In this document: positions 1-64,000 of the stretch, one piece after another | Layout of the letters: every line of letters begins with the position of its first letter | Position numbering within the stretch: the first letter of the stretch is position 1 | Source: Halobacteriovoraceae bacterium | GTDB taxonomy: Bacteria; Bdellovibrionota; Bacteriovoracia; Bacteriovoracales; Bacteriovoracaceae | Length of the DNA: 64,000 nt | Direction of reading: 5' to 3' | Assembly (NCBI GenBank): GCA_963719505.1 | Contig: CAVRCF010000005.1 | Coordinates: 704,001 to 768,000, forward strand | Notes under the pieces: model-generated | Told to the model about the DNA's origin: nothing | Databases searched by the model: none | The model's input: only the letters and a program-made list of their open reading frames with translations | Position numbers and translations under genes: made by a program

Positions 1-30
1 AAAAATAAGGTTGTAAAACTGAAGGCCATA

Positions 31-801
31 TCAACTTTTAAAAGCAAATAAAAGAGTTTCTCTTTTATGAGAAGAAAGCTGCATAAAGCCTACTCTTTTA
101 TAGGCCATCGCTTCAAAAGCTCCTATAAAGTTTGTCATCTCTTTGAGTTGACTCTCTTTTATAAATTTTACTGAATATAGAACGCCCTCAATTGTGTGGT
201 ATTTCTTAGAAAGCCGAATAAGCTCTTTTATTCCTTGTTTAGGATTAATATTAAGGTCACTCGAGAGATAGTGAATAGAGTGATCAGGTAGCTCTTCCTG
301 AGACAGATCTTGAATCGGTTTAGCTATATGGTGAAAATTTGAGTTCCTTAAACAAACCTCATCCATCTGAGCTGGATCGACACCAGTAACATGACCAAAG
401 TTTTCTAAAAGATAACTGCTTGCTCCACCGGGAGCACTTCCAAACTCAATCCAGTTCTTATTTTTGTTTGGCTTGATGTCAAACCTCTCACACGCTTGAG
501 CAATTTTTAAGTAGTTTCTCGAAGGAGAACTTGCTGGAAGCTCTTGATCAATCTGTTGAACTTTTAATCTACGCTCAACTACATCCTTACTTACAGCTCC
601 AATGTTTTCACCCCAAGTGAGGGCAAAAGCTGGTCTCATTGCCTTAATTTCTTTACTCGATATATCGGGGCCCGTATTTTTATAGGTAAGAAAGTCTTTT
701 TGAGAAAAACTTGGTGTCAGAAAAGGAAACCTAAATTCAATTTCTTTTTTTAAGATATCTTTATTCCCATTTACACAAACAAAATATATAAACTGACTCA
801 T
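31..801 (-). CDS. SAM-dependent RNA methyltransferase, RlmM/FtsJ-like
   Basis: Motifs SRNYLKI, EFGSAPGGAS (SAM-binding), GVDPAQMD and SDLN resemble FtsJ/RlmM-type 2'-O-methyltransferases; shorter than canonical RlmM. Confidence 0.7.
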   Translation of the reverse strand: MSQFIYFVCVNGNKDILKKEIEFRFPFLTPSFSQKDFLTYKNTGPDISSKEIKAMRPAFALTWGENIGAVSKDVVERRLKVQQIDQELPASSPSRNYLKIAQACERFDIKPNKNKNWIEFGSAPGGASSYLLENFGHVTGVDPAQMDEVCLRNSNFHHIAKPIQDLSQEELPDHSIHYLSSDLNINPKQGIKELIRLSKKYHTIEGVLYSVKFIKESQLKEMTNFIGAFEAMAYKRVGFMQLSSHKRETLLFAFKS

Positions 802-2699
802 TAATCCACCACTGTTATGTATCTTGTATTATTAAGAAGGTAATCCTCCTCAATCCACAATCTTCCAGTTCCTTCTTCACACTTTATGCTCGCTATATCT
901 TTAACGCCATGACAGCTTGTACCCCATGAATTTTGAATAAGATACTTTTTCTTTGCGCTGCTGCAGTCCACACCAATGAGTGTGACGGCATGAAGACCAT
1001 GTTCAAAATCCTCAGTCTCGAGCGTTCCGTTGCTCTCCTGCTCAAAGGCGTTGTAATTACCCTTTAACATTTTTCCTGCAATTGAAAGACCTATGGCGTG
1101 TCCCTTATCCAAGGATTTGTCGATATGTCGATCAAGCACTTTCTTTTTCTGTGATGTCTTTGTTTTGAAGCTCTCGTAGCTTCCACTAACACCAAGGTAG
1201 ACAGGTTTGGCTTTCTTTTTAGGTGCTGATTTATAATCAATTAGATCAACACACTGTTTTTTTAGATAGTCAGAAGCGCTTTTGAATAGATCGTCCTCTT
1301 GTGAGACATCAGAGAGGTGATCAATTAAATTTTCAATATTGGGAAAAAGGTCTATCATATTGCTTCCAGACTCAAGAATAGAAGACAGGGCATCAAAAGA
1401 AGTCTCATCAATATCGTCTTTTTCCAAAAGTGTACACATATTGTAATATGGTTTCTGTTCTCCCTCTAACCTCTTCAAGTTTTCTTTAAAATAGTTTTGA
1501 GCACACAGAAATGGATTATTCATTTTAAAGTCAAGAAGAGTTCCTTTGGGACTATGATAAAAATCATCTAGACCATTAAACTTAAGACGAACGGTTTTAT
1601 TGTAAAACTCACCGGCTTGTTCATCGTTAATTGATTTTACTTTGTTAAAATCAGAGGCAAATTCTTTTAAAGAATCTCTAAACTCTCCCTTTAAATAGGA
1701 ATCGACTTTTGAGGAGAGAACAACCGATGACCCCTCTACCGTTCCAATTTCATCGAGATCTTTTTTCGCCGAGGCAATCTCAGGCTTTAGACCATCGATG
1801 AGGCTTTTATTATCTTCGATAATTTCTAAAATTTGCTGTGACATTTTCTCGTCGCTTGGTTTAAAAAGATCTTCGCCTAAATTTCTTTTTATATCTAAAA
1901 GCTTATCGTTAAATGGTTTTAGTTTTTCATCTACTTTGTCTAATTGCGACTTTTTACGCTCTAAAACTCCTGAGCTTTCTTCATTACTCATCTGTGCAAT
2001 TTGGTTTAAAAGGTCGTCTCTTTTATCATTTAATTTCTTTGCATCCTCTTCAATCTCTTTGACTAGTGGAAGACTTCGATTTAAGTCATCTACTATTTTT
2101 TCCATGCTTTGGACTTCATCTCTCGTTTGCAAATAAAATGATCTTAAAGATATGAAAGCATTCTTTATTGAGATACGGACAAGTTTGTCGTGGGGTTTAT
2201 CGCATTGTTTTTCTACTTGGCTCGATAAAGAAGAGAGCTTATCAAAGTAAATATCTTTGTTGGGGTTGAGTTCGTCAAAACGACTTTTAAAAGCTTCGAT
2301 TTTATCAAAATAGGTACGCATTGAACTCGACCCAAAGTCATTTGAGGCGACTTCAAAATTGATATCCTTGGCTTTGCAAACAGAATCTTTGGTCGCAAGA
2401 TTAAAAGCGGTGTGGCTTTTCCCAGCATCAATTTGTTTCTTCAAGGAGGCTTCATCGTCTGGATTATCACGAGTATATTTCATGGCCAAGTCCAACTGTG
2501 ATGGTGTCTCCTCATTTGGATAAGCAGACTTGAGCATGACTGAGGCAACTGAGGCATAGCAAATTCCCATGCCATCTTGGTCTATGGTCTTAAATTTTTC
2601 TAAAGAACCTCCTGGTTGGTCGAGGCGAACAACAGGACTCTGTTCATTACACACACCAAACGCGACTGAGCTTATAAGAAAAAGAAAGAGGCTTTTCAT
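801..2699 (-). CDS. Secreted papain-like (C1) cysteine protease with large helical insertion
   Basis: Signal peptide; DQDGMGICYA (Gln...Cys) near the N-terminus; HAVTLIG and IQNSWG (His/Asn) near the C-terminus. Confidence 0.75.
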   Translation of the reverse strand: MKSLFLFLISSVAFGVCNEQSPVVRLDQPGGSLEKFKTIDQDGMGICYASVASVMLKSAYPNEETPSQLDLAMKYTRDNPDDEASLKKQIDAGKSHTAFNLATKDSVCKAKDINFEVASNDFGSSSMRTYFDKIEAFKSRFDELNPNKDIYFDKLSSLSSQVEKQCDKPHDKLVRISIKNAFISLRSFYLQTRDEVQSMEKIVDDLNRSLPLVKEIEEDAKKLNDKRDDLLNQIAQMSNEESSGVLERKKSQLDKVDEKLKPFNDKLLDIKRNLGEDLFKPSDEKMSQQILEIIEDNKSLIDGLKPEIASAKKDLDEIGTVEGSSVVLSSKVDSYLKGEFRDSLKEFASDFNKVKSINDEQAGEFYNKTVRLKFNGLDDFYHSPKGTLLDFKMNNPFLCAQNYFKENLKRLEGEQKPYYNMCTLLEKDDIDETSFDALSSILESGSNMIDLFPNIENLIDHLSDVSQEDDLFKSASDYLKKQCVDLIDYKSAPKKKAKPVYLGVSGSYESFKTKTSQKKKVLDRHIDKSLDKGHAIGLSIAGKMLKGNYNAFEQESNGTLETEDFEHGLHAVTLIGVDCSSAKKKYLIQNSWGTSCHGVKDIASIKCEEGTGRLWIEEDYLLNNTRYITVVD

Positions 2700-3070
2700 C
2701 GACGACTCACTTTTGCGTAAAGGGAGGCAGTATCAATCATTGATCCATCTTTAAACATACAGAATGAACTACTATGTCCTTGCTGATTCTTAAGAAAAAT
2801 GACTCTTCCCTTAGTCGATTCGGTGCAAAGTTGAGAATAAGGGCTTTGTCCTTCTTTTAATTTTGACTGTGCCATTTTGGCATACCTCGTAGCGCGAAGA
2901 GCGTCACACTTATTATAGTTTTTAAAGCAAGCTTCATTTATTCGCAGTGATAATTCTTTGTTGACCTTGAAAACAATTTTACTGGACTCACCTTTCCAGA
3001 CCTCATTTTTCCAATCAGAGCTCCAAGCTATTGTCGTAAAAAGAATTGATATCAAGATGATGTATTTCAC
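2696..3070 (-). CDS. Small secreted Cys-containing protein (DUF333-like C-terminus)
   Basis: Signal peptide, 4 Cys, C...G...FCMFKDGS pattern; 4-nt overlap with the protease gene. Confidence 0.5.
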   Translation of the reverse strand: MKYIILISILFTTIAWSSDWKNEVWKGESSKIVFKVNKELSLRINEACFKNYNKCDALRATRYAKMAQSKLKEGQSPYSQLCTESTKGRVIFLKNQQGHSSSFCMFKDGSMIDTASLYAKVSRR

Positions 3071-3195
3071 CGTCTAATTATAGCTCTATTTTTCAATCGA
3101 ATCAAAACAGTAAGATTGCACCACCCTCTTTGAGAATTTTACTGTCAAATGCTACCAAAAAGCTTAATATAGCTTAAATACCCAAGGAGAATTTT

Positions 3196-3903
3196 ATGCA
3201 AAACACTTTAAACAGGACCGATCAAAGCATAGCTGAAGAGAATGTGCGCTTTATGACAGGCGTTTATAAGTGGATGGTCTTTGGACTGACACTTACAGGC
3301 CTAGTAGCCTACTACATTGCTCAAGATAAAGAACTGGTCTACTCGATAGTGACCAATACATTTTTGTTTTGGGGCCTCATTATTGCTCAGTTGGGATTAG
3401 TGGTTTACCTCTCTGCTCGCATTAATAAAATGAGTCCCATGACTGCGACGCTTACCTATTTGGGTTATGCCGCTTTAACTGGTGTCACTTTTTCTACAAT
3501 ATTTTTGGCCTACACGGCTGAGAGCATTCAATCTGTCTTTTTTATTACTGCTTTCTCTTTTGCTGGTTTAAGTCTTTTTGGATTTGTTACTAAAAGAGAT
3601 CTAGGTCCTATTGGGACGTTTTGTCACATGGGTCTTTGGGGTCTAATCGGATTCTCGTTACTGTCTTTCTTTTTTCCTTCCATGCTCTCTGGCCAAACTG
3701 GAACTATCTTTAGCTTAGTTGGGGTCCTCATTTTTGCCGGCCTTACCGCTTACGATACGCAGAAGATTAAAAGCTCTAATATCATTGGGAACGAAGGAAC
3801 TGCAGAAGATCACAAAGAGACCATTCTTGGTGCACTTACTTTGTATCTAGACTTTATTAATTTATTCCTTATGCTTCTTCGTCTAATGGGTAATAGGAAG
3901 TAG
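3196..3903 (+). CDS. Bax inhibitor-1/YccA family membrane protein
   Basis: About 7 TM segments; FMTGVYKWM, AYDTQKIK and ALTLYLDFINLF motifs; AAGGAG RBS. Confidence 0.9.
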   Translation: MQNTLNRTDQSIAEENVRFMTGVYKWMVFGLTLTGLVAYYIAQDKELVYSIVTNTFLFWGLIIAQLGLVVYLSARINKMSPMTATLTYLGYAALTGVTFSTIFLAYTAESIQSVFFITAFSFAGLSLFGFVTKRDLGPIGTFCHMGLWGLIGFSLLSFFFPSMLSGQTGTIFSLVGVLIFAGLTAYDTQKIKSSNIIGNEGTAEDHKETILGALTLYLDFINLFLMLLRLMGNRK

Positions 3904-3905
3904 TT

Positions 3906-4829
3906 TTGGGAAAAAAGAATAAGTTTAAAAAGCCAGAAGCCGTAGATATGCTAACTCCCGACAGGGACTCTACTAGGATAAATTGGTTTCCTGGACATAT
4001 GAATAAAGCGCTCAAGAAAATAAAAGATCGTATGAAGATGGTCGATATTGTTCTGGAGCTAAGAGATGCACGCTCCCCGCTTGCGACGGGAAATAGCGAA
4101 TTGAGAAGTGTTCTTGGTGAAAAGACAAAGCTCATTTTGATCAACAAGACAAACCTTGCAGACCCTAAAGTCATAAAGTTGTGGGACGAGTGGTTTGCCA
4201 CTAAAGATGATCCCTATTTATTTATAAATGCTTTGGATAAAAAGTCGATCAACGAAATCATTTCTCTATCACTCAAAGTTGTTAATCAAAAAATAAAGGT
4301 ATCAAACCCTGAAAATACTGGAAAATCAAAATTAAAAATGATGATTATTGGTCTACCAAACACGGGTAAGTCAACAATCATCAACAGATTGGCCAATCGA
4401 AATGCCACAAAAGTTGCGGATAAACCTGGTCAAACTCAGCATCAACTTTGGGTCAAGATTGATGAAAACTTTGAAATTTTAGACACTCCAGGAGTCATGT
4501 ATCCAGATGTCAAAAACCATGAACAAGGACTATGGCTATCTGCTCTGCACACTATTCCAGACAAAATTGCAGGGTCTGAAGCTATTGCCTGCTTTATTCT
4601 TGAGCACTTGCTTAAAAACAATCCTAAAATTCTAGAAAAAAAATATGACATAAAAGTCGATGGACTAAGCATGAATCAAACCTTAGATGAAATTGCTTCT
4701 AAAAGAGGTTGTATTCTTAAAAAAGGTGAATTTGATTACGATAGGACATTTACCATCATTATTGGTGACTTTAGAAAGTCAGAATTAGGCCCCATCAGTT
4801 TTGGTGTGCCGCCCAAACTCAAAACTTAA
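3906..4829 (+). CDS. ylqF: Ribosome biogenesis GTPase YlqF/RbgA
   Basis: INWFPGHM, DARSP, NKTNL, GLPNTGKST, PGQT, LDTPG (circularly permuted GTPase). Confidence 0.92.
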   Translation: MGKKNKFKKPEAVDMLTPDRDSTRINWFPGHMNKALKKIKDRMKMVDIVLELRDARSPLATGNSELRSVLGEKTKLILINKTNLADPKVIKLWDEWFATKDDPYLFINALDKKSINEIISLSLKVVNQKIKVSNPENTGKSKLKMMIIGLPNTGKSTIINRLANRNATKVADKPGQTQHQLWVKIDENFEILDTPGVMYPDVKNHEQGLWLSALHTIPDKIAGSEAIACFILEHLLKNNPKILEKKYDIKVDGLSMNQTLDEIASKRGCILKKGEFDYDRTFTIIIGDFRKSELGPISFGVPPKLKT

Positions 4830-4934
4830 CGCATCACTCTGAAGAAAAGTACAATATTGTCCACTTCTTTTTTGTCTAATTGATAATCTTCAGAGACACT
4901 ACTAAGGCAAAACTAAAAACCATACACAAAGGAT

Positions 4935-5270
4935 ATGAAAATGGCAGAAGCTAAAGGTTTAAAGAAACCAGTAAAATTAAAGTCTGATCTAGCAACAATG
5001 CTAGGAGAAAAAGAACTTCCAAGAACAGAAATTACGAAAAAGCTTTGGGACTATATTAAGTCTAAAGAGCTTCAGACTAAAACAGAAAATGGTAAACCAG
5101 AAAATGCTGGTAAGTATATTGTAGCTGACGCTACTCTTTTACCAATTTTCAAAAATACGAAATCAACGTCAAAGTCAGGAAAATTAACTGATCTTACCAA
5201 AATGAAAGAAGGTGAGACAATTAACATGATGCAAATGGCTGCTGTTGTTGGTGCAAATATTGAATCTTAA
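4935..5270 (+). CDS. SWIB/MDM2 domain protein
   Basis: LPRTEITKKLWDYIKSKELQ matches the bacterial SWIB signature. Confidence 0.85.
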   Translation: MKMAEAKGLKKPVKLKSDLATMLGEKELPRTEITKKLWDYIKSKELQTKTENGKPENAGKYIVADATLLPIFKNTKSTSKSGKLTDLTKMKEGETINMMQMAAVVGANIES

Positions 5271-5281
5271 TTAACAAATCA

Positions 5282-5313
5282 AGGGTAAAGGAGATCTTCT
5301 TTACCCTCTTTTA
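5282..5313 (+). terminator. Rho-independent terminator after the SWIB gene
   Basis: AGGGTAAAG-loop-CTTTACCCT hairpin followed by CTTTT. Confidence 0.65.
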
Positions 5314-5335
5314 TCTATCACCATAAAAAGTCAAA

Positions 5336-5353
5336 CGTTTAAATTTCTACACA
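5336..5353. promoter_or_regulatory. TGTGT-N8-ACACA palindrome copy (CGTTT AAATTTCT ACACA)
   Basis: Intergenic partial match to the recurrent motif; no obvious downstream ORF. Confidence 0.4.
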
Positions 5354-5520
5354 TAAAATAGACCAAGCCTAAAACACAGTCGACCTAAGATATTCTAATA
5401 TTTTTACAAGAGAACATAGGAGGGAGCGCATACCTAATACCTGCTATTGTCCAGACGTGAAAATAGTGTTTTCACACATCTTAAAAATTCGCTTATTCAA
5501 GCATTCTATATTTCGAATCC

Positions 5521-5542
5521 TAAGCCTCAGAACTGAGGCTTA
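5521..5542. terminator. Hairpin/terminator downstream of the hybrid kinase
   Basis: Perfect inverted repeat TAAGCCTCAG-AA-CTGAGGCTTA. Confidence 0.6.
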
Positions 5543-5552
5543 GAGATCTTCT

Positions 5553-7379
5553 TCAGGTTAAGTTATTGTAGACACCTTTTATAAGGTCTGTTGACGTCAC
5601 AGGCTTTGTTATATGATCACTAAAGCCAGCTTTCTTTGTTCTAACTCTTTCCTCATCCATTGCATGTGCTGTAAGGGCAATAATGGGAATTTCAAGGTTA
5701 TGTTCTTTCATCATTCTGATTGCTTGATAACCATCGATTTCTGGCATTTGGAGATCTAGTAAGACGAGATCAAAATCTTTTTCCTTAAACTTCTCAACCG
5801 CCTCTCGCCCACCGTAAGCAAAATCAGCATCAGCCCCAACCTCTTTTAGGTAGGCATAAAAGAGTCGAACATTTTCTTTGGCATCATCAACGATTAAAAT
5901 ATTCTTTCCACTTAAATCAATTTGAGCAATCTCCAATTCTGGTATTCCCTTTGAAGATTTTTCATCAAGTGAAGTGATAAAACTTCCTCCATCGACAATA
6001 CCAACATCAACTTTAATTTCGAAAGTTGTCCCTACATTCTCTCTGGTCTCTACGATCTTTAAATTACCGCCCAAGCCCCTTGCTATCGATCTTGATATCA
6101 TAAGTCCCAATCCAGTCCCTCCGTAGATTCTAGAGACAGACTCATCAGCTTGCTCAAAAGGTTTGAAAAGTCTCTTTTGATTTTTCTTCGAGATCCCAAT
6201 ACCAGTATCATTAATGGTGAAGACTAATTTATTAGACTTTTTATTAAAAGTGGCAATCAGCTCAACATGCCCCTGTGCAGTAAACTTAATAGCATTACCG
6301 ATAATATTAAAAAGAATTTGTTTTAATCTTTTTTGATCAGAGTTAATATAACGAGGAAGTTTCCCTCTGCTAGAAAAAATGAGTTCTATATTTTTCTCTG
6401 CTGCTTTCACGTTTAAAAGCCCATAGACATCTGTCAAAAACTGCGTCGTCTCAACTTGCTCAATTCTATAATCTATTTTTCCTGATTCAATTTTTGAGAT
6501 GTCTAAAATCTCATCTAACAAACTTAAAAGATGATTACCATTTCTAAAAACTAACTCAATAGCCTCATCTCTCTCTTTTTTATCCAGCGAATGAGAACGG
6601 AGCATCTCTATGTAGCCTAAGATAATCGTCATGGGAGTTCTAATTTCGTGAGATATATTTGAAAGAAAGTTTGTTTTAGATTTTGATGCACTCTCTACTT
6701 GCACCATGGTTTCTGTAATTTTTTCGTGCTGAGAAGAAACAGCATTAAAAAGTGGACGGTAAACAAGGGCCCAAATAATTCCAAACTGCCCTACACAACA
6801 AAGAACGAGAAGAATTCCAAGAAGGTCCAGCTCATCCAGAGAGTTCTCTTGGTTCTCAGCAACTCTCGCACTGAGTAGTTCTAAGACTTTCCCTAACCCA
6901 GATGAAGAACTTTTAATGAGGAAACTAATATTTGTATTTACTCTTTCTTTTGTATCAATTTCTTCATCCACAAAGGAGCTTGCGACATCGATGAACTCAT
7001 AAGTCTTCTTTTCTATATTTTCTGAAATTAAAAAGTCTTTAAAGCCTTGAAGTTTAGGAAGTCTGTTCGCTTTAATCCAGCTATAAAACTCTTTCGTTTC
7101 GTTTCTCAATCTTTTGATAAGTTCAATGAATCTAATTTCATTGGCCAAAGTGATTTCTTCTCCCTCAAAACTTTGAGAAAAATCTGTTATGTCGACCATG
7201 AGAAAAATCTGTCTTTTAAGATAGGAATTGAAAGTTTGGTAGGATTGTTGATCTGAAATTAAAGAACGGTTAAGCACTAAGAAGACTGCTGAGAGGCTGA
7301 CAATAATGAGAAAGCCCACAATATTTGCAATTAAAAATTTCTTACGCGTGAGCTCTAAAAGCTCATCATAACTTCTCAT
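5553..7379 (-). CDS. Hybrid sensor histidine kinase (2 TM, HisKA, HATPase, receiver)
   Basis: SHEIRTP H-box, NAIKFT, DTGIGI, GGTGLGL; C-terminal receiver IVDD...LLDLQMP...KP. Confidence 0.93.
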   Translation of the reverse strand: MRSYDELLELTRKKFLIANIVGFLIIVSLSAVFLVLNRSLISDQQSYQTFNSYLKRQIFLMVDITDFSQSFEGEEITLANEIRFIELIKRLRNETKEFYSWIKANRLPKLQGFKDFLISENIEKKTYEFIDVASSFVDEEIDTKERVNTNISFLIKSSSSGLGKVLELLSARVAENQENSLDELDLLGILLVLCCVGQFGIIWALVYRPLFNAVSSQHEKITETMVQVESASKSKTNFLSNISHEIRTPMTIILGYIEMLRSHSLDKKERDEAIELVFRNGNHLLSLLDEILDISKIESGKIDYRIEQVETTQFLTDVYGLLNVKAAEKNIELIFSSRGKLPRYINSDQKRLKQILFNIIGNAIKFTAQGHVELIATFNKKSNKLVFTINDTGIGISKKNQKRLFKPFEQADESVSRIYGGTGLGLMISRSIARGLGGNLKIVETRENVGTTFEIKVDVGIVDGGSFITSLDEKSSKGIPELEIAQIDLSGKNILIVDDAKENVRLFYAYLKEVGADADFAYGGREAVEKFKEKDFDLVLLDLQMPEIDGYQAIRMMKEHNLEIPIIALTAHAMDEERVRTKKAGFSDHITKPVTSTDLIKGVYNNLT

Positions 7380-7389
7380 TAATATTATC

Positions 7390-7704
7390 TCACAATTTTA
7401 GGCTGTCTTTTTTCAAGTTCATGTACTTTTTTATATCATTAACATAACTTTTACATCTAGATTGGTCACTTGATTTCGCTGCGCTTTCTAATTCAACTGC
7501 CAAAGTTCCTAGGTGATTGAAGCCATAAGGGGCTGAATAGCCTTTCCACTTGTGCGCTACATCCTTTATTAAAGTGAAGTCACCGCTTTGCGCTGCGCTA
7601 TCGACTTGTTCAATTTCCTCAATTCTATCAGCGTAGAACTCACTAATAAATGGCTCTAGCGCTTTATCAGCTTTTTCATTAGAAATTAATTCTTTCATAT
7701 ACAA
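7390..7704 (-). CDS. Hpt phosphotransfer protein
   Basis: AHKWKGYSAPYGF Hpt motif; directly upstream of the hybrid kinase. Confidence 0.85.
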   Translation of the reverse strand: MYMKELISNEKADKALEPFISEFYADRIEEIEQVDSAAQSGDFTLIKDVAHKWKGYSAPYGFNHLGTLAVELESAAKSSDQSRCKSYVNDIKKYMNLKKDSLKL

Positions 7705-7768
7705 CCTCTTTATAATTGGTTAACATTTTAGAATAATTTATCATGATATTTAGCTAAGGTAAAAAAGA

Positions 7769-8461
7769 ATGAGCAAAGTTTTATTAGTAGAAGACAGTAA
7801 AGAAATCAAAAAAATGGTGGAAATTTCTCTCTCCGGTTTAGTAGAGCAACTTGATTGGGCTGAAAATATAAATGCTGCAGAGGAAATCCTAAAAGAAGAG
7901 AAATATGATCTTGTCTTGTTAGATATTCAACTGCCAGATGGAAATGGAATTGAATTTTGCCAGAAGCTTTTCATGACATATCCAGATACTTCTATATTCA
8001 TGCTAACATCTCAAGACGCTTTATCTGAAAAGGTTATGGGTTTCTCCGCTGGGGCAGAAGACTACATCACAAAACCGTTTAGTACTCTTGAATTAAAAGC
8101 GAGAGTTGAAGCAAAATTAAAAAGAAAAGAGCTTCAAAAATCTAATAGCAATCTCCTTAATTGGGAGAAAATAAAGATTAATATATCTAACCAGGAAGTT
8201 GAAATTCTTGAAGGTGAAGCATTCAAAAGTATCGATCTCACAGCACTTGAATTCAAACTTTTAATCTATTTTGCCAACAGAGTTGGACAAGTTATTGAAA
8301 GAGACACTATCCTCAATGACATCTGGGGCGAAGATGTTCATGTATACTCAAGATCTGTCGACACTCATGTAAGTAAATTGAGAAAGAAACTCGAAGGCGT
8401 ATCTGGTATCATTGAATCTGTTCATGGCGCTGGTTACAAGTTTAATCCTACTCATAATTAG
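7769..8461 (+). CDS. OmpR/PhoB family response regulator
   Basis: Receiver (LVED, LLDIQLPDG, KPF) plus winged helix (RSVDTHVSKLRKK, VHGAGY). Confidence 0.95.
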   Translation: MSKVLLVEDSKEIKKMVEISLSGLVEQLDWAENINAAEEILKEEKYDLVLLDIQLPDGNGIEFCQKLFMTYPDTSIFMLTSQDALSEKVMGFSAGAEDYITKPFSTLELKARVEAKLKRKELQKSNSNLLNWEKIKINISNQEVEILEGEAFKSIDLTALEFKLLIYFANRVGQVIERDTILNDIWGEDVHVYSRSVDTHVSKLRKKLEGVSGIIESVHGAGYKFNPTHN

Positions 8462-8480
8462 AACAAAGATTTTTCAAATA

Positions 8481-8509
8481 AAAAAAGGGAGCTTTAAGCT
8501 CCCTTTTTT
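8481..8509. terminator. Bidirectional intrinsic terminator
   Basis: AAAAAAGGGAGC-TTTAA-GCTCCCTTTTTT between convergent genes. Confidence 0.85.
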
Positions 8510-8510
8510 G

Positions 8511-8879
8511 TTAGTTAATTGTTTTATCTAACTTTGATTCTATCTGTTCACCGTACTCTTCCATTTTTTCTTTAAAATCATCCCATTTCTGTGCTGTTGT
8601 TTCACTGGCTTGTTCTCCAGCTTTAGCCACCTCTTCTCTGTATTTGGCTGTGCTGGCTTTTAATTCTTTGTACTCTAGAACAAGCTTATCTTTAGCATCA
8701 CCTGAGAGCTTTACGGTTTTATCTTTTAACTTTTCAAGCTTAATTTCGAGCTTATCTAACTGTTGAGAAGCCTTCATTTTAAATTCTTCATAATCACCCT
8801 TATCTGAGGTTGTTGCATAAGCACCAAGAGAAAGGGATAAAATAACTGTAGTTAATAATAATTTTAATTTGTGTGACAT
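8511..8879 (-). CDS. Secreted amphipathic helical protein (stress-associated type)
   Basis: Signal peptide, K/E-rich heptads, KWDDFK; AAGGAGG RBS. Confidence 0.7.
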   Translation of the reverse strand: MSHKLKLLLTTVILSLSLGAYATTSDKGDYEEFKMKASQQLDKLEIKLEKLKDKTVKLSGDAKDKLVLEYKELKASTAKYREEVAKAGEQASETTAQKWDDFKEKMEEYGEQIESKLDKTIN

Positions 8880-8952
8880 AATTCCTCCTTATATCTTCAC
8901 AAACAATATGCCATCTTACTCAAAGTAAAAATGTTTTCTAAGGTGAAAGAAC

Positions 8953-8970
8953 TGTGTACTTTAATACATA
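8953..8970. promoter_or_regulatory. TGTGT-N8-ACACA palindrome copy (TGTGT ACTTTAAT ACATA)
   Basis: About 74 nt upstream of the start at 8879. Confidence 0.6.
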
Positions 8971-8979
8971 ATTTAAAAT

Positions 8980-9333
8980 TTATTGTTCTCTAAAGAAGCC
9001 CTTCAAAGTAAGTATCTTATCTTCGAGTTGGGCCAGCCTCTCATCAATATCTTCGAGTACATCATGGCTCTCTTTGGTGTCGACATAATCTAGTTTGGTA
9101 AAAAGCATATCTATTGATTCAAACTTATTTGATATGTGCTGAGATAGGTTCTCATAGATGGAGATGACACTATCATCGCGCTCTCCCATCTTTTCTTCAA
9201 TCAACTTCATTTCTAACTCAAGAGCATAAAGTTTTTCGTAGTGACTTTTCTCCGCTATCTCGTTTAGAATCGTATCATGTTTTAAAAAGTGGGGTTGGTA
9301 TTCTGAAATGTTTCTTACATTGAAGTTTTTCAT
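8980..9333 (-). CDS. Hypothetical helical protein
   Basis: 117 aa ORF with AAGGAG RBS. Confidence 0.65.
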   Translation of the reverse strand: MKNFNVRNISEYQPHFLKHDTILNEIAEKSHYEKLYALELEMKLIEEKMGERDDSVISIYENLSQHISNKFESIDMLFTKLDYVDTKESHDVLEDIDERLAQLEDKILTLKGFFREQ

Positions 9334-9408
9334 TTATCTCTCCTTGATAAAGCCTAATAAAATCATATTCCTTATAAAAAAAAATGTTTCTTTATAACGT
9401 AATTAGAA

Positions 9409-9426
9409 TGTGTAGATATCTACACT
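9409..9426. promoter_or_regulatory. TGTGT-N8-ACACA palindrome copy (TGTGT AGATATCT ACACT)
   Basis: Contains the perfect 16-bp palindrome GTGTAGATATCTACAC; between divergent starts 9333 and 9507. Confidence 0.7.
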
Positions 9427-9506
9427 AAATAACCATTCCTTGGCCGAGAGAATATGTTTATTCTCAGGTAATATTAAGTAACAAACTTAAACCAAAGGAG
9501 ATCATA

Positions 9507-9716
9507 ATGAACAACGATCAATTAGAAGGAAACTGGAAAGAATTTAAAGGGAAGATCCAATCGAAGTGGGGCGAACTTACTGAAGATGAGATGGATAAAA
9601 CCCAAGGTAATTTAGACCAACTAAGCGGTAAAATACAAAAGAAGTTTGGAGATTCGAAAGATGAAGTACATAAGTATTTTAATTCAGTACTAGAATCATT
9701 TAATAAGAAAAACTAA
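9507..9716 (+). CDS. csbD: CsbD/YjbJ family stress protein
   Basis: MNNDQLEGNWKEFKGKIQSKWGELTED is the typical CsbD signature. Confidence 0.92.
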   Translation: MNNDQLEGNWKEFKGKIQSKWGELTEDEMDKTQGNLDQLSGKIQKKFGDSKDEVHKYFNSVLESFNKKN

Positions 9717-9725
9717 GAGTATATA

Positions 9726-10235
9726 GTGGAAAAAATACTGATCACCGCTGGATTCAAAGATGTAGAGCAACTAGAACTTGCTTCGCAAAAGCTCATCAGT
9801 TCTGGTATAAAAAAAGAGATGATAAAGTATATCACCTCTCCTATATCTCGTTACAGCGGTGTTCATTTCCATTCGGAATCTAGGGGGACAACTTTTGGTT
9901 TTCGAGCGATACCATGGGGATTAACATCGGGGGTAGTATTTTACTTATTATTTCTTTTTTTAGGGTCAAGCAAAGGTTTTTTTGCAATAATAGGTTCTAT
10001 TAATTTAAATAATTTTCTACTCAGTGTCCTTGCTTCTGCCTTTATTGCAATGTTTATTGGTTACGAGATCGGCAAAAGAACGAAAATTAACTTTGTTGAA
10101 ACTCAAAAAAAGTATCCAGAAGAAGAAAATATAACTTTAAGCATTGAAACTGACAGCCAAAATAACCTTGATGTACTCAATACACTTAACCAATTTGAAG
10201 TCGTTAACCTTCATTCGGCAGCGACTCTAAAATAG
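9726..10235 (+). CDS. Two-TM membrane protein (general-stress type architecture)
   Basis: Soluble N- and C-termini flanking two hydrophobic helices; follows csbD. Confidence 0.55.
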   Translation: MEKILITAGFKDVEQLELASQKLISSGIKKEMIKYITSPISRYSGVHFHSESRGTTFGFRAIPWGLTSGVVFYLLFLFLGSSKGFFAIIGSINLNNFLLSVLASAFIAMFIGYEIGKRTKINFVETQKKYPEEENITLSIETDSQNNLDVLNTLNQFEVVNLHSAATLK

Positions 10236-10242
10236 GAGACAT

Positions 10243-10515
10243 ATGAACAATGAACCAAGAAGAAAAAAGCCTGAGATTGATACAACAAGGCCAAATAAGC
10301 CAGAGATAAAACCAGGTGAGAAAGCGAATAACCCTGAAATTAAACCTCATACACCTGATCCAGAAATAAAACCTAACAACCCTAGGCACCCAGAGCCAGA
10401 GATCCAACCTAATCCAAGACCCTCTCAGCCAAAGCCTGAAATTAAGCCAAATCCGACACCTTCTCAGCCTAAGCCGGATGTAAAGCCTAATCCAGGGCCT
10501 AAACGAAAAATTTAA
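10243..10515 (+). CDS. Pro-rich low-complexity repeat protein
   Basis: AGGAG RBS; about 7 imperfect (K)PE(I/V)KP-type repeats. Confidence 0.65.
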   Translation: MNNEPRRKKPEIDTTRPNKPEIKPGEKANNPEIKPHTPDPEIKPNNPRHPEPEIQPNPRPSQPKPEIKPNPTPSQPKPDVKPNPGPKRKI

Positions 10516-11291
10516 TATATTAGGAAGCTTACTTTTTTATTTGATTTGGAAAACTCCAAGGTTGAAGACTCATACCATTCCCCATCGAGTTTAACTGATA
10601 TATTTTTATCTGATTTGACCTTAAGTTCAGTTAGATAGTGCACTTCTATCTCATCCCTTGCATCAATTTCGTCATTAAATGTAAGCTCTGAAATTGCTTG
10701 GATTGAGCTAAACATATTGCCGTCATTGCAAGATAGAAAACTGAAATCCTCTCCGAAGGAAGAAGTATAGGAGGGGTTAACTCTTATTCCACCGCCGGCG
10801 TATAAACCTTGAGAGACAACAAAACCACAAGTATTAATGTCCTTTGTTTCTCCATCAAGTTCTACTGAGACTTTAATAACATTATCGGAAAACAATTTCT
10901 TTAACCCTGATAAATAATAGGATAATTGCCCTATGGTCTTTTTCATACCAGAGTCCGAATCTTCAGTGATTTCAGCAGGTGCACCACAAGTTGCAACATT
11001 TATAAAATATCTGTCATTCAACTTCATGATGGGTACTTCAATCGAGGTATTTCTTTTTAAAATTCTATCCACTCTAAGGGCGTCTAGCTGAGGCATCGAA
11101 CCAAAAATTGACTTTGCAAAGTCATTAGCAGTTCCCATTGGAATATATATGACCTTTGGGGTAAAGTTAAAATTAAACTTATTAATGAAGTAATTTAAAC
11201 TGCCGTCACCGCCAATAATAACAAAAGGATCTTCAGTAGAAGTATACGTACTTGATTCATCGTACACCTCTACTGAGTAACTACTTTTCAC
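10512..11291 (-). CDS. Diacylglycerol kinase family lipid kinase (YegS/DgkB-like); true start probably further upstream
   Basis: GGDGS, IPMGTANDFA, YFINVA, YAGGG, LDGE motifs. Confidence 0.85.
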   Translation of the reverse strand: MKSSYSVEVYDESSTYTSTEDPFVIIGGDGSLNYFINKFNFNFTPKVIYIPMGTANDFAKSIFGSMPQLDALRVDRILKRNTSIEVPIMKLNDRYFINVATCGAPAEITEDSDSGMKKTIGQLSYYLSGLKKLFSDNVIKVSVELDGETKDINTCGFVVSQGLYAGGGIRVNPSYTSSFGEDFSFLSCNDGNMFSSIQAISELTFNDEIDARDEIEVHYLTELKVKSDKNISVKLDGEWYESSTLEFSKSNKKVSFLIY

Positions 11292-11353
11292 TTTATCTAA
11301 AAGTTCACTGCATTCGGATAGCTTTGACTTTGATCCTACTATTATTAGTTTAA

Positions 11354-11836
11354 TTATCTCATTCCAATCATAGACTCTAGTATTTCTATGTGCTTCTTTT
11401 GCCGAGGTATAAAAACATTTTCGATTTGCCGTTTTTGAAGTTTTGTAAGACTTGAGAAGCCAAGCATCTTTTCATAGTTATCAAGACCATGCTCTTCACC
11501 TTTCTTCAAAGCAGACAATGCTGTATTATCGCCTATAATCTTTGAAGCTCCAACAAAAATTTCGACCATGGTTCCCCACAGACTTGATTCAAGCTCTGGA
11601 ACCTTGCCCTCATCAATAGCTTCCGTAGTCCAATACTGGATAGCCTTGTCGTGCTCTTCTTTCATTGCAATCAACTTATGAGCATCATCTTTCTTTTGAA
11701 AGTTTTCAAACACTTGATCATAAGCTTCAGTCGCTGAGATCTCTCCTCTGAGGATCTCATTAATGTCTTGATTAAAGAATTCATTCGGGTTTTGTGGATT
11801 GTAAGGCTCCACTGGTGTTTGTAAGTTCATAGTCAT
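11354..11836 (-). CDS. Ferritin-like four-helix protein, PA2169/DUF2383 type
   Basis: LRGEISATEAY...EEH...GEEHGLDNY pattern. Confidence 0.75.
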   Translation of the reverse strand: MTMNLQTPVEPYNPQNPNEFFNQDINEILRGEISATEAYDQVFENFQKKDDAHKLIAMKEEHDKAIQYWTTEAIDEGKVPELESSLWGTMVEIFVGASKIIGDNTALSALKKGEEHGLDNYEKMLGFSSLTKLQKRQIENVFIPRQKKHIEILESMIGMR

Positions 11837-13179
11837 TCTCCTTTTTTAGATTTCCCTCGAAGTTGAACAAGTGCATCTCTAACCTTTTGAAATGCAAATT
11901 TGTTGGCTCCTCGTTTATAGGGATAAATTCCATCTTTTTTATTAACTGCTGATGTACAATTCTCATGAATTGTTTTCATGATTTCTTTAAGTTCTGAATC
12001 GACTTCCGAAGCAGTCATAGGGTCGTGAGTAGAGTTCTGTGACCTCTCCAGACCACTGACAGCGACACCGCCAGCATTCGCTGCCTTTCCTGGAAGATAG
12101 ATGATGTTTTTATCAATAACAAGATGAATAGCTTTACTGGTAAGAGGCATATTTGCTCCCTCTGCAATGACCATATCTTCATTTTCTAAAAGAGTCTTAG
12201 CATCCTTTTCATCAATTTCATTTTGAGTAGCACACGGCATAGCTATATCAGCCTTAAACTGCCACGGTTTATCAGAGGCGCGGAACTCAGCACCGCTGCA
12301 CTTAAAATCTTTAAGTCGTTTTCGTTTTACAAATTTAAATTCTTTCAACTCTTCTAGTGTTTCTCTTGAGATTCCATCAGAAAAATAGAGAGTTCCACCC
12401 GAGTCGGAAACTGTTAGTGGAATCGCTTCCTTATCTAAAAGCTTCTCAACGGCAAAAAGAGCAACGTTTCCAGATCCAGAGACCAGGACTCTTTTCCCTT
12501 TCAGCTTTCTTTCATGGGCTTCAAGAGCTTCATTTAAAAAATAGACACATCCATACCCGGTGGCTTCTTTCCTTATTTTACTTCCGCCGAAACTGACGCC
12601 TTTACCTGTGATAACGCCCTCGTGTTTTCCTTTAATTTGGAGAAATTGCCCAAAGAGATAACCTATCTCCCTCGCTCCAACGCCAATATCACCGGCAGGA
12701 ATATCTTTATCAGGTCCAATAAAGGGATGGATCTCTGTCATAAAAGCCTGACAGAACCTTCTAACCTCACCTTCAGACTTACCTTTGGGATCAAAGTCAG
12801 AGCCTCCCTTAGCTCCTCCCATCGGTAACCCAGTGAGAGCATTTTTAAATATTTGCTCAAAACCCAAAAACTTCAAAACACTGTCGTTGACCTTTGGATG
12901 AAATCTAAGACCACCTTTGTAAGGTCCCAAGCAGTTATTAAACTGAACTCTCCACGCATGATTGACACGAATTTGATCTTTGTCATCAAACCACTCAACC
13001 TTAAACTTTATGACTCGATCAGGTTCGATAAGTCTAAAAAGAGATTCTTGCAACTCTGAGTAAGAGTGATCATCATCTGGAGAGAGTACATCCTCAGCAA
13101 CTTCTGTTACGGCAGCGTGAAACTCATGATCTCCATGGTGAAATTTCTCTAGGTATTCTTTTATTTGATCTAATGACAT
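11833..13179 (-). CDS. gdhA: NADP-specific glutamate dehydrogenase
   Basis: GPYKGGLRFHP, GGAKGGSDFDP, DIPAGDIGVG, EATGYG, GSGNVA, EGANMP. Confidence 0.95.
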   Translation of the reverse strand: MSLDQIKEYLEKFHHGDHEFHAAVTEVAEDVLSPDDDHSYSELQESLFRLIEPDRVIKFKVEWFDDKDQIRVNHAWRVQFNNCLGPYKGGLRFHPKVNDSVLKFLGFEQIFKNALTGLPMGGAKGGSDFDPKGKSEGEVRRFCQAFMTEIHPFIGPDKDIPAGDIGVGAREIGYLFGQFLQIKGKHEGVITGKGVSFGGSKIRKEATGYGCVYFLNEALEAHERKLKGKRVLVSGSGNVALFAVEKLLDKEAIPLTVSDSGGTLYFSDGISRETLEELKEFKFVKRKRLKDFKCSGAEFRASDKPWQFKADIAMPCATQNEIDEKDAKTLLENEDMVIAEGANMPLTSKAIHLVIDKNIIYLPGKAANAGGVAVSGLERSQNSTHDPMTASEVDSELKEIMKTIHENCTSAVNKKDGIYPYKRGANKFAFQKVRDALVQLRGKSKKGE

Positions 13180-13187
13180 TTTTATCC

Positions 13188-13688
13188 TTATGTTAAGTGA
13201 GACTTATACATCCAAGATGTCTTTTCGTGATTTGCTAAAAGTGTTATTAAAAAATCCTCTGTAACAGGATCTTCTCCCATTGCCTCTTTGTTTTCTTTAA
13301 GAAAAAATTTAATCTCTTCTTGAATGGTTAAACTAGAATTAAAAAGGTCTGAGAGCATCTGGTTGGTTGAAAGCTTCTCCCCATTCATTTCTTTTAATGT
13401 ATTTTTATCGTTCATTTTTGAAACAGTACTTATTGGGGTCTCGTCTAAAACTCTTACCCTCTCAGCAATATCGTCCATAACGACCAGTAAATCCTTGTAC
13501 TGAGTTTCTAGAAAGCTATGAATTGTTAGGAACCTAGGTCCGGTGATATTCCAGTGGTAGTTTAAGGTTTTAGTGAAAAGGCCATATTCATTTGCCAAAA
13601 GACTGTTAAGGAAGCTTGTCATTGATGAAATGTGTTTTTGATCTACATTTCCGATTGGTCTTTTTGTTGAAATTTCTGCTGAATTCAT
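13188..13688 (-). CDS. dps: Dps/DNA starvation-stationary phase ferritin
   Basis: KTLNYHWNITGPRFLTIH, DDIAERV, HEKTSWM ferroxidase motifs. Confidence 0.93.
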   Translation of the reverse strand: MNSAEISTKRPIGNVDQKHISSMTSFLNSLLANEYGLFTKTLNYHWNITGPRFLTIHSFLETQYKDLLVVMDDIAERVRVLDETPISTVSKMNDKNTLKEMNGEKLSTNQMLSDLFNSSLTIQEEIKFFLKENKEAMGEDPVTEDFLITLLANHEKTSWMYKSHLT

Positions 13689-13763
13689 TTCTTCCTCCTT
13701 TATTTAGTTACCCTTATAGTAACAAAACAAAGGAGATGCTTTCCTCAATCTTTTGTGATTGAT

Positions 13764-13781
13764 TGTGTATTTATCTAAACA
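13764..13781. promoter_or_regulatory. TGTGT-N8-ACACA palindrome copy (TGTGT ATTTATCT AAACA)
   Basis: About 76 nt upstream of dps; overlaps the stop of the preceding gene. Confidence 0.6.
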
Positions 13782-14254
13782 ACCCTCACGCTTACAGGGT
13801 CGACTTCGTTGATGGCTTTAATAACGAGATCAAGTTTATCTTTCTCTATGCTAATGACTGCTAGAGCTTCACTATCATCAATATCATAGACGCTCATTGA
13901 TGGCATTTTCTCTTTGTTTATAACATAAAAGATCGCGCTCAGTGCTGTCGCAAAAACTGCAATTGAAGTCATTAATGCGAAAGAGAACGTAAAAGAGCTG
14001 TCTCCTAGATGGCCAGTTCTCAAAAGAATTTGTTGTATAATCGCTCCAGAAATTAATCCAAATAGAAAACCAATATTAATGGCCCTTAGTAACCCTATTT
14101 TAAACTTTTCTCTGTGATGGTTTTTAATATATTTTTTTATTGAATCTCTAGTGATGATCCTACTTTTTTTGGGATCAAATCGCTTCTTCACGCTCTCAAT
14201 GAGCGACTGAGCTCTTCTTTTGTTTTGTAATTTTACTCTTACTTGTACTAACAT
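13775..14254 (-). CDS. Two-TM membrane protein
   Basis: Architecture similar to 9726..10235; GGAG RBS. Confidence 0.6.
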   Translation of the reverse strand: MLVQVRVKLQNKRRAQSLIESVKKRFDPKKSRIITRDSIKKYIKNHHREKFKIGLLRAINIGFLFGLISGAIIQQILLRTGHLGDSSFTFSFALMTSIAVFATALSAIFYVINKEKMPSMSVYDIDDSEALAVISIEKDKLDLVIKAINEVDPVSVRVV

Positions 14255-14323
14255 TTTGTCTCCATAGCTTGGTGTGAATCTGATGCACTATCTGCTACCT
14301 TCCTGGCTTGGATTTTGACATAT

Positions 14324-14354
14324 AAATTGGGGAAGATTTCTGCCTTCCCCATTT
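14324..14354 (-). terminator. Probable terminator after rplY/ctc
   Basis: TGGGGAAG...CTTCCCCA stem. Confidence 0.55.
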
Positions 14355-14358
14355 AATT

Positions 14359-14979
14359 TTACTGCTCAGACTTCTCACTTGTTGCCTCAACCTCTGCAGG
14401 TGAGTTTTCCGTAAGGTCTGCTTCTTCAGTAGCTTCTTCAGCTACAACTGTTGGAGCTGAACAAATAACGACTGGCTTATCTGATTCTTCCTGAAGTTCT
14501 ATTCCCTTCGGAAGCTTTATATCGCCAATAGTTAAGTTATCTCCAATATCAAGATGGCTAATATCCACCTCAAAAGATTCTGGCATATCGCTTGGCGTAG
14601 CTAAAACCATAATAGCATCTCTAATTGTTAAAATTTTTCCTCCGGCTTTTGCCCCTTTAGCTTCTCCTGTCAGTGTAACAGGAATTTCTAATGAAGTTTT
14701 TTCGCCTTTTTTAAGAGCGACCAAAGAGAAATGAATTCGATCATGACTTACTGGGTCTAACTGAATTCCACCAAACTTAACGAAGCTTGATCCCTTTTTC
14801 GTTTTTACTTTATAAATTTCCCCTTGCATTGAGAGAAAATTTGAAAGATCTAAGCTTTTCATTTTAATAGTTTCAGTTTCCATTCCATTTCCGTAAATCA
14901 CGCCCGGTACATACCCATTTGCGCGGATTGTTTTTGTTTTTACGTCTAATGCTCTGTCTTCAAATTTTAATGTATTCAC
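14359..14979 (-). CDS. rplY: 50S ribosomal protein bL25 / general stress protein Ctc
   Basis: RANGYVPGVIYG, QLDPV...HFSL, PVTLTGEAKG, VDISHLDIGD, acidic tail. Confidence 0.9.
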   Translation of the reverse strand: MNTLKFEDRALDVKTKTIRANGYVPGVIYGNGMETETIKMKSLDLSNFLSMQGEIYKVKTKKGSSFVKFGGIQLDPVSHDRIHFSLVALKKGEKTSLEIPVTLTGEAKGAKAGGKILTIRDAIMVLATPSDMPESFEVDISHLDIGDNLTIGDIKLPKGIELQEESDKPVVICSAPTVVAEEATEEADLTENSPAEVEATSEKSEQ

Positions 14980-14987
14980 TCTTTCTC

Positions 14988-15599
14988 CTAGTTTAAAACC
15001 ATTCCATATTTTATGGCTTCATATTGTGTAAACGGTAATCGTGTATCAGCGTTTATTTTAGCACCTAAAAGGTCTGCGTGCACAAGGTTTGTGTCCCTCA
15101 TATCTGCACCTCTAAGGTCAGCGTATCTTAAATCAGTATTCTGAAAATTACATTTTCTTACATCTGCTTTGATCAGACAAGCCTCTCTCATAAAGGCTCC
15201 TTTAAATGAGCAATTCTTAGCGATAACATTTGAGAAGTTTGCTAAGACTAAATCAGACTTTAAGAAACTTACATTTTTTAAAAATGATCCTCGAAAAGAT
15301 GAACCCAGCGCCTTTAATCTCTTAAAACTTGTATTAATAACTTCAGCTAAATTTAAATTCACCCTCGTTAAATTGGTTAACTTAAAAACTGTCTTATTCA
15401 AATAAGCCCCACTTAGGTTTGCCTGTTCCAAATCACTGTTGTCAAATTTAACAAAAGACAGATCAGATCCTGAAAGTTGAGCTCCTCTTGCCACACTATG
15501 CTTAAACTGAGCTTTCGAAAGTGAAGCATTTTCGAAGTCGTAATTATTCATTTTTCGATTTCTAAAATCTTTACCTCTTAAATCTCTTATCGTTTTCAT
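14988..15599 (-). CDS. Pentapeptide repeat protein
   Basis: Continuous A(D/N)LxX repeats (ADLRGADMRDTNL). Confidence 0.9.
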   Translation of the reverse strand: MKTIRDLRGKDFRNRKMNNYDFENASLSKAQFKHSVARGAQLSGSDLSFVKFDNSDLEQANLSGAYLNKTVFKLTNLTRVNLNLAEVINTSFKRLKALGSSFRGSFLKNVSFLKSDLVLANFSNVIAKNCSFKGAFMREACLIKADVRKCNFQNTDLRYADLRGADMRDTNLVHADLLGAKINADTRLPFTQYEAIKYGMVLN

Positions 15600-15898
15600 T
15601 AATGCCTCGTCTTATTTGCATGATCAAGGGACATAAAAAGTGCCTTGGCGGAAGACTTCATGGCATCACTTAAAGAATCTCCATCTTTATGGACGTAAAG
15701 ATTCTTCTCGTTTGGCCTGATGAGATGAACGCCACACTTTATGGCTTCTCCAGACCTAGAGCTTGGCTCAATCCAAACGTGAACAGCACAATTGTGCGTT
15801 TCCGAAAGCTTATTAAACTTTTCTTCAAAGAAGTAATGAGCACTTCTTTCAACATCATGAAAGTTTAAATTCGTTTGATTATGTACAATTGTTTCCAT
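15599..15898 (-). CDS. HPF/RaiA-like ribosome-associated protein (divergent)
   Basis: 99 aa; beta-alpha-beta3-alpha pattern with EKFNKL and DSLSDAM...AKAL reminiscent of HPF. Confidence 0.55.
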   Translation of the reverse strand: METIVHNQTNLNFHDVERSAHYFFEEKFNKLSETHNCAVHVWIEPSSRSGEAIKCGVHLIRPNEKNLYVHKDGDSLSDAMKSSAKALFMSLDHANKTRH

Positions 15899-15963
15899 AC
15901 AATCTCCGTTAGTTAATGTTATACGTCATAGACATTTTGACCATTTAGCAGAGTATTAACCAA

Positions 15964-15981
15964 TGTGTAGTTTTCTACACA
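15964..15981. promoter_or_regulatory. TGTGT-N8-ACACA palindrome copy (best match)
   Basis: AATGTGTAG-TTTT-CTACACATT, perfect 9-bp arms; about 66 nt upstream of the start at 15898. Confidence 0.75.
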
Positions 15982-15987
15982 TTTCTA

Positions 15988-16197
15988 TTATTTCGACAAT
16001 TTAGACTCTTTTGCATACTCATCAAGTTCAACTTCAGGGTCTATCTTGTCTTTTCTATAGAGAGATCGAATCTTCTTGGCCAAGAGGTCTAGTTTTCCCT
16101 TTGATCTTTCAATTTCAAAATCTCTAATCTTTGAGTATCTACTACGTACTCTTGATTTAAATTGTTTCCATTTTGAATCTTCAATTTGTAGTGGCAT
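15988..16197 (-). CDS. CsbD-like protein (divergent paralog)
   Basis: KWKQFKSRVRSRYSKI...GKLDLLAKKI aligns by eye with CsbD at 9507. Confidence 0.65.
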   Translation of the reverse strand: MPLQIEDSKWKQFKSRVRSRYSKIRDFEIERSKGKLDLLAKKIRSLYRKDKIDPEVELDEYAKESKLSK

Positions 16198-16261
16198 AAA
16201 TCCCCCTTACAAACATTGAAACAGAATACATAAAGGAATAAATCTACATGTTGTTAATTGA

Positions 16262-16279
16262 TGTGTTTATTTTCACACA
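16262..16279. promoter_or_regulatory. TGTGT-N8-ACACA palindrome copy (TGTGT TTATTTTC ACACA)
   Basis: Between divergent starts 16197 and 16346, about 65 nt from each. Confidence 0.7.
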
Positions 16280-16345
16280 AAAGAAAAATAGAACCTTGCA
16301 GTAACTAGTCACCAATAGCAATAAGATAGAGTCAGGAGGATTATT

Positions 16346-16504
16346 ATGAAATATATTATTATCTCGACATTGCTATTGATTTTTACTTCATGCGCATCTA
16401 CTGTAAATAAGAAAGAAGACCAATCAAAAGTGAGTGAAAAGAATATTTTTCCAACAACTTTGATATCAACCCAAAATATTGAGGTTTCTCAAGTAGGATT
16501 CTAG
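16346..16504 (+). CDS. Small lipoprotein, 52 aa (not in ORF track)
   Basis: AGGAGG RBS; MKYIIISTLLLIFTSCASTVNKK... with an FTSC lipobox; stop overlaps the next start. Confidence 0.7.
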   Translation: MKYIIISTLLLIFTSCASTVNKKEDQSKVSEKNIFPTTLISTQNIEVSQVGF

Positions 16505-16896
16505 TGAAGCATATCGATATAGAAGACTTAGTTCAAGTAAGCTTGGGCACGATCATTATTGCAACCCCCATAAGCTTAACAGACGAAGCCTTAACCCTCG
16601 CCAAAACTTTACCATTGACCAATGTTATTATTACCATCTTCTTATCCCTATTTTTAAACTCAATCTTTATTTTTCACGGAGTCTATGAAGGAAAAATTCG
16701 AGCCAAATTTCCTCGATTCATCTACAGAACTATCATTAACTACACTTTGACGATTCTAACAGTCTTAGGAATTATCTATCTTCTGAATATCGACTCGAGA
16801 ATTGATTCAGCACAAAACCTTGCGAGAGTCCTAGTAATGATCTCTTTTCCTGCTTCTTTAGCCGGTGCAATAATAGATTCATTTGATAAAGAGTAG
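16504..16896 (+). CDS. DUF2391-like membrane protein
   Basis: EDLVQ..G...ATPISLTDE pattern, 4 TM, C-terminal GAIIDSF. Confidence 0.65.
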   Translation: MKHIDIEDLVQVSLGTIIIATPISLTDEALTLAKTLPLTNVIITIFLSLFLNSIFIFHGVYEGKIRAKFPRFIYRTIINYTLTILTVLGIIYLLNIDSRIDSAQNLARVLVMISFPASLAGAIIDSFDKE

Positions 16897-16897
16897 C

Positions 16898-17983
16898 TTA
16901 TTTCTTTACAAGTAGTTTATTGACAACTTTATCAAAAGGATAAACTTCTAAAACCATATTTTCTGTAAATTCTTTTGTCGAGTAACTTCCTACAACCCCT
17001 TCGAGTTCAATGACCTTGTTGAAAATTGTAACTTTTAACGTTTTGATGTCAGCAAAGATGAGTTTGAGCCTAGATTCAATCTCTTTTTCTCTCTTTTTAA
17101 TTGGGAATTTCACCTCTCCCGTTAGGACTATATCTCTTTTGATCTTTTGAATTCCACTAAACTTTTTAATTAAGTTTTCAATACTCATAAGATCTTTATA
17201 ACTATCTATTGATCCATTTATCGTAACAGTTCTATCTTTAAAAATATATTTCAAGTCCACCATCCCCTTTGCCGTATTTTTAACATATAGACCTATCATT
17301 GACTGAAGTCTTTTCACATCAACTCTATCAACATGTTGAACTGAAAGGTTTTTAGCAATGGCTTTTTTCACTCCTAAGACTGACTGAACTTCTTTGACCA
17401 CAATCTCATATTCAAAAAGATTTTTGGTGTGTCCGTCTATAAAGACGAAGCCATCAACCGATTTAATTTTAACATCAGTTGAAGGAGAAAATATTGAGAT
17501 ATGAGATTTAACTATTTTTGCAAGCCTCTCATCGCCTTCACTCACGCCCCTAGATTGATTCCTCATTTTTAAACTCTCTATAATAATTTCAGGAAAGAGT
17601 TCCGCTTCACGTGGCCAAGAGATAATCCCACTTATACCTTTTGCATAAAGGTTACTATAAAAGTTTGAACTCCTTTTCGTTCTAGAAAGAAAGTATTTTG
17701 GAATGTCACTATACAAGGCAAGAATATCATTCATTCTTCTTGGAGAAGTGATTTTGAGTTCATTTTCGTCAAACACTATGGCGATAGTTGATCTATTGAT
17801 AGAGAATGTCGCCTGTGCCATCGAAGTCACTCTCAGTGAGAAACTAAATTGATTTTGTAAAATTTTTAATTTTTCACTCACCTCTCCATTTCCAATCACG
17901 ACGATATTGTAGTTTTTATCGGGGATAAATTTAGGTGGGCTATGGGTTTTATCAAAATAAGGCTTTGTTGTTTGCATATTCAT
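16898..17983 (-). CDS. Multi-BON domain protein with N-terminal receiver-like region
   Basis: Three BON-like units (D..L...V...DGFVFIDG; VTINGSI; IELEGVV...VVNKL). Confidence 0.65.
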   Translation of the reverse strand: MNMQTTKPYFDKTHSPPKFIPDKNYNIVVIGNGEVSEKLKILQNQFSFSLRVTSMAQATFSINRSTIAIVFDENELKITSPRRMNDILALYSDIPKYFLSRTKRSSNFYSNLYAKGISGIISWPREAELFPEIIIESLKMRNQSRGVSEGDERLAKIVKSHISIFSPSTDVKIKSVDGFVFIDGHTKNLFEYEIVVKEVQSVLGVKKAIAKNLSVQHVDRVDVKRLQSMIGLYVKNTAKGMVDLKYIFKDRTVTINGSIDSYKDLMSIENLIKKFSGIQKIKRDIVLTGEVKFPIKKREKEIESRLKLIFADIKTLKVTIFNKVIELEGVVGSYSTKEFTENMVLEVYPFDKVVNKLLVKK

Positions 17984-18048
17984 AAAGTCTCCTTAAAGCC
18001 ATTATATGTTACGACACAACGCGACTCTTTCACTGAAGGTGACTTTAG

Positions 18049-18066
18049 TGTTTAATATGATACACA
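18049..18066. promoter_or_regulatory. TGTGT-N8-ACACA palindrome copy (TGTTT AATATGAT ACACA)
   Basis: About 66 nt upstream of 17983 and 55 nt upstream of 18122. Confidence 0.6.
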
Positions 18067-18121
18067 ATTTAATAAAAAAAGGGTTTAATAAGACCATTAT
18101 ATTGCTGTCACGGGAAACGTT

Positions 18122-18991
18122 TTGCTCAAGTATGTTTTTTTCATTTTTTTATCTTTTGAATGTCTTGCCTCGGAGAGCTTCTATACACTTTCATTTCTCC
18201 ATCTTGAAAATAATATTTTTTCAAAACTAGACAAAGATATTAGCACTCACTCGGATGTTTTAAATTTAAGCTATACTCAGATTTTTACTCAAAAGCATTT
18301 GTTCTCTATTTCATCCTTTTATGCAGAATCAAAAGGAAACGAGTTGAGAAATGGAAATATGAGTAAAAGTAGTTTTTATTCTCGTGGATTTCAAGAGCCT
18401 CAGATCAGTTACGCTTACCTAGCGAAATCTGAGAAAAGCGATGATGGAGAGGTGTTGAACTTTAAGTTCTCTTTTATCCCCTCTTTGTTTGAAAAACGCT
18501 CAGGTGGAGAAAATCCAAATCAAGCTATTGGAGGCCACTTTATTTCTTATGAAGCGATCTGGGGTCAAACATATTCTACTTGGGCCGGCTATATTAGAGT
18601 CATGGGAGCAAGAAACTTTGTGGCTTTTGAAAAAAACATAAGTTCAAATACTGAATATTCAAAATCAGCCTATTCAACTTACTCTTTAACCTTCACAGGC
18701 AAATATAAATTCAATAACAAATGGAATCTTTTCTTCTCCTCCGGAATTCAGTTCACAAGAGATATTGATATTGAAAGTAACAAAACAACATCTTCAGCAC
18801 TCGTGCAGCAAGGTACTGGATCGACAAAAGATATTGGGATAAGCTACACAACCGTAAACCGCTCCTACAGTGCAAGTATTAAATCGACCAAAAATCAATT
18901 TTTTATCGATAGCGGAAGTGGAAGCACTATGGGTAATTATGATGGTGAATTTGAAAGGTACACTTTTAATCTTAGCGTTTCGTATTACTAA
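18122..18991 (+). CDS. Putative outer-membrane beta-barrel protein
   Basis: Signal peptide, alternating aromatic/polar strands, C-terminal aromatic residues. Confidence 0.55.
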   Translation: MLKYVFFIFLSFECLASESFYTLSFLHLENNIFSKLDKDISTHSDVLNLSYTQIFTQKHLFSISSFYAESKGNELRNGNMSKSSFYSRGFQEPQISYAYLAKSEKSDDGEVLNFKFSFIPSLFEKRSGGENPNQAIGGHFISYEAIWGQTYSTWAGYIRVMGARNFVAFEKNISSNTEYSKSAYSTYSLTFTGKYKFNNKWNLFFSSGIQFTRDIDIESNKTTSSALVQQGTGSTKDIGISYTTVNRSYSASIKSTKNQFFIDSGSGSTMGNYDGEFERYTFNLSVSYY

Positions 18992-19545
18992 AAAATATAC
19001 TTATATCCAAAGCCATGACTCACATATTTTTTCACGTCAACATCATCAGGATTATTAAAATAATTTGTTAAGATAATATCATTAAGACCAGACTCAAAAT
19101 AAACGCCATGATCAGCAGTAATATTTAAATCTAATCCAAAAGAGAAAAGACCTCTAATTGATCCCAATCTATAATACTGTTCTGGGTATGAAGAATGCCT
19201 TGAGGACTGATAGTCTAAACCTGTCACGTGGTAAATATTAACTCCAAAGTAGAAGATCAAATTTTTTTCTAAAAGAGAAAAGTCGATCAAATCAAAAAGA
19301 TTCTTAATGGCAATTGCCTCTATCTCACTGCCTCCAATACTTTTTGGTACATAGCCATTAAAGACTTCTAAAGAATAAATCTCGCCGAATCTCTTTCCCA
19401 TACCTATAGATAAAAAGCCTATTTCCCCTGCATATTGGACTTTTAAATAGTCGACAAAATAAGCTTGGGCCCGAGAGCTTTGCAAAAGCAAAAACAGAAG
19501 AACACTACATTTTAACAAATTCAAACTGAACTCCAAAAGCATCAC
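18988..19545 (-). CDS. Putative outer-membrane protein paired with the metallophosphoesterase
   Basis: Signal peptide, QYAGEIGFLSIG, C-terminal YKYIF. Confidence 0.55.
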   Translation of the reverse strand: MMLLEFSLNLLKCSVLLFLLLQSSRAQAYFVDYLKVQYAGEIGFLSIGMGKRFGEIYSLEVFNGYVPKSIGGSEIEAIAIKNLFDLIDFSLLEKNLIFYFGVNIYHVTGLDYQSSRHSSYPEQYYRLGSIRGLFSFGLDLNITADHGVYFESGLNDIILTNYFNNPDDVDVKKYVSHGFGYKYIF

Positions 19546-20296
19546 TTATATCGAGCACGAGGAGCTTGCCCTTAAACGAACTACCGGCTGTAAGTCTTTT
19601 CGCATTACCAAACATTCCTTCATTTGGGTTATGATTGTGTCCATTAATAAAAAGGTCCACGCCATAGGCATTAATAATGGATTTAGTGTCGCTTATCATT
19701 TTAGTGGAATAACGATCGGTATCATCAGGTTGAACATGGCCTAGGACAACTTTATTATCCTCAGTTGAGGCGATAAGTTCTTTTTCAAGCCAAGAAAGAT
19801 CCGGAACCATCCCCGGACTCTCCCAGTTATTATTATTAATTAGAATAAATTTCGTTTGCTTAAAAGTGAAACTAAGGTTTAGTTTTTTGCCATACCTTTT
19901 TTCAAAAATCTCTCTACCGTTACTAAGAAGATCGTGATTTCCAATGGCCATGACTAAAGGAATATCTAATTCTTTAATTTTATCTCTAAATAAGTCCCAC
20001 TCTGGTTTTAGACCAAGATTCGTGGCATCCCCTGTGTGAATAACAAAGGCGATAGTCGATTTGTTTTTATTGATATAGTCAACTTGCTTTGCGAGATCTT
20101 TATAATAGTCATGTGAATCTGAAATTACTGCGACTTTAAATGAGTTTGAAAAGATTGAAGATCTTGAATTTATATCTCCAAGGCCATCACCATTGAGGTT
20201 TTCTCTTTTTACATTAGAAACATATGGTGAGTAATTGAATTCTCCGCAGGCGGTTATCGTCAATGCGATAATACTACTCACCAATGTCCTAATCAT
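19505..20296 (-). CDS. Calcineurin-like metallophosphoesterase lipoprotein
   Basis: Lipobox ITAC; SDSH, GD, GNHD, GHNH motifs. Confidence 0.88.
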   Translation of the reverse strand: MIRTLVSSIIALTITACGEFNYSPYVSNVKRENLNGDGLGDINSRSSIFSNSFKVAVISDSHDYYKDLAKQVDYINKNKSTIAFVIHTGDATNLGLKPEWDLFRDKIKELDIPLVMAIGNHDLLSNGREIFEKRYGKKLNLSFTFKQTKFILINNNNWESPGMVPDLSWLEKELIASTEDNKVVLGHVQPDDTDRYSTKMISDTKSIINAYGVDLFINGHNHNPNEGMFGNAKRLTAGSSFKGKLLVLDISDAFGVQFEFVKM

Positions 20297-20304
20297 TATT
20301 CTTC

Positions 20305-20997
20305 CTAGTTTTTAATAATTTTATTAACCGACTTTCCACTTTTTGACCTTACATGGAGAAGTACTTTTCTACTGTTCAGATTTTCTGGAACATCAAAACT
20401 GACAGAAACTGGTTGCATTTTTTTGGGACAAAAGTCACTTTGTTTTTGCATCACTGGCATTACAGAGTAAGTATTTTCCCCGTCGTTTATTATATCGACT
20501 CTATCAAGAGCATAGCAATCACTCTCTCTCAAAGCTGTTAAATGAACCCTCTTTTGTGATTGGTCTACGTTAATTTTTGTGACAAAAGGGTATTTGTTTG
20601 AGTCTACACTCGGTTGTTCGGCTTTAACAACTTTTAATCTATCAAAGCGAGCAGTGTCTTGGTTTTTATTAACCTCTAGCTCATATGATCCTGGAACCAA
20701 AACTCCAAGCTTAACTTTTTGTTTGAATGGAACTCGCTCAGGTGGACAGTAAGGATTCGAATCATCGTAATGCAAAGCGTTCACCGAGATATCGATTGAA
20801 TTTTGTCGCTTGCTGATTTGATAAGTTGGCTTTTTCTGACAGGCATTTGGCAGCCATCCTGAAATAACGACTTCAGCTTTATCATTTGAATCAAAGCCTT
20901 TGGGTGAATAGACTTTATTAATCTCCACAGGTTTTAGCACGGGAGTCCCTGCCAATGCTACAGTCGAGATGAAACATGTAATCAATAGTTTTTTCAC
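20305..20997 (-). CDS. Secreted two-domain Cys-containing hypothetical protein
   Basis: Signal peptide; PKGFDSND; two C...C pairs. Confidence 0.6.
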   Translation of the reverse strand: MKKLLITCFISTVALAGTPVLKPVEINKVYSPKGFDSNDKAEVVISGWLPNACQKKPTYQISKRQNSIDISVNALHYDDSNPYCPPERVPFKQKVKLGVLVPGSYELEVNKNQDTARFDRLKVVKAEQPSVDSNKYPFVTKINVDQSQKRVHLTALRESDCYALDRVDIINDGENTYSVMPVMQKQSDFCPKKMQPVSVSFDVPENLNSRKVLLHVRSKSGKSVNKIIKN

Positions 20998-21078
20998 TTC
21001 TTATTCTCCTTGAGTTATGTGTTCCTGCCTAAACTACCTATAAGTAATTGATATTTCTTTAAGGACTTAACCGGAGAA

Positions 21079-21096
21079 TGTGTAATAATAAACACA
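21079..21096. promoter_or_regulatory. TGTGT-N8-ACACA palindrome copy (TGTGT AATAATAA ACACA)
   Basis: Between divergent starts 20997 and 21153. Confidence 0.7.
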
Positions 21097-21152
21097 AATT
21101 ATTCATAGCAAACTTTCCTATAGATGAATAAAATTAGGAAAAGGAAATTGTT

Positions 21153-21527
21153 ATGAATAAAAAAATTGTTGTATTCGTTATTTTAGTTTTTTGTGCTTTA
21201 GGAGTATATGTCTGGCTAAAACAAATGAATGCGCCTGACAGTGAACTCAAGGTTCCCTCACCCGAAAATGTAACAAGGTATGAAGAAGAACTTAGCCTTT
21301 TAAAGTCTGACTTGGCCTCAATCGGTGCAAGTAAGAATATTGAGTTAACCAACGCTCAGGTTCTCGAACTCAAAGAGCTCATCACCGCAGCCCAAGAGAA
21401 AATGTTCGAGTTGCAAAAGACACAGGGGAAATTCAGAGATGTCGTCAAAGCAGACTTAGAGTTTCTTCTCGAAGATATAAAAGATAAAACTCGAACTTTA
21501 AAACAAGAAAAATCCGTAGTTCAATAA
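21153..21527 (+). CDS. Membrane-anchored helical protein
   Basis: N-terminal TM, coiled-coil-like remainder; AAGGA RBS. Confidence 0.6.
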   Translation: MNKKIVVFVILVFCALGVYVWLKQMNAPDSELKVPSPENVTRYEEELSLLKSDLASIGASKNIELTNAQVLELKELITAAQEKMFELQKTQGKFRDVVKADLEFLLEDIKDKTRTLKQEKSVVQ

Positions 21528-22166
21528 AAGACCTATGGATCTTTTTTGAGTGACATCCTCTATATTCTCAATAGCTTTAGCATCATTAGTAGAATCATCT
21601 ATTAACGTGTATTTATCTGATAATGAAACAAGAGTCGCAATTTCAAAATAGTTAAACGTTATTCTATTACGCCATTTAACCCCTGCTCTAACCCCGTAAT
21701 TAGTCACTCTTACTCGATTGGTTTTTGAAATATCCGTCTCGTTCTCTGTTATGGATGTATAGTTCAGCGTAAAAATACCTATGGTTGGTCCAATAGAGCC
21801 AATGATGTCGTACCCATCTGTTTGAGATAGTCGCCTCATATAGTTAAAACTATAAAATGAAGTCAATAAACTCGTAGCTCCTTCAACTTTTTTAGACTCT
21901 TTTTCAAAATCAAATTTTGCTCTTTTTGGTGTAAAGGAGGTATCAATGATAATACCAAACGAATTTAAATCATCGTATTTAAACTCCATAAGTGCGCCTA
22001 ATCCAAGAGCGACAAAGTCATCAAAGTAACGAGGCTCATTTTCTTGAATGCTCATATAAGGATAACCAAATGTTAAAGTTATGCTTGGATTTTGTATTTC
22101 AGCAACCTTCTTCACGTCGGATGCAAAAAGGCTTATAGAGAAGATAAAAACAAATAATTTAATCAT
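21498..22166 (-). CDS. Putative outer-membrane beta-barrel protein
   Basis: Signal peptide, amphipathic strands, C-terminal Phe. Confidence 0.5.
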   Translation of the reverse strand: MIKLFVFIFSISLFASDVKKVAEIQNPSITLTFGYPYMSIQENEPRYFDDFVALGLGALMEFKYDDLNSFGIIIDTSFTPKRAKFDFEKESKKVEGATSLLTSFYSFNYMRRLSQTDGYDIIGSIGPTIGIFTLNYTSITENETDISKTNRVRVTNYGVRAGVKWRNRITFNYFEIATLVSLSDKYTLIDDSTNDAKAIENIEDVTQKRSIGLLLNYGFFLF

Positions 22167-22767
22167 AATTGAAGCTCACCATGAAAGAATAGTTCTCAGG
22201 GTCTTTATAAACGGGAACGAAAGCAACATTTTTTCTTTCTACTAAAAAGCTAAAAGGATTAATAATTCTTCCTAGCGCTCTAACATACACACTTTCTGAG
22301 TTTAAGAAGTAAACAGAGACCTTCTCTGCTATAAAACCAGCTGCTGTGCCGAAGACCGGAGTATTAAAGGTATCTTGAACACTTGGCTGCTCGGTATAAG
22401 TTTCAATAAACGCTTCAAACCATAAGCTAGAGAGGAAGGAGAAGGCAAAAGCCCTACTTCTTGAGTACCCACGAGCTCGATAGTAAAGATAAACCTGAGA
22501 GCCCGTGTATGTGTGGCCAAAATAATTCCAATTCGTATTGTCATTGTCGAATTTAAAATCTAAGAAATGCTCATTATACTTTTTCCAAGAGCCCTCTTGT
22601 TCAATCGTCTTATTTTGAGTCAAAAGATAGCCTGTTAAGTGTCCAGAGAAAACAATTCCTTGATCAACAATGACCTGCCGCACGGAGTGATCTTTGTCGG
22701 TGTAGTCAAAATAGCTGGATTGGGCTTCACCACATAAAAATAGAAAAGTTAAAAATAGTAGTCTCAT
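22159..22767 (-). CDS. DUF3943-like protein
   Basis: D.D....NYFGHTYTGS..Y...RARG, WFE..IE, PSVQD..NTPVFG; ATG at 22767 chosen because it gives a signal peptide. Confidence 0.7.
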   Translation of the reverse strand: MRLLFLTFLFLCGEAQSSYFDYTDKDHSVRQVIVDQGIVFSGHLTGYLLTQNKTIEQEGSWKKYNEHFLDFKFDNDNTNWNYFGHTYTGSQVYLYYRARGYSRSRAFAFSFLSSLWFEAFIETYTEQPSVQDTFNTPVFGTAAGFIAEKVSVYFLNSESVYVRALGRIINPFSFLVERKNVAFVPVYKDPENYSFMVSFNYD

Positions 22768-22852
22768 TGTATTTATAGTAAAACATTGCTTGCTATATGC
22801 CACATATTTTTATGTGTTTTAATTGTGAACGACATCTTCAAAGGTTTTAAAA

Positions 22853-23374
22853 TTGAAATTAAAGTTTGTCCCTATCATCTTATTTTTCATCGCATGCGCG
22901 ACTAATCCCAAAATGAGAAGAAATATTAAGCAATACACCAGTCTTCCCATGAAGCAACAATTCACTCCTTTTGTGTCTGACGGCTGCTCTTTCTTTCCGG
23001 AAGGGACTAAAGAGGACAAAAGTGAATGGATAAAGTGTTGTGTCATTCACGATATGGAATACTGGATCGGTGGAACGAAACAGATGAGACTAGCCGCTGA
23101 CAAGAGACTAAAAAAGTGTGTTGCAAATAAAAACGCAAACATCATCTCCAAGATGATGTTTGAAGGTGTTCGCGTCGGAGGCAAGCCTCAGTACAAAACG
23201 GATTTTAAGTGGGGCTACGGGTGGACTTACAATCGAGGTTATCTCCCGGTTACCCCCACTGAGATGAAATACATCAAAACTCTTATGCCAAAAAAAGGCG
23301 AAGATCTAAGAAAGTTTATTTCAAAAGAGAAAATTGATCCAGAAATAGAAAAAGTTGGCCCGCTCTCTTTATAG
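22853..23374 (+). CDS. Lipoprotein with prokaryotic phospholipase A2-like motif
   Basis: Lipobox FIAC; DGCS...CCVIHD..Y...RLAAD...C. Confidence 0.6.
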   Translation: MKLKFVPIILFFIACATNPKMRRNIKQYTSLPMKQQFTPFVSDGCSFFPEGTKEDKSEWIKCCVIHDMEYWIGGTKQMRLAADKRLKKCVANKNANIISKMMFEGVRVGGKPQYKTDFKWGYGWTYNRGYLPVTPTEMKYIKTLMPKKGEDLRKFISKEKIDPEIEKVGPLSL

Positions 23375-23392
23375 AGTGAATAAATCTACACA
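23375..23392. promoter_or_regulatory. TGTGT-N8-ACACA palindrome copy (AGTGA ATAAATCT ACACA)
   Basis: About 83 nt upstream of the osmY-like start 23476. Confidence 0.55.
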
Positions 23393-23475
23393 ATCTTTAA
23401 ACCTGAACAGGCTTTAACTTCATTGTAAACTAGACTATCTTAAGACCAATGCTCGTTTATATCAGGGAGGTATAC

Positions 23476-23781
23476 ATGAAAATATTTTTCATAGCATCTG
23501 CATTAGTTGTCTTAGTATCGTGTGCAAGTACGGAAAAAAGAGAATCTCTTGGAGAATACGTTGACAATTCAGCTATTTCGTCCAAAATAAAAACGAAACT
23601 TATTTCAGAAGATAATATCTCCTCAACCTCAATTGATGTTGAAACATACAAGGGACATGTTATTTTGTCGGGGTTTGTTGACAATGAAGTTCAAAAACAA
23701 AAAGCTCTTAAACTTGCAAAAGAAACTAAGGGCGTAGTAGAAGTTAAAGACGCGTTAATCGTGAAAACGACAATAAAATAA
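23476..23781 (+). CDS. BON-domain lipoprotein (OsmY-like)
   Basis: GGAGG RBS before ATG 23476; lipobox LVSC; GEYVDNSAISSKIK, IDVETYKGHVILSGFV. Confidence 0.88.
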   Translation: MKIFFIASALVVLVSCASTEKRESLGEYVDNSAISSKIKTKLISEDNISSTSIDVETYKGHVILSGFVDNEVQKQKALKLAKETKGVVEVKDALIVKTTIK

Positions 23782-23791
23782 GGAGAAACAC

Positions 23792-24010
23792 ATGAAGAAT
23801 TTAGTAACAAAGTTTTTAATGCTTACATTTGTAGCATTTTTAGCAACAGCTTGTTTTGAAAGCAAGACTGAAAACGCTGCAGAAGACGTTGGAGAGAAGA
23901 TCGAGGAAACTGGAGATGACGTAATGGACAGTGCAGAAGACGCAGTAGACAATGTTGAAGATGCGGCTGATGACGCAGTTGACAATGTAGAAGATGAAAT
24001 GGATCAATAA
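23792..24010 (+). CDS. Small acidic repeat lipoprotein (stress/LEA-like)
   Basis: Lipobox ATAC; 11-mer-like repeats EDAVDNVEDAA. Confidence 0.7.
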   Translation: MKNLVTKFLMLTFVAFLATACFESKTENAAEDVGEKIEETGDDVMDSAEDAVDNVEDAADDAVDNVEDEMDQ

Positions 24011-24781
24011 ATGATTTTAAGGGGGCTCCTTCTTTTTGTCCTTAGTTTTTCGTTTGCTTATGGAGAACTAAAAAGCAGATATTTTGAAGCCCCCTCTTTC
24101 GAAAGAGTAAAACAAGCAGCCTCGTCTGCAACGAACACCTACCACTTTCGAATTCCCCTGGCCTTGGGCCTTATCGCTTTTGCCTTCGATGGAAGAATAA
24201 GTGACAGCGCAGCGCGACACACACCTCTATTTGGATCACAAGAAAACGCAGAAAACTGGACTGACGCTTTAGTCGTGGGCCTTGTTCCTATGATGCTATA
24301 TTCTGCCATGCAATCAGATCTTCCCGTTAAAGATGAACCGGCTTATATAACCAGAGCAAAATTTATAGGATTTCAATCACTCATTATTTTGGCCGACTTC
24401 ACTCTCATTACATCTTTAAAGAATTCATCTAAAAGGGTAAGACCTGACGAATCAGATGACCTAAGCTTCCCTTCAGGTCATTCAAGTGTTTCAAGTGGGC
24501 TTTCAAGGACTGTTTTTAACAATATTAATAATTCTCAACATAGAGACACTACTTTTGGCAGAGTTCTCCAAGGAACTGCTTTTACATCCTCTATTCTTGT
24601 CGCTTGGGGACGAGTGGAAGCAAGAAAACATCATCTATCAGACGTCTTACTAGGTAACGCTCTTGGGGCATTCATTAGTGACTTCCTCTATGCAACTTTC
24701 CTTGAGGAACCAACAAAAATAGAGTCTGCCTTTTTTATCAATGGACAACAACAGTCAATGCGTTTAAGCTACTCGTTTTAA
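24011..24781 (+). CDS. PAP2 family phosphatase
   Basis: K....RVRP, SFPSGHS, GRVEARKHHLSDV. Confidence 0.88.
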   Translation: MILRGLLLFVLSFSFAYGELKSRYFEAPSFERVKQAASSATNTYHFRIPLALGLIAFAFDGRISDSAARHTPLFGSQENAENWTDALVVGLVPMMLYSAMQSDLPVKDEPAYITRAKFIGFQSLIILADFTLITSLKNSSKRVRPDESDDLSFPSGHSSVSSGLSRTVFNNINNSQHRDTTFGRVLQGTAFTSSILVAWGRVEARKHHLSDVLLGNALGAFISDFLYATFLEEPTKIESAFFINGQQQSMRLSYSF

Positions 24782-24793
24782 ACCAAGGACCTA

Positions 24794-25552
24794 ATGAAAG
24801 CTTTATTCTCTCTTCTGTTTATACTCACTTGTATAACAAACTCTTTTGCCCAAACCAATACCGCTAAATCAATAGATCCAACGGTGACTGACAGCAGATC
24901 AGCTTGGGAAATCGAACAAAAAAACCTCCTCTCTCCGTTCACTACACCTGCCATTTGGATTCTTGGTGCAGGCTCACTTTTAACTTATGTTGTTTATAGG
25001 GCCAAAGAAGACAATGGGGATATTGGTTATAGAGAAGACCATAGAGAGGGGAATACATCGACAAATCTTGCCAATCTAGCAGGTTGGGGCTTATTTCAAA
25101 TTGGTTATACACTAACTCAACTTCCTGGCTTGATGGATAATGATAAAAAAGCACTAGAAAATACTGAGATGATGTGGAAATCAACTCTCTACACAAGCCT
25201 TACAACTTTTGTTTTAAAACTTTCTGTCCGAGAGGAAAGAAGAAATCTTGAAGAGAGATATGAATCATTCCCATCGGGACATGCATCAGCAGCATTTGCT
25301 TTTGCGACCAACGTAGCACTCAGACACGAATGGTATTGGAACTTTATCAGTGTACCACTCGCTCTTTGGGCATCAGTCTCAAGAGTTCATGATGACTCTC
25401 ATTATATCCATGATACGATCTTTGGAGCCGCACTAGGAATGAGTTTTGCCTATGGGATGAACTATATTAGTGATGGTGAAGAAGTACCATTTTTACTTGG
25501 CTACGAGCCAGTAGAAGACGGTGGCGGAATCGTCTTTAAATACAAGTTCTAG
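24794..25552 (+). CDS. PAP2 family phosphatase
   Basis: K..VREER, SFPSGHA, SRVHDDSHYIHD. Confidence 0.88.
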   Translation: MKALFSLLFILTCITNSFAQTNTAKSIDPTVTDSRSAWEIEQKNLLSPFTTPAIWILGAGSLLTYVVYRAKEDNGDIGYREDHREGNTSTNLANLAGWGLFQIGYTLTQLPGLMDNDKKALENTEMMWKSTLYTSLTTFVLKLSVREERRNLEERYESFPSGHASAAFAFATNVALRHEWYWNFISVPLALWASVSRVHDDSHYIHDTIFGAALGMSFAYGMNYISDGEEVPFLLGYEPVEDGGGIVFKYKF

Positions 25553-26373
25553 CTCTCCAAAGCAGCTGACCGATCCACAACGGGTCTTTGAATATTATTG
25601 TCTCGAAGGACCCTATTTCCTCTGGTGGTGATGTCGGTTAAAAAAGATTTCTCATATTTTACATCTAAAACGTACGCCTTCACACTCACCTTCACGACAA
25701 AGGTGTTAGATATGGCACTTTCTTCAAATACGAGAGACACTTTCTTTTTCAAATAAACGAAACGGGAAGTAATCACAACTTCATGTAAAAGTTTATGAAC
25801 ATGATCTAAGTTTTCGAAGATGGAAACATAGAAAGTTGTCACAACCATCATTTGCAGGGCGCCAGAGTTTCCCGATGATACAACATCAGTTAAAAACTTA
25901 GAGTTTGGAATCGTGATAAGATTATCATCAAGTGTGTTGAGTCTTACTGATCTCAAACCGATGTTGACAATCTCGCCGTAGTTATCTTCAAATTGAACTC
26001 TGTCTCCTACTTGAAATGGCCTATCAAAAAGTAAAATAAATCCCGCGATAACAGAGCCGACCAAATCTTTGAGTGCAAAACCAAATGCAACAGCAGCCGA
26101 GCCCCCAATACCTACGAGCAGCTCTCGACTCGGTTGGAAAACAAAATAAAACACGCCTAAAACACCAATAAGATAAGAGACAAAAGATAAAACGGTGGTT
26201 AATTGTAAGATAAGAAGTCTTTTACCTGAAAATTTTTCTTGAAGTTTAGCTGACCAAAGATTGAGAAGCCTTACACCTGCCACAATACAGAAAACAAGAA
26301 ATACAAATAAAAAGATCTTATCTATGTTGAGAAAGTTAAAAATTAAAACTGAAATATCGTTACTAGTTTCCAT
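25549..26373 (-). CDS. Small-conductance mechanosensitive channel (MscS family)
   Basis: GFALKD, DRPFQVGDRV, GEIVNIGLRS, ITIPNS. Confidence 0.9.
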   Translation of the reverse strand: METSNDISVLIFNFLNIDKIFLFVFLVFCIVAGVRLLNLWSAKLQEKFSGKRLLILQLTTVLSFVSYLIGVLGVFYFVFQPSRELLVGIGGSAAVAFGFALKDLVGSVIAGFILLFDRPFQVGDRVQFEDNYGEIVNIGLRSVRLNTLDDNLITIPNSKFLTDVVSSGNSGALQMMVVTTFYVSIFENLDHVHKLLHEVVITSRFVYLKKKVSLVFEESAISNTFVVKVSVKAYVLDVKYEKSFLTDITTRGNRVLRDNNIQRPVVDRSAALES

Positions 26374-29371
26374 AGATAAAATTCTTTGCTCGAAGCTGTT
26401 TAATTAAAATATGTTGGGTTGTAATATCGATCATAAATCGACTCCTATCATCTCTATATAAATATTTTCTTTCCAAGGAAAGTTTAAGAGCATTTCTCAC
26501 AACTCCTTTGGGAAGGTTTGAAGTTGAAACGACTTCGTTTGTTGATAAATTTTCGTGCTTTAGAATATGGGCAATGACAAAGAGTTGATCATCTGAGGCA
26601 AAAGCCAAATCGACAAGCTCTACCTCTTTTGGCACATTCACATTAAAAGTTGATTTATTTTTTCGAGAAAGAGCTGTAAGCCAAAGAGCTAATGCAGCTC
26701 TGGGATTCCCTCTGGAGAGCTCCCAAAGAAGCTTAAAAAACTTTGATTCAATTGAAGCATATCTATCAATTTCATCTTGTGACTTAGTTGCACTTATGAG
26801 GAGGTCGTAAGAGAGTTTGTAAGATGACTTTTCATGTCGCTTCATAATTAACTCTTTGATTTTTTCGTCTGACCACCCTTTCAGTTCAAAAACGTTTCTG
26901 AAAAACTGTGTTTTACCAAATGCACAGTCTAAGTAATTCCAACTCGACTTATTAAAAGAAAGAACCCAAAAGATATTTTCAGTCGGAAGGTTTAAGATAT
27001 CTGTTAAGTAATAGTAAGCTTCAAAGCCGCTGGTCTGGGATAAAAAGACATTTTGGCACTCATCGATAACAACAACCTGTTTCTTTTCGTACTTTCTATC
27101 ATGCGAAGGAAGATCAAAATTTACATCATCAACAATATCTAAAGTTTTTGCGATAAATTCCTTCAACGATTTCTTTGTTAGAGTCTTAGCTGGCATCTTT
27201 GTATAAATAAAATCAATATCCTCCCCTACTTGCTCTTCCAATTCTCGGCATAGATGTTTCAAAAGACTTGTCTTACCTATCCCCTTATCACCATAAAGAA
27301 CGAGAGAGTGCTCATCTGACTTTCCACTTTGCCAAAACAAAATATCCTCTTTCAGTTCTTTCTCTGTCTTTTCATCTTGAACAACATAAAGATCATCTTT
27401 TGACAAAGAGTACATTGCAAACTCTTCTTTATAGTCATCTGGGATCGACTTTTCAGAGCCTTCACTCGCCTCAATACTTTCAATTTGTTTTTTAAAAAGA
27501 TTAGCTGAGAGTTTTTTAGAAAAGGTAAAGTTTTCAGTTAAATCAATAATGAAATTAAATAAAGAAAGTATAATAATAGCAATAAATAAGAGAATTGGCT
27601 CAAGCTTACCAGGAACAAAGCTTAGGAATCGGCTAAAACCGTCAACAACAAAGCCTGCAAAGCGAGTCTCTAAATACCTTTTAAATTCTGCTTCCCACAT
27701 TTTCGCAAGTGAGAGAACTTGTACGAAGGAATAGATAAAAACGATAATTTTTATAATCGTAAATATATAAACTTTACCGATGGCCGCTCCGGTAAAAAGA
27801 TTCATCAAAAGATAGAACAACACAATATTTTTAAACTTATTTGAAGTAAGATCAGCTTTTTTTCTAAAGGACAAATAACTAGTTGAGTTAACCGAAGAAA
27901 CTGAGCTTAAAAATAAAGTAAGTGCTGCTTTGACAAGTCGAGAAATGATAATGATTTCAAAAAATCTCAAGAAGAAACTATATTCTAAGAAAAGCTGATT
28001 CTTCTGTATAATAAGGATGGAAATTATCCATAGTATTTCTTTTGAGTTATCTTTAATTTTGTTCCATCCACTTGAGAGTGTATTGAACAGCTTCGAGTTC
28101 CTTCTTTTTATCGCCTGCGTTCTTAGAGTTTTCGTTATGATTCCCTCAAGTTTTACAAACCCTTTGTTTAAACCAAATAAAACAAGGATCAAAAGAACAA
28201 GCCTAAAAAGCATAAAAGCAATCTCGGCATATCCACTGCGACCTCTATAGAGCATCTCTCTAATTTTAAAATAACTTGAGTAGGCATAGCTTAAAAGCCT
28301 ATAAGGAGAAAGCTTTACTTCTTCAACAATCAAAGTCATCCCCTGAATCGAAAAGATACGTTGAACTTTATAAGCAAAACTTGACTGCGCAAACAATGTT
28401 GAACGCAAGGAGTTCACTTGAACGAGAAGATCGTTTAAGAGCTTGAGTTCACTCTCTTTTTTATCGGTTAGAGAAATTATGGACTCTTGTTTAAGATTGA
28501 CAATACTTTGCCACAAAGAAATAACTTCCTCTCTTTGTTTTTTTGGAAGCTCTTGCAATCGAGCAGGAAGAATGGGGATAGAGGGAAACTCAAAAGAGAT
28601 TTCCGTATCTAAAAGATGAGAAACATTCTCTTTTGAAACTTCTAGCCAGAGAGCTTCAAGAACTTCAAAGTCCTTGTATGTCGCTGGCATTTTATCTTCT
28701 ATGTATTTTATTTTTGTCTCAAGGCTGGAGTTATACTCAATTTGTTTTTCTAAAAGTTCAATTTTTATTTTCTTAAGAGTTTTGGTATAGAGAATGAGCT
28801 CTTTTTGTAAAACATCCTTGGTAGACTCTATCTTAACTTCATCGTCGGCAAGAGATTTTTCAAGTAGGACTTTCTCATTCTCTGAGATATCATTAGATTT
28901 GGAAAGTTGGTCTTTTAAGCTTGGAATAGCACTGGAATTATCAAGATTAGATTTTAAGGCATTATTAAGTTTTTTATTTTTTTTATAGAGTTCGACTTTT
29001 AAGAGATTTACTTTCTCAGAAAGAGAGATTAAGTCTTCTCTTTGCTCACTTTTATTTAGTTCCATTAAACAATTTACTAAGTATAAATGTTCTGGAGCTA
29101 CGCCCAAATTTCTCTTTTGATCTTGCTTTAGTTTTTCAATAGTTTTGTCATCCAAGACATTGTAGTCATGTTCAAAAACTTCACTTAAGATTGACCCTTC
29201 GACCTTCTCACCCTTAAGAACACTGTTAAGCTGAGTTATTGTTAGATTTAATCGCTGCTGAGCATCTTTATATAAAGAGTTTATATTTTTTTTCTGACAA
29301 TCAATTTGGGTAAAACCTGGGATCGAGAATATGAATATATTGAAGAGTAAAACGCATAATAAATTTTTCAT
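26363..29371 (-). CDS. Large membrane protein with periplasmic coiled coil, TM bundle and C-terminal P-loop ATPase
   Basis: Signal peptide; several TM helices; Walker A GDKGIGKT, Walker B VVVIDE, SRGNPR; overlaps the mscS start. Confidence 0.75.
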   Translation of the reverse strand: MKNLLCVLLFNIFIFSIPGFTQIDCQKKNINSLYKDAQQRLNLTITQLNSVLKGEKVEGSILSEVFEHDYNVLDDKTIEKLKQDQKRNLGVAPEHLYLVNCLMELNKSEQREDLISLSEKVNLLKVELYKKNKKLNNALKSNLDNSSAIPSLKDQLSKSNDISENEKVLLEKSLADDEVKIESTKDVLQKELILYTKTLKKIKIELLEKQIEYNSSLETKIKYIEDKMPATYKDFEVLEALWLEVSKENVSHLLDTEISFEFPSIPILPARLQELPKKQREEVISLWQSIVNLKQESIISLTDKKESELKLLNDLLVQVNSLRSTLFAQSSFAYKVQRIFSIQGMTLIVEEVKLSPYRLLSYAYSSYFKIREMLYRGRSGYAEIAFMLFRLVLLILVLFGLNKGFVKLEGIITKTLRTQAIKRRNSKLFNTLSSGWNKIKDNSKEILWIISILIIQKNQLFLEYSFFLRFFEIIIISRLVKAALTLFLSSVSSVNSTSYLSFRKKADLTSNKFKNIVLFYLLMNLFTGAAIGKVYIFTIIKIIVFIYSFVQVLSLAKMWEAEFKRYLETRFAGFVVDGFSRFLSFVPGKLEPILLFIAIIILSLFNFIIDLTENFTFSKKLSANLFKKQIESIEASEGSEKSIPDDYKEEFAMYSLSKDDLYVVQDEKTEKELKEDILFWQSGKSDEHSLVLYGDKGIGKTSLLKHLCRELEEQVGEDIDFIYTKMPAKTLTKKSLKEFIAKTLDIVDDVNFDLPSHDRKYEKKQVVVIDECQNVFLSQTSGFEAYYYLTDILNLPTENIFWVLSFNKSSWNYLDCAFGKTQFFRNVFELKGWSDEKIKELIMKRHEKSSYKLSYDLLISATKSQDEIDRYASIESKFFKLLWELSRGNPRAALALWLTALSRKNKSTFNVNVPKEVELVDLAFASDDQLFVIAHILKHENLSTNEVVSTSNLPKGVVRNALKLSLERKYLYRDDRSRFMIDITTQHILIKQLRAKNFIYGN

Positions 29372-29438
29372 ATTTAATCTTATAAACTATGATTTCCTTA
29401 AGCAATTTTTAATTTTAACTCAACGCAGTGGGTAAGAC

Positions 29439-29804
29439 ATGATAAAAAGTTTGGCTTTAATTGCCCATGATCATCAAAAAGATAAATTAGTCGATTTCGC
29501 AAAAAGAAATTTCAAAGAGCTATCCGGCTTAGAGCTTTATGCGACCGGAACGACAGCTAAAAGGCTTGCGCAGATAGGACTGACAAATATTACAGCTGTG
29601 GCCAGCGGTCCTCATGGAGGAGATCTTCAAATTGGATCTCTTATTGTCGAAGACAAAATTGATGGAATGATCTTTTTATGGGATCCGCTCTCCCCACAAC
29701 CCCACGATGTTGATGTTAAGGCGCTTTTGAGAATTGCAGTTTTAAAAAATATTTTCTTGGCCAGTAATTTGAGATCAGCTGAGAGCCTTATCCACCACCT
29801 TTAG
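29439..29804 (+). CDS. mgsA: Methylglyoxal synthase
   Basis: LALIAHD..K, ATGTT, SGPHGGDLQIG, DPLSPQPHDVDVKALLR. Confidence 0.95.
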   Translation: MIKSLALIAHDHQKDKLVDFAKRNFKELSGLELYATGTTAKRLAQIGLTNITAVASGPHGGDLQIGSLIVEDKIDGMIFLWDPLSPQPHDVDVKALLRIAVLKNIFLASNLRSAESLIHHL

Positions 29805-30701
29805 ATCCAGCGCGGGCCTGGTCGATAATTCTAAAGTTGATACGGCTAGTTCGACCTCTCCTGCAGAATCATTAATCTTTTTAAGTATCGTCCTCGTGAG
29901 TAGATCTTTTGTTTTTCGTCGAAGTTTATAGTTTGTAATATACCTTAAGGTAAATTTAATTCCAGATGGGTCTATCAAACAAGTAACCATATGATCAATT
30001 TGGGCATCTTCGATCATAAATTTTCGAACCAGGTTCTTCCACTCTTCTTTTGATTCAATTTCAAACTGTTCAACAACTTCTTTAGCACTACTCTTTAGGA
30101 TTTCATCTGTTATTGCAATATCAGACTCAGATCTCACGACAATAGAGAGTTCATCCCACAAAAAAGGATACTCTCCAGAGTAGTTAAATACTGGCTCTTT
30201 AAAAACGAAGCTATTTAAAAGTCTTACAGTTCTTCCGTTGTAAAGATCGCCGTCGACCCAGTCTCCAATCTCCATCATGGTCGTTCTAAGGAGACCAATA
30301 TCAATAACATCTCCCCTTATACCACCGAGCTTTACTCGATCTCCTACACGATAAAAGTTATTAAAGGTGATAGCAAACCACCCAGCGAAAGAGGCTATTA
30401 CCTCTTGTAAGGCAAAGGCAATCCCTGCACCAGCAACTCCAAAAGCGACAGAAACCTCTCCTAGTTTGTCTGTGAAAATAACAATACTTGCGATAACGAT
30501 GAGTAAATAACTTAGAAAGCTTACAACTTTTTGAGATTGATATCGAGATGAGACAGAACTTACTTTTTTTCTAAAGTAAGTTTTTATAAATCTTGATATA
30601 CCCACGATAACTACGATCGTAATGATATAAATGACGATCTTTGACACCGCTGGATCAAAAAGCCATTTTTCTAGTTCTACATAATTCATTTTATTCTCCA
30701 C
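29775..30701 (-). CDS. MscS family mechanosensitive channel
   Basis: AGIAFALQE, YRVGDRV, GDVIDIG, NYS....LWDE. Confidence 0.9.
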   Translation of the reverse strand: MENKMNYVELEKWLFDPAVSKIVIYIITIVVIVGISRFIKTYFRKKVSSVSSRYQSQKVVSFLSYLLIVIASIVIFTDKLGEVSVAFGVAGAGIAFALQEVIASFAGWFAITFNNFYRVGDRVKLGGIRGDVIDIGLLRTTMMEIGDWVDGDLYNGRTVRLLNSFVFKEPVFNYSGEYPFLWDELSIVVRSESDIAITDEILKSSAKEVVEQFEIESKEEWKNLVRKFMIEDAQIDHMVTCLIDPSGIKFTLRYITNYKLRRKTKDLLTRTILKKINDSAGEVELAVSTLELSTRPALDLKVVDKALS

Positions 30702-30870
30702 CCTTACACCTTACTAAATAATACTTAGTACAAAAATGCAAACTCAGCACAATATAATGGCCAGTCAATCTCTCAACATATCTAGTAAAAGAGTGAAGTC
30801 GTGCCTTTGAACTCTTAAAAAAAAGAGGGAAAGCAAAGCTTCCCCCCAATATAACTATAAAAAAATAGTT

Positions 30871-31398
30871 TTAGTATGTATAACCTAAAGTCAAAAAGCC
30901 ATAAGCGTTTTCACCTGCTAAGTCATCATTTGACCAATTTAGAGCTGTCATGTACTCAAGCCCTACTGACCAATCTCTATTTAGGTAGTAAGAAGATCCG
31001 ATTCTAAAGAGCGGACCGAAGGTCGTTTCGTCATCGTCAGTGTCTCCAGCATCTTCGTGTCTCATTATAGCAAGACCAGTACCAAGATAGACATCTGCAT
31101 TTGAGTTATCCTCCAGATGATGAATAAGGGAGGATCCGACAAGTAATTGTCTATCTTTTTGACCTAAACCGTCAGCTCCATTATCCCCAGAACTCATAAC
31201 AAGGGCATCGACACCTAAAGAGCCTTTTCTTCTTTCATGAGAAACACCACCGTTAAAAGTTGTATTTGAAAACCCACCGTATAACTTAGATATACCTGTT
31301 GAATTTTCCCAGTTTCTCTCGATCTTCTCTTCCAAATCTGCCATGGCAGCACCAGAGATTAGTGCTGTTGACAGCAATGTTGCATTTAAAACTTTCAT
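30871..31398 (-). CDS. Small outer-membrane beta-barrel (OmpW/OmpA-TM-like)
   Basis: Signal peptide, VYLGTGL, WSVGLEY, C-terminal LGYTY. Confidence 0.7.
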   Translation of the reverse strand: MKVLNATLLSTALISGAAMADLEEKIERNWENSTGISKLYGGFSNTTFNGGVSHERRKGSLGVDALVMSSGDNGADGLGQKDRQLLVGSSLIHHLEDNSNADVYLGTGLAIMRHEDAGDTDDDETTFGPLFRIGSSYYLNRDWSVGLEYMTALNWSNDDLAGENAYGFLTLGYTY

Positions 31399-31428
31399 TC
31401 TTTATAATCCTTTATTCAAATTTAATAC

Positions 31429-31602
31429 TTATACGTTTTTAGATTTTGAAGCCATCCCTCTGATCAGAGAAATAACAAAGAATGCTAAAAACAAGAAAAA
31501 ACAAATTTTTGCAAATCCTGCGGCAGCACCTGCAACTCCGCCAAAACCTAGAACTGCAGCAATAATTGAAATGAATAAAAATGTGATTGTCCAACTTAAC
31601 AT
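31429..31602 (-). CDS. DUF1328/YtjA family small membrane protein, 57 aa (not in ORF track)
   Basis: Manual translation [49 protein letters not shown]...; AGGAGG RBS. Confidence 0.9.
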
Positions 31603-31678
31603 AAAAACCTCCTAAAGTTTTGTTGTTATAAGATTAGTCCAAATAAACTCTTCATTCCTGCCCAGTTAGTTTAGTAAA

Positions 31679-31696
31679 TGTGTAAAATTATAAACA
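31679..31696. promoter_or_regulatory. TGTGT-N8-ACACA palindrome copy (TGTGT AAAATTAT AAACA)
   Basis: Between the divergent DUF1328 (31602) and clpB (31765) starts. Confidence 0.6.
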
Positions 31697-31712
31697 TGAT
31701 GGATACTTCACC

Positions 31713-31740
31713 TTGACAGCGAACTTTTCGACCTTATCTT
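31713..31740 (+). promoter_or_regulatory. Sigma70-like promoter upstream of clpB
   Basis: TTGACA-16 nt-TATCTT. Confidence 0.45.
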
Positions 31741-31764
31741 ATAAATGTATATAGCGAAGGAGTT

Positions 31765-34116
31765 ATGATGAACAATTTTAATAAGATAGTTGAAGGTTCT
31801 TTAAGTATAGCGCAGTCAAAGGCTATTGAGCTCAAAAACACGGAGCTAGTGCCAATGCATCTTCTTTATGGTCTCATAAAGAACCCCGCAAGCTATGTCT
31901 CAAAAAATTTAAAAGAGCAAATTGATCAGATTGAAGCAAACCTAGGTAATTTACCAACTTCTTCCTCTATTAAAGAAGATAGTATAAGACCAAGTTCAAA
32001 GCTATCAGCTTGGCTAACCCAAGCCAACGCCAATGCCACTCAAAACGGAAAAAGTGAAGTCACTGAGAAGGATCTTATCAAGTTTCTTCCTCAATTTTTT
32101 CCGCAGCTCGATATAGATTTTTCAAAATTTAATGTGGATGAAGAGGAACTTGAAGTTCCAAGCTTCCTGGTTAACCTCAATGATAAGGCTGCCAGCGGAA
32201 AGCTTGATCCTGTTATTGGAAGAACAAAGGAAATTAGAGCTGTCATGGAGATATTGGGCCGAAGAACTAAGAATAACCCGGTCTTGGTAGGACCTGCTGG
32301 GGTTGGAAAGACGGCTATCATTGAGGGATTAGCTGAAGCGATTGTTAAAGGTAATGTATCAGATGTTTTAAAAGGAAAAACTATATATAGTATGGAGTTG
32401 GGATCTTTAATTGCAGGGACGAAATATAGAGGCGAATTTGAAGAAAGAATACAGTCCCTTTTAAAGTTTGCTGAAAAAGGTGCTGGCGAATACATAATTT
32501 TTATTGATGAAATTCATCAACTCATTGGTGCGGGAAAAACTGACGGTGCAATGGATGCTGCGAATCTTTTAAAACCGGCCCTATCTAGAGGTGAGCTCCA
32601 CTGTATTGGGGCAACCACAGAAAATGAATTTCAAAAGTATATTTTAAACGATGCTGCTCTAGAAAGACGCTTTAGACAAGTTCCAGTTAGAGAGCCATCA
32701 ATGGATGACTCGGTTGAAATCCTTATGGGAATTAGAGATAAGTATGAAGGTCACCACGGAATAAAAATATCCGATGAAGCTCTCTACAGTGCCGTTACTC
32801 TCTCTGATCAATACCTCACAGATAAGAATTTGCCCGACAAGGCGATAGACTTAATTGATGAGTCAGCCTCTGCGTTGAAGCTTTCAGCAGAAGCTATGCC
32901 GGCTGAGCTTGAGCTTTTAAAAGCAGAGATAAGAAATAAAAAGATTCTCTCAAAAGTAAATCCAAGCAAGGAACTCGAAGAGGATATTTCAAAACTACAA
33001 ATATCTTTTGATGAGTCTTATTTGAAATGGGAAGCCCAAGTTGGTAATCTTAAAAAAGTCTCCGATCTAAAAAGTCAGTATGAAACCTTGAAGTTTAATC
33101 TCGAAAAAGCGGAAAGAGAACAAAACTACGAAGAGGCTTCTAAGATAAAATACTCTCAGCTGCCTGAGGTTGAAAAAGAGTTGAAAGAATTTAATCACGG
33201 CTGGGAGCTAAAGACCGAACATATTGCCTCTGTCATTGCAAGACAGACAGGTATTCCTGTTTCTAAAATATTAAAGTCTAAGCAAGACTCTCTTTTAAAT
33301 CTTGAGGACGACCTCAATAAGAATGTCTACGGTCAAAATGAAGCGCTTCACGAAATTAGTGAAACACTTCTGGCAAGCTATGCAGGTCTCACGGATGAAA
33401 CAAAGCCCTTGGGATCTTTTTTACTGAAAGGACCAACAGGTGTGGGTAAAACTGAAACCGCAAAGACACTTGCTAAAAACCTCTTTGATTCAGAAGATAA
33501 TATCGTACGAATTGACTTGTCTGAATATTCAGAGAAACATTCTGTGGCAAAGCTCATCGGCTCCCCCGCTGGATATGTCGGTTATGATGATGGTGGTATC
33601 CTTACAGAAGCCATTAGAAGAAAACCTTACAGTGTTGTCCTTTTCGACGAAATAGAGAAAGCTCATCCAGACTTTTCAGATATTCTCCTCCAAATCCTTG
33701 ATGACGGACGTCTCACAGATAACAAAGGAAGGGTTATAAACTTTAAAAATACAGTCATTTTCTTGACCTCAAACTCAAAAAACGTTGAAGCTGACTTTAA
33801 ACCAGAAGTGCTAGGAAGACTTGATTCTATAATAGATTTCAAAGCTCTGGATAAGTCAGTGATGAAAAGCCTTGTGGAGAAGCAAATCATTCAGCTGGCA
33901 CAGAGGCTCAAGTCAAAGAAGATAGAGGTCAATTTTACTGAGAAAGCCATCTCCCATATTGCGGAACTTGGCTTTAGCGACAAGTATGGTGCCAGACCAC
34001 TTCAAAGCACCTTTAATAGGTTAATTATCAGACCTTTGTCCAAGCTAATCTTGGCCGGAGAACCAAAGTCGAAGATAGAAGTTGACTCAATAGATGGTGA
34101 AATTAAGATAAACTAA
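31765..34116 (+). CDS. clpB: ClpB-type AAA+ disaggregase
   Basis: GKLDPVIGR, GPAGVGKT, IFIDEIH, LPDKAIDLIDE, coiled middle domain, GPTGVGKTE, GARPL. Confidence 0.88.
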   Translation: MMNNFNKIVEGSLSIAQSKAIELKNTELVPMHLLYGLIKNPASYVSKNLKEQIDQIEANLGNLPTSSSIKEDSIRPSSKLSAWLTQANANATQNGKSEVTEKDLIKFLPQFFPQLDIDFSKFNVDEEELEVPSFLVNLNDKAASGKLDPVIGRTKEIRAVMEILGRRTKNNPVLVGPAGVGKTAIIEGLAEAIVKGNVSDVLKGKTIYSMELGSLIAGTKYRGEFEERIQSLLKFAEKGAGEYIIFIDEIHQLIGAGKTDGAMDAANLLKPALSRGELHCIGATTENEFQKYILNDAALERRFRQVPVREPSMDDSVEILMGIRDKYEGHHGIKISDEALYSAVTLSDQYLTDKNLPDKAIDLIDESASALKLSAEAMPAELELLKAEIRNKKILSKVNPSKELEEDISKLQISFDESYLKWEAQVGNLKKVSDLKSQYETLKFNLEKAEREQNYEEASKIKYSQLPEVEKELKEFNHGWELKTEHIASVIARQTGIPVSKILKSKQDSLLNLEDDLNKNVYGQNEALHEISETLLASYAGLTDETKPLGSFLLKGPTGVGKTETAKTLAKNLFDSEDNIVRIDLSEYSEKHSVAKLIGSPAGYVGYDDGGILTEAIRRKPYSVVLFDEIEKAHPDFSDILLQILDDGRLTDNKGRVINFKNTVIFLTSNSKNVEADFKPEVLGRLDSIIDFKALDKSVMKSLVEKQIIQLAQRLKSKKIEVNFTEKAISHIAELGFSDKYGARPLQSTFNRLIIRPLSKLILAGEPKSKIEVDSIDGEIKIN

Positions 34117-34287
34117 AACTTGCTGAACCATACTTTAAGATTTTTTGATTTGTGAACAGAATTATATATTACTGAGATGACAAATATCTAACCTTAAGTT
34201 ATCTTAAACCTCTGTATCCTGTTATACGATAATTTAGTATCTTATCGTTTAGTAGAATATTAAGATGAAAATTGCGAGGATTGGTTT

Positions 34288-34683
34288 ATGCTGAGTTTAT
34301 ATAAGTTTCTAGTCGTTGATGACACCAAATTTATGAGAGCAAAGACAACAAGACTCCTTGAAGATAAAGGCGCATCAATTGCATCCATTTATGAAGCTGA
34401 GAATGGACGTGAAGCCATGCAGGTTCTTAAACGTCACCCGGATATTAATTTTATCTTGTGTGACCTCAACATGCCAGAGAGAAACGGATTAGAGTTTTTG
34501 GAAGATGTTAGAACGTCTAAAGATGAAACCATAGCGAAAAAGAAATTCATACTTGTCACGACCGATTCAGAAAAAGATAAAGTTATTACGGCTTTAAAGT
34601 TGAAAGTTAATGGCTACGTTTTAAAATCAGAGATGGAAGATAAACTTGTAGATGAAATAATCAGAGTACTGGGAGTAGTATGA
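34288..34683 (+). CDS. Stand-alone receiver (CheY-like)
   Basis: VVDD, CDLNMP, VTT, YVLK. Confidence 0.88.
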   Translation: MLSLYKFLVVDDTKFMRAKTTRLLEDKGASIASIYEAENGREAMQVLKRHPDINFILCDLNMPERNGLEFLEDVRTSKDETIAKKKFILVTTDSEKDKVITALKLKVNGYVLKSEMEDKLVDEIIRVLGVV

Positions 34684-35096
34684 CAATTGAAGTTAAGGGA
34701 ATAAGTATTCCTAAAGATTCCACATTTTTTGTGCTTGAAGACATGGAGAACTACCATGTAAATCTGAAAAAAGAATTATTTGCCATGGGCTTTCGTGGAA
34801 AATATCTAGCATTTTATACTCTTAAGGATGCTCTCGATAATTTAGATTCTGTCAATCCAGACTTCTTTATCAGTGACTGGAACCTACCTGATGGTCAGGG
34901 AATAGCTCTTTTAGATGTCGTAAGATCTAATTCTAAAAATGCAAAAAAACCTTTCATGATGATGACAACCGTTGATGATATAAATAAAATACTAGATGCT
35001 ATCAAAAAGGGTGCTGACGGCTACGTCGTCAAGCCTTGGCAGATGGGAGATATTGAAGAAGCACTCTCCCACGCTTATGAGAAGAGAGCTAATTAA
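34680..35096 (+). CDS. Stand-alone receiver (CheY-like)
   Basis: VLED, SDWNLP, MMTT, YVVKP. Confidence 0.88.
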   Translation: MTIEVKGISIPKDSTFFVLEDMENYHVNLKKELFAMGFRGKYLAFYTLKDALDNLDSVNPDFFISDWNLPDGQGIALLDVVRSNSKNAKKPFMMMTTVDDINKILDAIKKGADGYVVKPWQMGDIEEALSHAYEKRAN

Positions 35097-35463
35097 CATT
35101 TAACTTTATTTTCATCTTTGGGTGAATCATACACTTGACTTCGTATTCACCCTTTTTATTTAATGTAATTGTTTTATCGTTGTCCTTGCCTGGATTCTGA
35201 ATCTTAACATCGAAAACCTTCTCACCATCAAGCTTACCATTAACATTGTGTCTAGCATCGTCTCGATTTAAGAAATTAATTTTATCTCCAACCTTTAAGT
35301 CCATTTTTTCAACTTTGTATTTTTCTTCAATTGACTCATCATCGAAAACTTTGCTCGCTTGCTCTTCTGTAATGTCTTTTAAAAACACCTTATCTACTTG
35401 GTAGATATTTACCTCAGCTGAAAAAACAACCCCTGACAATAAACTAAGAAGTAAAAGTTTCAT
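35089..35463 (-). CDS. Secreted cupredoxin (plastocyanin/amicyanin-like)
   Basis: VGDKINFLNRD..RHNV and C-MI-H-PK-M type-1 copper ligand pattern. Confidence 0.85.
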   Translation of the reverse strand: MKLLLLSLLSGVVFSAEVNIYQVDKVFLKDITEEQASKVFDDESIEEKYKVEKMDLKVGDKINFLNRDDARHNVNGKLDGEKVFDVKIQNPGKDNDKTITLNKKGEYEVKCMIHPKMKIKLNVN

Positions 35464-37603
35464 AATTTTCCTTTTTTATAAAGAAGTTAAAAGTTGTTCC
35501 TTCTTTTAATTTGGATTGGACACTTATTTGCCCACCCATCTGCTCTATGCTTTTTTTAACTGCATCCATGCCGATGCCTCTTCCAGACAGATCTGACACG
35601 TCATTTTTTGTTGAAAGACCTGGCATAAAAATCAAATCTATTTTATCTTGATCTGTGAAACTTTCACTTTCCTCAATAAGCTCTCTCTCTATTGCTTTAT
35701 GATAAAGGATATCACCGTCAATGCCGTTGCCGTCATCAGAAACTATAAACTGGTAAGTCGTCTCAGTTTCAAGTGCCTTAATTGTTATTTTTCCTTTCTC
35801 ACCCTTAGAGAGCTCTCTTCTTCGAGATTTGTCTTCAATACCATGATCAGCTATATTTCTAAGAATATGGGAGAAGCTTAAATCTAATTTTTTTAACGTT
35901 TGAAGCTTTAGATCAAATGGAGCATCTACTTCTAGCTCCATGTCTTTATCGCTCAACTGTGAAGCCATGGCACGAACAAAGTCTTTATACTTTTTAAATT
36001 TTTCCTCGACAGGGAATGCATCTAGATTTTTTGCAAGTACTTTGCACTTAGGTGGTATTCCAGGGTAATTGATCAGCTCATCGATTTTACTTGGATTGCA
36101 GTAATAACCGTCCTCTTCGTTGTCTAATCTTAAAATATTATTTACTTCAAGCTTTATTTGGTTGAAGTCGACTTTAATTTCTTCCAATCGATGTAGGATA
36201 TCAATCTCTTCAAGGCCTATAATGTCGCTTTCGAGATCATGTACCAAAAGGGATGTTGAATCAAATTTATTAAGAGAAAGAAGTCCCTTTATCGAGTGTA
36301 AATCCCTTAGTCTATCCTCGATACTTTGAGACTTCAGAAAGCCTAAAAGTAAGTCATCGGTCTCTTTGACAAAACCAAAGTAGCCACTGATATCTGAAGA
36401 GACAAATGAGACTCTTTGAACCTGATTCTCTAGAGCTTTTGCTTTTCTTCTGGTTGCAATTAAATCAGTCATATCTCTTATGATGACAATAATTCGAATA
36501 AGAGATCCTTTTGCATCATTTACCGCTTTAAAGGATATCTCAAGATTTCTATCCTGAAGATCAATTCTATTTGGAAGAAGTCTCATTGCAGATTCAAAAC
36601 CAAGAATCCCGGAGTAAGCTGTCTCAATAACATCCCTAACCCTCACGTCTTTTACTAAAAGAGCTTCATAGACTTCGGAAAGATGGGTCAAATTCCTCAT
36701 ATTAGGAACAATCTCATCAGTTCTAGGTGAACGCTCAGGCGAGATATTTCCTTTTTCGTTGATATAAAAAAGTCCAAAAGGCAAAGAAGCAAGAAGAGTT
36801 GTCATCCCCTTATCTTTTCTTTCTATGGTATCAAGCATAATATTGAGAGAGTCAGAGAGATCACCAAACTCATCATTGTTTTTTAAATGAGATCTTTTGG
36901 AGTAGTCACCTTCTTTGACCTTTTCACAAACTTTCTCTAGCTTTCCAAGTGGCTTTATAATAAGAAATGCCACGACAAAAGAGAACAGAATACTGAGAAC
37001 AACACCCAGCGAAGTCGCAATTGAAGTTTCTTTGAGATTCTTCTTGTTTAGCTCCTCTGAGTCTAGTCGAAATAAGTATCCATTTTCAGCAGAGTCATCA
37101 AAGATCTTTTCTGCGTCTGAGACAATTTCTCTCGAAACACTGTTTGCGTTCCATTCGTCATAGAGATCAAAGAACTTTGTATTTCCTTTCAATAATCTTT
37201 GTTCTTTTTGCAAAAGGATTTCATCTTCCACAACTTTGAGTCGCTCAAGATCTTCATCAATTTCGGAGAGGAGACTCTCTTTGTTAGCACTCAAAGACCT
37301 CTCTTTTACAACACCAAGGTCCTCAATAATCGTTTTAAATGATCGCTTTACTTTCTTCTTTAAAACTTTGAAAGCCTCTTTGTCTCTGGATAGAAGAGCC
37401 TCTTGTATAAGACCTTTATGCTTTGAAATATCGTACATGACAGCTTTAGCAAACTGGCCAGTCATCAAGGTATTGTCATACGTTGTGTAGACAAGCTTTG
37501 CTGTTTGATCAATTTGTTTGTAACTATTAATACCTATAAAAGCTGAAATAAGTACAAGAAGACTAAAAACGGCAATTAACTTTAACTTTATGGAAATTCG
37601 CAT
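35444..37603 (-). CDS. Membrane CheA-like kinase: periplasmic helical sensor, HAMP, PAS-like, Hpt, HATPase; no CheW domain seen
   Basis: 2 TM, HAMP (PLGKL...DEFGDLSDSLN), RDLHSIKG, HILRNIADHGIE, DDGNGID, SGRGIGM; start 37603 (MRISIK) preferred. Confidence 0.8.
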   Translation of the reverse strand: MRISIKLKLIAVFSLLVLISAFIGINSYKQIDQTAKLVYTTYDNTLMTGQFAKAVMYDISKHKGLIQEALLSRDKEAFKVLKKKVKRSFKTIIEDLGVVKERSLSANKESLLSEIDEDLERLKVVEDEILLQKEQRLLKGNTKFFDLYDEWNANSVSREIVSDAEKIFDDSAENGYLFRLDSEELNKKNLKETSIATSLGVVLSILFSFVVAFLIIKPLGKLEKVCEKVKEGDYSKRSHLKNNDEFGDLSDSLNIMLDTIERKDKGMTTLLASLPFGLFYINEKGNISPERSPRTDEIVPNMRNLTHLSEVYEALLVKDVRVRDVIETAYSGILGFESAMRLLPNRIDLQDRNLEISFKAVNDAKGSLIRIIVIIRDMTDLIATRRKAKALENQVQRVSFVSSDISGYFGFVKETDDLLLGFLKSQSIEDRLRDLHSIKGLLSLNKFDSTSLLVHDLESDIIGLEEIDILHRLEEIKVDFNQIKLEVNNILRLDNEEDGYYCNPSKIDELINYPGIPPKCKVLAKNLDAFPVEEKFKKYKDFVRAMASQLSDKDMELEVDAPFDLKLQTLKKLDLSFSHILRNIADHGIEDKSRRRELSKGEKGKITIKALETETTYQFIVSDDGNGIDGDILYHKAIERELIEESESFTDQDKIDLIFMPGLSTKNDVSDLSGRGIGMDAVKKSIEQMGGQISVQSKLKEGTTFNFFIKKENYETFTS

Positions 37604-37616
37604 ATGCCTTACTTTG

Positions 37617-38024
37617 TTAATGATTAATAACATCCTTATTCATAGGAGCTAGTTTTGCTAAAAGTTTATTTTGCAACCTTGGACTAATGTCATTTTCTCT
37701 CATCGTCTGTTGTAGAACTTCAACAAGTTTGTAAAAGTGTGAAGCTTTAATATCGTGACCTTTATGGGCTCTTTTCATATTCTTACCAGAATATTTACAA
37801 GGACCATTGAGTTCAGCACAAAACTGCTCAGCCAGTTTTTCCTTAAAACGCTTTATATCTGTTTCAACAAAAAACGGTTTCATTTTTTCGTTGGATTGAA
37901 GCTTTAAGGTAAACTCATCAACAATTTTATTAATCTTTTTCATGCCACCAAATTTTTCAAAATCTGAAGATGAATAAGATGCAAATGAGATAATAAGGGT
38001 TATCATTAAAATAATATTTTTCAT
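37617..38024 (-). CDS. Group 1 truncated hemoglobin with signal peptide
   Basis: FEKFGG, PFF, QFC....GPCKYSG..M..AH. Confidence 0.88.
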   Translation of the reverse strand: MKNIILMITLIISFASYSSSDFEKFGGMKKINKIVDEFTLKLQSNEKMKPFFVETDIKRFKEKLAEQFCAELNGPCKYSGKNMKRAHKGHDIKASHFYKLVEVLQQTMRENDISPRLQNKLLAKLAPMNKDVINH

Positions 38025-38884
38025 TAAAAACCTACTTGTAGTGAAGTGTAAATACCGCTTTGATTATCGCGAACAGCTATGTTTCCAAGATCAACGTATG
38101 CTGTAGTGAGAGAAATGTTCTTTGTTGGGGCCCAAGCAAGATAAATATCCTTCCAATCTTCTTCCTCAAAGCTGGTCAGGTTATTAGGCTTATTTCTGTA
38201 TTCCATTCCTAAAACGAGATCATGCCTCAAAAGGTATCCAACGGATACTTCCGTCATCAATTCTCTTTCATCGTTTTCACCGCCACCAAATCCTAAGAAC
38301 CCTGTTTGATTGGCTTTGGTCGACCTTAAAGTTAGATTATAAAGCAAGCTTTGATTGAGAACAATCTTTGAAAATGAAACATAGTAGTCAACACCGATAT
38401 GATCCTCAGCTCCTAGCACTTTAACAAGATCCTCTTCTTGGTTCTCTTTTCTTTGAACCCCCACAGAAATTTGAGGTATCCAAGTGCCTTGATCCAGTAC
38501 CCCGTCACCATAGACTTTAACTTTTAAGCCCATAGTGTCTTGTTGAATACCAAACTGATCATTTTTTCCCAGGTTTGCTGAACTAACATCTTGAGTATAA
38601 AAAACTTGCTGAGAATATGAAAGCTCAACCAGATTTTTAAGACCAACGGTAATCCCCTGGGCCTTAACCGTATAGTCTTGGGTTCTAACTTCTGTGGCGT
38701 AGACATTTGCACCATACTCATCACGAGTGGCATAAGTACCAATGAAAGCCCAAGGAGTTAAACCTCCCCCAGCAGAACCTTCCAGCTGGGAAACCCCACC
38801 TGTTAAGAGAAGTTTTCCGGACATCGCTGAAGCTTGAAAAGTGGACCCTAAGACGAGGGCTCCAATTACTGCTCTTTTTAACAT
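38024..38884 (-). CDS. DUF3034 family exported/outer-membrane protein
   Basis: GKLLLTGGVSQLEGSAGGGLTPWA, EYRNKPNNL, AYVDLGNIA, YTSLQVGF. Confidence 0.85.
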   Translation of the reverse strand: MLKRAVIGALVLGSTFQASAMSGKLLLTGGVSQLEGSAGGGLTPWAFIGTYATRDEYGANVYATEVRTQDYTVKAQGITVGLKNLVELSYSQQVFYTQDVSSANLGKNDQFGIQQDTMGLKVKVYGDGVLDQGTWIPQISVGVQRKENQEEDLVKVLGAEDHIGVDYYVSFSKIVLNQSLLYNLTLRSTKANQTGFLGFGGGENDERELMTEVSVGYLLRHDLVLGMEYRNKPNNLTSFEEEDWKDIYLAWAPTKNISLTTAYVDLGNIAVRDNQSGIYTSLQVGF

Positions 38885-38966
38885 TTTTACCTTCCTTAAC
38901 TGAAATAAGCTTTAATTATATGAAATTAATTTTTAAAACACAAAATTTATTGCTACTGTATAAACT

Positions 38967-40499
38967 ATGGATAAAGAATTAATCAGCGTAAGAAATGCAA
39001 ACTTCTCAGATATTCCCAAGATCTCAGCCCTTTTAGATAAAATCTATGGTGAAATGGAAAGTTACAAAAAGGCCATGATCAGAGGTCAACTCTCAAACTA
39101 CAAAGAAGGTTGTTTTGTAGTTTTCAAAGGAGAGGAGCTTATAGCCTACTCCGCCAGTCTTTTAATGAGCGAAGAAAAAGCCATTACCCCTCATACCTGG
39201 AGCGAAATCACCGCCAACGGTTACGGTTCAACCCACCAGCCCAAAGGAATTTATCTTTATGGGTATGAAACTTGTGTTGATCCTACTATTAGAGGTCATA
39301 GAATAGGACTTAGGATTTATAATGCGCGAAAAAATCTAGTTAAACATAAAAATTTAAAGGGCATCATTTTTGGTGGTCGAATACCAAACTATCACAAGAA
39401 ATATAAAAAAGTAGATAGTGTTCAAGAATATGTTGATAAGGTCATTGATAAAAGCTTCAAAGATACAACTTTAGGATTTCAAATCAGAAGAGGTTTCGAA
39501 GTCATAGGTATACTGAAGAACTATGATAAATCCGATATTCAAAGTCGTGGTTATGCAGTTCATCTTAAATGGGACAACCCCGAGTTTCTAGCAGAGTCAA
39601 CTGATGACGAACTACAGTTACCTATTAAGCAAAAGTCTGTAAGAGTAGTGACCGTTCAATATCAACTTCGACCGGTGAAAAGCTTTGAAGAGTTTTCAGA
39701 AATCGTTGAATATTATGTCGATGTTGCTGGGGATTACTCGGCAGATTTTTTACTTTTTCCCGAACTTTTTACCATGCAGCTTCTCTCTATTAAAAATGAA
39801 GAAGTAAGTCCGGATGTGGCCATTCGTCATATGACCGAATATACAGAACAGATTAAGGACCTCTTTATAAACCTTGCTGTGAAATATAATGTTAATATCA
39901 TTGCAGGTTCCCATCCAACTCATGTTGGAGAAAGAGTGAGAAATATTTCGTATATTTGTTTGAGAGATGGAAGCATCCACGAGCAAGCTAAGATTCACCC
40001 AACTCCTGATGAAAAATATTGGTGGAAAATTGAAGGTGGAGACAAACTTAATGTCATCGATACAGATTGTGGCCCTATTGGTGTTCTTATCTGTTATGAC
40101 AGTGAATTCCCAGAGCTTACAAGACATATGGTAAACCAAGGAATCCAATTTCTTTTTGTTCCCTTTTTAACTGATAATCGCCAAGGTTACTGTAGAGTAA
40201 AGTATTGCTGTCAGGCGCGTGCTGTTGAGAATCAAATCTATGTCGCAATGGCCGGAAATGTCGGAAACCTCCCTCGAGTTTCTAACATCGATGTCAATTA
40301 TGCTCAAAGTTGTATTTTAACTCCGTGTGATTTTCCTTTTGCTATGGATGGTATAGCAGCCGAGGCGACACCGAACGTTGAGATGGTTTCAATTGCTGAT
40401 CTAAGAATAGATACTCTTTTAGAGGCAAGAGCGAATGGCTCTGTTAAAAACCTCATGGACAGGCGACATGACCTCTACTCCGTCGTTTGGAAGAAATAA
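38967..40499 (+). CDS. GNAT acetyltransferase / carbon-nitrogen hydrolase fusion
   Basis: N-terminal GNAT (VDPTIRGHRIG, GGRIPNY); nitrilase triad LFPE, KIHPT, ICYDSEFPE. Confidence 0.9.
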   Translation: MDKELISVRNANFSDIPKISALLDKIYGEMESYKKAMIRGQLSNYKEGCFVVFKGEELIAYSASLLMSEEKAITPHTWSEITANGYGSTHQPKGIYLYGYETCVDPTIRGHRIGLRIYNARKNLVKHKNLKGIIFGGRIPNYHKKYKKVDSVQEYVDKVIDKSFKDTTLGFQIRRGFEVIGILKNYDKSDIQSRGYAVHLKWDNPEFLAESTDDELQLPIKQKSVRVVTVQYQLRPVKSFEEFSEIVEYYVDVAGDYSADFLLFPELFTMQLLSIKNEEVSPDVAIRHMTEYTEQIKDLFINLAVKYNVNIIAGSHPTHVGERVRNISYICLRDGSIHEQAKIHPTPDEKYWWKIEGGDKLNVIDTDCGPIGVLICYDSEFPELTRHMVNQGIQFLFVPFLTDNRQGYCRVKYCCQARAVENQIYVAMAGNVGNLPRVSNIDVNYAQSCILTPCDFPFAMDGIAAEATPNVEMVSIADLRIDTLLEARANGSVKNLMDRRHDLYSVVWKK

Positions 40500-40517
40500 A
40501 GTTTAGAAAGTTACACA
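40500..40517. promoter_or_regulatory. TGTGT-N8-ACACA palindrome copy (AGTTT AGAAAGTT ACACA)
   Basis: About 75 nt upstream of the start at 40592. Confidence 0.5.
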
Positions 40518-40591
40518 ACATAAACAACTAAAATTGAGGCATGCTGTATTCATGTGACATATCCTTTTTATAAACTAACAAAGGAAGTGAT

Positions 40592-41074
40592 ATGAACGAA
40601 AACAAAGAAAAAATTATTAACATTATCAAAGATGTTAAAGTTGCAAGCCTTATCACCTATGATAACAAACTTACATCTAGACCTATGTACACATCACAAA
40701 AAGAGTTTGATGATAAACTCTTTTTCTTTACCATTTTTGAAACTGAAAAAGTGCAAGATGTAATAAAAACACCTGAAGTCCTTATTAATTATGCGGACAA
40801 CAAAGGTTTTAATTATGTATCAGTTAATGGTACCGCACACTTAAACTTTAATAAAGAAACCATGAAGAAACATTGGAACTTTGCAAAGTCTGCCTTTTTT
40901 GAACAAGGCCTTGATACTCCCGGTTTGTGCTTAATTGAAGTAGAAATTAGTAGAATGGAGTGCTGGACATCTGATAAAAACATTCTTACTAAAGCTTACG
41001 AATTCAGCAAAGGGTTAATGAAAGGCCAGAGCGCGGATCTTGGTAAGCACTTCACAGAAAATAACTTACATTAA
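40592..41074 (+). CDS. General stress protein 26 / pyridoxamine 5'-phosphate oxidase-like FMN-binding protein
   Basis: SRPM, LFFFT, YVSVNGTA, W....AFF.QG..TP. Confidence 0.85.
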   Translation: MNENKEKIINIIKDVKVASLITYDNKLTSRPMYTSQKEFDDKLFFFTIFETEKVQDVIKTPEVLINYADNKGFNYVSVNGTAHLNFNKETMKKHWNFAKSAFFEQGLDTPGLCLIEVEISRMECWTSDKNILTKAYEFSKGLMKGQSADLGKHFTENNLH

Positions 41075-41084
41075 TAAACGACTG

Positions 41085-41109
41085 TAAGTCAGACTTAAAG
41101 CTGGCTTAC
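41085..41109. terminator. Hairpin between convergent genes
   Basis: GTAAGTCAG-loop-CTGGCTTAC inverted repeat (one G-U pair). Confidence 0.45.
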
Positions 41110-42134
41110 AGGTTTTTAAATTTTCTCTCCAGTTTATCAACTGAGTTTTCTAAACTCCCCCAAAATGCTTCTGATGCATCAACCTTAAATTTACCGTTAT
41201 CTATTTCAAAAGGTAATTCAGTGGCTATTTTATTGTCTGAAATTGCAGAGAGAATCCAACCAGCAAATCCGCCTAAATACTCAATAAAAAAGTGTGATGC
41301 ACCTTTAAACTCCTGGTCAGGTTTCACAACATCTAGGTCATCTAAAAATACTCTTGCGTAGGCTTTAGCATTATTGGCATCACCTTTAAACTCGCTCAAT
41401 ATAGTTAACTCTCCACTGGTAATATCTAGTGGGACATAACTTAGTAATAATTTATTTAAAGTATTAATTTTAAATTTATCGATCTTTACGTTTATATCAA
41501 AATAATTATCATCCCTTGACAGATCAATTCCACCATCAACATGAATCGGTGCTTGATTATTTAGGACACCTTCAATAGTAATATTGGATAGATTTGATTT
41601 ACTGAGATTAGGAGTGAGTAGATTGTTGACCACACCTTGGGAAATAAACACATTAGTATTTTCAAAACCTACTATTGAAGTATCTTGATAAGAAAATGTT
41701 AAATCCTTTATATTTATAGATTGAATATCTAATGGAATAACTGCTTTGAGAGCCTTTATCCAATTTTCCTTTTTTTCCTTACCAGGAATTTGCTCTTGAG
41801 ATTTATCTTTGGACTTAACAATAGTAACTGAAGCCTTACTTATAAGAACATCTAAAGAAATCTTCCCCTCTAATAAAGCTGTCCACGAGACGTTAAGTCC
41901 CAGGTTATGAATATTTAAAAATGGTAATTTGTCTTGAGAAGAAACCTTATCAATGACGAGCTTATCAATACTATAACTTCCAGTTATGAGGCTAATGTCC
42001 AAATCATCTATGTGTCCCGACAAAGAATCAAAACTATCTCCCAGTGATTTATTGATAAAGTGTTTACCAATGGGCTCAAGTGAGATTCGAATGAGAATTA
42101 GAACAACAAGTGTCATCATTAAAGATTTTTTCAT
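41106..42134 (-). CDS. DUF748/AsmA-like protein
   Basis: N-terminal TM, GHIDDLDISL..GSY, VSWTALLEG; start MKKSL at 42134 with AAGG RBS. Confidence 0.75.
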   Translation of the reverse strand: MKKSLMMTLVVLILIRISLEPIGKHFINKSLGDSFDSLSGHIDDLDISLITGSYSIDKLVIDKVSSQDKLPFLNIHNLGLNVSWTALLEGKISLDVLISKASVTIVKSKDKSQEQIPGKEKKENWIKALKAVIPLDIQSINIKDLTFSYQDTSIVGFENTNVFISQGVVNNLLTPNLSKSNLSNITIEGVLNNQAPIHVDGGIDLSRDDNYFDINVKIDKFKINTLNKLLLSYVPLDITSGELTILSEFKGDANNAKAYARVFLDDLDVVKPDQEFKGASHFFIEYLGGFAGWILSAISDNKIATELPFEIDNGKFKVDASEAFWGSLENSVDKLERKFKNL

Positions 42135-42188
42135 AACATACCTTAAATCAATAATAGATTCACTGCACACAATTACTTTAGAATATCG

Positions 42189-42206
42189 TGTGAAAAAGTT
42201 TACACA
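42189..42206. promoter_or_regulatory. TGTGT-N8-ACACA palindrome copy (TGTGA AAAAGTTT ACACA)
   Basis: Between divergent starts 42134 and 42283. Confidence 0.65.
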
Positions 42207-42282
42207 TTCAATGCGCACTATCGAGCATATTTTAACAGCATACATCATTAGACTGAGAGCAGAAAATTATAAGGAGGAAACA

Positions 42283-42562
42283 ATGACAAAATCAGAGGAA
42301 TTCTTAGAAAAAATTGAAAATGCTTCACCGGCTGTAAAAGAAGTTATAGAATCAGCTAAAGAGATTTACGATGAAGCCAAGAGAGTTTTGACTCAAAGGG
42401 CCAAAGAAGAATTTAATAACTCTCAAAATTCTATGTATGAAAATAGAACCAAAGAGGAACTTTATGCTTTAGCTAAAGAGCATAATATTGAGGGTAGAAG
42501 CTAAGGGTAGAAGCTATATGTCAAAAGCAGAATTAATATTAGCATTAAGGGTACTCCACTAA
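42283..42562 (+). pseudogene. Rho-N domain small protein truncated by a 13-bp tandem duplication
   Basis: AAGGAGG RBS and ATG 42283; AGGGTAGAAGCTA occurs twice (42491-42516); removing one copy restores TKEELYALAKEHNIEGRSYMSKAELILAL ending at TAA 42560-42562. Confidence 0.8.
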
Positions 42563-42564
42563 AA

Positions 42565-43287
42565 ATGAAATTAAAGCTTGTTACTTATAACCTTCATAAA
42601 GGTAAAAATATTCTCGGGTTTAAGTACTGCTTTAAAAAACTCAAAACTTTTTTAGATGCCGAGGAGTTTGATATCGGTTTCTTTCAGGAAATTCTTGGAG
42701 AAAATATTAATGATTCTACCATCCCAAAACAGATAGAAGAACTCGCCGATGCCAAATGGACAACTTACTCGTTTGCAAGAAACTCGATTGTTTCAAACCA
42801 CGAGCATGGAAATTTGATTTTAAGTAAGTTCCCCATTACTTCATTTGATATCTGCGATCTTTCATTAAATAAGCTTGAAAAAAGAAGTGCTCTTATTGCA
42901 CAAATAAAAATGGGAGAAACAAATTACAATTTCATTTGCACTCACCTTAATTTGAGACAGAAAGATAGAATTAAGCAAATTGATATTTTAATAAAGTTTT
43001 TAAAAGATAATTACGACGACGAAACTCCAACGATCTTAGCTGGAGACTTCAATGACTGGAATGGCAATGTATCAAAGCATCTAAAAAAAGAGGCTGGTTT
43101 TTTTACCTTACCTGAAAGTGAACAGTTGAAAACTTTTCCCTCTCTTAAGCCTGTTCTCGCTCTAGATCGTTTTTTCTTTCACAAGGTAAAGATGGAGAAC
43201 CTCTCAGTTCGGGTGCCAACGGATGCCAAGAAATACTCAGACCATCTGCCACTTTTTTGTGAGATTGATATTGGTGGTAACAATTGA
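42565..43287 (+). CDS. Endonuclease/exonuclease/phosphatase family (YbhP-like)
   Basis: TYNLHKG, FQE, GNLILS, THL, AGDFNDW, LDR, SDHLP. Confidence 0.9.
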   Translation: MKLKLVTYNLHKGKNILGFKYCFKKLKTFLDAEEFDIGFFQEILGENINDSTIPKQIEELADAKWTTYSFARNSIVSNHEHGNLILSKFPITSFDICDLSLNKLEKRSALIAQIKMGETNYNFICTHLNLRQKDRIKQIDILIKFLKDNYDDETPTILAGDFNDWNGNVSKHLKKEAGFFTLPESEQLKTFPSLKPVLALDRFFFHKVKMENLSVRVPTDAKKYSDHLPLFCEIDIGGNN

Positions 43288-44426
43288 GAGTGGATTATGA
43301 ATTCTATACTGATGGTGATGAATATCAATCATCCTATGTATCGCTTATCGCTAAAGCCAGAACTTCAATAACAATTCAAACATATATCTTTAAACTTGAT
43401 GACTTTGGCCAAAAGGTATTTGATGCCCTCACAGAAGCGGCGATGAGAGATGTGAGAATTTCCATTCTCGTTGATTATTTTGGCTCAATTGATTTTGATA
43501 GAAAAAAAATAAGCTTTCTCAATTCATTTTCAAATGTAAATTTTATTTTTTTTAATTCCTTCTCTAACTTTAGACTGTTACAGTTTGGTAGAAGGCTACA
43601 CCACAAAATTATAGTCATTGACTCAGTCAGTGCTATTGTTGGGGGCATCAATATTATCGAGTACGATTTTGCACAAGAAATGAGCTATCCCCGCCTCGAC
43701 TTTGCAATAAAAGTCACTGGGGCGCCGGCTGCAAAAATAGAACAGTATGCCCATCACATATTTGCAAGTACACTTAATAACAAATTCATAGAGAAGCATT
43801 ACAAAATAAACAACAGTCCTGACTCAAAAGTGAAAGTTCTCACAAATGACTGGTACCTCAATAGAAAAGAGATCAAGCTCAATTACGAAAAACTCATCAA
43901 GCAGTCCAAAGATTCGATCATTCTGATTCATGGATATTTTTTTCCATCGATAAAGATGGTCAACCTTCTAAAAAAGAAAGCTGCCCAAGGAGTCGAGATA
44001 ACCTTAGTTCTTCCTCTGTATTCTGATTGGACCACTTGGATATGGGCGACTAAACACCTTTACCGTAAACTATTCAACGCCGATATTGATGTGTTGGTTT
44101 GGAACAAGTCAACACTGCATGGAAAGCTTGGAATATTTGACAATAAGATTGTGACTGTCGGCTCGCATAATCTCAATTACACGAGCTCTTTTGGCAACCT
44201 TGAAATGAATATTCAAGTCAAAGATTCCAGTTTTACAAATGAAATTATCGAGAAGGTAAAAGTGATGATCAACACAGGGGCTACGCAATACCAATCTAAA
44301 AATGAACTTATAACACCACTGAAGGTTGTCAGAAACTTCTTCTTTTATATACTCTTGTTGACAATGGCCCAGCTTACAATCTTCTCCCTTGGACTAGCAA
44401 AATTTCTCAAGAGGACTAAAAAGTAA
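43284..44426 (+). CDS. clsB: Cardiolipin synthase, ClsB-like phospholipase D
   Basis: Two HKD motifs (HHKIIVID, HGKLGIFD); follows a YbhP-like gene as in ybhP-clsB operons. Confidence 0.8.
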   Translation: MRVDYEFYTDGDEYQSSYVSLIAKARTSITIQTYIFKLDDFGQKVFDALTEAAMRDVRISILVDYFGSIDFDRKKISFLNSFSNVNFIFFNSFSNFRLLQFGRRLHHKIIVIDSVSAIVGGINIIEYDFAQEMSYPRLDFAIKVTGAPAAKIEQYAHHIFASTLNNKFIEKHYKINNSPDSKVKVLTNDWYLNRKEIKLNYEKLIKQSKDSIILIHGYFFPSIKMVNLLKKKAAQGVEITLVLPLYSDWTTWIWATKHLYRKLFNADIDVLVWNKSTLHGKLGIFDNKIVTVGSHNLNYTSSFGNLEMNIQVKDSSFTNEIIEKVKVMINTGATQYQSKNELITPLKVVRNFFFYILLLTMAQLTIFSLGLAKFLKRTKK

Positions 44427-44784
44427 ATTCTTTTTTATTATGCTTTCTGCGAATAGAATCGAGACCTCTTTGAATCTTCTTATTTTTTAGAAATCTCTCT
44501 CTCAAGCTTCTCGTAACCTTTGTATCACTTATATAAAGCCCCACAAAAATAGTTATAAGTCCCTGACCTGGCATAAAGAGCATCAAAATACCAAGTAAGA
44601 CTAAAATTAAGCCCAAGAGATTTCTCATGACTTTCACTATCCAAGACTCATTACGCTCTTTCTTTCTAAAATAATCACTTGGTATTTTAAGCAGCCATAT
44701 ATAGGTGCCCAGTGATCCCACAAGGAAAAAAACCACAGAAATTACAGATATAAGAAAACCATACTTGCTAAAAAATTCAATCAT
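44416..44784 (-). CDS. PGPGW-type small membrane protein
   Basis: GILMLFMPGQGLITIFVG; IPSDYF. Confidence 0.75.
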   Translation of the reverse strand: MIEFFSKYGFLISVISVVFFLVGSLGTYIWLLKIPSDYFRKKERNESWIVKVMRNLLGLILVLLGILMLFMPGQGLITIFVGLYISDTKVTRSLRERFLKNKKIQRGLDSIRRKHNKKEFTF

Positions 44785-44890
44785 TCGTTTACCATTTTTC
44801 TAGTTATTTAAACAAAACTCAAAAAAGCTCTGGAACTTCAATAGTTCAACTTAGTTTATCCTAGCTTAGCATCGTTAAAAAAGGAACTAA

Positions 44891-46168
44891 ATGAAAGTAG
44901 TATTATTGTTGTTGTTGGTCTTAAATTTTGCACAAGCTCAAAAGATTATTTCCCCTAAAGATTATGACTACCCTATGATAAGTAATCTAGAGGCGACATT
45001 TGGGGTGGCTTCCCTCGCTCCAGTCGCTGGATCAGTTTGGTGGGATATCAAAATTTCACCAAAAAAGAGGTATATTAATGGAAAACTTTCCCTCATCGAT
45101 ATCAGATTTTATAAACCGCAAAAAAGATGCAAGGAACAAACAAAGAGCCTTGTCTTTATTCTCACAGGAGTCACGGGAAGTGCATCTGATGGTATCGCCA
45201 ACCAATATGCCCATCAATTGACCCAAGAGTGCCATCACGCTCTCATACTCCCCTCTATCTTTAATCAAAACTTCGTCAACTCTTCAAGCTCTACCGGTGT
45301 CGTTGGTAACAGCTTGTACGATATGAAAGATTTTTATGATTTTATGAAAAAGTCTGTCTCTTACATAGAGGAAAATCACGACCTCATATTCAACAATTAC
45401 TCATTATTGGGTTACTCCCTAGGAGCGTTGACTTCGGCCTATATCCATAAACTAGATGAAGATCAAAAGAGCTTCAATTTTGAAAAGACTCTCCTGATAA
45501 ATCCACCTGTAGATCTCGACTATTCCCTGAGTAAAGTTGATAACTTTAAAAGTAATTTAAAGAAGATTGGAAAAGTAAAAAGAATTAGACTTCTGGCCAA
45601 AATTGGCAAGCATGTGGCAATTCACAAAAGAGTAAAAACAAATCGAGTTGTCTATTTGAATTTTATTAACAGCACCAAAATGGCGGATTTTCAATATAAA
45701 GCAATGATTGGATTTGATCTTTCTAAAGAGCTAACGGACATCATTCTTTGCTCGAAAGATGTTCTAAAATCGGTCCATGGAAGGGACCTAGGTATAATCC
45801 CCAACTATAGACGAAGAATTCAGAAGAAATTGGCAAAAATGTTTGGCTACAAAGACTATTTTTTAAAGTTTGTCATGGGCTACCGAGAAGATTTTGATAA
45901 CTTACCTCCAATGGACTACAAAGACTTCATTTCACAAAACTCAATAACAAGTCTAACTCATTGGCTTAAAACTCATAATGATATCTACATAATGCATAAT
46001 AAAGACGATTTCATCATTTCCCAATCAGATATTGAGTACCTGAAAGAAACTTTTGGCGACAGACTTACTCTCTACCCAAGAGGTGGACACATGGGAAATA
46101 TTTGGCATGATGAAAATGTTAAACAAGTAAATTCAATTATAGGATCAAATAATCTAATGGCTAAGTGA
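44891..46168 (+). CDS. Secreted alpha/beta hydrolase
   Basis: Signal peptide; GYSLG nucleophile elbow, DDF, GGHMG. Confidence 0.8.
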   Translation: MKVVLLLLLVLNFAQAQKIISPKDYDYPMISNLEATFGVASLAPVAGSVWWDIKISPKKRYINGKLSLIDIRFYKPQKRCKEQTKSLVFILTGVTGSASDGIANQYAHQLTQECHHALILPSIFNQNFVNSSSSTGVVGNSLYDMKDFYDFMKKSVSYIEENHDLIFNNYSLLGYSLGALTSAYIHKLDEDQKSFNFEKTLLINPPVDLDYSLSKVDNFKSNLKKIGKVKRIRLLAKIGKHVAIHKRVKTNRVVYLNFINSTKMADFQYKAMIGFDLSKELTDIILCSKDVLKSVHGRDLGIIPNYRRRIQKKLAKMFGYKDYFLKFVMGYREDFDNLPPMDYKDFISQNSITSLTHWLKTHNDIYIMHNKDDFIISQSDIEYLKETFGDRLTLYPRGGHMGNIWHDENVKQVNSIIGSNNLMAK

Positions 46169-47770
46169 ATCTATAATCGCGTTGGTATCGAAAGGTTTAC
46201 TGACGTAACCATCAAAGCCTAGCTCATAACATCTGTCTTTGCCATCTTGGTTTGATGAGGCTGAGAAAGCTATTATTTTTTGATCTTTGTTTTTCTTAGT
46301 TTTCATTTTTTCAAAAGCTTCAAAACCTGTCATATCAGGGAAGTTTAAGTCTAAAAAAACAGCATCAATGCTATCGTCAAAAAGCTCTATTGCCTGCTTA
46401 CCAGACTCGGCTTCAACCATTTCATAACCGAAGTCCCGCATGTAGTGTTTGAAAAGAAAACGATTCTCATAAACGTCATCTGCGATTAAAACTTTTTTAA
46501 AGTTGATCAAAGGTGACGATTCATTTACTGGTAGGTGATTTGTGGCGTGACCACTCATTTTATATTTTAAAACGGGAAGTGAGAGTCTGAAATGAGAACC
46601 TACGCCAAGCTTTGTACTCACTAACTCAACCGTTCCACCAAGAAGGTCAGAAATTTCTTTAGTAATAGCAAGTCCCAAGCCCGTTCCTTTAAAATTCTCT
46701 AAAATGGATGCATTGGCTTGCTCAAAGGGATGAAAGATCTTTTCGGACTCAACATGGTCCATCCCTATCCCCGTGTCTATAACATCGACGATAAGCTTTT
46801 TATCATGTTTATCAAAATCCACATTAAACTGAACTGTTTTATTCTTAGAGAATTTAATTGCATTGGACAAAAGATTCAGAATAATCTGTTTCAAAAGAGT
46901 TGAGTCAGTTGAAATTCTGCTTGGAACTTTCTGAGTGATGTCTAAATTGAATGTGACATTATTATTGATCGCATTTATGGCAACCAAATTATAAGTTTGT
47001 CTGAGGAAACTTTTTGTACTAAACATCGTTTTGTTTTGCATTAACTTATTTGATTCAAGCTTCGAGAAATCTAAAATGTCTCCAATTAGCTCAAGAAGAT
47101 AATTTGAATTCGACTTCAAAACTTTTAAAGTGTTTTTTATTGAAGGATTCATAACTCCGGCAAGCTCTTCTTCTAAGACATCGACATAACCTAATACTGA
47201 AGTCAAAGGTGTCCTCAGTTCGTGGCTCATTGATGAAACAAAAGCTGTGTTACTTCTGGCCACTTCATTGAGATGATCTCTTTTTTTTGTAGCTTCAATA
47301 ATATGCATAATTTCATCAGCAATGATTTCAAGTTGTTTTTTTTGAACAGTATCAAGTTTATGAGGTTTCCGATCAATAACACAAAGAGTTCCAATATTAT
47401 AACCGTCTGAGGTTTTTAAGGGCTTTCCTGCATAATATCTAATGGAAGGATCGTTTACGACAAGTGGGTTATCGCTAAAGCGCTCATCTTCAAGTGCGTT
47501 TTCTATCTCAAATATCTCATCTTGATTAATAGCATGCCCGCAAAATGATACCTCTCGAGGAGACTCATCTAGGTTTGTTCCATGTTTTGCTAAAAACCAC
47601 TGCCGATCTCTATCAACAAGGCTAACTAAAGAGACAGCGCAGCCAGTAATTGTGGAAGCTAGATAGACGAGATTATTGAGTCTTTTATTTGACTCTGAAT
47701 CCAAAAGATTTAGATCAACTAAAGCTTTTAGTCTTTCATCCTCATTATGAGGTATATCAGGATTTTTCAT
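46154..47770 (-). CDS. GAF hybrid histidine kinase
   Basis: N-terminal GAF (REVSFCGHAI, DERFSDNP, GTLCVID), SHELRTP, receiver. Confidence 0.93.
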   Translation of the reverse strand: MKNPDIPHNEDERLKALVDLNLLDSESNKRLNNLVYLASTITGCAVSLVSLVDRDRQWFLAKHGTNLDESPREVSFCGHAINQDEIFEIENALEDERFSDNPLVVNDPSIRYYAGKPLKTSDGYNIGTLCVIDRKPHKLDTVQKKQLEIIADEIMHIIEATKKRDHLNEVARSNTAFVSSMSHELRTPLTSVLGYVDVLEEELAGVMNPSIKNTLKVLKSNSNYLLELIGDILDFSKLESNKLMQNKTMFSTKSFLRQTYNLVAINAINNNVTFNLDITQKVPSRISTDSTLLKQIILNLLSNAIKFSKNKTVQFNVDFDKHDKKLIVDVIDTGIGMDHVESEKIFHPFEQANASILENFKGTGLGLAITKEISDLLGGTVELVSTKLGVGSHFRLSLPVLKYKMSGHATNHLPVNESSPLINFKKVLIADDVYENRFLFKHYMRDFGYEMVEAESGKQAIELFDDSIDAVFLDLNFPDMTGFEAFEKMKTKKNKDQKIIAFSASSNQDGKDRCYELGFDGYVSKPFDTNAIIDSLSH

Positions 47771-47832
47771 GCGGTATTTGTATCACAATATGAAAAACTA
47801 GACAGTTAAAATCTTAAGGATATCTAAATTTT

Positions 47833-48450
47833 TTATAATTTGAAAAACTCTTTTATCCCCATCAATATATTATTTGCTGCCATTGAGGCTAAAATCAGTC
47901 CCATTACTTTACTGATAACAATAGCCCCAGAGTTTCCAATTCGGCGATGAATTTTATTCGATAGGATCATTAGGATATAGTTAATTAAAAGAATCAATGC
48001 CATAACAAGTGCTGTCATGACCTGATTAGACACACTGTGTCGTGTGTTGTCAGTCAAAAGTACTATTGCCAAAATAGCTCCCGGACTTGCAATGGAAGGT
48101 ATGGCCAGCGGAAAAATGGCTGCTTCGTCCTCATCCTTAACCAGCTGAATCTCTTCTTCTGGCTTACTGCTTCCAAAAATCATGTTAATTGCAAACAAAA
48201 ACAGGATAATTCCACCAGAGGCTTGAAAAGCAGCTAATGGTACTCCTATGGATTTTAAGACGATTTCCCCAACAATAAGAAAAAATAATAGGACTCCAAA
48301 GGAGACAAAAGAGGCAAACTTTGCGATCGCTTTCTTTTCAATCTCGTCATAGCCTTTTGTTACTGCGATAAAGACTGGCACTGTTCCAATGGGATCTATG
48401 ACAGACCAAAGAACAATAAAGGTACTTACAACGTCATCTAATTCAATCAA
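47833..48450 (-). CDS. MarC family membrane protein
   Basis: IDPIG, GGIILF, AIFPLAIPSIASPG, KVMGLIL. Confidence 0.92.
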   Translation of the reverse strand: MIELDDVVSTFIVLWSVIDPIGTVPVFIAVTKGYDEIEKKAIAKFASFVSFGVLLFFLIVGEIVLKSIGVPLAAFQASGGIILFLFAINMIFGSSKPEEEIQLVKDEDEAAIFPLAIPSIASPGAILAIVLLTDNTRHSVSNQVMTALVMALILLINYILMILSNKIHRRIGNSGAIVISKVMGLILASMAANNILMGIKEFFKL

Positions 48451-48468
48451 AAATAAATCTCCTCTTTC

Positions 48469-49359
48469 CTATAAAGAAGATTTTATCTCATTAACAACTT
48501 CTTCGATAGCATTATTACTATGCTCAGACAGTATAAGTGCGCAAATTTTGGTTTTGGAAAAGGAGAAGTTTCCAATATGGAATAGTCTGCCCGCAATAAG
48601 TTCTTCGTTCACGGAAATTTTGGGAACAATAGAGAAACAACTATTCGACTCAGTTGCGGCTAGCATAATATCAATATTATCCGACTCTCCAACAACATTT
48701 GGTACAACCCCACATTCATAGAAGTACTTATCAACCTCTCGTTGAAGATGATTGAGAGGAGTATATTTAAAATATGGCATCCCATCTAAGTCATTTGGAA
48801 CAACAACTACTTTTTTTGAAAAATTCTCTCCACAAACAAAAACATACTCTGGTTTTTTAATATCGACGACTTCAATAGCATCACTTAGCTGGTGCTCGGC
48901 CAAACTTTCAGATAGAACAAAGTCTACTTCCCTTGCGTGCAGTTTATCGATGAGTCTCTCTGTTTCCACTTCAACAATACTGACGCCAATATCAGGCTTT
49001 TCAAAAAGAGGCTTTAGTAGCTTAGATGCGTATGTTCTACTAATTGAAGATGTTATCCCAATTTTGAAGTGAGATTTTGTATTCATTTGTTGTCTATAAG
49101 AAAAGCTTGAAACCATCAATTCTGCTTGAAAGAACATTTTCTTTGCAAAATCGAGAATATATTCACCCTGCTCATTTAACTTGAGGGCCCTACCATTTCT
49201 GTTAAAGAGCTTGTGTCCCATTTGTTTTTCCAATTGCTTTAATTGTTGGGAAAGTGTCGGCTGAGAGACATTGAGAACTTTAGTCGCTTTTGCCAAAGAT
49301 CCTTCAGATGCAATAACGAAAAAGTAATAGAGGTGATTAAAGTTGATGTTATTAAGCAT
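48469..49359 (-). CDS. LysR family regulator (NhaR-like)
   Basis: NFNHLYYF..IASEGS, SQPTLSQQLKQLE, LFNRNGR. Confidence 0.9.
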   Translation of the reverse strand: MLNNINFNHLYYFFVIASEGSLAKATKVLNVSQPTLSQQLKQLEKQMGHKLFNRNGRALKLNEQGEYILDFAKKMFFQAELMVSSFSYRQQMNTKSHFKIGITSSISRTYASKLLKPLFEKPDIGVSIVEVETERLIDKLHAREVDFVLSESLAEHQLSDAIEVVDIKKPEYVFVCGENFSKKVVVVPNDLDGMPYFKYTPLNHLQREVDKYFYECGVVPNVVGESDNIDIMLAATESNSCFSIVPKISVNEELIAGRLFHIGNFSFSKTKICALILSEHSNNAIEEVVNEIKSSL

Positions 49360-49667
49360 TTCTTCCTCCTTAGATAGAAAATACCTATATAGATTAAAAT
49401 GCTTTTAATAATCATTATTCTTGTTTCAAGGTAAAAGCTGTGTAAAAAAAGCTACAAATTTTAATAAATTTGGCAATTAAAGCTGCCAGAGCTGACTTTA
49501 GCGTAACCTCAGAGAAGCTATAGTCATTGCAAAACATACTAACTACAAAAGTCATAAATAGCTGAAATCACTCAAATGCCAAAATTATTAAGAAAATTTA
49601 ACTCTTTGCTTGTCACTAAAATGACGATCTGTACTCTAATATTACTTTAATTTAATTCACCCAAAGG

Positions 49668-51116
49668 TTGAACGTCATGTTGGATAATACTATTGCTTCA
49701 ATTAGTACCTACTCTGATCTTATTATTTTTTTCGCGTATACCAGCATCGTGGCAATTCTCATCTACTATTTTTTTATTAAGCTGCACATGAAGTTGAATT
49801 TATTTTTCATCTCCTTCAGCGGATTTATTCTGGTGAGTGGGTTAAACCATTTAGCCATATTCTTAAATAGCTTCAACGACGTTATTTTCCTCGTTTCGAT
49901 TCTGAAAATATTAAAAGCTTTTACAGCTTTATTGGCAACTGTAACACTATGGCCTTTTGTCAGAGATGCTCTCTACTTAAAAAGTCTCACAGAGAATGAA
50001 AGACAGAAAAGAGACCTCAAGATCTTCAAAGAAGCCTATGAAGATGCATCAATTGGCTTGGCGCTCCTAGATAAACAAGGACAACTGCTGAAAGCCAACA
50101 AAGAGCTCATTAGACTTTTTGGTTATGGTGAGGAATATACTCTTCACAGCAACATATACAAATTTATTAATAAGGTTGAAGCCAAGAAAAACGAAGATCT
50201 GTTTAAAAAGATCTATAAAAGCTCAGATGAGGTCTTTGATTTTAAATTGAAGTTTGTTAAAAATTCTGGCGAGGATTTTTGGGGAAAAGTTCAGCTTAAA
50301 GTGCACAGGAAAGACTCTGGTGAAATCGACTTTATTTCTGTCCAGATTACCGATATAACCAGAGAACTCGAAATTGAAAAAGAGCTTCAACGAGAGAGGG
50401 TAAATGCCGAAAATGATAGAAAGCTCGAGTATCTAAAAAGTATGGCTTCAAGTGTAGCCCACGAAATAAATAATCCTCTAACAATCATCAGTGGAGCGGC
50501 ACAAATCATTGAGATTCTTCTAAAGAAAGAAGATATCGATAAAGAAAAAATAAACCAAGAGATTAAAGATACAACTGAGTCGGTGTTAAGAATATCTAAA
50601 ATTATAAAATCTCTCAAGATGCTCTCTAGTGAGAAAAAAGAGCAACTTGAAAGCATACCTGTCTCCTCTATTTTGGACAATGTCATTGAGCTATGCCAAG
50701 CAAAGTTTGTTTCAAACGGCGTCACATTTGAAGTGACACAAGATGAAGGTATCTTTTTGAAAAAAATTAACTGCAATAAAATGCATATGTCACAAGTTTT
50801 AATTAATATGCTAAACAATTCTTTTGAAGCTCTTGAGAACTTAGATGAAAAATGGATAAATATTAAGGTCTATCAAAAAGAACATTCAATAGTCTTCGAC
50901 ATAGTAGATAGTGGTCATGGTATAAATGAAGAAAATAAAAGCAAAATATATCTTCCATTTTACACGACAAAATCTCAAGGTGAGAATGCTGGTCTTGGTT
51001 TGAGCTACTCAAAGTCAGTCATTCAAAATTACAATGGATCTTTAGAACTAATTGAAGATAAAAATACAACCTTTAGAGTTTCACTTCCCTTTGAAAGTGA
51101 ATTAGAAGTCGCCTAA
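49668..51116 (+). CDS. Sensor kinase with ethylene-receptor-like 3-TM N-terminus, PAS and HisKA/HATPase
   Basis: SDLIIFFAYTSI / FSGFILVSGLNHL; PAS; AHEINNPL, DSGHGI, GLGL. Confidence 0.8.
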   Translation: MNVMLDNTIASISTYSDLIIFFAYTSIVAILIYYFFIKLHMKLNLFFISFSGFILVSGLNHLAIFLNSFNDVIFLVSILKILKAFTALLATVTLWPFVRDALYLKSLTENERQKRDLKIFKEAYEDASIGLALLDKQGQLLKANKELIRLFGYGEEYTLHSNIYKFINKVEAKKNEDLFKKIYKSSDEVFDFKLKFVKNSGEDFWGKVQLKVHRKDSGEIDFISVQITDITRELEIEKELQRERVNAENDRKLEYLKSMASSVAHEINNPLTIISGAAQIIEILLKKEDIDKEKINQEIKDTTESVLRISKIIKSLKMLSSEKKEQLESIPVSSILDNVIELCQAKFVSNGVTFEVTQDEGIFLKKINCNKMHMSQVLINMLNNSFEALENLDEKWINIKVYQKEHSIVFDIVDSGHGINEENKSKIYLPFYTTKSQGENAGLGLSYSKSVIQNYNGSLELIEDKNTTFRVSLPFESELEVA

Positions 51117-51545
51117 AAGTTTTTCGTACTCAGAAACTAAACTGTCTGGATCATCACTTGACTGTTCTTTGGCTTCAAAGTTCTGTGACATTCCTCGAGT
51201 CACTGCACTCAGAAGATTTCCAAAGTGTGGCTTGTCGACAAAATCAAATGCACCATACTTAACGGCTTCTTTAACAAGGTTATCATCTCCATGGGAAGTG
51301 AAGAAAATAAAGGGGACTTCATTTTTTTTCTTTCTCACCTCTTTAACAAAATCAATTCCATTCATAACGGGCATATTGATATCGCTAACAACACAGCTAA
51401 TTCCTGGTTCCAGGGCCATCTTATCCAAAGCCTCTTGCCCATTGATGGCCGTAATAATACTCTCAACTTCCGAAGAAAGAATAGTTACTAGCTTATCCAA
51501 AATTTTAATCTCATCGTCGACGATAAGAAGAGTTTTTACTGACAT
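51102..51545 (-). CDS. Receiver domain protein
   Basis: IVDDE, SDINMP, FFTSHG, VDKP. Confidence 0.9.
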   Translation of the reverse strand: MSVKTLLIVDDEIKILDKLVTILSSEVESIITAINGQEALDKMALEPGISCVVSDINMPVMNGIDFVKEVRKKKNEVPFIFFTSHGDDNLVKEAVKYGAFDFVDKPHFGNLLSAVTRGMSQNFEAKEQSSDDPDSLVSEYEKLLGDF

Positions 51546-51728
51546 AATGGAATTCTCTCACTTAAAATATAAAAGTCACAGATTTTTTTAAGCAAATCTT
51601 ATTCGTTTAGAAAAAAGGGGGAAATCATCTATAAATTTATCAATAAAGGTATCATTTCCCAAAAAATTGATCTTATCGCCTTCACCTCTTATATTCCAAC
51701 GATTATTATTTACTACTTTCTTGATTAT

Positions 51729-52586
51729 ATGAATATTATTGAACCTCAGCAAAGGGTGACACCGATGCTTGTTTTCATAGGAGCTTTGATAGTGGATGGT
51801 GCCCATGTGTATTCAACATTATTCGTCACTTACTTTGATTCAAATATCAAAAGTAAAATTAAACTTCATTTGATCCTGGCCCCTTTGTTGACAATTTTGA
51901 TCTGCTATCTTCTTTATATTTATGAGTTTAAAGCCTTACTTCTTTCTTTAGTAGGAAGCTTTGCTCTTTTTCATTTCATTCGCCAAGAAGCTGGCTGGAT
52001 GAAATTAGCGGGAAGGCTCGACCCGAAGCAGCCGCAAATTCTCAATAAGGTAGATCTCTTTACCTCTTATATCTTTACGATAACTCCCGTTTTATATCTT
52101 ATATCAGAGAGGAATCGTGGCTTTTGGCTCTCCAGAGGAGATCTTCCTATCATCCCAAACCTTTACTGGGACACTGGGAAATACATAATGCTTTTTACCG
52201 GTTTGGTTTGGCTTGGCTTTAATATAAGACACTGGAGAAAAACCAAACTGATTAACGGCTCGAAACTTTTAATCATTCTTAGTAATCTCGCTGCTTGGTT
52301 TTTCGCCCTAACTTATCTTGCTGGATCTTGGCTAGGACTCCTTCTCATAATCCTCCCTCATGGAGTTCCCTACTTCTTTTTGGTCGCAAAGGAGCACAAT
52401 AAAAAATCTCCAAATAAGTTAACAATTTATCCTTTTCTATACCTACTTTGTGTTTTGTTATATTTTTTTGAAACAAGAGTTGGTGGTCTTAAAAATCCAA
52501 TATTGACATCAATTGCGATAATGCCTCAAATAGTTCACTACTATCTGGATGGAATCATTTGGAAGAGATCAATCCAATCTCGCTAA
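51729..52586 (+). CDS. Polytopic membrane protein with four conserved-looking His motifs
   Basis: About 8 TM; DGAHVYST, HFIRQ, HGVPY, HYYLDGIIWK. Confidence 0.75.
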   Translation: MNIIEPQQRVTPMLVFIGALIVDGAHVYSTLFVTYFDSNIKSKIKLHLILAPLLTILICYLLYIYEFKALLLSLVGSFALFHFIRQEAGWMKLAGRLDPKQPQILNKVDLFTSYIFTITPVLYLISERNRGFWLSRGDLPIIPNLYWDTGKYIMLFTGLVWLGFNIRHWRKTKLINGSKLLIILSNLAAWFFALTYLAGSWLGLLLIILPHGVPYFFLVAKEHNKKSPNKLTIYPFLYLLCVLLYFFETRVGGLKNPILTSIAIMPQIVHYYLDGIIWKRSIQSR

Positions 52587-52732
52587 GCAACTGTTTTTAC
52601 TTATAGCCAGAGTAAATTTGGCTAATTTCTTGATTCAATATTGAACAATATGCTACCTTTAAGTATAAACAAAAGTTTAATAAAATATAATCAGCACAAA
52701 ATCCACCCAAGTTTGTGACAGGGTGCTTTAAT

Positions 52733-52819
52733 GTGGATAAATTTAAAGAGTTTTTTGGTGAAATTAAAGTCACAATTCTAGATTTAGATCTTGAGGCACA
52801 AGATGATGCTGGAACATAA
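52733..52819 (+). CDS. Putative precursor peptide A1, 28 aa: MDKFKEFFGEIKVTILDLDLEAQDDAGT
   Basis: GTG start; shares the EFFG-x-I-x-V-xxx-DLD motif with the downstream repeats; weak RBS. Confidence 0.5.
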   Translation: MDKFKEFFGEIKVTILDLDLEAQDDAGT

Positions 52820-52842
52820 TAAAAGTACAATAAGGTAAATGC

Positions 52843-52965
52843 ATGAAAGAGTTAGAAGACTTTTTTGGAACGATTGAAGTCAATCAAGTAGATCTCGATG
52901 AAAACGACTTAGAGATTTTTGCCAATATGGCGGCTGAAGAAACTCTAGAGAAGGCAATTGAGTAA
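52843..52965 (+). CDS. Putative precursor peptide A2, 40 aa: MKELEDFFGTIEVNQVDLDENDLEIFANMAAEETLEKAIE
   Basis: TAAGG RBS 7 nt before ATG; clean ORF; near-identical to A3. Confidence 0.75.
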   Translation: MKELEDFFGTIEVNQVDLDENDLEIFANMAAEETLEKAIE

Positions 52966-52993
52966 AACTGAAAAAATACAATAAGGCAAAACT

Positions 52994-53116
52994 ATGGAAG
53001 AGGTAGAAGATTTTTTTGGAACGATTGAAGTCAATCAAGTAGATCTCGATGAAAACGACTTGGAGATTTTTGCCAATATGGCGGCTGAAGAAACTCTAGA
53101 GAAGGCAATTGAGTAA
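52994..53116 (+). CDS. Putative precursor peptide A3, 40 aa: MEEVEDFFGTIEVNQVDLDENDLEIFANMAAEETLEKAIE
   Basis: TAAGG RBS 7 nt before ATG; differs from A2 by K2E, L4V and two synonymous changes. Confidence 0.75.
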   Translation: MEEVEDFFGTIEVNQVDLDENDLEIFANMAAEETLEKAIE

Positions 53117-53144
53117 AACTGAAAAAATACAATAAGGCAAAACT

Positions 53145-53281
53145 AATGAAGAGTTAGAAGAATTTTTTAGAACATTAGAACAATTGAAGTCAATCAAGTA
53201 GATCTCGATGAAAATGACTTGGAGATTTTTGCCAATATGGCCCTCGAAGAGCCAACAAATAAAGAACTTTCATTTGAGTAA
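53145..53281 (+). pseudogene. Degenerate precursor peptide copy A4 (...TIEVNQVDLDENDLEIFANMALEEPTNKELSFE)
   Basis: Same RBS context but the ATG is out of frame (ATG AAG AGT TAG); 8-bp tandem duplication TTAGAACA; distinct C-terminus. Confidence 0.65.
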
Positions 53282-53296
53282 CCTCGGAGAAAAGAA

Positions 53297-53572
53297 ATGA
53301 ATAAAACATACTCTTTAAATCCAAGTCTTTTCTTCTCATCAAATGATGAAAAGTTAAATATTATTAGTCTAGAAGATAAGAATAACGAAGTTATATCTTT
53401 AACGAAAGTAAATGCTCTTATATTTCCAGATATCGTGGATGGAAAAACCCAAAATGAAATTCTTGAAAAAGTTAAAGCTCTACCCGACTGCCCGGAAGAG
53501 AAGGAAGTTGAAAAATATTTGTCTAATTTTCTCGTAAAATTAGAAGAATTGAACGTTATTGTTCCCAAATAA
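53297..53572 (+). CDS. Stand-alone PqqD-family / RiPP recognition element (RRE)-like protein
   Basis: 91 aa; three short beta-like segments then helices (ISLTKVNALIFPDIVDGKTQNEILEKV...EVEKYLSNFLVKLEELNVI), typical PqqD layout; GGAG RBS. Confidence 0.75.
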   Translation: MNKTYSLNPSLFFSSNDEKLNIISLEDKNNEVISLTKVNALIFPDIVDGKTQNEILEKVKALPDCPEEKEVEKYLSNFLVKLEELNVIVPK

Positions 53573-54782
53573 AATCTTTCAAAAGAAGTTGAATAAATCG
53601 GCTCACTCCATCAATCGAATGTTGATCAGCATCAAGTCCAGAAAAGCGAAAACAACTATTTGCTTCATTGGTATTAGAATCCTCAAAAGCTCCTAAAAGA
53701 CATGAGTCCAGCCCAAAACTCGTGCCCCAAAAAACGGGAAGTTCAGCTTTTGCTTTGAGTTTATTAACTCTTAAGGCAAAATTCTCATCAGTTGATTTTA
53801 TCTTGATGAGCGAAAATAGCTCATGATGGACATTTGTTCTAAACGGCTTATGACCATGCTTAAGCACATTCACCTCTATATCTTTAAGATTTTTTTTGAA
53901 GCGCCCTACTCTTTTTAGGTTGAGATGATGATATTTCTCACTCCAAAAGAATGGAAGTATATTCTCTAAATTTGAAAATCCCCCATAACGTCCAAAATAG
54001 CGGTGAAAGAAATTTTCTGCACTCTTGTCTCTTTTTTCTTTAAAGCGATCAAAGTATTGAAGATTAAAAGCATAAAGACTTCCAAGTTGAGCATACTCCT
54101 CTCCAAAAGAGTCAGTCTTAATAAGACTCTTTATGATAAAAACAGCCGCACCTGAAGACTTAAGTTTTATAAAAACTTCTTTTTCAAGAAGTGAGCCTGT
54201 TAAAAGACAAGTCGCATCGACAACAATAATATCGTACGCTGAAAAATCAAGCGCCTCATAAGTTGAAGTCTCAGAAACACTATAATCAAGTATTAAGCAT
54301 CGATCTCCACCGCTTTGATCTTTCTGTTCTAAAGACTTAATAACTTTATTTGTGTCAAAATAAATGGACGTCACAGGTCTTACAAACTCAATATTAGTAT
54401 CGATTGATGTAACAAAAGTCAGCACGATCGCCATTGCACCTTGAGCGCTAGAGGTGAAAGCGGCAAACTCCTCACCACCGCCAATATCAACCAAAGAGTG
54501 GGGATGAATAAAACGAAACTTATTATCTCCCATAAACCTATACCCTTCCCTTGAATAAGTATAAGAGATGTTCTGACCATAGAAGTTGAGCGGCTTATTC
54601 ATCAGATTCGTTGTTGGAAATTCTATCTTATCGATTGCCTCTTTTCTGATGTGTCTAAAAAGATATTTTTTGGCAACTCTAATGTCTTCTGCACAATGAA
54701 CGGGATGAAGAGATGCCTTTACGCCAGCAAACGTACACAAATAGTCAATTTCCTCTCTTTTAGACTCAATATAGGATGACAC
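53556..54782 (-). CDS. Divergent PLP-dependent fold-type I enzyme (Cys/Met metabolism-like)
   Basis: FTSSAQGAM, VVDATC, KSLIK(TD) candidate Schiff-base Lys, GTSFG; GTG start with GGAG RBS. Confidence 0.55.
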   Translation of the reverse strand: MSSYIESKREEIDYLCTFAGVKASLHPVHCAEDIRVAKKYLFRHIRKEAIDKIEFPTTNLMNKPLNFYGQNISYTYSREGYRFMGDNKFRFIHPHSLVDIGGGEEFAAFTSSAQGAMAIVLTFVTSIDTNIEFVRPVTSIYFDTNKVIKSLEQKDQSGGDRCLILDYSVSETSTYEALDFSAYDIIVVDATCLLTGSLLEKEVFIKLKSSGAAVFIIKSLIKTDSFGEEYAQLGSLYAFNLQYFDRFKEKRDKSAENFFHRYFGRYGGFSNLENILPFFWSEKYHHLNLKRVGRFKKNLKDIEVNVLKHGHKPFRTNVHHELFSLIKIKSTDENFALRVNKLKAKAELPVFWGTSFGLDSCLLGAFEDSNTNEANSCFRFSGLDADQHSIDGVSRFIQLLLKDFIWEQ

Positions 54783-54811
54783 ATATTCTCCGTAGATTTA
54801 AAATATCCTAC

Positions 54812-56497
54812 ATGAATCATAAAACAAAAACTGAACTCTTTGTAGGAATAAATTTGGGTCATCATGATGCAAGCTGTTGTGAACTCGATACAGCTTCTCA
54901 AAGTTTTACTATTTATGAAGAAGAAAGACTCTCAAGAGTTAAAAGTAGAGGGTTTTATCCCTTTTTATCTGTCAACCAACTTCAAAACTCTTCCTTCTCA
55001 AAGCTCGATAACAAACAGGAAGTAAAAGTTTCCTTCTCTAGCTTTATGACTGATATTGAAAAATCTTGGGAACTTTCTCAAAAGAAGAAAGAAGCTTCCT
55101 TTATTCTTCTCAACGAGAATTTTCAACCTAAGAAAATCTCAAAAAGTATAATCCATCATGAAGCTCACCTCTTTTCAGCCCTACCTCTTGTAGATACGAG
55201 CGCTGACTATCTTGTCGTCGTTGCTGACGGCTGTGGCAGTAACCTAGATGATCTAGAACTCCACTCTTTTTTTGATCAAGATACTTCTCAAGCGGAGGGC
55301 TATGAAATGATCTCAGCTTATTCTTGGCGGCAAAGATCACTAGAACAAGTGGATAAAAAGTGTAGCCTTCTGTATTGGAAGAAAAATAAAAAGGACTCCT
55401 TCTATCCAGCTTCATTTTTTACCAGTGCAGCTAAAATCGTCTTTGGAGATTGGAAGCATAGTGGAAAAGTCATGGGTCTTTCCGCTTACCACACCGGTGA
55501 GCTTTATTCTCGAGACGAGCTTTTTGATAAAATGTACAACGCCGAGGTTCCTGAAAAACTTGATCCGACGGCTTTTGATAATTTATCCGACCCCATTCTT
55601 AAAGAAAAACAAAAGATTTGTGCCAGTGTTCAGTACTACTATGAAGAGTTTATGTTCGAATACCTTGAGACTTTACAAAAAAAGACAAAGCTAAAAAATT
55701 TAATCTTAATTGGTGGCTGTGCTCTCAATTGTGTTTTTAATGAAAAGCTCAGAAAGAAAAAAATCTTTGCAAATATTTATGTCCCACCATGGCCAAATGA
55801 CGAAGGGATCTCTTTTGGTTCCACAGTGGCATCCTACTACAATGAAAACGCAAAACTCCCTCTTATTAAAAACACGAAGTCTCCCTTTAGGGGAATGAAT
55901 TTTCAATATAGCGAACGTGATATAATAGAACAGTTTAAGGATTATACAATTGAGCCTTTTAATATTAATACAGTTGTCGAGCTATTTATCAAAGGTGAAG
56001 TTATCGGTTGGTATGAAAATCAAAGTGAATGTGGACCACGGGCCCTTGGTCATCGCTCCATTTATGCTGACCCCTTTAAAGCCGGGATAAAAGACTTTCT
56101 TAATAGTAAGATTAAATTTAGAGAAAACTTTAGACCTTATGGATGCTCCATCTTAGAGGAGGACCAAAGCCTATTCTTTGAAGATCACCAAGGACTCAAC
56201 TCCCCCTTTATGTCATTTGCCCCCATAGTCTTAACTGAGCAAAGACAAAGGCTCAAGGAGGTTATACATAAGGATCAAAGTATACGAATTCAAACTGTCG
56301 ATGACACGTTTGACGGTTTAAAAAAGTTCTTAGAAAAAATTAAAGAAAAAAGAGGAAATTCTCTCATTATTCATACAAGCATGAATATTAATAAGATGCC
56401 CATTGTAAATTCCATTCATGATGCAAAGGAATTCTTTGCTAAAAGTAATATCAAATACATGGTCTTTAATGACTACTTAATCTCAAAGCCTGTATAA
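54812..56497 (+). CDS. Carbamoyltransferase, NodU/CmcH/TobZ family
   Basis: HHDAS, EEERLSRVK, HHEAH, DGCG, GKVMGLSAY, GGCALNC, ECGPRALGHRS, KFRENFRPYG, TSMN; ATG 54812 preferred over 54776. Confidence 0.93.
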   Translation: MNHKTKTELFVGINLGHHDASCCELDTASQSFTIYEEERLSRVKSRGFYPFLSVNQLQNSSFSKLDNKQEVKVSFSSFMTDIEKSWELSQKKKEASFILLNENFQPKKISKSIIHHEAHLFSALPLVDTSADYLVVVADGCGSNLDDLELHSFFDQDTSQAEGYEMISAYSWRQRSLEQVDKKCSLLYWKKNKKDSFYPASFFTSAAKIVFGDWKHSGKVMGLSAYHTGELYSRDELFDKMYNAEVPEKLDPTAFDNLSDPILKEKQKICASVQYYYEEFMFEYLETLQKKTKLKNLILIGGCALNCVFNEKLRKKKIFANIYVPPWPNDEGISFGSTVASYYNENAKLPLIKNTKSPFRGMNFQYSERDIIEQFKDYTIEPFNINTVVELFIKGEVIGWYENQSECGPRALGHRSIYADPFKAGIKDFLNSKIKFRENFRPYGCSILEEDQSLFFEDHQGLNSPFMSFAPIVLTEQRQRLKEVIHKDQSIRIQTVDDTFDGLKKFLEKIKEKRGNSLIIHTSMNINKMPIVNSIHDAKEFFAKSNIKYMVFNDYLISKPV

Positions 56498-57615
56498 CTA
56501 GAATATACTTCGCGATAGAGAGACTTTCCACTTTTTTTCCTAAAGGGAAAGCTTTTGCGATAGGTTTTAGAAAAAAGACGAAAAGTTTGGCTTTGCCCTA
56601 AGTACTCATTTTTTTGCTGAATGATTTCACTTATTTTAAGATTAAAGGATTCGTACGATAGCTGTGTTGAAAGATCGTGATCAACGATACTATTCACTCT
56701 CCCTTTCAAGCCCATAAGTGCGCTTAAAAGATTCTTTTTATTTATTCTTGGAATGAGATCTTCATCAACTTCTACGCCAACCATATCTGAGAAATCATTA
56801 TAAGCCCCATGCCCTCCCCAGTTGCTTAACACCAGTTGGTGCCCTTTTAAAAAGCCCTGGGCAATGCTTACGCCAAAATCTTCATCGTGGTAGGTACTCA
56901 TTGAAACCGAGTACTGACAGTTACCCATCACTTGTTCAAGAGAGCCTTGCTCTAGACTTCCATGATACTCAATTCCTCCATCTGACTTTTTAATCAAAGA
57001 GTAAAAAGTATCCTTAAAAACATTCATATCAACTTTATAGCCATGAAGATGATAGCCCCTATCGTGGAAATCTCCAGCTATATGAAGCTTTAACTGAGAA
57101 TTAAAACGTCTCGCATTGATAAAGACACTCATGAGTTCAAGAATATTTTTTTGAGGAGTTAACCTTCCTGCATAAATGAGACTTTTTCCCGCTGATGAAG
57201 TCACTATTGAAGGTTTCATAGGATAAGGAACAATATGACAAGCACCACTTTGAACCAAGCTTTGAATCTGATCTTTTGATCTTGGGCTGGCCGCAAGAAG
57301 TGAGACATTTTCTCCAAGTAAATTGTCTCCAATATAATTCCAGCGATCAAGTTCTACTGTCATATTTCCATAGACCGGTAAAATAAAATGATTTTTTTTA
57401 CCTAAAAGAGCGGAAAGTGAATCTTGCCACTTAAAATGGTCTGACATAAAAAATATATCTGATTCTGGCAAAATTGAATCAACCTGGGCGGGATCAATAT
57501 AATGAACTTCAAATGGAGCGCGATCAAGCGCCTCACAAATATACTTTTGAATGATATTACAACTAAGCCAGAAATGATCTTCATCCACTTTTAAGACATA
57601 AAGTTTATTCTTCAT
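56473..57615 (-). CDS. Glycosyltransferase, GT4 (GT-B fold)
   Basis: IYAGRLTPQKNI, LHIAG, EDFGVSIAQ, SNWGG; ATG 57615 overlaps the upstream stop. Confidence 0.85.
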   Translation of the reverse strand: MKNKLYVLKVDEDHFWLSCNIIQKYICEALDRAPFEVHYIDPAQVDSILPESDIFFMSDHFKWQDSLSALLGKKNHFILPVYGNMTVELDRWNYIGDNLLGENVSLLAASPRSKDQIQSLVQSGACHIVPYPMKPSIVTSSAGKSLIYAGRLTPQKNILELMSVFINARRFNSQLKLHIAGDFHDRGYHLHGYKVDMNVFKDTFYSLIKKSDGGIEYHGSLEQGSLEQVMGNCQYSVSMSTYHDEDFGVSIAQGFLKGHQLVLSNWGGHGAYNDFSDMVGVEVDEDLIPRINKKNLLSALMGLKGRVNSIVDHDLSTQLSYESFNLKISEIIQQKNEYLGQSQTFRLFSKTYRKSFPFRKKSGKSLYREVYSSYTGFEIK

Positions 57616-58690
57616 AAAGGCCTTTAAAAAACGTTGCCTTAAGTTTTTGCAAAACTTTAAAATTTTGCGCAATAATAAAGAGGTACACAAAGTTTTTCCC
57701 TGGAGGGTTTAGAAACATAAAACCATTTCGATCTCCTTTTTTATAGACAGGCCAGCGAGATTCATCAAGAGAGAATCCTTTTTTAAAACTTAATTCAAAA
57801 AATTGTCCTACTCCCGATTCAGGCAAGAAATTTCGTAACTCAGCTAAAAGCGATCCCATATTAATCCTATAATTAACTTCACACAGGGGATAAATGCCAA
57901 TGCGATCTCCATCTTTAAATAAAAAACCATCAATCGTGAGATTTTGCTGAAGATCGAATTTCTTTAACTCCTCTAGCAGACTGATAGAAGTTGAGACTGC
58001 TTTATTGTAGTCTTCAAGAGCATCTAAGGATTTTAAGTAAATATCCTTATCTTCATTCTTATCAAAAATAAGCCCACCAAAGTAGTGACCAGTCTTGTTC
58101 ATCATCGTAAGATAATCGAAACTCTCATTCGTAACTGGATTATAGTGAATTGAATAGTCAAGAATTCTCTCATAGAAAGGCTCAAGAACCTTTACCTCTT
58201 TAAAAGGCTTTGCATCGGAAGCTCTTTCAATCACTTCAAAGCCTTGTCCCGCTTTGTAGAAGCAGTTCTTTAAAAGCCACTTTCTGTTTTTAAAATCAAT
58301 CTTTTTGAGATCGTGATCGGAAGTGAGAAAGTGAAAATCTTTTGGAAGGAGATTGTTCATCTCTAGAAATTTATAAGTCCAAGCTTTGGAATTTAAATTT
58401 TTCTCCAGCTCTATATCAGTTAACTTACCATACCAGTTAACAACTCCTCTTTCATCCTTTGTGAATCTTGGAATAATAAACCCAAATCCTTTCAACTTAT
58501 CGATAAAATCCACAGAATAATCCTCTAAAACAAAGAGTTCACAGTCTGGATCTTTATTGATGGCAAAAAATAAAAATTCAGCACATCCCCACACTTCTCG
58601 ATTTCTTAAAACTCGCTCTGGACTAAAGCCAAGTTCCTGCGCAAAGAGTTCAACTTCATACTCTGAATTTACTCTATATTTGATTGTCAT
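57605..58690 (-). CDS. ATP-grasp fold ligase (unassigned subfamily)
   Basis: NSK, WLLK...KAGQG, VLEPFYER..DYS, IDGF, CEVNYRINMG. Confidence 0.7.
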   Translation of the reverse strand: MTIKYRVNSEYEVELFAQELGFSPERVLRNREVWGCAEFLFFAINKDPDCELFVLEDYSVDFIDKLKGFGFIIPRFTKDERGVVNWYGKLTDIELEKNLNSKAWTYKFLEMNNLLPKDFHFLTSDHDLKKIDFKNRKWLLKNCFYKAGQGFEVIERASDAKPFKEVKVLEPFYERILDYSIHYNPVTNESFDYLTMMNKTGHYFGGLIFDKNEDKDIYLKSLDALEDYNKAVSTSISLLEELKKFDLQQNLTIDGFLFKDGDRIGIYPLCEVNYRINMGSLLAELRNFLPESGVGQFFELSFKKGFSLDESRWPVYKKGDRNGFMFLNPPGKNFVYLFIIAQNFKVLQKLKATFFKGLYEE

Positions 58691-59694
58691 AGAAAAACGA
58701 TATCTGCTTGATCGATTCCGTTAAAGGAATGATTCCAAGCCGTAGAGTATCCACTTACATTTTCAACGATAATATTATCACCGATGCAAATACTTAGTGG
58801 ATCTAATTGAATAGTCGCTAAAACGTCACTCTCATAGCAGCTTGGACCTGCAACCTTTAAATCTTCATTCTTTTTCTCAGTAACAGGTTTACAATGCCTG
58901 TAGCGAATTTTTACTCTGTTATCAATCCATCTAAGATGGCAAGTTGGCGACAAAGAACAAATAATCGTTTTGTTGTAAAAAGCGAGAACTTTCCCAACCG
59001 CCACGCCGGAGCTTGCGGAAATCCATCTTCCAGGCTCAAAGTAGAGGGTTGTGTTGGGAAGGTTTTGATAGGCATATTTTGTTATACTTTTGATTTCATC
59101 AAGACTCAAAGGTGCGAAGCCCCCCCCAAAATTGATAGATAAGTTTCTGTTTGCTGCTATAGAGATGAGGCGATCAATCATTTCTTCATAGTCTGTTACT
59201 TTATTTTCTAACCCTCCAAAGTGAAGGTGTAGATGTTTAATGGATGGAAACTTGGCTAAAGTATCCTCTAAGTCATTTAATTTGACTCCAAAGCGAGAAC
59301 CCTCTCCAAGGAAGTCTGTCGATACTCGTAAGGAAATATTATCAAACTTGCTCACTCTACCCAAGTCCTCGAGGCAATTGATGTCATTGACTGAATTCTC
59401 TAAAGGTGAATAAAATGGTGAAGAATTCCAAACGATCTTTTTGTCGAGTTCGGAGATCAAATTTTGCTCGTTAATATTTGAAACATCAAATCCAAAAAGA
59501 AACTGTGAAGCAAGTTTAAGAACTTCGGTATTAGGAAATGACTTCACGGGAAAAAGAAACTTAACCCTATCATTTTCAAGGCTCTTAAGACCCTCAAAGT
59601 TTGCCAGCAAATCTTTTTTAGAAAAGTAGTAACAGGTACTTCTTTCCATGCTCTCAAACTCTCGTAAACAAACCTTAGTTGATAAATACTGCAT
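58687..59694 (-). CDS. Group IV PLP-dependent decarboxylase (DAP/ornithine/carboxynorspermidine decarboxylase-like)
   Basis: FPVKS (PLP Lys), SRFG, HLHFG, NFGGGF, FEPGR, GPSCYESD, GYS. Confidence 0.88.
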   Translation of the reverse strand: MQYLSTKVCLREFESMERSTCYYFSKKDLLANFEGLKSLENDRVKFLFPVKSFPNTEVLKLASQFLFGFDVSNINEQNLISELDKKIVWNSSPFYSPLENSVNDINCLEDLGRVSKFDNISLRVSTDFLGEGSRFGVKLNDLEDTLAKFPSIKHLHLHFGGLENKVTDYEEMIDRLISIAANRNLSINFGGGFAPLSLDEIKSITKYAYQNLPNTTLYFEPGRWISASSGVAVGKVLAFYNKTIICSLSPTCHLRWIDNRVKIRYRHCKPVTEKKNEDLKVAGPSCYESDVLATIQLDPLSICIGDNIIVENVSGYSTAWNHSFNGIDQADIVFL

Positions 59695-59873
59695 TTTAAA
59701 ATTATAAGGAAACCCCGTTTTAATGGCAAGAAACCATTACCTGGTCCAAAAGACTAAATTTCAAAGGCTTAGCACTGCACAATAGTATGTAGACATAACC
59801 TTGTTTAAAGACTTTTAAAGGCCAAAGTCTAATTTATTTGCTATGGTCCTAAAAAATTAAAAGAGAGAAAACT

Positions 59874-60944
59874 ATGACAAATATAAAAATTGACCCAAAA
59901 GCCATTTCAAACCTAGAGAATTTTCAAAATCCAACAGATATTCAATTTGGAAAAACTTTAGTTCCAGCACTTTTAAAGTGTGAATATCGAGACGGTCAAT
60001 GGGGTGAGCTTGAATTCTTACCCTATCACAAGATACTCATTGATCCGGCAGCTAAGGTTCTTCATTACGCACAAGAAATTTTCGAAGGACTAAAAAGTTA
60101 TAAGAACGATGAAGATGAGGTTTTCTTATTTAGACCTGAAGAAAATGCAAAAAGATTCAATAAATCAGCAGTGAGAATGGGAATGCCTGAACTTCCGGAA
60201 GAGATCTTTATTGATTCTCTCAAGTGCTTAGTTAAGCACTCTCACCACACATTTTCTAAAGAGCTTGGAGATTCGTTTTATTTAAGACCTTTTATGTTCG
60301 GAGATGAACCTCAATTAGGTGTCAAACCATCTTCAACTTACCAATATTATCTTATTGGGGGCCCAGCAGGAAACTACTTCACAAAGCCCTCGGTGAAAGT
60401 CAGAGTTGAAAAAGAGTCCCACCGAGCATCTTCAAAAGGGATTGGAAGTGCAAAGACTGGTGGGAACTATGCTGCCAGTATGGCCGCAAATAAAGTGACC
60501 AGCGAGCAAAATTATGACCAAACACTTTGGCTTGACCCCGTCTATGGTGAGTTTATTGAGGAATTGTCAGGAATGAACTTCTTCGCAGTTATCGATGATG
60601 TTTTAGTGACACCTGAGCTTGGAAATTCAATTCTTCACGGAATAACGAGGGCATCACTTCTAGAGCTTGCCCAAAGCTTTGGTATAAAGGTTCAAGAAAA
60701 AAAGATTTCTATAAATGAACTTATGGACCAAATAGATTCCAAAAGTTGTACAGAGCTTTTTGCATCTGGAACGGCATCTGTTCTTACTCCAATAGAATGT
60801 TTGAAACTCGACGATAGAGAAGCATTCGTCAAACATCCAAATGGAAAAATATCAGTGAAATTAAAAGAAGCCCTTCAAAAACTTCAAACAGGTCGAAGTG
60901 AAGATCCTTTTAATTGGAGACAACAGGTCGATCTTACAAAATAA
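59874..60944 (+). CDS. ilvE: Branched-chain amino acid aminotransferase
   Basis: LHYAQEIFEGLK, LFRPEEN, YLRPF, AKTGGNYA, EELSGMNFF, ILHGITR, GTA. Confidence 0.95.
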   Translation: MTNIKIDPKAISNLENFQNPTDIQFGKTLVPALLKCEYRDGQWGELEFLPYHKILIDPAAKVLHYAQEIFEGLKSYKNDEDEVFLFRPEENAKRFNKSAVRMGMPELPEEIFIDSLKCLVKHSHHTFSKELGDSFYLRPFMFGDEPQLGVKPSSTYQYYLIGGPAGNYFTKPSVKVRVEKESHRASSKGIGSAKTGGNYAASMAANKVTSEQNYDQTLWLDPVYGEFIEELSGMNFFAVIDDVLVTPELGNSILHGITRASLLELAQSFGIKVQEKKISINELMDQIDSKSCTELFASGTASVLTPIECLKLDDREAFVKHPNGKISVKLKEALQKLQTGRSEDPFNWRQQVDLTK

Positions 60945-60961
60945 ACCAATAAAATGCAGTC

Positions 60962-61480
60962 TTAGTTATTGGGAACCCATTTTTTCAACTTCCTTTGAAG
61001 ACTCTGTCTATGAATACCAAGTTTCTTCGCAGTGTTTGAAATATTGCCTTTCTCTTTTGCAAGAATGTGTTCAATGTACTCGCGCTCGATGCGATCAAGG
61101 CTGAGCTCTCCCTCTCGAATATTGGCCTCTAATTTATTATCGATAAGGTCTATGACTTTCTTAAGATTAATCGGTTTCGTAATATAGTCAGAAGCTCCAA
61201 GCTTCATCGCCTCTACAGCGGAGGAGATAGTGCCAAAACCAGTCATCAGAAAAATCTCTGCAGCTTTAAACCTATCCAGACATGGAGCAATGAGATTAAG
61301 CCCAGAGAAATTTTTTAATCTTAAATCGATGAAGATATATTGGAAATCACCTTCAATATTTTCAATATGATGGTCGCAAATATAACGAACACTAAAGCGA
61401 CCACTATCATTTAGATCTAAGGTCAAACTTTCAGCAAATAATTCTTCATCGTCAATTATTAGAATATTTTCTTTAGTCAT
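60962..61480 (-). CDS. regA: RegA/PrrA/ActR family response regulator
   Basis: Receiver plus Fis-type HTH: EYIEHIL....GNISNTAKKLGIHRQSLQRKLKK. Confidence 0.85.
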   Translation of the reverse strand: MTKENILIIDDEELFAESLTLDLNDSGRFSVRYICDHHIENIEGDFQYIFIDLRLKNFSGLNLIAPCLDRFKAAEIFLMTGFGTISSAVEAMKLGASDYITKPINLKKVIDLIDNKLEANIREGELSLDRIEREYIEHILAKEKGNISNTAKKLGIHRQSLQRKLKKWVPNN

Positions 61481-62639
61481 CGATTATCCCTTCAAGATAA
61501 AGCTCAAGTACAGCTCCACTATTATTGTAGATATTTAGCGTTCCACCACAAGCTTCGAGCCCAAGGGCACAATTATAAAGTCCCAATCCCCTTCCTTGAC
61601 CTTTTGTCGTATTATAAGGTGCTTTAAAATTCTTTAAGATATAGTCTGAAAACCCCTCTCCTTCGTCCTCAATCTTTAGAAGAATCGAGCCATTTTTCTG
61701 AGTAAGACTAATACTAGCTTGTTTTAAATTTTCATCAATACAGTTTTGCATGCTATTTGAAATAAAAAGCTGAATGCTCAGAGCATTGGTTAAGGCAAAA
61801 ACATTAGATTGTATATTCGATTTGAAAGAAAAAGACTTTCCTTTTTGTAGGGCTAAAACTGTTGTTTCCAGAAGTTCCGACAAATTGATTCGCGTCATTT
61901 TGGCATGATCAAATCCAGACTGGGCAAGATTGAGATGATGAGTTGTCTGTTCTAATCTTTTGACACTTTTATCCAGTATATCCAAGTCGCGAGAAATAGC
62001 ATCCTCAGGTGAATCTCTAAGAAGTTTGTCTACTTTTAGTCTCACGGTATTGAGAGGTGTACCCAACTCGTGCACAATTCCTGAAACCAGAAGAGAAATC
62101 TGTCGGTTTTTTTCAAGAAGACTTCTCTTATTCTCTAAACTTCCAATCGTCTTTTGTTGCTTTAGAAAAAGAAGACCTAAACTTCTCATCGCGACCCACA
62201 TCCCTACAGTCAAAAGCACTTGTGGAACAAACGTGAACATAATAGAGGTAAAATCGTTAGAGGAACTCCAAAAGATCAAGATAATAAGAGAAAAAAGTAT
62301 AGGTAGATACAGATGATCCTGTTTTTTGGGCAAAACAAATGCGGCCATCATGATGTGAAAATAAATGAGATCCCAAAAAGGATTCTGAATTTTTCCGCAT
62401 AAAAGAATTAAAAGAATAAAAGAACACAGATCAAAAAGCAGATGAGTGAGAGCCCTGGGTTTTAGAAGATTAAACTGACATAAAATATTAAAAGAAAGAA
62501 TTCCTAACAAAGTAAGAATAACAAACGGGAGATTTTCATAAGGGAGGTAAATATACCTTATCGCGAAAGGAATCGCTAACATTTGCAATGAAAGCGCAAT
62601 CCACCTCAATTTGATTAGCCAATTCAAACTATTAATCAT
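61473..62639 (-). CDS. regB: RegB/PrrB/ActS family sensor kinase
   Basis: LRWIA, NPF, HELGTPL, GRGLGL; 6 TM; paired with the RegA-like gene. Confidence 0.8.
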   Translation of the reverse strand: MINSLNWLIKLRWIALSLQMLAIPFAIRYIYLPYENLPFVILTLLGILSFNILCQFNLLKPRALTHLLFDLCSFILLILLCGKIQNPFWDLIYFHIMMAAFVLPKKQDHLYLPILFSLIILIFWSSSNDFTSIMFTFVPQVLLTVGMWVAMRSLGLLFLKQQKTIGSLENKRSLLEKNRQISLLVSGIVHELGTPLNTVRLKVDKLLRDSPEDAISRDLDILDKSVKRLEQTTHHLNLAQSGFDHAKMTRINLSELLETTVLALQKGKSFSFKSNIQSNVFALTNALSIQLFISNSMQNCIDENLKQASISLTQKNGSILLKIEDEGEGFSDYILKNFKAPYNTTKGQGRGLGLYNCALGLEACGGTLNIYNNSGAVLELYLEGIIDD

Positions 62640-63538
62640 TAAATCCTTTTTACAAATCCAAGCCCAAGGGATCGACCAAGGATTGTCCCTTTACTTTGTC
62701 CTAAAATAAAGTCATCCGTATAGCTGATGGATAAGTCAATATTCTCCAGGCTATAGGTAAAGCCTAAAACTAATTGGTTAAGGATAAGGGATTGTCCTGA
62801 CTCTGCAAAGACAGAGATGGCTTGTTCGTGAATAAAACTTCTCTCTAATGATAAAAGAGAGCTCAAAGCATTACTAAAATTGTATATATGAGAAAAAGCG
62901 ACCTTATGATCAAGAGAATTTTGGGTCTCAGTTTTTTCTGTAAAGCGCGATCTGCTAAAACTCCTTCCCGCTCGATAAGTGAAAGCTGTATTGAGGAGAA
63001 GATCTTGGGTTTGGAATCTCTTCTTTAGAAGCATACCTAAAGTAGAGAGGTAGTGACCTTGGCCTCTGGAGTCTAAAAGGTCTGCTCTTTTTGCATTAAA
63101 GATAGAGGGAGCTGTCGGCAAAGTAACAGAAAAATAGGTAAATCCTTGAGAGATAAATTGATGTCTGGTAAATTCTGGATAAAATTCATATGCACTGCTA
63201 AGAGAGATATCCCCCAGACCAGATTCACTTCTCCACTCGCTTCCAATATCTCGGCTCTTTGTGACGACGGGAAGACTTGTTCCCAATTGCCAACGTGAAC
63301 TAAATTTATGACTCATAGATGTTGTGAGCGTTTCAATTGATTCAAGCTGACTTTTAGGACGTTCGATAATATTGGAGTTTTCATTGGTATCAGCTAAAAT
63401 AGTTCTATTGCTATAGGAGCTTCGAATAACACTTTTGGAATCCCCCATAATAAGGCTCACAGTACTTGCACCGCCGCCACAACAACTTCCAGCTATAGCG
63501 TTCGCACATAAGAAGAAAAGGCTAAAGAGTAACTTCAA
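62639..63538 (-). CDS. Exported/outer-membrane protein with N-terminal CC motif (MetA-pathway/transporter-like barrel)
   Basis: Signal peptide then GSCCGGG; SGLGDISL, LPTAP motifs. Confidence 0.6.
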   Translation of the reverse strand: MKLLFSLFFLCANAIAGSCCGGGASTVSLIMGDSKSVIRSSYSNRTILADTNENSNIIERPKSQLESIETLTTSMSHKFSSRWQLGTSLPVVTKSRDIGSEWRSESGLGDISLSSAYEFYPEFTRHQFISQGFTYFSVTLPTAPSIFNAKRADLLDSRGQGHYLSTLGMLLKKRFQTQDLLLNTAFTYRAGRSFSRSRFTEKTETQNSLDHKVAFSHIYNFSNALSSLLSLERSFIHEQAISVFAESGQSLILNQLVLGFTYSLENIDLSISYTDDFILGQSKGTILGRSLGLGFVKRI

Positions 63539-64000
63539 CGATCGCCTCCTCTATGAATGAAGAATCTTTTGTACAATTCGCGTTTTGTTCAATTGTTCTA
63601 ATATAAATCTTCCAAGTTCCAGGCATAATAAAGTAGACGTCGTCAATTTCATAGTGATCATCAACTCTAATGACTTCTACAGGACTTGAGCCATGCTCGG
63701 TTCCACTTGGCATTTTCATCCACAAAAGCACACATAGCTTAGAATTAAGATAAAGGTACGGTCCGATCGAACTATCTTGATATGAGTCCCAAAAATAGAG
63801 TTGAAAAGGAGAATTGATAGAAACTTTAGGCTTGGTATTAAATCGAAGATCAAATTGATATCTGGAGTTTGGCCAATTTTCAAAATCTCCTTGAGAACTT
63901 TGGGTTAAAACATTCGGCTTCTCCCCTGTAAGGGCACCAAAGAGGTGACTTTTCCCACAAGACAGTGTCAAAAAAAGAAACAAAAAGGATAGGCACTTCA
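63522..64000 (-). CDS. YtkA/FixH-like lipoprotein (start codon apparently 1 nt beyond the window edge)
   Basis: Frame reads (A)TG AAG TGC CTA... MKCLSFLFLFLTLSCG lipobox; LWMKMP...HG and YFIMPGTWKI. Confidence 0.7.
   Translation of the reverse strand, partial: KCLSFLFLFLTLSCGKSHLFGALTGEKPNVLTQSSQGDFENWPNSRYQFDLRFNTKPKVSINSPFQLYFWDSYQDSSIGPYLYLNSKLCVLLWMKMPSGTEHGSSPVEVIRVDDHYEIDDVYFIMPGTWKIYIRTIEQNANCTKDSSFIEEAIVEVTL

Follow-up and report, generated by a model that had tools for sequence, protein, structure and literature searches.

The genes between positions 51729 and 59694 of the window, the whole 64,000-nucleotide stretch of DNA analysed here, which comes from a predatory bacterium, probably constitute a biosynthetic gene cluster for an undescribed family of RRE-dependent RiPPs. 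The locus holds three intact genes for acidic peptides and a fourth that has decayed, together with the gene of a 91-aa protein and seven further genes (Table 1). Peptide genes accompanied by an RRE and an unusual tailoring set, recurring in related genomes, have the appearance of an undescribed modified-peptide family, and no description of a RiPP cluster family with this gene set was found in the literature searched. The case draws on three things: the fold and family to which each part belongs, the recurrence of the parts as a group, and the purifying selection that acts on the peptides. An earlier note on this DNA had proposed a candidate new RiPP cluster; RRE fold and synteny now lend support to the proposal, which keeps its candidate status. 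All of the genes that the note listed are present where it placed them, and the mixed orientations were seen again, the PLP408 and RRE genes being convergent.

Table 1. Features of the candidate cluster, in window positions.
Feature	Positions	Strand	Description
Mem285	51729..52586	+	multi-pass membrane protein of an unnamed family; accessory
Precursor peptide A1	52733..52819	+	28 aa from GTG 52733; divergent copy, EFFGEI motif
Precursor peptide A2	52843..52965	+	40 aa, 13 acidic residues, DFFGTI motif
Precursor peptide A3	52994..53116	+	40 aa; 2 residues differ from A2
Decayed fourth peptide copy (pseudo-peptide)	53131..53281	+	third repeat unit, 63% identity
RRE91	53297..53572	+	predicted stand-alone RiPP recognition element, PqqD-like winged helix, 91 aa
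PLP408	53556..54782	-	putative divergent fold-type I PLP enzyme, 408 aa; signature enzyme of the cluster family
CarbT573	54776..56497	+	NodU/CmcH-type carbamoyltransferase
GT	56473..57615	-	GT-B / GT4-like glycosyltransferase, about 380 aa from ATG 57615
AG361	57605..58690	-	predicted ATP-grasp carboxylate-amine ligase, 361 aa; accessory
DC335	58687..59694	-	putative fold-type III (Orn/DAP/Arg-type) PLP decarboxylase
Promoter-like site	59701..59729	-	upstream of the DC-AG-GT operon; 11/12 consensus matches

The peptide array is built from a 151-nt repeat unit present in three copies, at 52821-52971, 52972-53122 (94%) and 53131-53281 (ungapped comparison). A2, whose ATG is preceded by AAGG, matches the peptide profile with an E-value of 2e-9 and A1 with 3e-4; for A1 the tabulated start is the more likely one, GTG 52715 giving 34 aa instead. 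The third unit has lost its start and FFG motif, so that the C-terminal half alone is readable: the remnant matches the profile at 0.0068, and the homologous frame runs from stop to stop at 53171-53278 with TTG 53219 as its sole start. Thus, three of the four homologous short ORFs counted earlier (A1-A3) are intact, while the fourth is a pseudogene. A 30-aa ORF at 53208-53300 lies in a different frame from the homologous one. No further match to the peptide profile at E ≤ 1 occurs in the organism's own genome of 3.69 Mb. Ten pairs of paralogs or orthologs were taken from related loci, and in every one pN (0.06-0.26) falls well short of pS (0.23 to saturated), the mark of purifying selection on these ORFs. 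Given these ratios and the specificity of the profile, chance does not account for the peptides. Of the 23 profile hits, 22 contain the motif D[FY]xx[FY]GxI. Conserved positions are acidic, aromatic, Gly or aliphatic only, and because no position of Ser, Thr, Cys, Lys or Tyr is conserved, the modified residue is not nameable. The most conserved part is an internal stretch of about 30 residues rather than a terminus, and the C-terminal residue varies among E, T, V, P, S, D, R, K and Q.

The 91-aa protein is predicted to fold as a RiPP recognition element. Pfam's PqqD model fails to match it even at E ≤ 10, and it reaches no PqqD/RRE sequence model, but its AlphaFold model (pLDDT 85.8) superposes on lasso B1 RREs, in line with the PqqD/RRE-like assignment first made from sequence. 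The best Foldseek matches are the lasso-peptide B1 proteins TbiB1 and TfuB1, which share with the model a three-stranded sheet, three helices and a length of about 90 aa (TM 0.82-0.87, rmsd 1.4-1.7 Å against leader-bound structures). Leader-bound TbiB1 (5v1v_A) matches with E 4.6e-5, TM 0.82/0.85 and rmsd 1.5 Å, and TfuB1 (6jx3_B) is the second leader-bound B1 RRE on which the model superposes. All five matches at E ≤ 0.001 are lasso B1 RREs; further ones are the RRE domains of ThcOx, TruD, LynD, PbtF, TigE and PqqD. Like the genes of lasso B1 and stand-alone RREs, that of RRE91 immediately follows the precursor genes, and the RRE profile has no other match anywhere in the genome. RRE91 differs in lacking a sequence match to PqqD/RRE models, and the B2 protease and Asn-synthetase-like cyclase of lasso systems are both absent from the window cluster by domain search. 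The lasso leader motif is of the YxxP type, in contrast to D[FY]xx[FY]GxI here.

To assess conservation, 26 loci around the gene of the PLP enzyme (408 kb), from Bacteriovoracaceae and two neighbouring families, were compared with control DNA (36 stretches, 258 kb). Of the 26, 20 contain a match to the RRE profile and 14 one to the peptide profile, each with none in the controls, and 13 of the RRE hits and 6 of the peptide hits fall in loci outside profile building. Carbamoyltransferase (17/26), decarboxylase (14/26) and GT4 (13/26) genes are likewise missing from the controls. The conserved core comprises peptide, RRE and PLP enzyme, with the other three usually present. These six components recur together in other genera in shuffled order. 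Of the genes for which the earlier note had proposed a synteny check, peptides, RRE and carbamoyltransferase are among the six, but the ATP-grasp enzyme is not; its homologs occur in 4 of the 26 loci. The ATP-grasp gene is accessory to the cluster family, as is the membrane protein (9/26), and paralogs or relatives of both AG361 and Mem285 also turn up away from clusters of this kind.

PLP408, called a fold-I PLP enzyme from motifs at the outset, gives no direct Pfam hit. A profile of its family (102 sequences) aligned by hhalign with 30 PF01053 proteins (Prob 92.2, E 6e-7), placing S219-x-x-K222 on their S-x-T-K PLP-lysine motif; of the 21 PDB entries that the profile hits at E ≤ 1, 18 belong to the CBL/CGS/CGL/OAHS enzymes, and the Atlas lead is also PF01053 (score 0.94). 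The gamma-family hallmarks Y76-x-R78, Y141, D189, S219-x-x-K222 and R379 are invariant or nearly so across the 102 sequences. By sequence, PLP408 is a divergent relative of the cystathionine-type (Cys/Met metabolism) fold I enzymes. CarbT573 is a clear NodU/CmcH member, as had been claimed, with matches to PF16861 (166.6 bits, 5e-49) and PF02543 (69.5 bits, 4.5e-19); its HHxxH, DGxG and C-terminal GRSECGPRALGNRS motifs are kept in six cluster copies. DC335 matches NCBIfam lysA (4.3e-12) and nspC (4.4e-10), both far below the equivalog cut-offs, and PF02784 at 25.2 bits. It retains all the catalytic motifs of Orn/DAP decarboxylases (FPVKSFP, HxHxG, NLGGGF, EPGR, CYExD and SGY), which are kept in seven cluster copies and bear out the original motif-based call. 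The glycosyltransferase ORF is open to 57690, its tabulated start being the probable one; it scores 23.7 bits against PF00534, under the 26.4 cut-off, and a profile of four cluster copies matches the WbaZ-1 mannosyltransferase (2f9f_A, E 8.8e-6). The coupled decarboxylase/ATP-grasp/GT4 operon described earlier is real insofar as the first two genes overlap at 58687-58690 and the probable GT start at 57615 overlaps or abuts the ATP-grasp stop at 57605. The promoter-like site upstream is the best of 30, a number not above the shuffle expectation of 25.6 ± 4.3, and is weak evidence.

The two accessory proteins also match their first descriptions. AG361 reaches no Pfam ATP-grasp model, and PF14397 is matched by one of eight family members (0.0034). 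Structure comparison of its model (pLDDT 88.3; Foldseek E 1.9e-11) confirmed the ATP-grasp fold and points to an amide ligase nearest the PGM1/BesA type. VIA Z-scores are 26.1 to 3wvq_A, which we take to be PGM1 of the pheganomycin pathway, 23.8 to the 'ATP-grasp peptide ligase' 8ynd_H and 23.4 to BesA (8yi6_A), all at only 11-14% sequence identity; the next group, PurK (18.2), lies about 5 Z units lower. Mem285 has at least six hydrophobic segments and no match in Pfam or NCBIfam searches. Four His (H26, H82, H211 and H270) as well as D23, R85, Q86, D274 and W278 are invariant among 43 members of its family, which is common in Bacteroidota and Leptospira and annotated 'hypothetical protein'.

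How these parts might cooperate can be outlined tentatively. The short acidic peptides A1-A3 would be the substrates, and their N-proximal D[FY]xx[FY]GxI motif the leader element, bound by RRE91, which would present them to the tailoring enzymes. PLP408 could hang an amino-acid-derived unit, such as 3-amino-3-carboxypropyl, on a peptide or sugar nucleophile by gamma-replacement; DC335 would remove its alpha-carboxylate, leaving an aminoalkyl arm; CarbT573 might carbamoylate that amine or a hydroxyl; and the GT-B enzyme would add a sugar. In the window variant, AG361 may close or add an amide on an Asp/Glu carboxylate, of which the peptides have many, with Mem285 as an accessory. That alkylation, decarboxylation, carbamoylation, glycosylation and amide formation follow exactly as written is doubtful. 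Precedents for the first two steps come from muraymycin, where Mur24 (PLP gamma-replacement) and Mur23 (type III decarboxylase) are described as building an aminopropyl arm (PMC10491745; PMC11350588), and from the RiPP microcin C, where MccD and MccE-NTD do so, the decarboxylase acting on a peptide-linked 3-amino-3-carboxypropyl group (PMC11350588). The likeness is one of enzyme type: Mur24 is ACC-synthase-like and MccD a SAM enzyme, whereas PLP408 is nearer the cystathionine family and, unlike those pairs, occurs without a decarboxylase in 12 of 26 loci. Since decarboxylase and carbamoyltransferase are both missing in 9 of 26, the three-step scheme is not general.

Alternatively, the acidic peptides may be carriers, following the logic of PEARL/3-thiaglutamate, LysW or butirosin BtrI: an amino acid would be ligated to the peptide by the ATP-grasp enzyme or another ligase and, still tethered, altered by the PLP enzyme, decarboxylase, carbamoyltransferase and GT; it would then leave as a small molecule, and the carrier would be used again. 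This is a rather unlikely reading, albeit one with several attractions. R379 of PLP408 presumably corresponds to the Arg that binds the free alpha-carboxylate in relatives, and the reaction of DC335 calls for a free alpha-amino-acid moiety; both features also fit a small-molecule or scaffold pathway. The BesA/PGM1-type ligases nearest AG361 couple the carboxylate of an amino acid to an amine. The peptides come in several near-identical copies, and neither a peptidase for leader removal nor a dedicated exporter is conserved in the cluster, which also tells against the RiPP reading; the earlier note had likewise seen no dedicated peptidase or ABC exporter. However, a carrier role sits uneasily with a rare ATP-grasp gene, a variable peptide C-terminus, conservation that is internal rather than terminal and the lack of a conserved hydrolase for release. 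A parallel is butirosin, in which BtrJ (ATP-grasp) and BtrK (decarboxylase) are reported to act on carrier-tethered Glu (PMC11350588).

That peptides and RRE lie by accident beside the enzymes of some ordinary pathway for glycans, polyamines or the cell envelope is highly improbable. Polysaccharide and polyamine metabolism often involves NodU-type carbamoyltransferases, GT4 enzymes and Orn/DAP decarboxylases, and the mixed orientation and the outside relatives of AG361 and Mem285 would suit such a pathway, yet the RRE profile is confined to the PLP-centred loci in the comparison above. Moreover, no more than 30 nt separate the RRE gene from the carbamoyltransferase gene on the same strand in 11 of 20 loci, an arrangement read as translational coupling, and from the PLP gene in 4 of 20. 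The set moves together across rearrangements at 22-40% identity and GC contents of 0.34-0.60, and a search of three other genomes from the genus (82-90% complete) did not find it, a result to be expected of an accessory cluster, not of envelope housekeeping. Equally improbable are unmodified signal, bacteriocin-like or regulatory peptides with the 91-aa protein as chaperone or immunity partner: the unpredictable modified residue and a conserved stretch resembling a folded or binding module would agree with them, but the nearest structures of the modelled protein are all RiPP leader-binding domains, its gene is joined in operons with enzyme genes, and RRE domains generally have no known role outside RiPP pathways (also PMC12710340).

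For the RiPP reading, carbamoylation has a precedent in the Streptomyces enzyme StdF, a NodU/CmcH-family member that acts on an RRE-guided ribosomal peptide, converting lysine to homocitrulline, and is described by its authors as only the second RiPP-linked carbamoyltransferase (PMC13174530). Fusions of PF02543 carbamoyltransferases to RREs have also been reported (PMC12710340). StdF differs in being fused to an S8/S53 peptidase and in working with YcaO/TfuA and MNIO, none of which was found in the window by domain search, and in modifying Lys, which is not conserved in the present peptides. Daptides offer another RRE-guided pathway with a PLP enzyme, combining the DapB RRE, DapC (PF00465) and the DapD aminotransferase (PMC12338566). 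The window, by contrast, has no PF00465 gene, PF00202 aminotransferase or methyltransferase, and a C-terminal Thr, not a conserved feature, occurs there in A1 only. A PF00465 Fe-ADH gene, of the DapC family, is present in three of the related loci (L032, L037 and L038).

Discovery of RiPPs relies on recognisable class-defining enzymes. The gene cluster at 51729-59694 has none of the usual ones: it was described as free of radical SAM, YcaO, LanB/C/M and lasso cyclase genes, which holds, and MNIO is likewise missing from it. Direct scans with the membrane protein Mem285, the candidate recognition element RRE91, the PLP enzyme PLP408, the ATP-grasp ligase AG361 and the peptides gave no match in Pfam (also at E≤10) or NCBIfam, and four of the eight cluster proteins reach no model in either. 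With no usual class-defining enzyme and half of its proteins outside these models, the cluster would be missed by standard miners. The analysis establishes both what its parts are and that they are linked. The host genome comprises 3.69 Mb in 5 contigs, is 83.5% complete and has a GC content of about 35%.

Features of the cluster, its flanks and related loci (positions are those of the window unless a locus is named)
Feature	Locus	Position	Strand
Histidine kinase, one side of the cluster	window	49668-51116	
Response regulator, same side	window	51102-51545	
Mem285, multi-pass membrane protein	window	51729-52586	+
Peptide A1	window	52733-52819	+
Peptide A2	window	52843-52965	+
Peptide A3	window	52994-53116	+
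Decayed fourth peptide copy	window	53131-53281	+
RRE91, recognition element candidate	window	53297-53572	+
PLP408, fold-type I PLP enzyme	window	53556-54782	-
CarbT573, carbamoyltransferase	window	54776-56497	+
GT, putative GT4-like glycosyltransferase	window	56473-57615	-
AG361, ATP-grasp ligase	window	57605-58690	-
DC335, PLP decarboxylase	window	58687-59694	-
ilvE, other side of the cluster	window	59874-60944	
Second two-component pair, downstream	window	60962-62639	
1002-aa ORF	window	26363-29371	
Second architecture	L040	6544-10639	
Second architecture	L042	6170-10425	
Second architecture	L114	3367-8427	
Second architecture	L115	935-4683	
Second architecture	L116	5013-11131	
PLP408 homolog, oxygenase and two peptides	L039	6011-11084	
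PF00733 gene	L034	15413-17008	

The protein encoded next to the peptide genes had been called PqqD/RRE-like, and structure prediction agrees. An AlphaFold model of RRE91, built from an input alignment of seven orthologs, has a pLDDT of 85.8 and the beta-beta-beta-alpha-alpha-alpha order of the PqqD-like winged helix, with strands at residues 11-15, 19-24 and 32-36 and helices at 37-47, 52-60 and 68-84; this is the RRE fold, in which a three-stranded antiparallel sheet precedes three helices within about 85-100 residues. In a Foldseek search of the PDB, the top six chains are all lasso B1 RREs, TbiB1 and TfuB1, solved with their leaders bound (E 4.6e-5 to 1.3e-3, TM 0.77-0.87, rmsd 1.4-1.8), followed by the RRE domains of ThcOx, TruD, LynD, PbtF, TigE, MadB, TbtB and PqqD. 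RRE91 itself matches neither PqqD (PF05402) nor any other Pfam or NCBIfam model by sequence, even at E≤10, and a profile of its family run against PDB sequences returns helical-repeat noise, with TfuB1 appearing only at E 1.4. Judged by its modelled fold, RRE91 is an RRE.

The probable partners of this protein are short acidic peptides. A2 and A3, of 40 residues each, carry 13-14 acidic against 1-2 basic residues and sit on a 151-nt tandem unit whose copies are 94% identical, each preceded by AAGG; A1 is shorter and divergent. The start codon is gone from a fourth repeat unit (63% identity), an insertion breaks the unit's FFG region, and its homologous frame retains just a 20-aa ORF starting with TTG, so that the four peptide ORFs reported earlier amount to three genes and a pseudogene. 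The peptide genes are under selection: in all ten pairs compared, pN (0.06-0.26) lies well under pS (0.23 to saturated), with dN/dS of 0.08-0.43 where it could be computed. A motif of the form [DE][FY]x0-3[FYLV]Gx[IVLFC] is present in 22 of 23 peptide-profile matches and in 43 of 20,091 other short ORFs, a descriptive count since the motif was derived from the same sequences. On its C-terminal side follow an aliphatic and acidic stretch, an [LVF][DE][IVL] triplet and, in many cases, a patch rich in Ala, and the tails range from acidic in the window to poly-Arg in three related loci (L032, L037 and L038). The peptides share no conserved Thr, Ser or Lys, and their C-terminal residue is likewise variable. 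Across the whole genome of the window, the peptide and RRE profiles find no match beyond this locus.

The signature enzyme of the set is PLP408. HMMER finds 433 relatives at E≤0.001 among 1.84 billion representatives, of which 314 remain at E≤1e-10 and 223 when the limit is E≤1e-30; ten clusters of the family were checked for source names, and the five that were named are all "hypothetical protein". A word-based protein search with PLP408 returned itself and one relative at 63% identity, and the same kind of search with the profile returned three proteins; most Atlas neighbours belong to Bdellovibrionota, and the Atlas hints at PLP408 relatives in Pseudomonadota. The clear assignment came only from a profile of 102 sequences. 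With nine sequences, the profile matched nothing among PDB sequences and reached Prob 0.2 against one PF01053 protein and Prob 53.9 against an alignment of 30 such proteins, taken from the window genome and its relatives. With 102, hhalign against that alignment gives Prob 92.2 and E 6e-7 over 205 columns, placing S-x-x-K on the PLP-lysine motif, DTTC on DNTF and Y-x-Y-Q-R on Y-E-Y-S-R. Among 21 PDB matches (E≤1, best E 0.0058), 18 are cystathionine beta-lyases, gamma-synthases, gamma-lyases or O-acetylhomoserine sulfhydrylases, in keeping with the fold-I PLP enzyme named in the earlier note. S-x-x-K, the Asp for the pyridine nitrogen and the Y-x-R phosphate motif are thus all in register, as expected of a remote homolog of the gamma-family, with residue roles that we take over from solved family members. 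The 102 aligned members share Y76, D166, D189, S219, K222, G234 and R379 without exception, and R78, Y141, E143, T191, C192, H220 and D224, among others, at over 90%. PLP408 has no match to PF01053, whose scan of its own genome (three matches at E≤0.001) omits it; on profile evidence it is a remote relative of gamma-family fold-I PLP enzymes lying below the PF01053 threshold. Y-x-R, Asp, S-x-x-K and the C-terminal Arg presumably hold PLP and the alpha-carboxylate of the substrate, as in the cystathionine family, and since PLP408 keeps them it should handle an alpha-amino-acid moiety, which is also what DC335 needs.

The carbamoyltransferase, decarboxylase and ATP-grasp calls likewise stand on closer inspection. 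CarbT573 scores 166.6 bits against PF16861 and 69.5 against PF02543 (cut-offs 27 and 24), the latter match spanning only the last 74 positions of that N-domain, and six copies share H127, H128, H131, D151 and D342, the HHxxH/Asp metal site. By NCBIfam it falls short of a NodU equivalog (128.7, the cut-off being 1000); its domain content is that of a full-length NodU/CmcH enzyme with PF02543 and a YrdC-like PF16861 C-domain. In DC335 the fold type III motifs of the Orn/DAP/Arg decarboxylases are complete in all seven cluster copies (PLP-Lys, HxHxG(S), the GGG loop, EPGR and C-x-x-x-D/CxExD). Its PF02784 score of 25.2 bits exceeds the cut-off of 23.4, yet no single stretch passes, and PF00278 reaches 18.2 against 23; by NCBIfam it is neither a LysA nor an NspC equivalog. 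AG361 is predicted to have the three-domain ATP-grasp fold (pLDDT 88.3), and K, D254, N273 and R275, the Lys and E-x-N-x-R metal/ATP motifs, are conserved in eight sequences. Its closest structural neighbour is 3wvq_A, presumably the pheganomycin ligase PGM1 (VIA Z 26.1, rmsd 3.5, 327 aligned residues), followed by the "ATP-grasp peptide ligase" 8ynd_H (Z 23.8), BesA (23.4) and SAOUHSC_02373 (22.2), with PurK and biotin carboxylases coming next at about 18; given this gap, the model sits with the amide-forming amino-acid and peptide ligases. The GT, a putative GT4/GT-B enzyme, reaches 23.7 bits against PF00534, just below the cut-off of 26.4, and a four-sequence profile matches the GT-B mannosyltransferase WbaZ-1 (E 8.8e-6 over 86 residues). 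The family of Mem285 has 267 members at E≤0.001, every one annotated as hypothetical, from Bacteroidota, Leptospira and other groups; they occur in Chitinophagaceae, Hymenobacter, Chryseobacterium, Flavobacterium and Leptospira including L. interrogans. Four His and two Asp are invariant among 43 sequences, and the family profile finds no relative in the PDB or Pfam. This is an unstudied family of membrane enzymes that probably bind metal.

Paralogs of AG361 at 23-32% identity, an uncharacterised ATP-grasp family lacking a Pfam model, were seen in 15 of 24 family genomes searched and, by coordinates, lie about 5 kb from a housekeeping PF01053 gene in at least 8. In five such loci (L012-L016, from genomes G007, G016, G020, G022 and G021) the homolog lies near 9400-10800, flanked on one side by a ~275-aa and a ~850-970-aa ORF (5/5; in L012 the larger ORF, lying where the contig ends, has 536 aa) and on the opposite side, in four of five, by a ~205-aa ORF. 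This neighbourhood is conserved and differs from that of the cluster.

Whether the parts travel together was assessed around the PLP enzyme, whose profile finds matches in 14 genomes of a phylum-wide sample of 401 and in 26 of 237 genomes (9 of 69 genera) of the family, but in none of three other genomes of the window's own genus (82-90% complete). Twenty-six PLP-centred loci, consisting of the cluster half of the window and stretches of up to 20 kb surrounding the match from 25 further genomes, were compared with 36 controls, namely the rest of the window, five AG361-paralog loci and 30 PF01053 loci. Not included were two genomes with the match at a contig end (G488, G494) and the second of the matches in G524. 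Scoring used tblastn at E≤1e-3, the RRE HMM at E≤1e-3 and the peptide HMM at E≤0.01. The co-occurrence check proposed in the earlier note came out in its favour: the RRE profile matches in 20 of 26 loci, CarbT in 17, the peptide profile and DC in 14 each, GT4 in 13, Mem in 9, a 2OG-Fe(II) oxygenase in 6 and an Fe-ADH in 3, each against 0/36 controls, while ATP-grasp is found in 4/26 and in 5/36 controls, these being the paralog loci. Seven RRE matches and eight peptide-bearing loci had gone into building the profiles, leaving 13 and 6, respectively, that are independent. Because many contigs span only 4.8-12 kb, the counts are lower bounds. Peptide genes adjoin the RRE gene in 14 of the 20 loci that carry it, and the RRE gene lies within 30 nt of CarbT on the same strand in 11 of 20 and of the PLP gene in 4 of 20; in the window, RRE91 converges on PLP408, and CarbT573 begins 1.2 kb downstream. 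Gene order and orientation vary, protein identity is 22-40% and locus GC spans 0.34-0.60, which is unusually broad for homologous clusters within one GTDB family. A wider synteny search returned only one genome contig (G009) and one metagenome contig (G066), neither of them new.

Some of these loci depart from the window's plan. In L040, L042, L114, L115 and L116 the order is RRE, GT2, a JmjC/DUF6445/WelO5-like oxygenase and PLP, with neither CarbT nor DC, and the peptides have a related DFGE motif; in L042 and L116 the peptide-like ORFs combine it with a common AYATxPCDPS tail, and in L116 a radical SAM gene and a phage-type integrase lie close by. What L039 holds (genome G086, of a separate family in the phylum) seems to be a distinct RiPP cluster that draws on the same PLP family: its 2OG-Fe(II) oxygenase and PLP408 homolog accompany two peptides, each with a Cys/Trp-rich core behind a Lys-rich leader that ends in GGG, next to unannotated ORFs of 466 and 397 residues. 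Three loci of genus g12 (L032, L037 and L038) place a 2OG-Fe(II) oxygenase between peptides and RRE and a PF00465 Fe-ADH beside the decarboxylase; L037 and L038 add a double GT fused into one protein of ~810 aa, along with Mem285 in two tandem copies, the L032 contig ending before that region. L034 (genome G058), whose cluster has no ATP-grasp gene, holds an AsnB/lasso-cyclase-type gene with PF00733 and GATase domains that may be an alternative carboxylate-activating enzyme. What these architectures share is a precursor, an RRE and an enzyme of the PLP408 type, in most cases accompanied by a glycosyltransferase and an oxygenase. The window belongs to the branch with carbamoyltransferase and decarboxylase; it lacks the oxygenase and has the ATP-grasp and membrane-protein genes as extras.

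How might such a set work? The D[FY]xx[FY]GxI segment of the peptides would be bound by RRE91, which would recruit the enzymes, CarbT and PLP first of all, the RRE gene abutting theirs. Alkylation would then be followed by decarboxylation and carbamoylation, joined by glycosylation and, in the window variant, by an ATP-grasp amide. This scheme fits the gene content, but we hold it with low confidence, as the peptides lack a conserved nucleophile and the PLP enzyme also occurs in clusters lacking DC and CarbT. The individual steps have precedents. According to PMC10491745 and PMC11350588, the PLP gamma-replacement enzyme Mur24 and then the type III PLP decarboxylase Mur23 build the aminopropyl arm of muraymycin; PMC11350588 also describes how, in the RiPP microcin C, MccD performs the equivalent step with the N-terminal domain of MccE. 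Carbamoylation of a lysine in a RiPP by a NodU-like enzyme has been described (PMC13174530), and RRE-carbamoyltransferase fusions are on record (PMC12710340).

The main rival is a pathway in which the peptide serves as scaffold or carrier and a small molecule is released. A precedent, which also bears on the chemistry proposed above, is carrier-tethered glutamate, the substrate of the ATP-grasp enzyme BtrJ and the decarboxylase BtrK in PMC11350588; we consider this route rather unlikely for the present cluster. Unlikely too, when taken as a whole, is the boldest form of the peptide-tailoring scheme: a new RiPP class whose hallmarks are a sequence-orphan RRE, a D[FY]xx[FY]GxI leader and a cystathionine-like PLP enzyme not classified before, in which PLP gamma-replacement on the ribosomal peptide or its glycan would yield, with the type III decarboxylase and NodU-type carbamoyltransferase, a ureido-alkyl (carbamoyl-aminopropyl-like) side chain.

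Readings as known RiPP classes were weighed and not adopted. In graspetides (microviridin type), the class-defining ATP-grasp macrocyclase acts on Thr/Ser/Lys-Asp/Glu core motifs; here, graspetide cyclases are absent among the 50 AG361 structural matches listed, ATP-grasp genes are confined to a few loci, and the peptides conserve no Thr, Ser or Lys. Daptides feature a PF00465 oxidative decarboxylase, a PF00202 aminotransferase and a C-terminal Thr; the window cluster has no match to either domain, and the last residue of the peptides is not conserved. For a lasso peptide, the window cluster wants both the B2 transglutaminase-like peptidase and the Asn-synthetase-like cyclase (PF00733), the latter occurring in a single related locus, L034. 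The PQQ/mycofactocin type is dismissed with no PF04055 radical SAM gene (PqqE/MftC) among the window cluster genes and one only in the distant L116.

RRE-guided RiPP clusters are already known; what is new is the enzyme set and the leader. Literature searches of open-access papers and bioRxiv turned up no account of the gene set, though survey tables of RREs or biosynthetic clusters may list such loci; the literature that surfaced (daptides, StdF, graspetides, RRE surveys) includes nothing that combines these genes and nothing from Bacteriovoracaceae. Should the set indeed tailor the peptides, the cluster would provide a new enzyme family with 433 representatives at 50% identity, new PLP chemistry in ribosomal peptide biosynthesis, a third context of RiPP carbamoylation and a first lead to a natural product of Bacteriovoracaceae; very little, to our knowledge, is known of what these obligate predators secrete. 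Were the gamma-replacement reading true, it would mark the first case of a RiPP alkylated by a PLP enzyme; we know of such PLP-built side chains so far only from nucleoside antibiotics. The leader motif and the RRE form a defined pair that is directly testable.

The remainder of the window carries common chromosomal genes, among them gdh, ClpB, PAP2, sensor kinases and the gene for ribosomal protein L25, as well as a 1002-aa ORF whose sole match is AAA_22 at residues 686-805, the rest being unannotated. Two-component systems bracket the cluster and are not kept beside related clusters. The upstream one combines a PAS-containing histidine kinase with a stand-alone receiver, and the downstream pair is RegB/RegA-like (ActS/ActR).

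Follow-up and report, generated by a model that had tools for sequence, protein, structure and literature searches.

What are the short, acidic open reading frames that stand in tandem in front of a small PqqD-like gene in this bacterium? In the window, i.e. the whole stretch of 64,000 nucleotides that was analysed, positions 52733-53281 hold four such copies, here called A1-A4. Based on comparisons of the copies with each other and with peptides of other genomes, combined with profile and structure searches for the neighbouring enzymes, we consider it likely that A1-A3 are made on the ribosome and serve as precursors (substrates) of a peptide-modification cluster that has not been described before and that depends on a RiPP recognition element (RRE), with A4 as a dead paralogue. 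The array and its immediate surroundings comprise the following features.

52604..52624, + strand: terminator-like hairpin after a membrane-protein gene, from a consensus scan (weak, 1 site found against 1.0 expected)
52733..52819, + strand: A1, 28 aa from GTG, a divergent copy with the tail LEAQDDAGT and without the second acidic block
52843..52965, + strand: A2, a 40-aa ATG ORF for a precursor-like peptide
52994..53116, + strand: A3, a 40-aa ATG ORF, precursor-like, with 95% identity to A2
53145..53281, + strand: A4, a decayed copy with an AAT start, Gly to Arg in the motif and a shifted frame
53167..53182, + strand: 8-bp direct duplication, two copies of TTAGAACA, from a Tandem Repeats Finder row and the copy alignment
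53297..53572, + strand: 91-aa PqqD-like protein, a putative discrete RRE, with GGAG 7 nt 5' of the ATG

The preliminary description had read the ~151-bp repeat as coding, and this reading stands. Tandem Repeats Finder returns a 151-bp period with 2.7 copies and 91% matches at 52821-53241, a TAAGG ribosome-binding site is found 7 nt 5' of the ATG of both A2 and A3, and the claimed synonymous differences GAC/GAT, TTA/TTG and AAC/AAT are seen in the codon comparison. A2 and A3 differ in four codons, two synonymous (GAC/GAT, TTA/TTG) and two nonsynonymous (K2E, L4V). From IEV to ANM, A3 and A4 differ in 1 of 19 codons (AAC/AAT), i.e. a single synonymous change in 57 nt of leader DNA, beyond which the cores diverge abruptly. 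The common E/D-F-F-G-x-I-x-V-x3-D-L-D motif and the four differing tails are as first described, and so is the composition of A2 and A3, with 13 and 14 Asp/Glu per 40 residues and with Cys, Ser, Trp, Tyr and His absent. The frame of A1 is open from GTG 52733 (or GTG 52715) to the stop at 52817-52819 and retains the FFGxIxV...DLD motif. For A4, the Gly to Arg exchange and the frameshift that had been reported were borne out, but the damage is larger than claimed, with the start codon also lost (53145-53147 reads AAT, not ATG). The 8-bp duplication is the cause of the shifted frame, which is still readable and ends in a distinct tail, ALEEPTNKELSFE. The C-terminal residue is Glu in A2, A3 and A4 and Thr in A1, and the exact A3 sequence is contained in the protein collection as a nameless entry. 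The hairpin at 52604..52624 hints at a separate transcript that begins with the peptide array. No RNA sequencing dataset was listed for 52600-53600; the single DNA dataset with a small share of the sequence words gave one 153-nt contig, which covers 52600-52719 only.

Peptides of the same layout, with a D-F/Y-x-x-F/Y-G-x-I-x-V N-terminus, an acidic stretch and a hypervariable tail, adjoin homologues of the 91-aa gene elsewhere, namely in another 7 genomes from this GTDB family and in 8 loci from metagenomes, with G+C contents of 30-60%. A first peptide profile recovered small-frame matches at E<0.1 in 10 of 30 3-kb loci around RRE-profile matches, as well as in the wider locus of genome G009, and 7 of the genomes matched had contributed nothing to the profile. 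Metagenome loci anchored on the PLP-like gene described below carry such peptides in 8 of 56 cases, with 12 peptides at E<0.01. In all, 19 peptides were aligned, drawn from the window, from 10 other genomes and from an additional locus in the GTDB family (G+C of the genomes compared 36% for the window, 41%, 52% and up to 60%). They have in common a Gly that never varies, the D-F/Y and I-x-V positions on either side of it and the acidic stretch. These are followed by a junction of the form hydrophobic-[M/Y/F/L]-[A/G/S] and then by unrelated tails of 7 to 27 residues, the last of which may be E, T, D, R, V, P, K, G, L or F; no conserved core residue that would mark a modification site was found across the aligned cores. 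At E<=1, none of the 19 peptides matches an NCBIfam model, and the window peptides have no Pfam match.

A profile built only from the 16 peptides of other genomes was run against the small open frames of the genome at hand, 97,647 in number. A2 ranked first (E 0.029) and A3 second (E 0.049), and the pattern therefore exceeds chance. The A4 remnant ranked ninth at E 9, which is not significant, and A1 lay outside the top 15 of the same search; with the window's own peptides included in the profile, A1 is found at E 5e-6. We note that the E-values of A2 and A3 in the search without window peptides are modest (0.03 to 0.05). The leader/core layout proposed earlier, i.e. a conserved N-terminus and a variable core beside an adjoining RRE, agrees with this cross-genome comparison, and as judged from the alignments a conserved leader with a variable core holds among paralogues and orthologues alike.

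The sequence of the 91-aa protein reaches no Pfam threshold on its own. In its family of 20 members, 12 match Pfam PqqD (best 1.5e-13), and the family profile finds TbiB1 (5v1u, 1.4e-4), TfuB1 (6jx3, 3.2e-4) and a PqqD family protein (9x8z, 1.8e-3) in the PDB, placing the protein, by profile similarity, in the PqqD-like leader-binding (RRE) family. Pairing of the peptide with the RRE had been expected from structure prediction. With A2 and the RRE both supplied as alignments, the predicted complex scores 0.43 against 0.01 for the best of 3 controls and lends this weak support: of 80 solved complexes, 58 pass the mark applied, as do 2 of 110 mismatched pairs, and at scores of 0.60 or under only 7 of the 80 solved complexes pass, together with both passing mismatches. 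The partner pLDDT is at least 57 and the runs agree in at least 73% of contacts. As solved RRE-leader complexes exist, the pass may reflect likeness to them. This genome has a second PqqD-like gene, on contig C3, with no peptide of the family nearby.

The remaining genes of the cluster are as follows.

51729..52586, + strand: polytopic, His-rich membrane protein, 285 aa, called as an ORF
53556..54782, - strand: divergent fold-type I PLP-enzyme-like protein, 408 aa, without a Pfam match
54776..56497, + strand: NodU/TobZ-type carbamoyltransferase homologue, 573 aa as called, by Pfam
56473..57690, - strand: GT-B/GT1-like protein, 405 aa as called (Pfam Glycos_transf_1 at 3.9e-5, short of the curated cut-off)
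57605..58690, - strand: ATP-grasp ligase, 361 aa, without a Pfam match (AlphaFold2 mean pLDDT 96.0)
58687..59694, - strand: fold-type III PLP decarboxylase homologue, 335 aa, of the DAP, carboxynorspermidine or ornithine decarboxylase type

The carbamoyltransferase homologue matches Pfam Carbam_trans_C at 5e-49 and Carbam_trans_N at 4.5e-19, the latter over residues 276-349 only, and in the PDB it finds 7xb6 (3.7e-43), then GdmN, NovN and TobZ, with residues 271-572 aligned. Its first ~270 residues are divergent, with an HHxxH motif visible, and by sequence the protein is assigned a Kae1-like N-terminal and a YrdC-like C-terminal domain. Translation probably starts at an internal Met near residue 13; alignments of homologues begin at about residue 21. 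For the GT1-like protein the start probably lies near residue 26, and homologues occur in four related loci (L009, L052, L053, L064). The decarboxylase matches Pfam Orn_Arg_deC_N (1.3e-5) and 2yxx in the PDB (4.8e-9), as well as the NCBIfam models lysA (4.3e-12) and nspC (4.4e-10), both far below their cut-offs. In the PLP-like protein, modelled by AlphaFold2 with a mean pLDDT of 84.6, K222 and D189 are invariant in 14 homologues; the top Foldseek matches of the model are cystathionine gamma-synthase, gamma-lyase and beta-lyase at a TM of only about 0.45, and by fold the protein appears nearest to the cystathionine gamma-synthase/lyase group. The membrane protein has no Pfam or NCBIfam match and falls in the protein atlas into 'hypothetical protein' clusters only. 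Its homologues, in L008 and L055 (two copies each), L009 and L067, share the invariant residues D23, H26, H82, Q86, H211, Y215, H270, D274 and W278.

The ATP-grasp protein belongs to a family with 796 representatives at E<=0.001 in a full HMMER search, as against 2 proteins from a word-index homology search. Sequence-only PDB searches with small alignments of this protein and of the PLP-like protein gave nothing useful, and a 75-row ATP-grasp profile found only weak PurD and PurK matches in the PDB. By VIA-align the model is best matched by 3wvq (Z 26.3, rmsd 3.5, 326 aligned) and 3wvr (Z 25.7), followed by BesA (8yi6, Z 23.8), 8ynd (Z 23.7, with the entry title 'ATP-grasp peptide ligase from Streptomyces') and 7r8q (Z 22.7). 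As modelled, the protein thus has peptide and amino-acid ligases as its structural neighbours. LysX and RimK do not appear among the 50 matches listed. We take 3wvq to be PGM1, the PDB entry title reading only 'ATP grasp protein', and on this assumption the modelled fold is closest to PGM1-type ligases, with the PurK type as the next group at a Z of about 19.

How constant is this set of genes? Among 21 related genome loci, of which several contigs are incomplete, the carbamoyltransferase is present in 12, the PLP-like gene in 10 and the decarboxylase in 8, and the carbamoyltransferase gene is the immediate neighbour of the RRE gene in L008, L052, L055, L058, L059, L061 and L064. The metagenome locus L075 has the set of the window, i.e. 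decarboxylase, peptide, RRE, PLP-like protein, carbamoyltransferase, ATP-grasp, glycosyltransferase and membrane protein. ATP-grasp genes are found in only 2 of the 21 genome loci (L009, L053) and in the metagenome loci L070 and L075; hence, a ligation step by this enzyme could not be general. Other amide-forming enzymes occur in relatives, AsnB-like in L058 and L059 and FemAB-like in L064, as do a creatininase-family hydrolase beside the peptide of L053, a B12-radical SAM protein in L063 and L067, and an iron-type alcohol dehydrogenase (PF00465) in L008, L054 and L055. Some loci have both the PLP-like and the decarboxylase gene but no peptide (L082, L083, L084, L086, L102, L123), and PLP-like homologues in Bradyrhizobium and other high-G+C genomes stand alone, without peptides or RRE. 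As PLP enzymes need a free amine and the pair exists apart from peptides, part of the cluster may be dedicated to small molecules. A search of three genomes of the same genus (82-90% complete) did not recover the cluster in its strong form; the RRE search gave no match in one of them and weak matches in two (4.3e-5 and 9.5e-6). A further candidate relative (genome G013, locus L010) was rejected, its '407-aa' gene being unrelated (13% identity) and its locus a YcaO and nitroreductase cluster.

We propose that the cluster operates as follows. The conserved N-terminal stretch, D/E-F-F-G-x-I-x-V in the window and D-F/Y-x-x-F/Y-G-x-I-x-V in relatives, would serve as the recognition sequence of peptides that we infer to be translated. 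The 91-aa protein would bind this stretch and present the hypervariable C-terminal core, i.e. the part past the hydrophobic-aromatic/Met-small junction, to the enzymes of the cluster. The NodU/TobZ-type homologue, whose gene adjoins that of the RRE in most related loci, probably acts first, and would be expected to carbamoylate an amine or hydroxyl group of a side chain at the expense of carbamoyl phosphate and ATP. The two PLP enzymes, a pair that is not confined to peptide loci, probably make an amine or amino-acid building block, which in the variant of the window would be coupled to the peptide by the ATP-grasp ligase, and the GT1-like enzyme may add a sugar.

The hypervariable tails next to a conserved enzyme set would also suit a reusable scaffold or carrier, pearlin-like or LysW-like, to which an amino acid is ligated, on which it is reworked while tethered by the PLP enzymes, the carbamoyltransferase and the glycosyltransferase, and from which it is then released, the tail being irrelevant. 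In agreement with this, most of the enzymes have small-molecule relatives (TobZ/GdmN/NovN-type carbamoyltransferases, DAP/carboxynorspermidine-type decarboxylases, a cystathionine-synthase-like PLP fold), the ATP-grasp protein is structurally near BesA and amino-acid ligases, relatives have the AsnB-like, FemAB-like and creatininase-family genes mentioned above, and A2, A3 and A4 end in Glu. We nevertheless judge such a role unlikely. The family has no conserved terminal residue, and the Cys of a zinc ribbon are absent from the peptides. Neither a LanB-like PEARL nor LysX-type genes were found with Pfam and NCBIfam, and the same searches of the window cluster gave none of the LysZ/Y/J/K-type families (kinase, reductase, aminotransferase, hydrolase). 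Among solved structures the ATP-grasp protein is nearest to 3wvq, BesA and 8ynd, and most related clusters have no such gene. These points also speak against the LysW-like carrier with a loaded terminal Glu that the preliminary description had brought up. In addition, an amino acid attached via its alpha-amine would leave no free amine for PLP chemistry, and carrier proteins tend to be encoded by one conserved gene each, not by an array whose tails diverge.

Two further readings dispense with modification of the peptides. As small acidic proteins with a non-biosynthetic role, e.g. as immunity factors or as inhibitors or partners of the PqqD-like protein, they would merely neighbour enzymes that make an unrelated glycoconjugate; the glycosyltransferase, carbamoyltransferase and membrane proteins would also fit polysaccharide or glycolipid tailoring, and the window lacks a known class-defining RiPP enzyme. 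This is very improbable in our view given the tight pairing of the peptide family with PqqD-like genes and given the leader/core conservation and the multiplied paralogues with diverging tails, which are typical of RiPP precursors. The least probable reading is a regulatory one, in which the small ORFs are uORFs (attenuation-type leader peptides) or an untranslated repeat before an operon that starts with the 91-aa gene. The position of the array directly upstream of that gene, on the same strand and with no terminator-like site between them in the consensus scan, is compatible with it, whereas the amino-acid motif is kept across genomes of 30-60% G+C in which DNA and tails differ, each intact copy has its own ribosome-binding site, and Rfam gave no match at E<=1 in 52000-53800. 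Other genes separate the peptides from the RRE gene in G014, G230 and G009, which does not fit attenuation.

Returning to the precursor reading, we tentatively extend it to a wider proposal, which we would sooner doubt than accept as a whole. The loci may represent a novel RiPP class, seen to date almost exclusively in predatory Bacteriovoracaceae, in which a discrete PqqD-like RRE recruits a stand-alone NodU-type carbamoyltransferase, a module of two PLP enzymes supplies a nonproteinogenic block, and interchangeable ligases (ATP-grasp here, AsnB-like or FemAB-like elsewhere) join the block to hypervariable cores, giving peptide-small-molecule hybrids that possibly act against prey or competitors. 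If the precursor reading is right, the cluster adds a leader-peptide family of more than 30 distinct peptides, none covered by Pfam or NCBIfam, in a recurrent gene cluster without any enzyme that current RiPP mining tools key on. It would make an RRE-guided NodU-type carbamoyltransferase directly testable, provide a defined substrate for the divergent PLP enzyme, the ATP-grasp family and the His-rich membrane protein, and indicate that predatory bacteria make natural products by the ribosomal route. A literature search on RiPPs in Bacteriovorax, Halobacteriovorax and Bdellovibrionota returned no paper on such a cluster among the matches listed.

Judged by its gene content, the cluster fits none of the known RiPP classes tested (lasso, lanthipeptide, sactipeptide/ranthipeptide, LAP/thiopeptide, MNIO, mycofactocin/PQQ), and Pfam and NCBIfam searches of the window ORFs from 49668 to 60944 gave no class-defining enzyme (Asn-synthase-like cyclase, LanB/C/M, radical SAM, YcaO, MNIO). 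As in the lasso systems of TbiB1 and TfuB1 and in PqqA/PqqD, small precursor genes stand beside a PqqD-like protein of ~90 aa, and the leader is conserved where the core varies. In contrast to lasso and PQQ systems, the window is also without a B2 protease, its leader motif matches no NCBIfam or Pfam model, and the partners are a carbamoyltransferase homologue and PLP enzymes. A mycofactocin-like system, prompted by the creatininase-family gene of L053, was rejected, the window having no radical SAM enzyme and the cores no conserved residues. A graspetide was rejected as well, the ATP-grasp not being a constant partner (2 of 21 loci) and the cores showing no conserved pattern of Thr/Ser/Lys with Asp/Glu. 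LysW itself has a zinc-ribbon domain with Cys ligands and a conserved C-terminal Glu as the loading site. The small acidic peptides, the Glu ends and the ATP-grasp of the window recall it; unlike LysW, the peptides have no zinc ribbon, and a PqqD-like protein is their partner instead. In daptides, according to excerpts of PMC12670281, a C-terminal Thr, the only conserved core residue, is converted to an amine, with a PF00465 dehydrogenase and a PF00202 aminotransferase. Tandem precursors, the RRE, a PLP enzyme, PF00465 in three related clusters and the Thr end of A1 are shared; a daptide assignment was rejected, since only A1 ends in Thr and the window is without PF00465, PF00202 and a methyltransferase.

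Pheganomycin, for which excerpts of PMC8939145 describe PGM1 as an ATP-grasp enzyme by which a small core peptide of ribosomal origin is ligated to a nonproteinogenic amino acid, likewise combines a ribosomal peptide with amino-acid-type tailoring enzymes in one cluster. The sequence identity of the ligases is only 11-14%, and the scarcity of ATP-grasp genes among the related clusters sets them apart. To our knowledge, pheganomycin has no RRE.

The crocagin pathway is grouped among the RiPP pathways with a NodU-like carbamoyltransferase. Excerpts of both PMC12710340 and PMC13174530 cite crocagin; those of the former note RREs fused to PF02543 carbamoyltransferases, and those of the latter, a 2026 preprint, describe StdF of the std cluster, a NodU-like carbamoyltransferase that carbamoylates a Lys of a RiPP precursor with carbamoyl phosphate and ATP and that its authors present as the second example of a RiPP-associated carbamoyltransferase. 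A further literature search returned only these two precedents, StdF and the RRE-fused carbamoyltransferases. StdF, a fusion with an S8/S53 peptidase, recognises SNKEWQE as a conserved target motif and has YcaO-TfuA and MNIO partners (PMC13174530), whereas the carbamoyltransferase of the window stands alone, the cores are hypervariable and YcaO-TfuA and MNIO partners are absent. In common with std and crocagin, the window encodes a carbamoyltransferase of the NodU/TobZ family together with a ribosomal precursor and an RRE-type protein.

We infer the following route for the peptides encoded in the array. The leader motif would bind the PqqD-like 91-aa protein, a putative RiPP recognition element (RRE), which would in turn present the adjacent carbamoyltransferase homologue and the other enzymes with the variable core. 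The PLP enzyme pair probably makes a building block and, in the window's variant, the ATP-grasp ligase would couple this building block to the peptide. The genes concerned are:

51729-52586, + strand: polytopic membrane protein upstream of the array, no family assignment
from GTG 52733, + strand: peptide A1, 28 aa
52843-52965, + strand: peptide A2, 40-aa ATG ORF
52994-53116, + strand: peptide A3, 40-aa ATG ORF
53297-53572, + strand: 91-aa protein, downstream of the array
53556-54782, - strand: 408-aa PLP-like protein, without Pfam match
54776-56497, + strand: carbamoyltransferase (Pfam Carbam_trans_C 5e-49, Carbam_trans_N 4.5e-19)
56473-57690, - strand: GT1-like protein, weak match
57605-58690, - strand: 361-aa protein, without Pfam match
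58687-59694, - strand: Orn/DAP/Arg-decarboxylase homologue, by sequence

Tandem Repeats Finder detects the 151-bp unit at 52821-53241 (2.7 copies, 91% matches), a region in which Rfam families gave no match. The repeat unit, ORFs, TAAGG motif and copy differences given in the preliminary description of 52733-53281 were all recovered: TAAGG lies 7 nt 5' of the ATG in both A2 and A3, which differ in four codons, two of the four synonymously. A4 is a dead peptide copy, with AAT at the ATG-equivalent site (53145-53147), the motif Gly replaced by Arg, and a shifted frame; of these, the replacement and frameshift had been noticed before, and the latter is here traced to an 8-bp duplication (TTAGAACA twice, 53167-53182). 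From IEV through ANM, A3 and A4 differ by a single synonymous change in 57 nt, beyond which they diverge abruptly into unlike tails.

By itself, the 91-aa protein matched no Pfam family. Of 20 homologues collected within the window genome's GTDB family, 12 match Pfam PqqD (best 1.5e-13), and the family profile matches the lasso-peptide leader-binding proteins TbiB1 (5v1u, 1.4e-4) and TfuB1 (6jx3, 3.2e-4), as well as the PqqD-family chains 9x8z (1.8e-3) and PqqD 3g2b (0.052), similarities on which we read it as a putative discrete RRE. The predicted complex with A2 gives weak support, scoring 0.43 against 0.01 for the best control, with partner pLDDT of at least 57 and contact agreement between runs of at least 73%. 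Among solved complexes, 58 of 80 attain the mark applied, compared with 2 of 110 mismatched pairs; those that do so at scores of 0.60 or below are only 7 of the 80, along with both passing mismatches. Since solved RRE-leader complexes exist, the pass may stem from likeness to them. We note a second PqqD-like gene in the same genome (contig C3 182944-183204; locus L128 8927-9211; profile E 7.6e-10), which adjoins a GT1-like gene; no family peptide was found within 9 kb of it.

At E<=0.001, the RRE profile gave matches in 59 of 238 genomes from the order; the window's genome apart, all 58 belong to GTDB family f1. A first peptide profile, built from the window and genomes G014, G235 and G009, gave hits (E<0.1) to small frames in the wider G009 locus and in 10 of 30 3-kb loci around RRE matches; seven of the genomes thus recovered had no part in building the profile (G237, G227, G230, G098, G091, G085, G249). 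In G196 and G154 the motif is visible by eye, with non-significant scores. Among 56 metagenome loci anchored on the PLP-like gene, eight, all of low to medium G+C, contain 12 further peptides (E<0.01), and one (L075) has a gene set identical to the window's. Alignment of 19 peptides, whose host DNA spans 36% to 60% G+C, reveals a variable, Lys-rich N-terminus, the motif D-F/Y-x-x-F/Y-G-x-I/F-x-V with invariant Gly, an acidic stretch, a hydrophobic-[M/Y/F/L]-[A/G/S] junction and mutually unrelated tails of 7-27 residues, extending to the family the conserved N-terminus and variable C-terminus first described for the array. Tails in other genomes include ASARRRRRD, GGFFSTARD, AVKMNDV, AQTVSQK and SKIMPYTPPPPAF; those in the window are ANMAAEETLEKAIE and AQDDAGT. 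A profile from 16 non-window peptides, and hence free of circularity, ranked A2 first (E 0.029) and A3 second (E 0.049) among 97,647 frames of the window's genome, with A4 ninth (E 9) and A1 outside the top 15. None of the 19 peptides matched NCBIfam, and the 21 such small proteins in the public collection, named at most 'hypothetical protein', had no Pfam domain. A second G014 peptide gene (L008 11504-11695, - strand) has an in-frame TAA 16 codons past a plausible ATG (MSTKKETTKPTEGKKD*SKLKIHKDF...), where the close homologues P0159 and P0162 from other samples read through, so that either its translation begins at an internal Met, yielding 38 aa, or the copy is damaged.

The 361-aa protein (796 family representatives) is modelled by AlphaFold2 with mean pLDDT 96.0, and the predicted fold is ATP-grasp. 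The closest chains are 3wvq (Z 26.3), which we take to be PGM1, the pheganomycin peptide ligase, and 3wvr (Z 25.7), followed by BesA 8yi6 (Z 23.8), 8ynd, an 'ATP-grasp peptide ligase from Streptomyces' (Z 23.7), amino-acid ligase 7r8q (Z 22.7) and PurK-type enzymes (~19). PMC8939145 describes PGM1 as linking a nonproteinogenic amino acid to a small core peptide. The 408-aa model (mean pLDDT 84.6) resembles fold-type I PLP enzymes, nearest cystathionine gamma-synthase and related lyases at a TM of just ~0.45, and across 14 homologues Lys222 and Asp189 do not vary. By sequence, the decarboxylase homologue is nearest DAP, carboxynorspermidine and ornithine decarboxylases, and the carbamoyltransferase nearest the solved O-carbamoyltransferases 7xb6, GdmN, NovN and TobZ. 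The 5' ends of the carbamoyltransferase (54776-54840) and GT-like (57616-57690) ORFs are likely overcalled; homologue alignments begin near residues 21 and 26, so true overlaps with neighbours are smaller than listed. The membrane protein has homologues in the L008, L009, L055 and L067 clusters, and its invariant residues (D23, H26, H82, Q86, H211, Y215, H270, D274, W278) suggest a membrane-embedded enzyme over a plain transporter. Just 5' of the cluster (49668-51545) lie convergent, overlapping genes for a histidine kinase (ETR1-like N-terminal domain, PAS domain) and a stand-alone response-regulator receiver; it is possible that this pair regulates the peptide cluster, a candidate link.

We compared 21 related genome loci, several of which are truncated: 12 have the carbamoyltransferase, 10 the PLP-like gene and eight the decarboxylase, and in seven (L008, L052, L055, L058, L059, L061, L064) the RRE gene directly adjoins that of the carbamoyltransferase. 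Accessory genes vary, comprising 2OG oxygenases, PF00465 dehydrogenases with AEC-type transporters, AsnB-like proteins, a FemAB-like protein, a creatininase-family protein and B12-radical SAM enzymes. The creatininase-family gene (G237, L053 8007-8921, - strand; PF02633 6.8e-32) directly adjoins the precursor peptide. The mycofactocin peptidase MftE belongs to this family, and the protein is a candidate for removing leader or tail in that variant. In the related genome G013, a different peptide cluster (L010 8184-11582) encodes a 639-aa YcaO protein, a 407-aa nitroreductase-family protein and its own PqqD-like protein. The PLP-like gene is not confined to peptide clusters, as it pairs with the decarboxylase without peptide or RRE in metagenome loci L082, L083, L084, L086, L102 and L123, and is solitary in several Bradyrhizobium species (L014-L021).

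Several observations count against a RiPP pathway, and we therefore retain the reading that the peptides are scaffolds or carriers, which we consider unlikely. No residue is conserved across the cores of the 19 aligned peptides, and several cluster enzymes resemble those acting on small molecules. A step catalysed by the ATP-grasp cannot be general to these clusters, since the family occurs in only two of the 21 genome loci (L009, L053) and, among the metagenome loci, in L070 and L075. The strong cluster form was not found in the three same-genus genomes searched (82-90% complete). A LysW-like amino-group carrier, as suggested in the preliminary description, fails: the peptides contain no Cys, the terminal Glu varies within the family and Pfam and NCBIfam scans detect no Lys-pathway genes in the window's cluster.

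In conclusion, neither the leader family nor the enzyme combination was described in Pfam, NCBIfam or the open-access and bioRxiv literature searched, and tandem precursors with a discrete RRE are an already known kind of system. Fusions of RREs with PF02543 proteins are mentioned in PMC12710340. According to PMC13174530, the NodU-like StdF carbamoylates Lys of a ribosomal peptide using carbamoyl phosphate and ATP and is, per its authors, the second RiPP-associated carbamoyltransferase, thus providing a precedent for a NodU-like carbamoyltransferase working on a ribosomal peptide.
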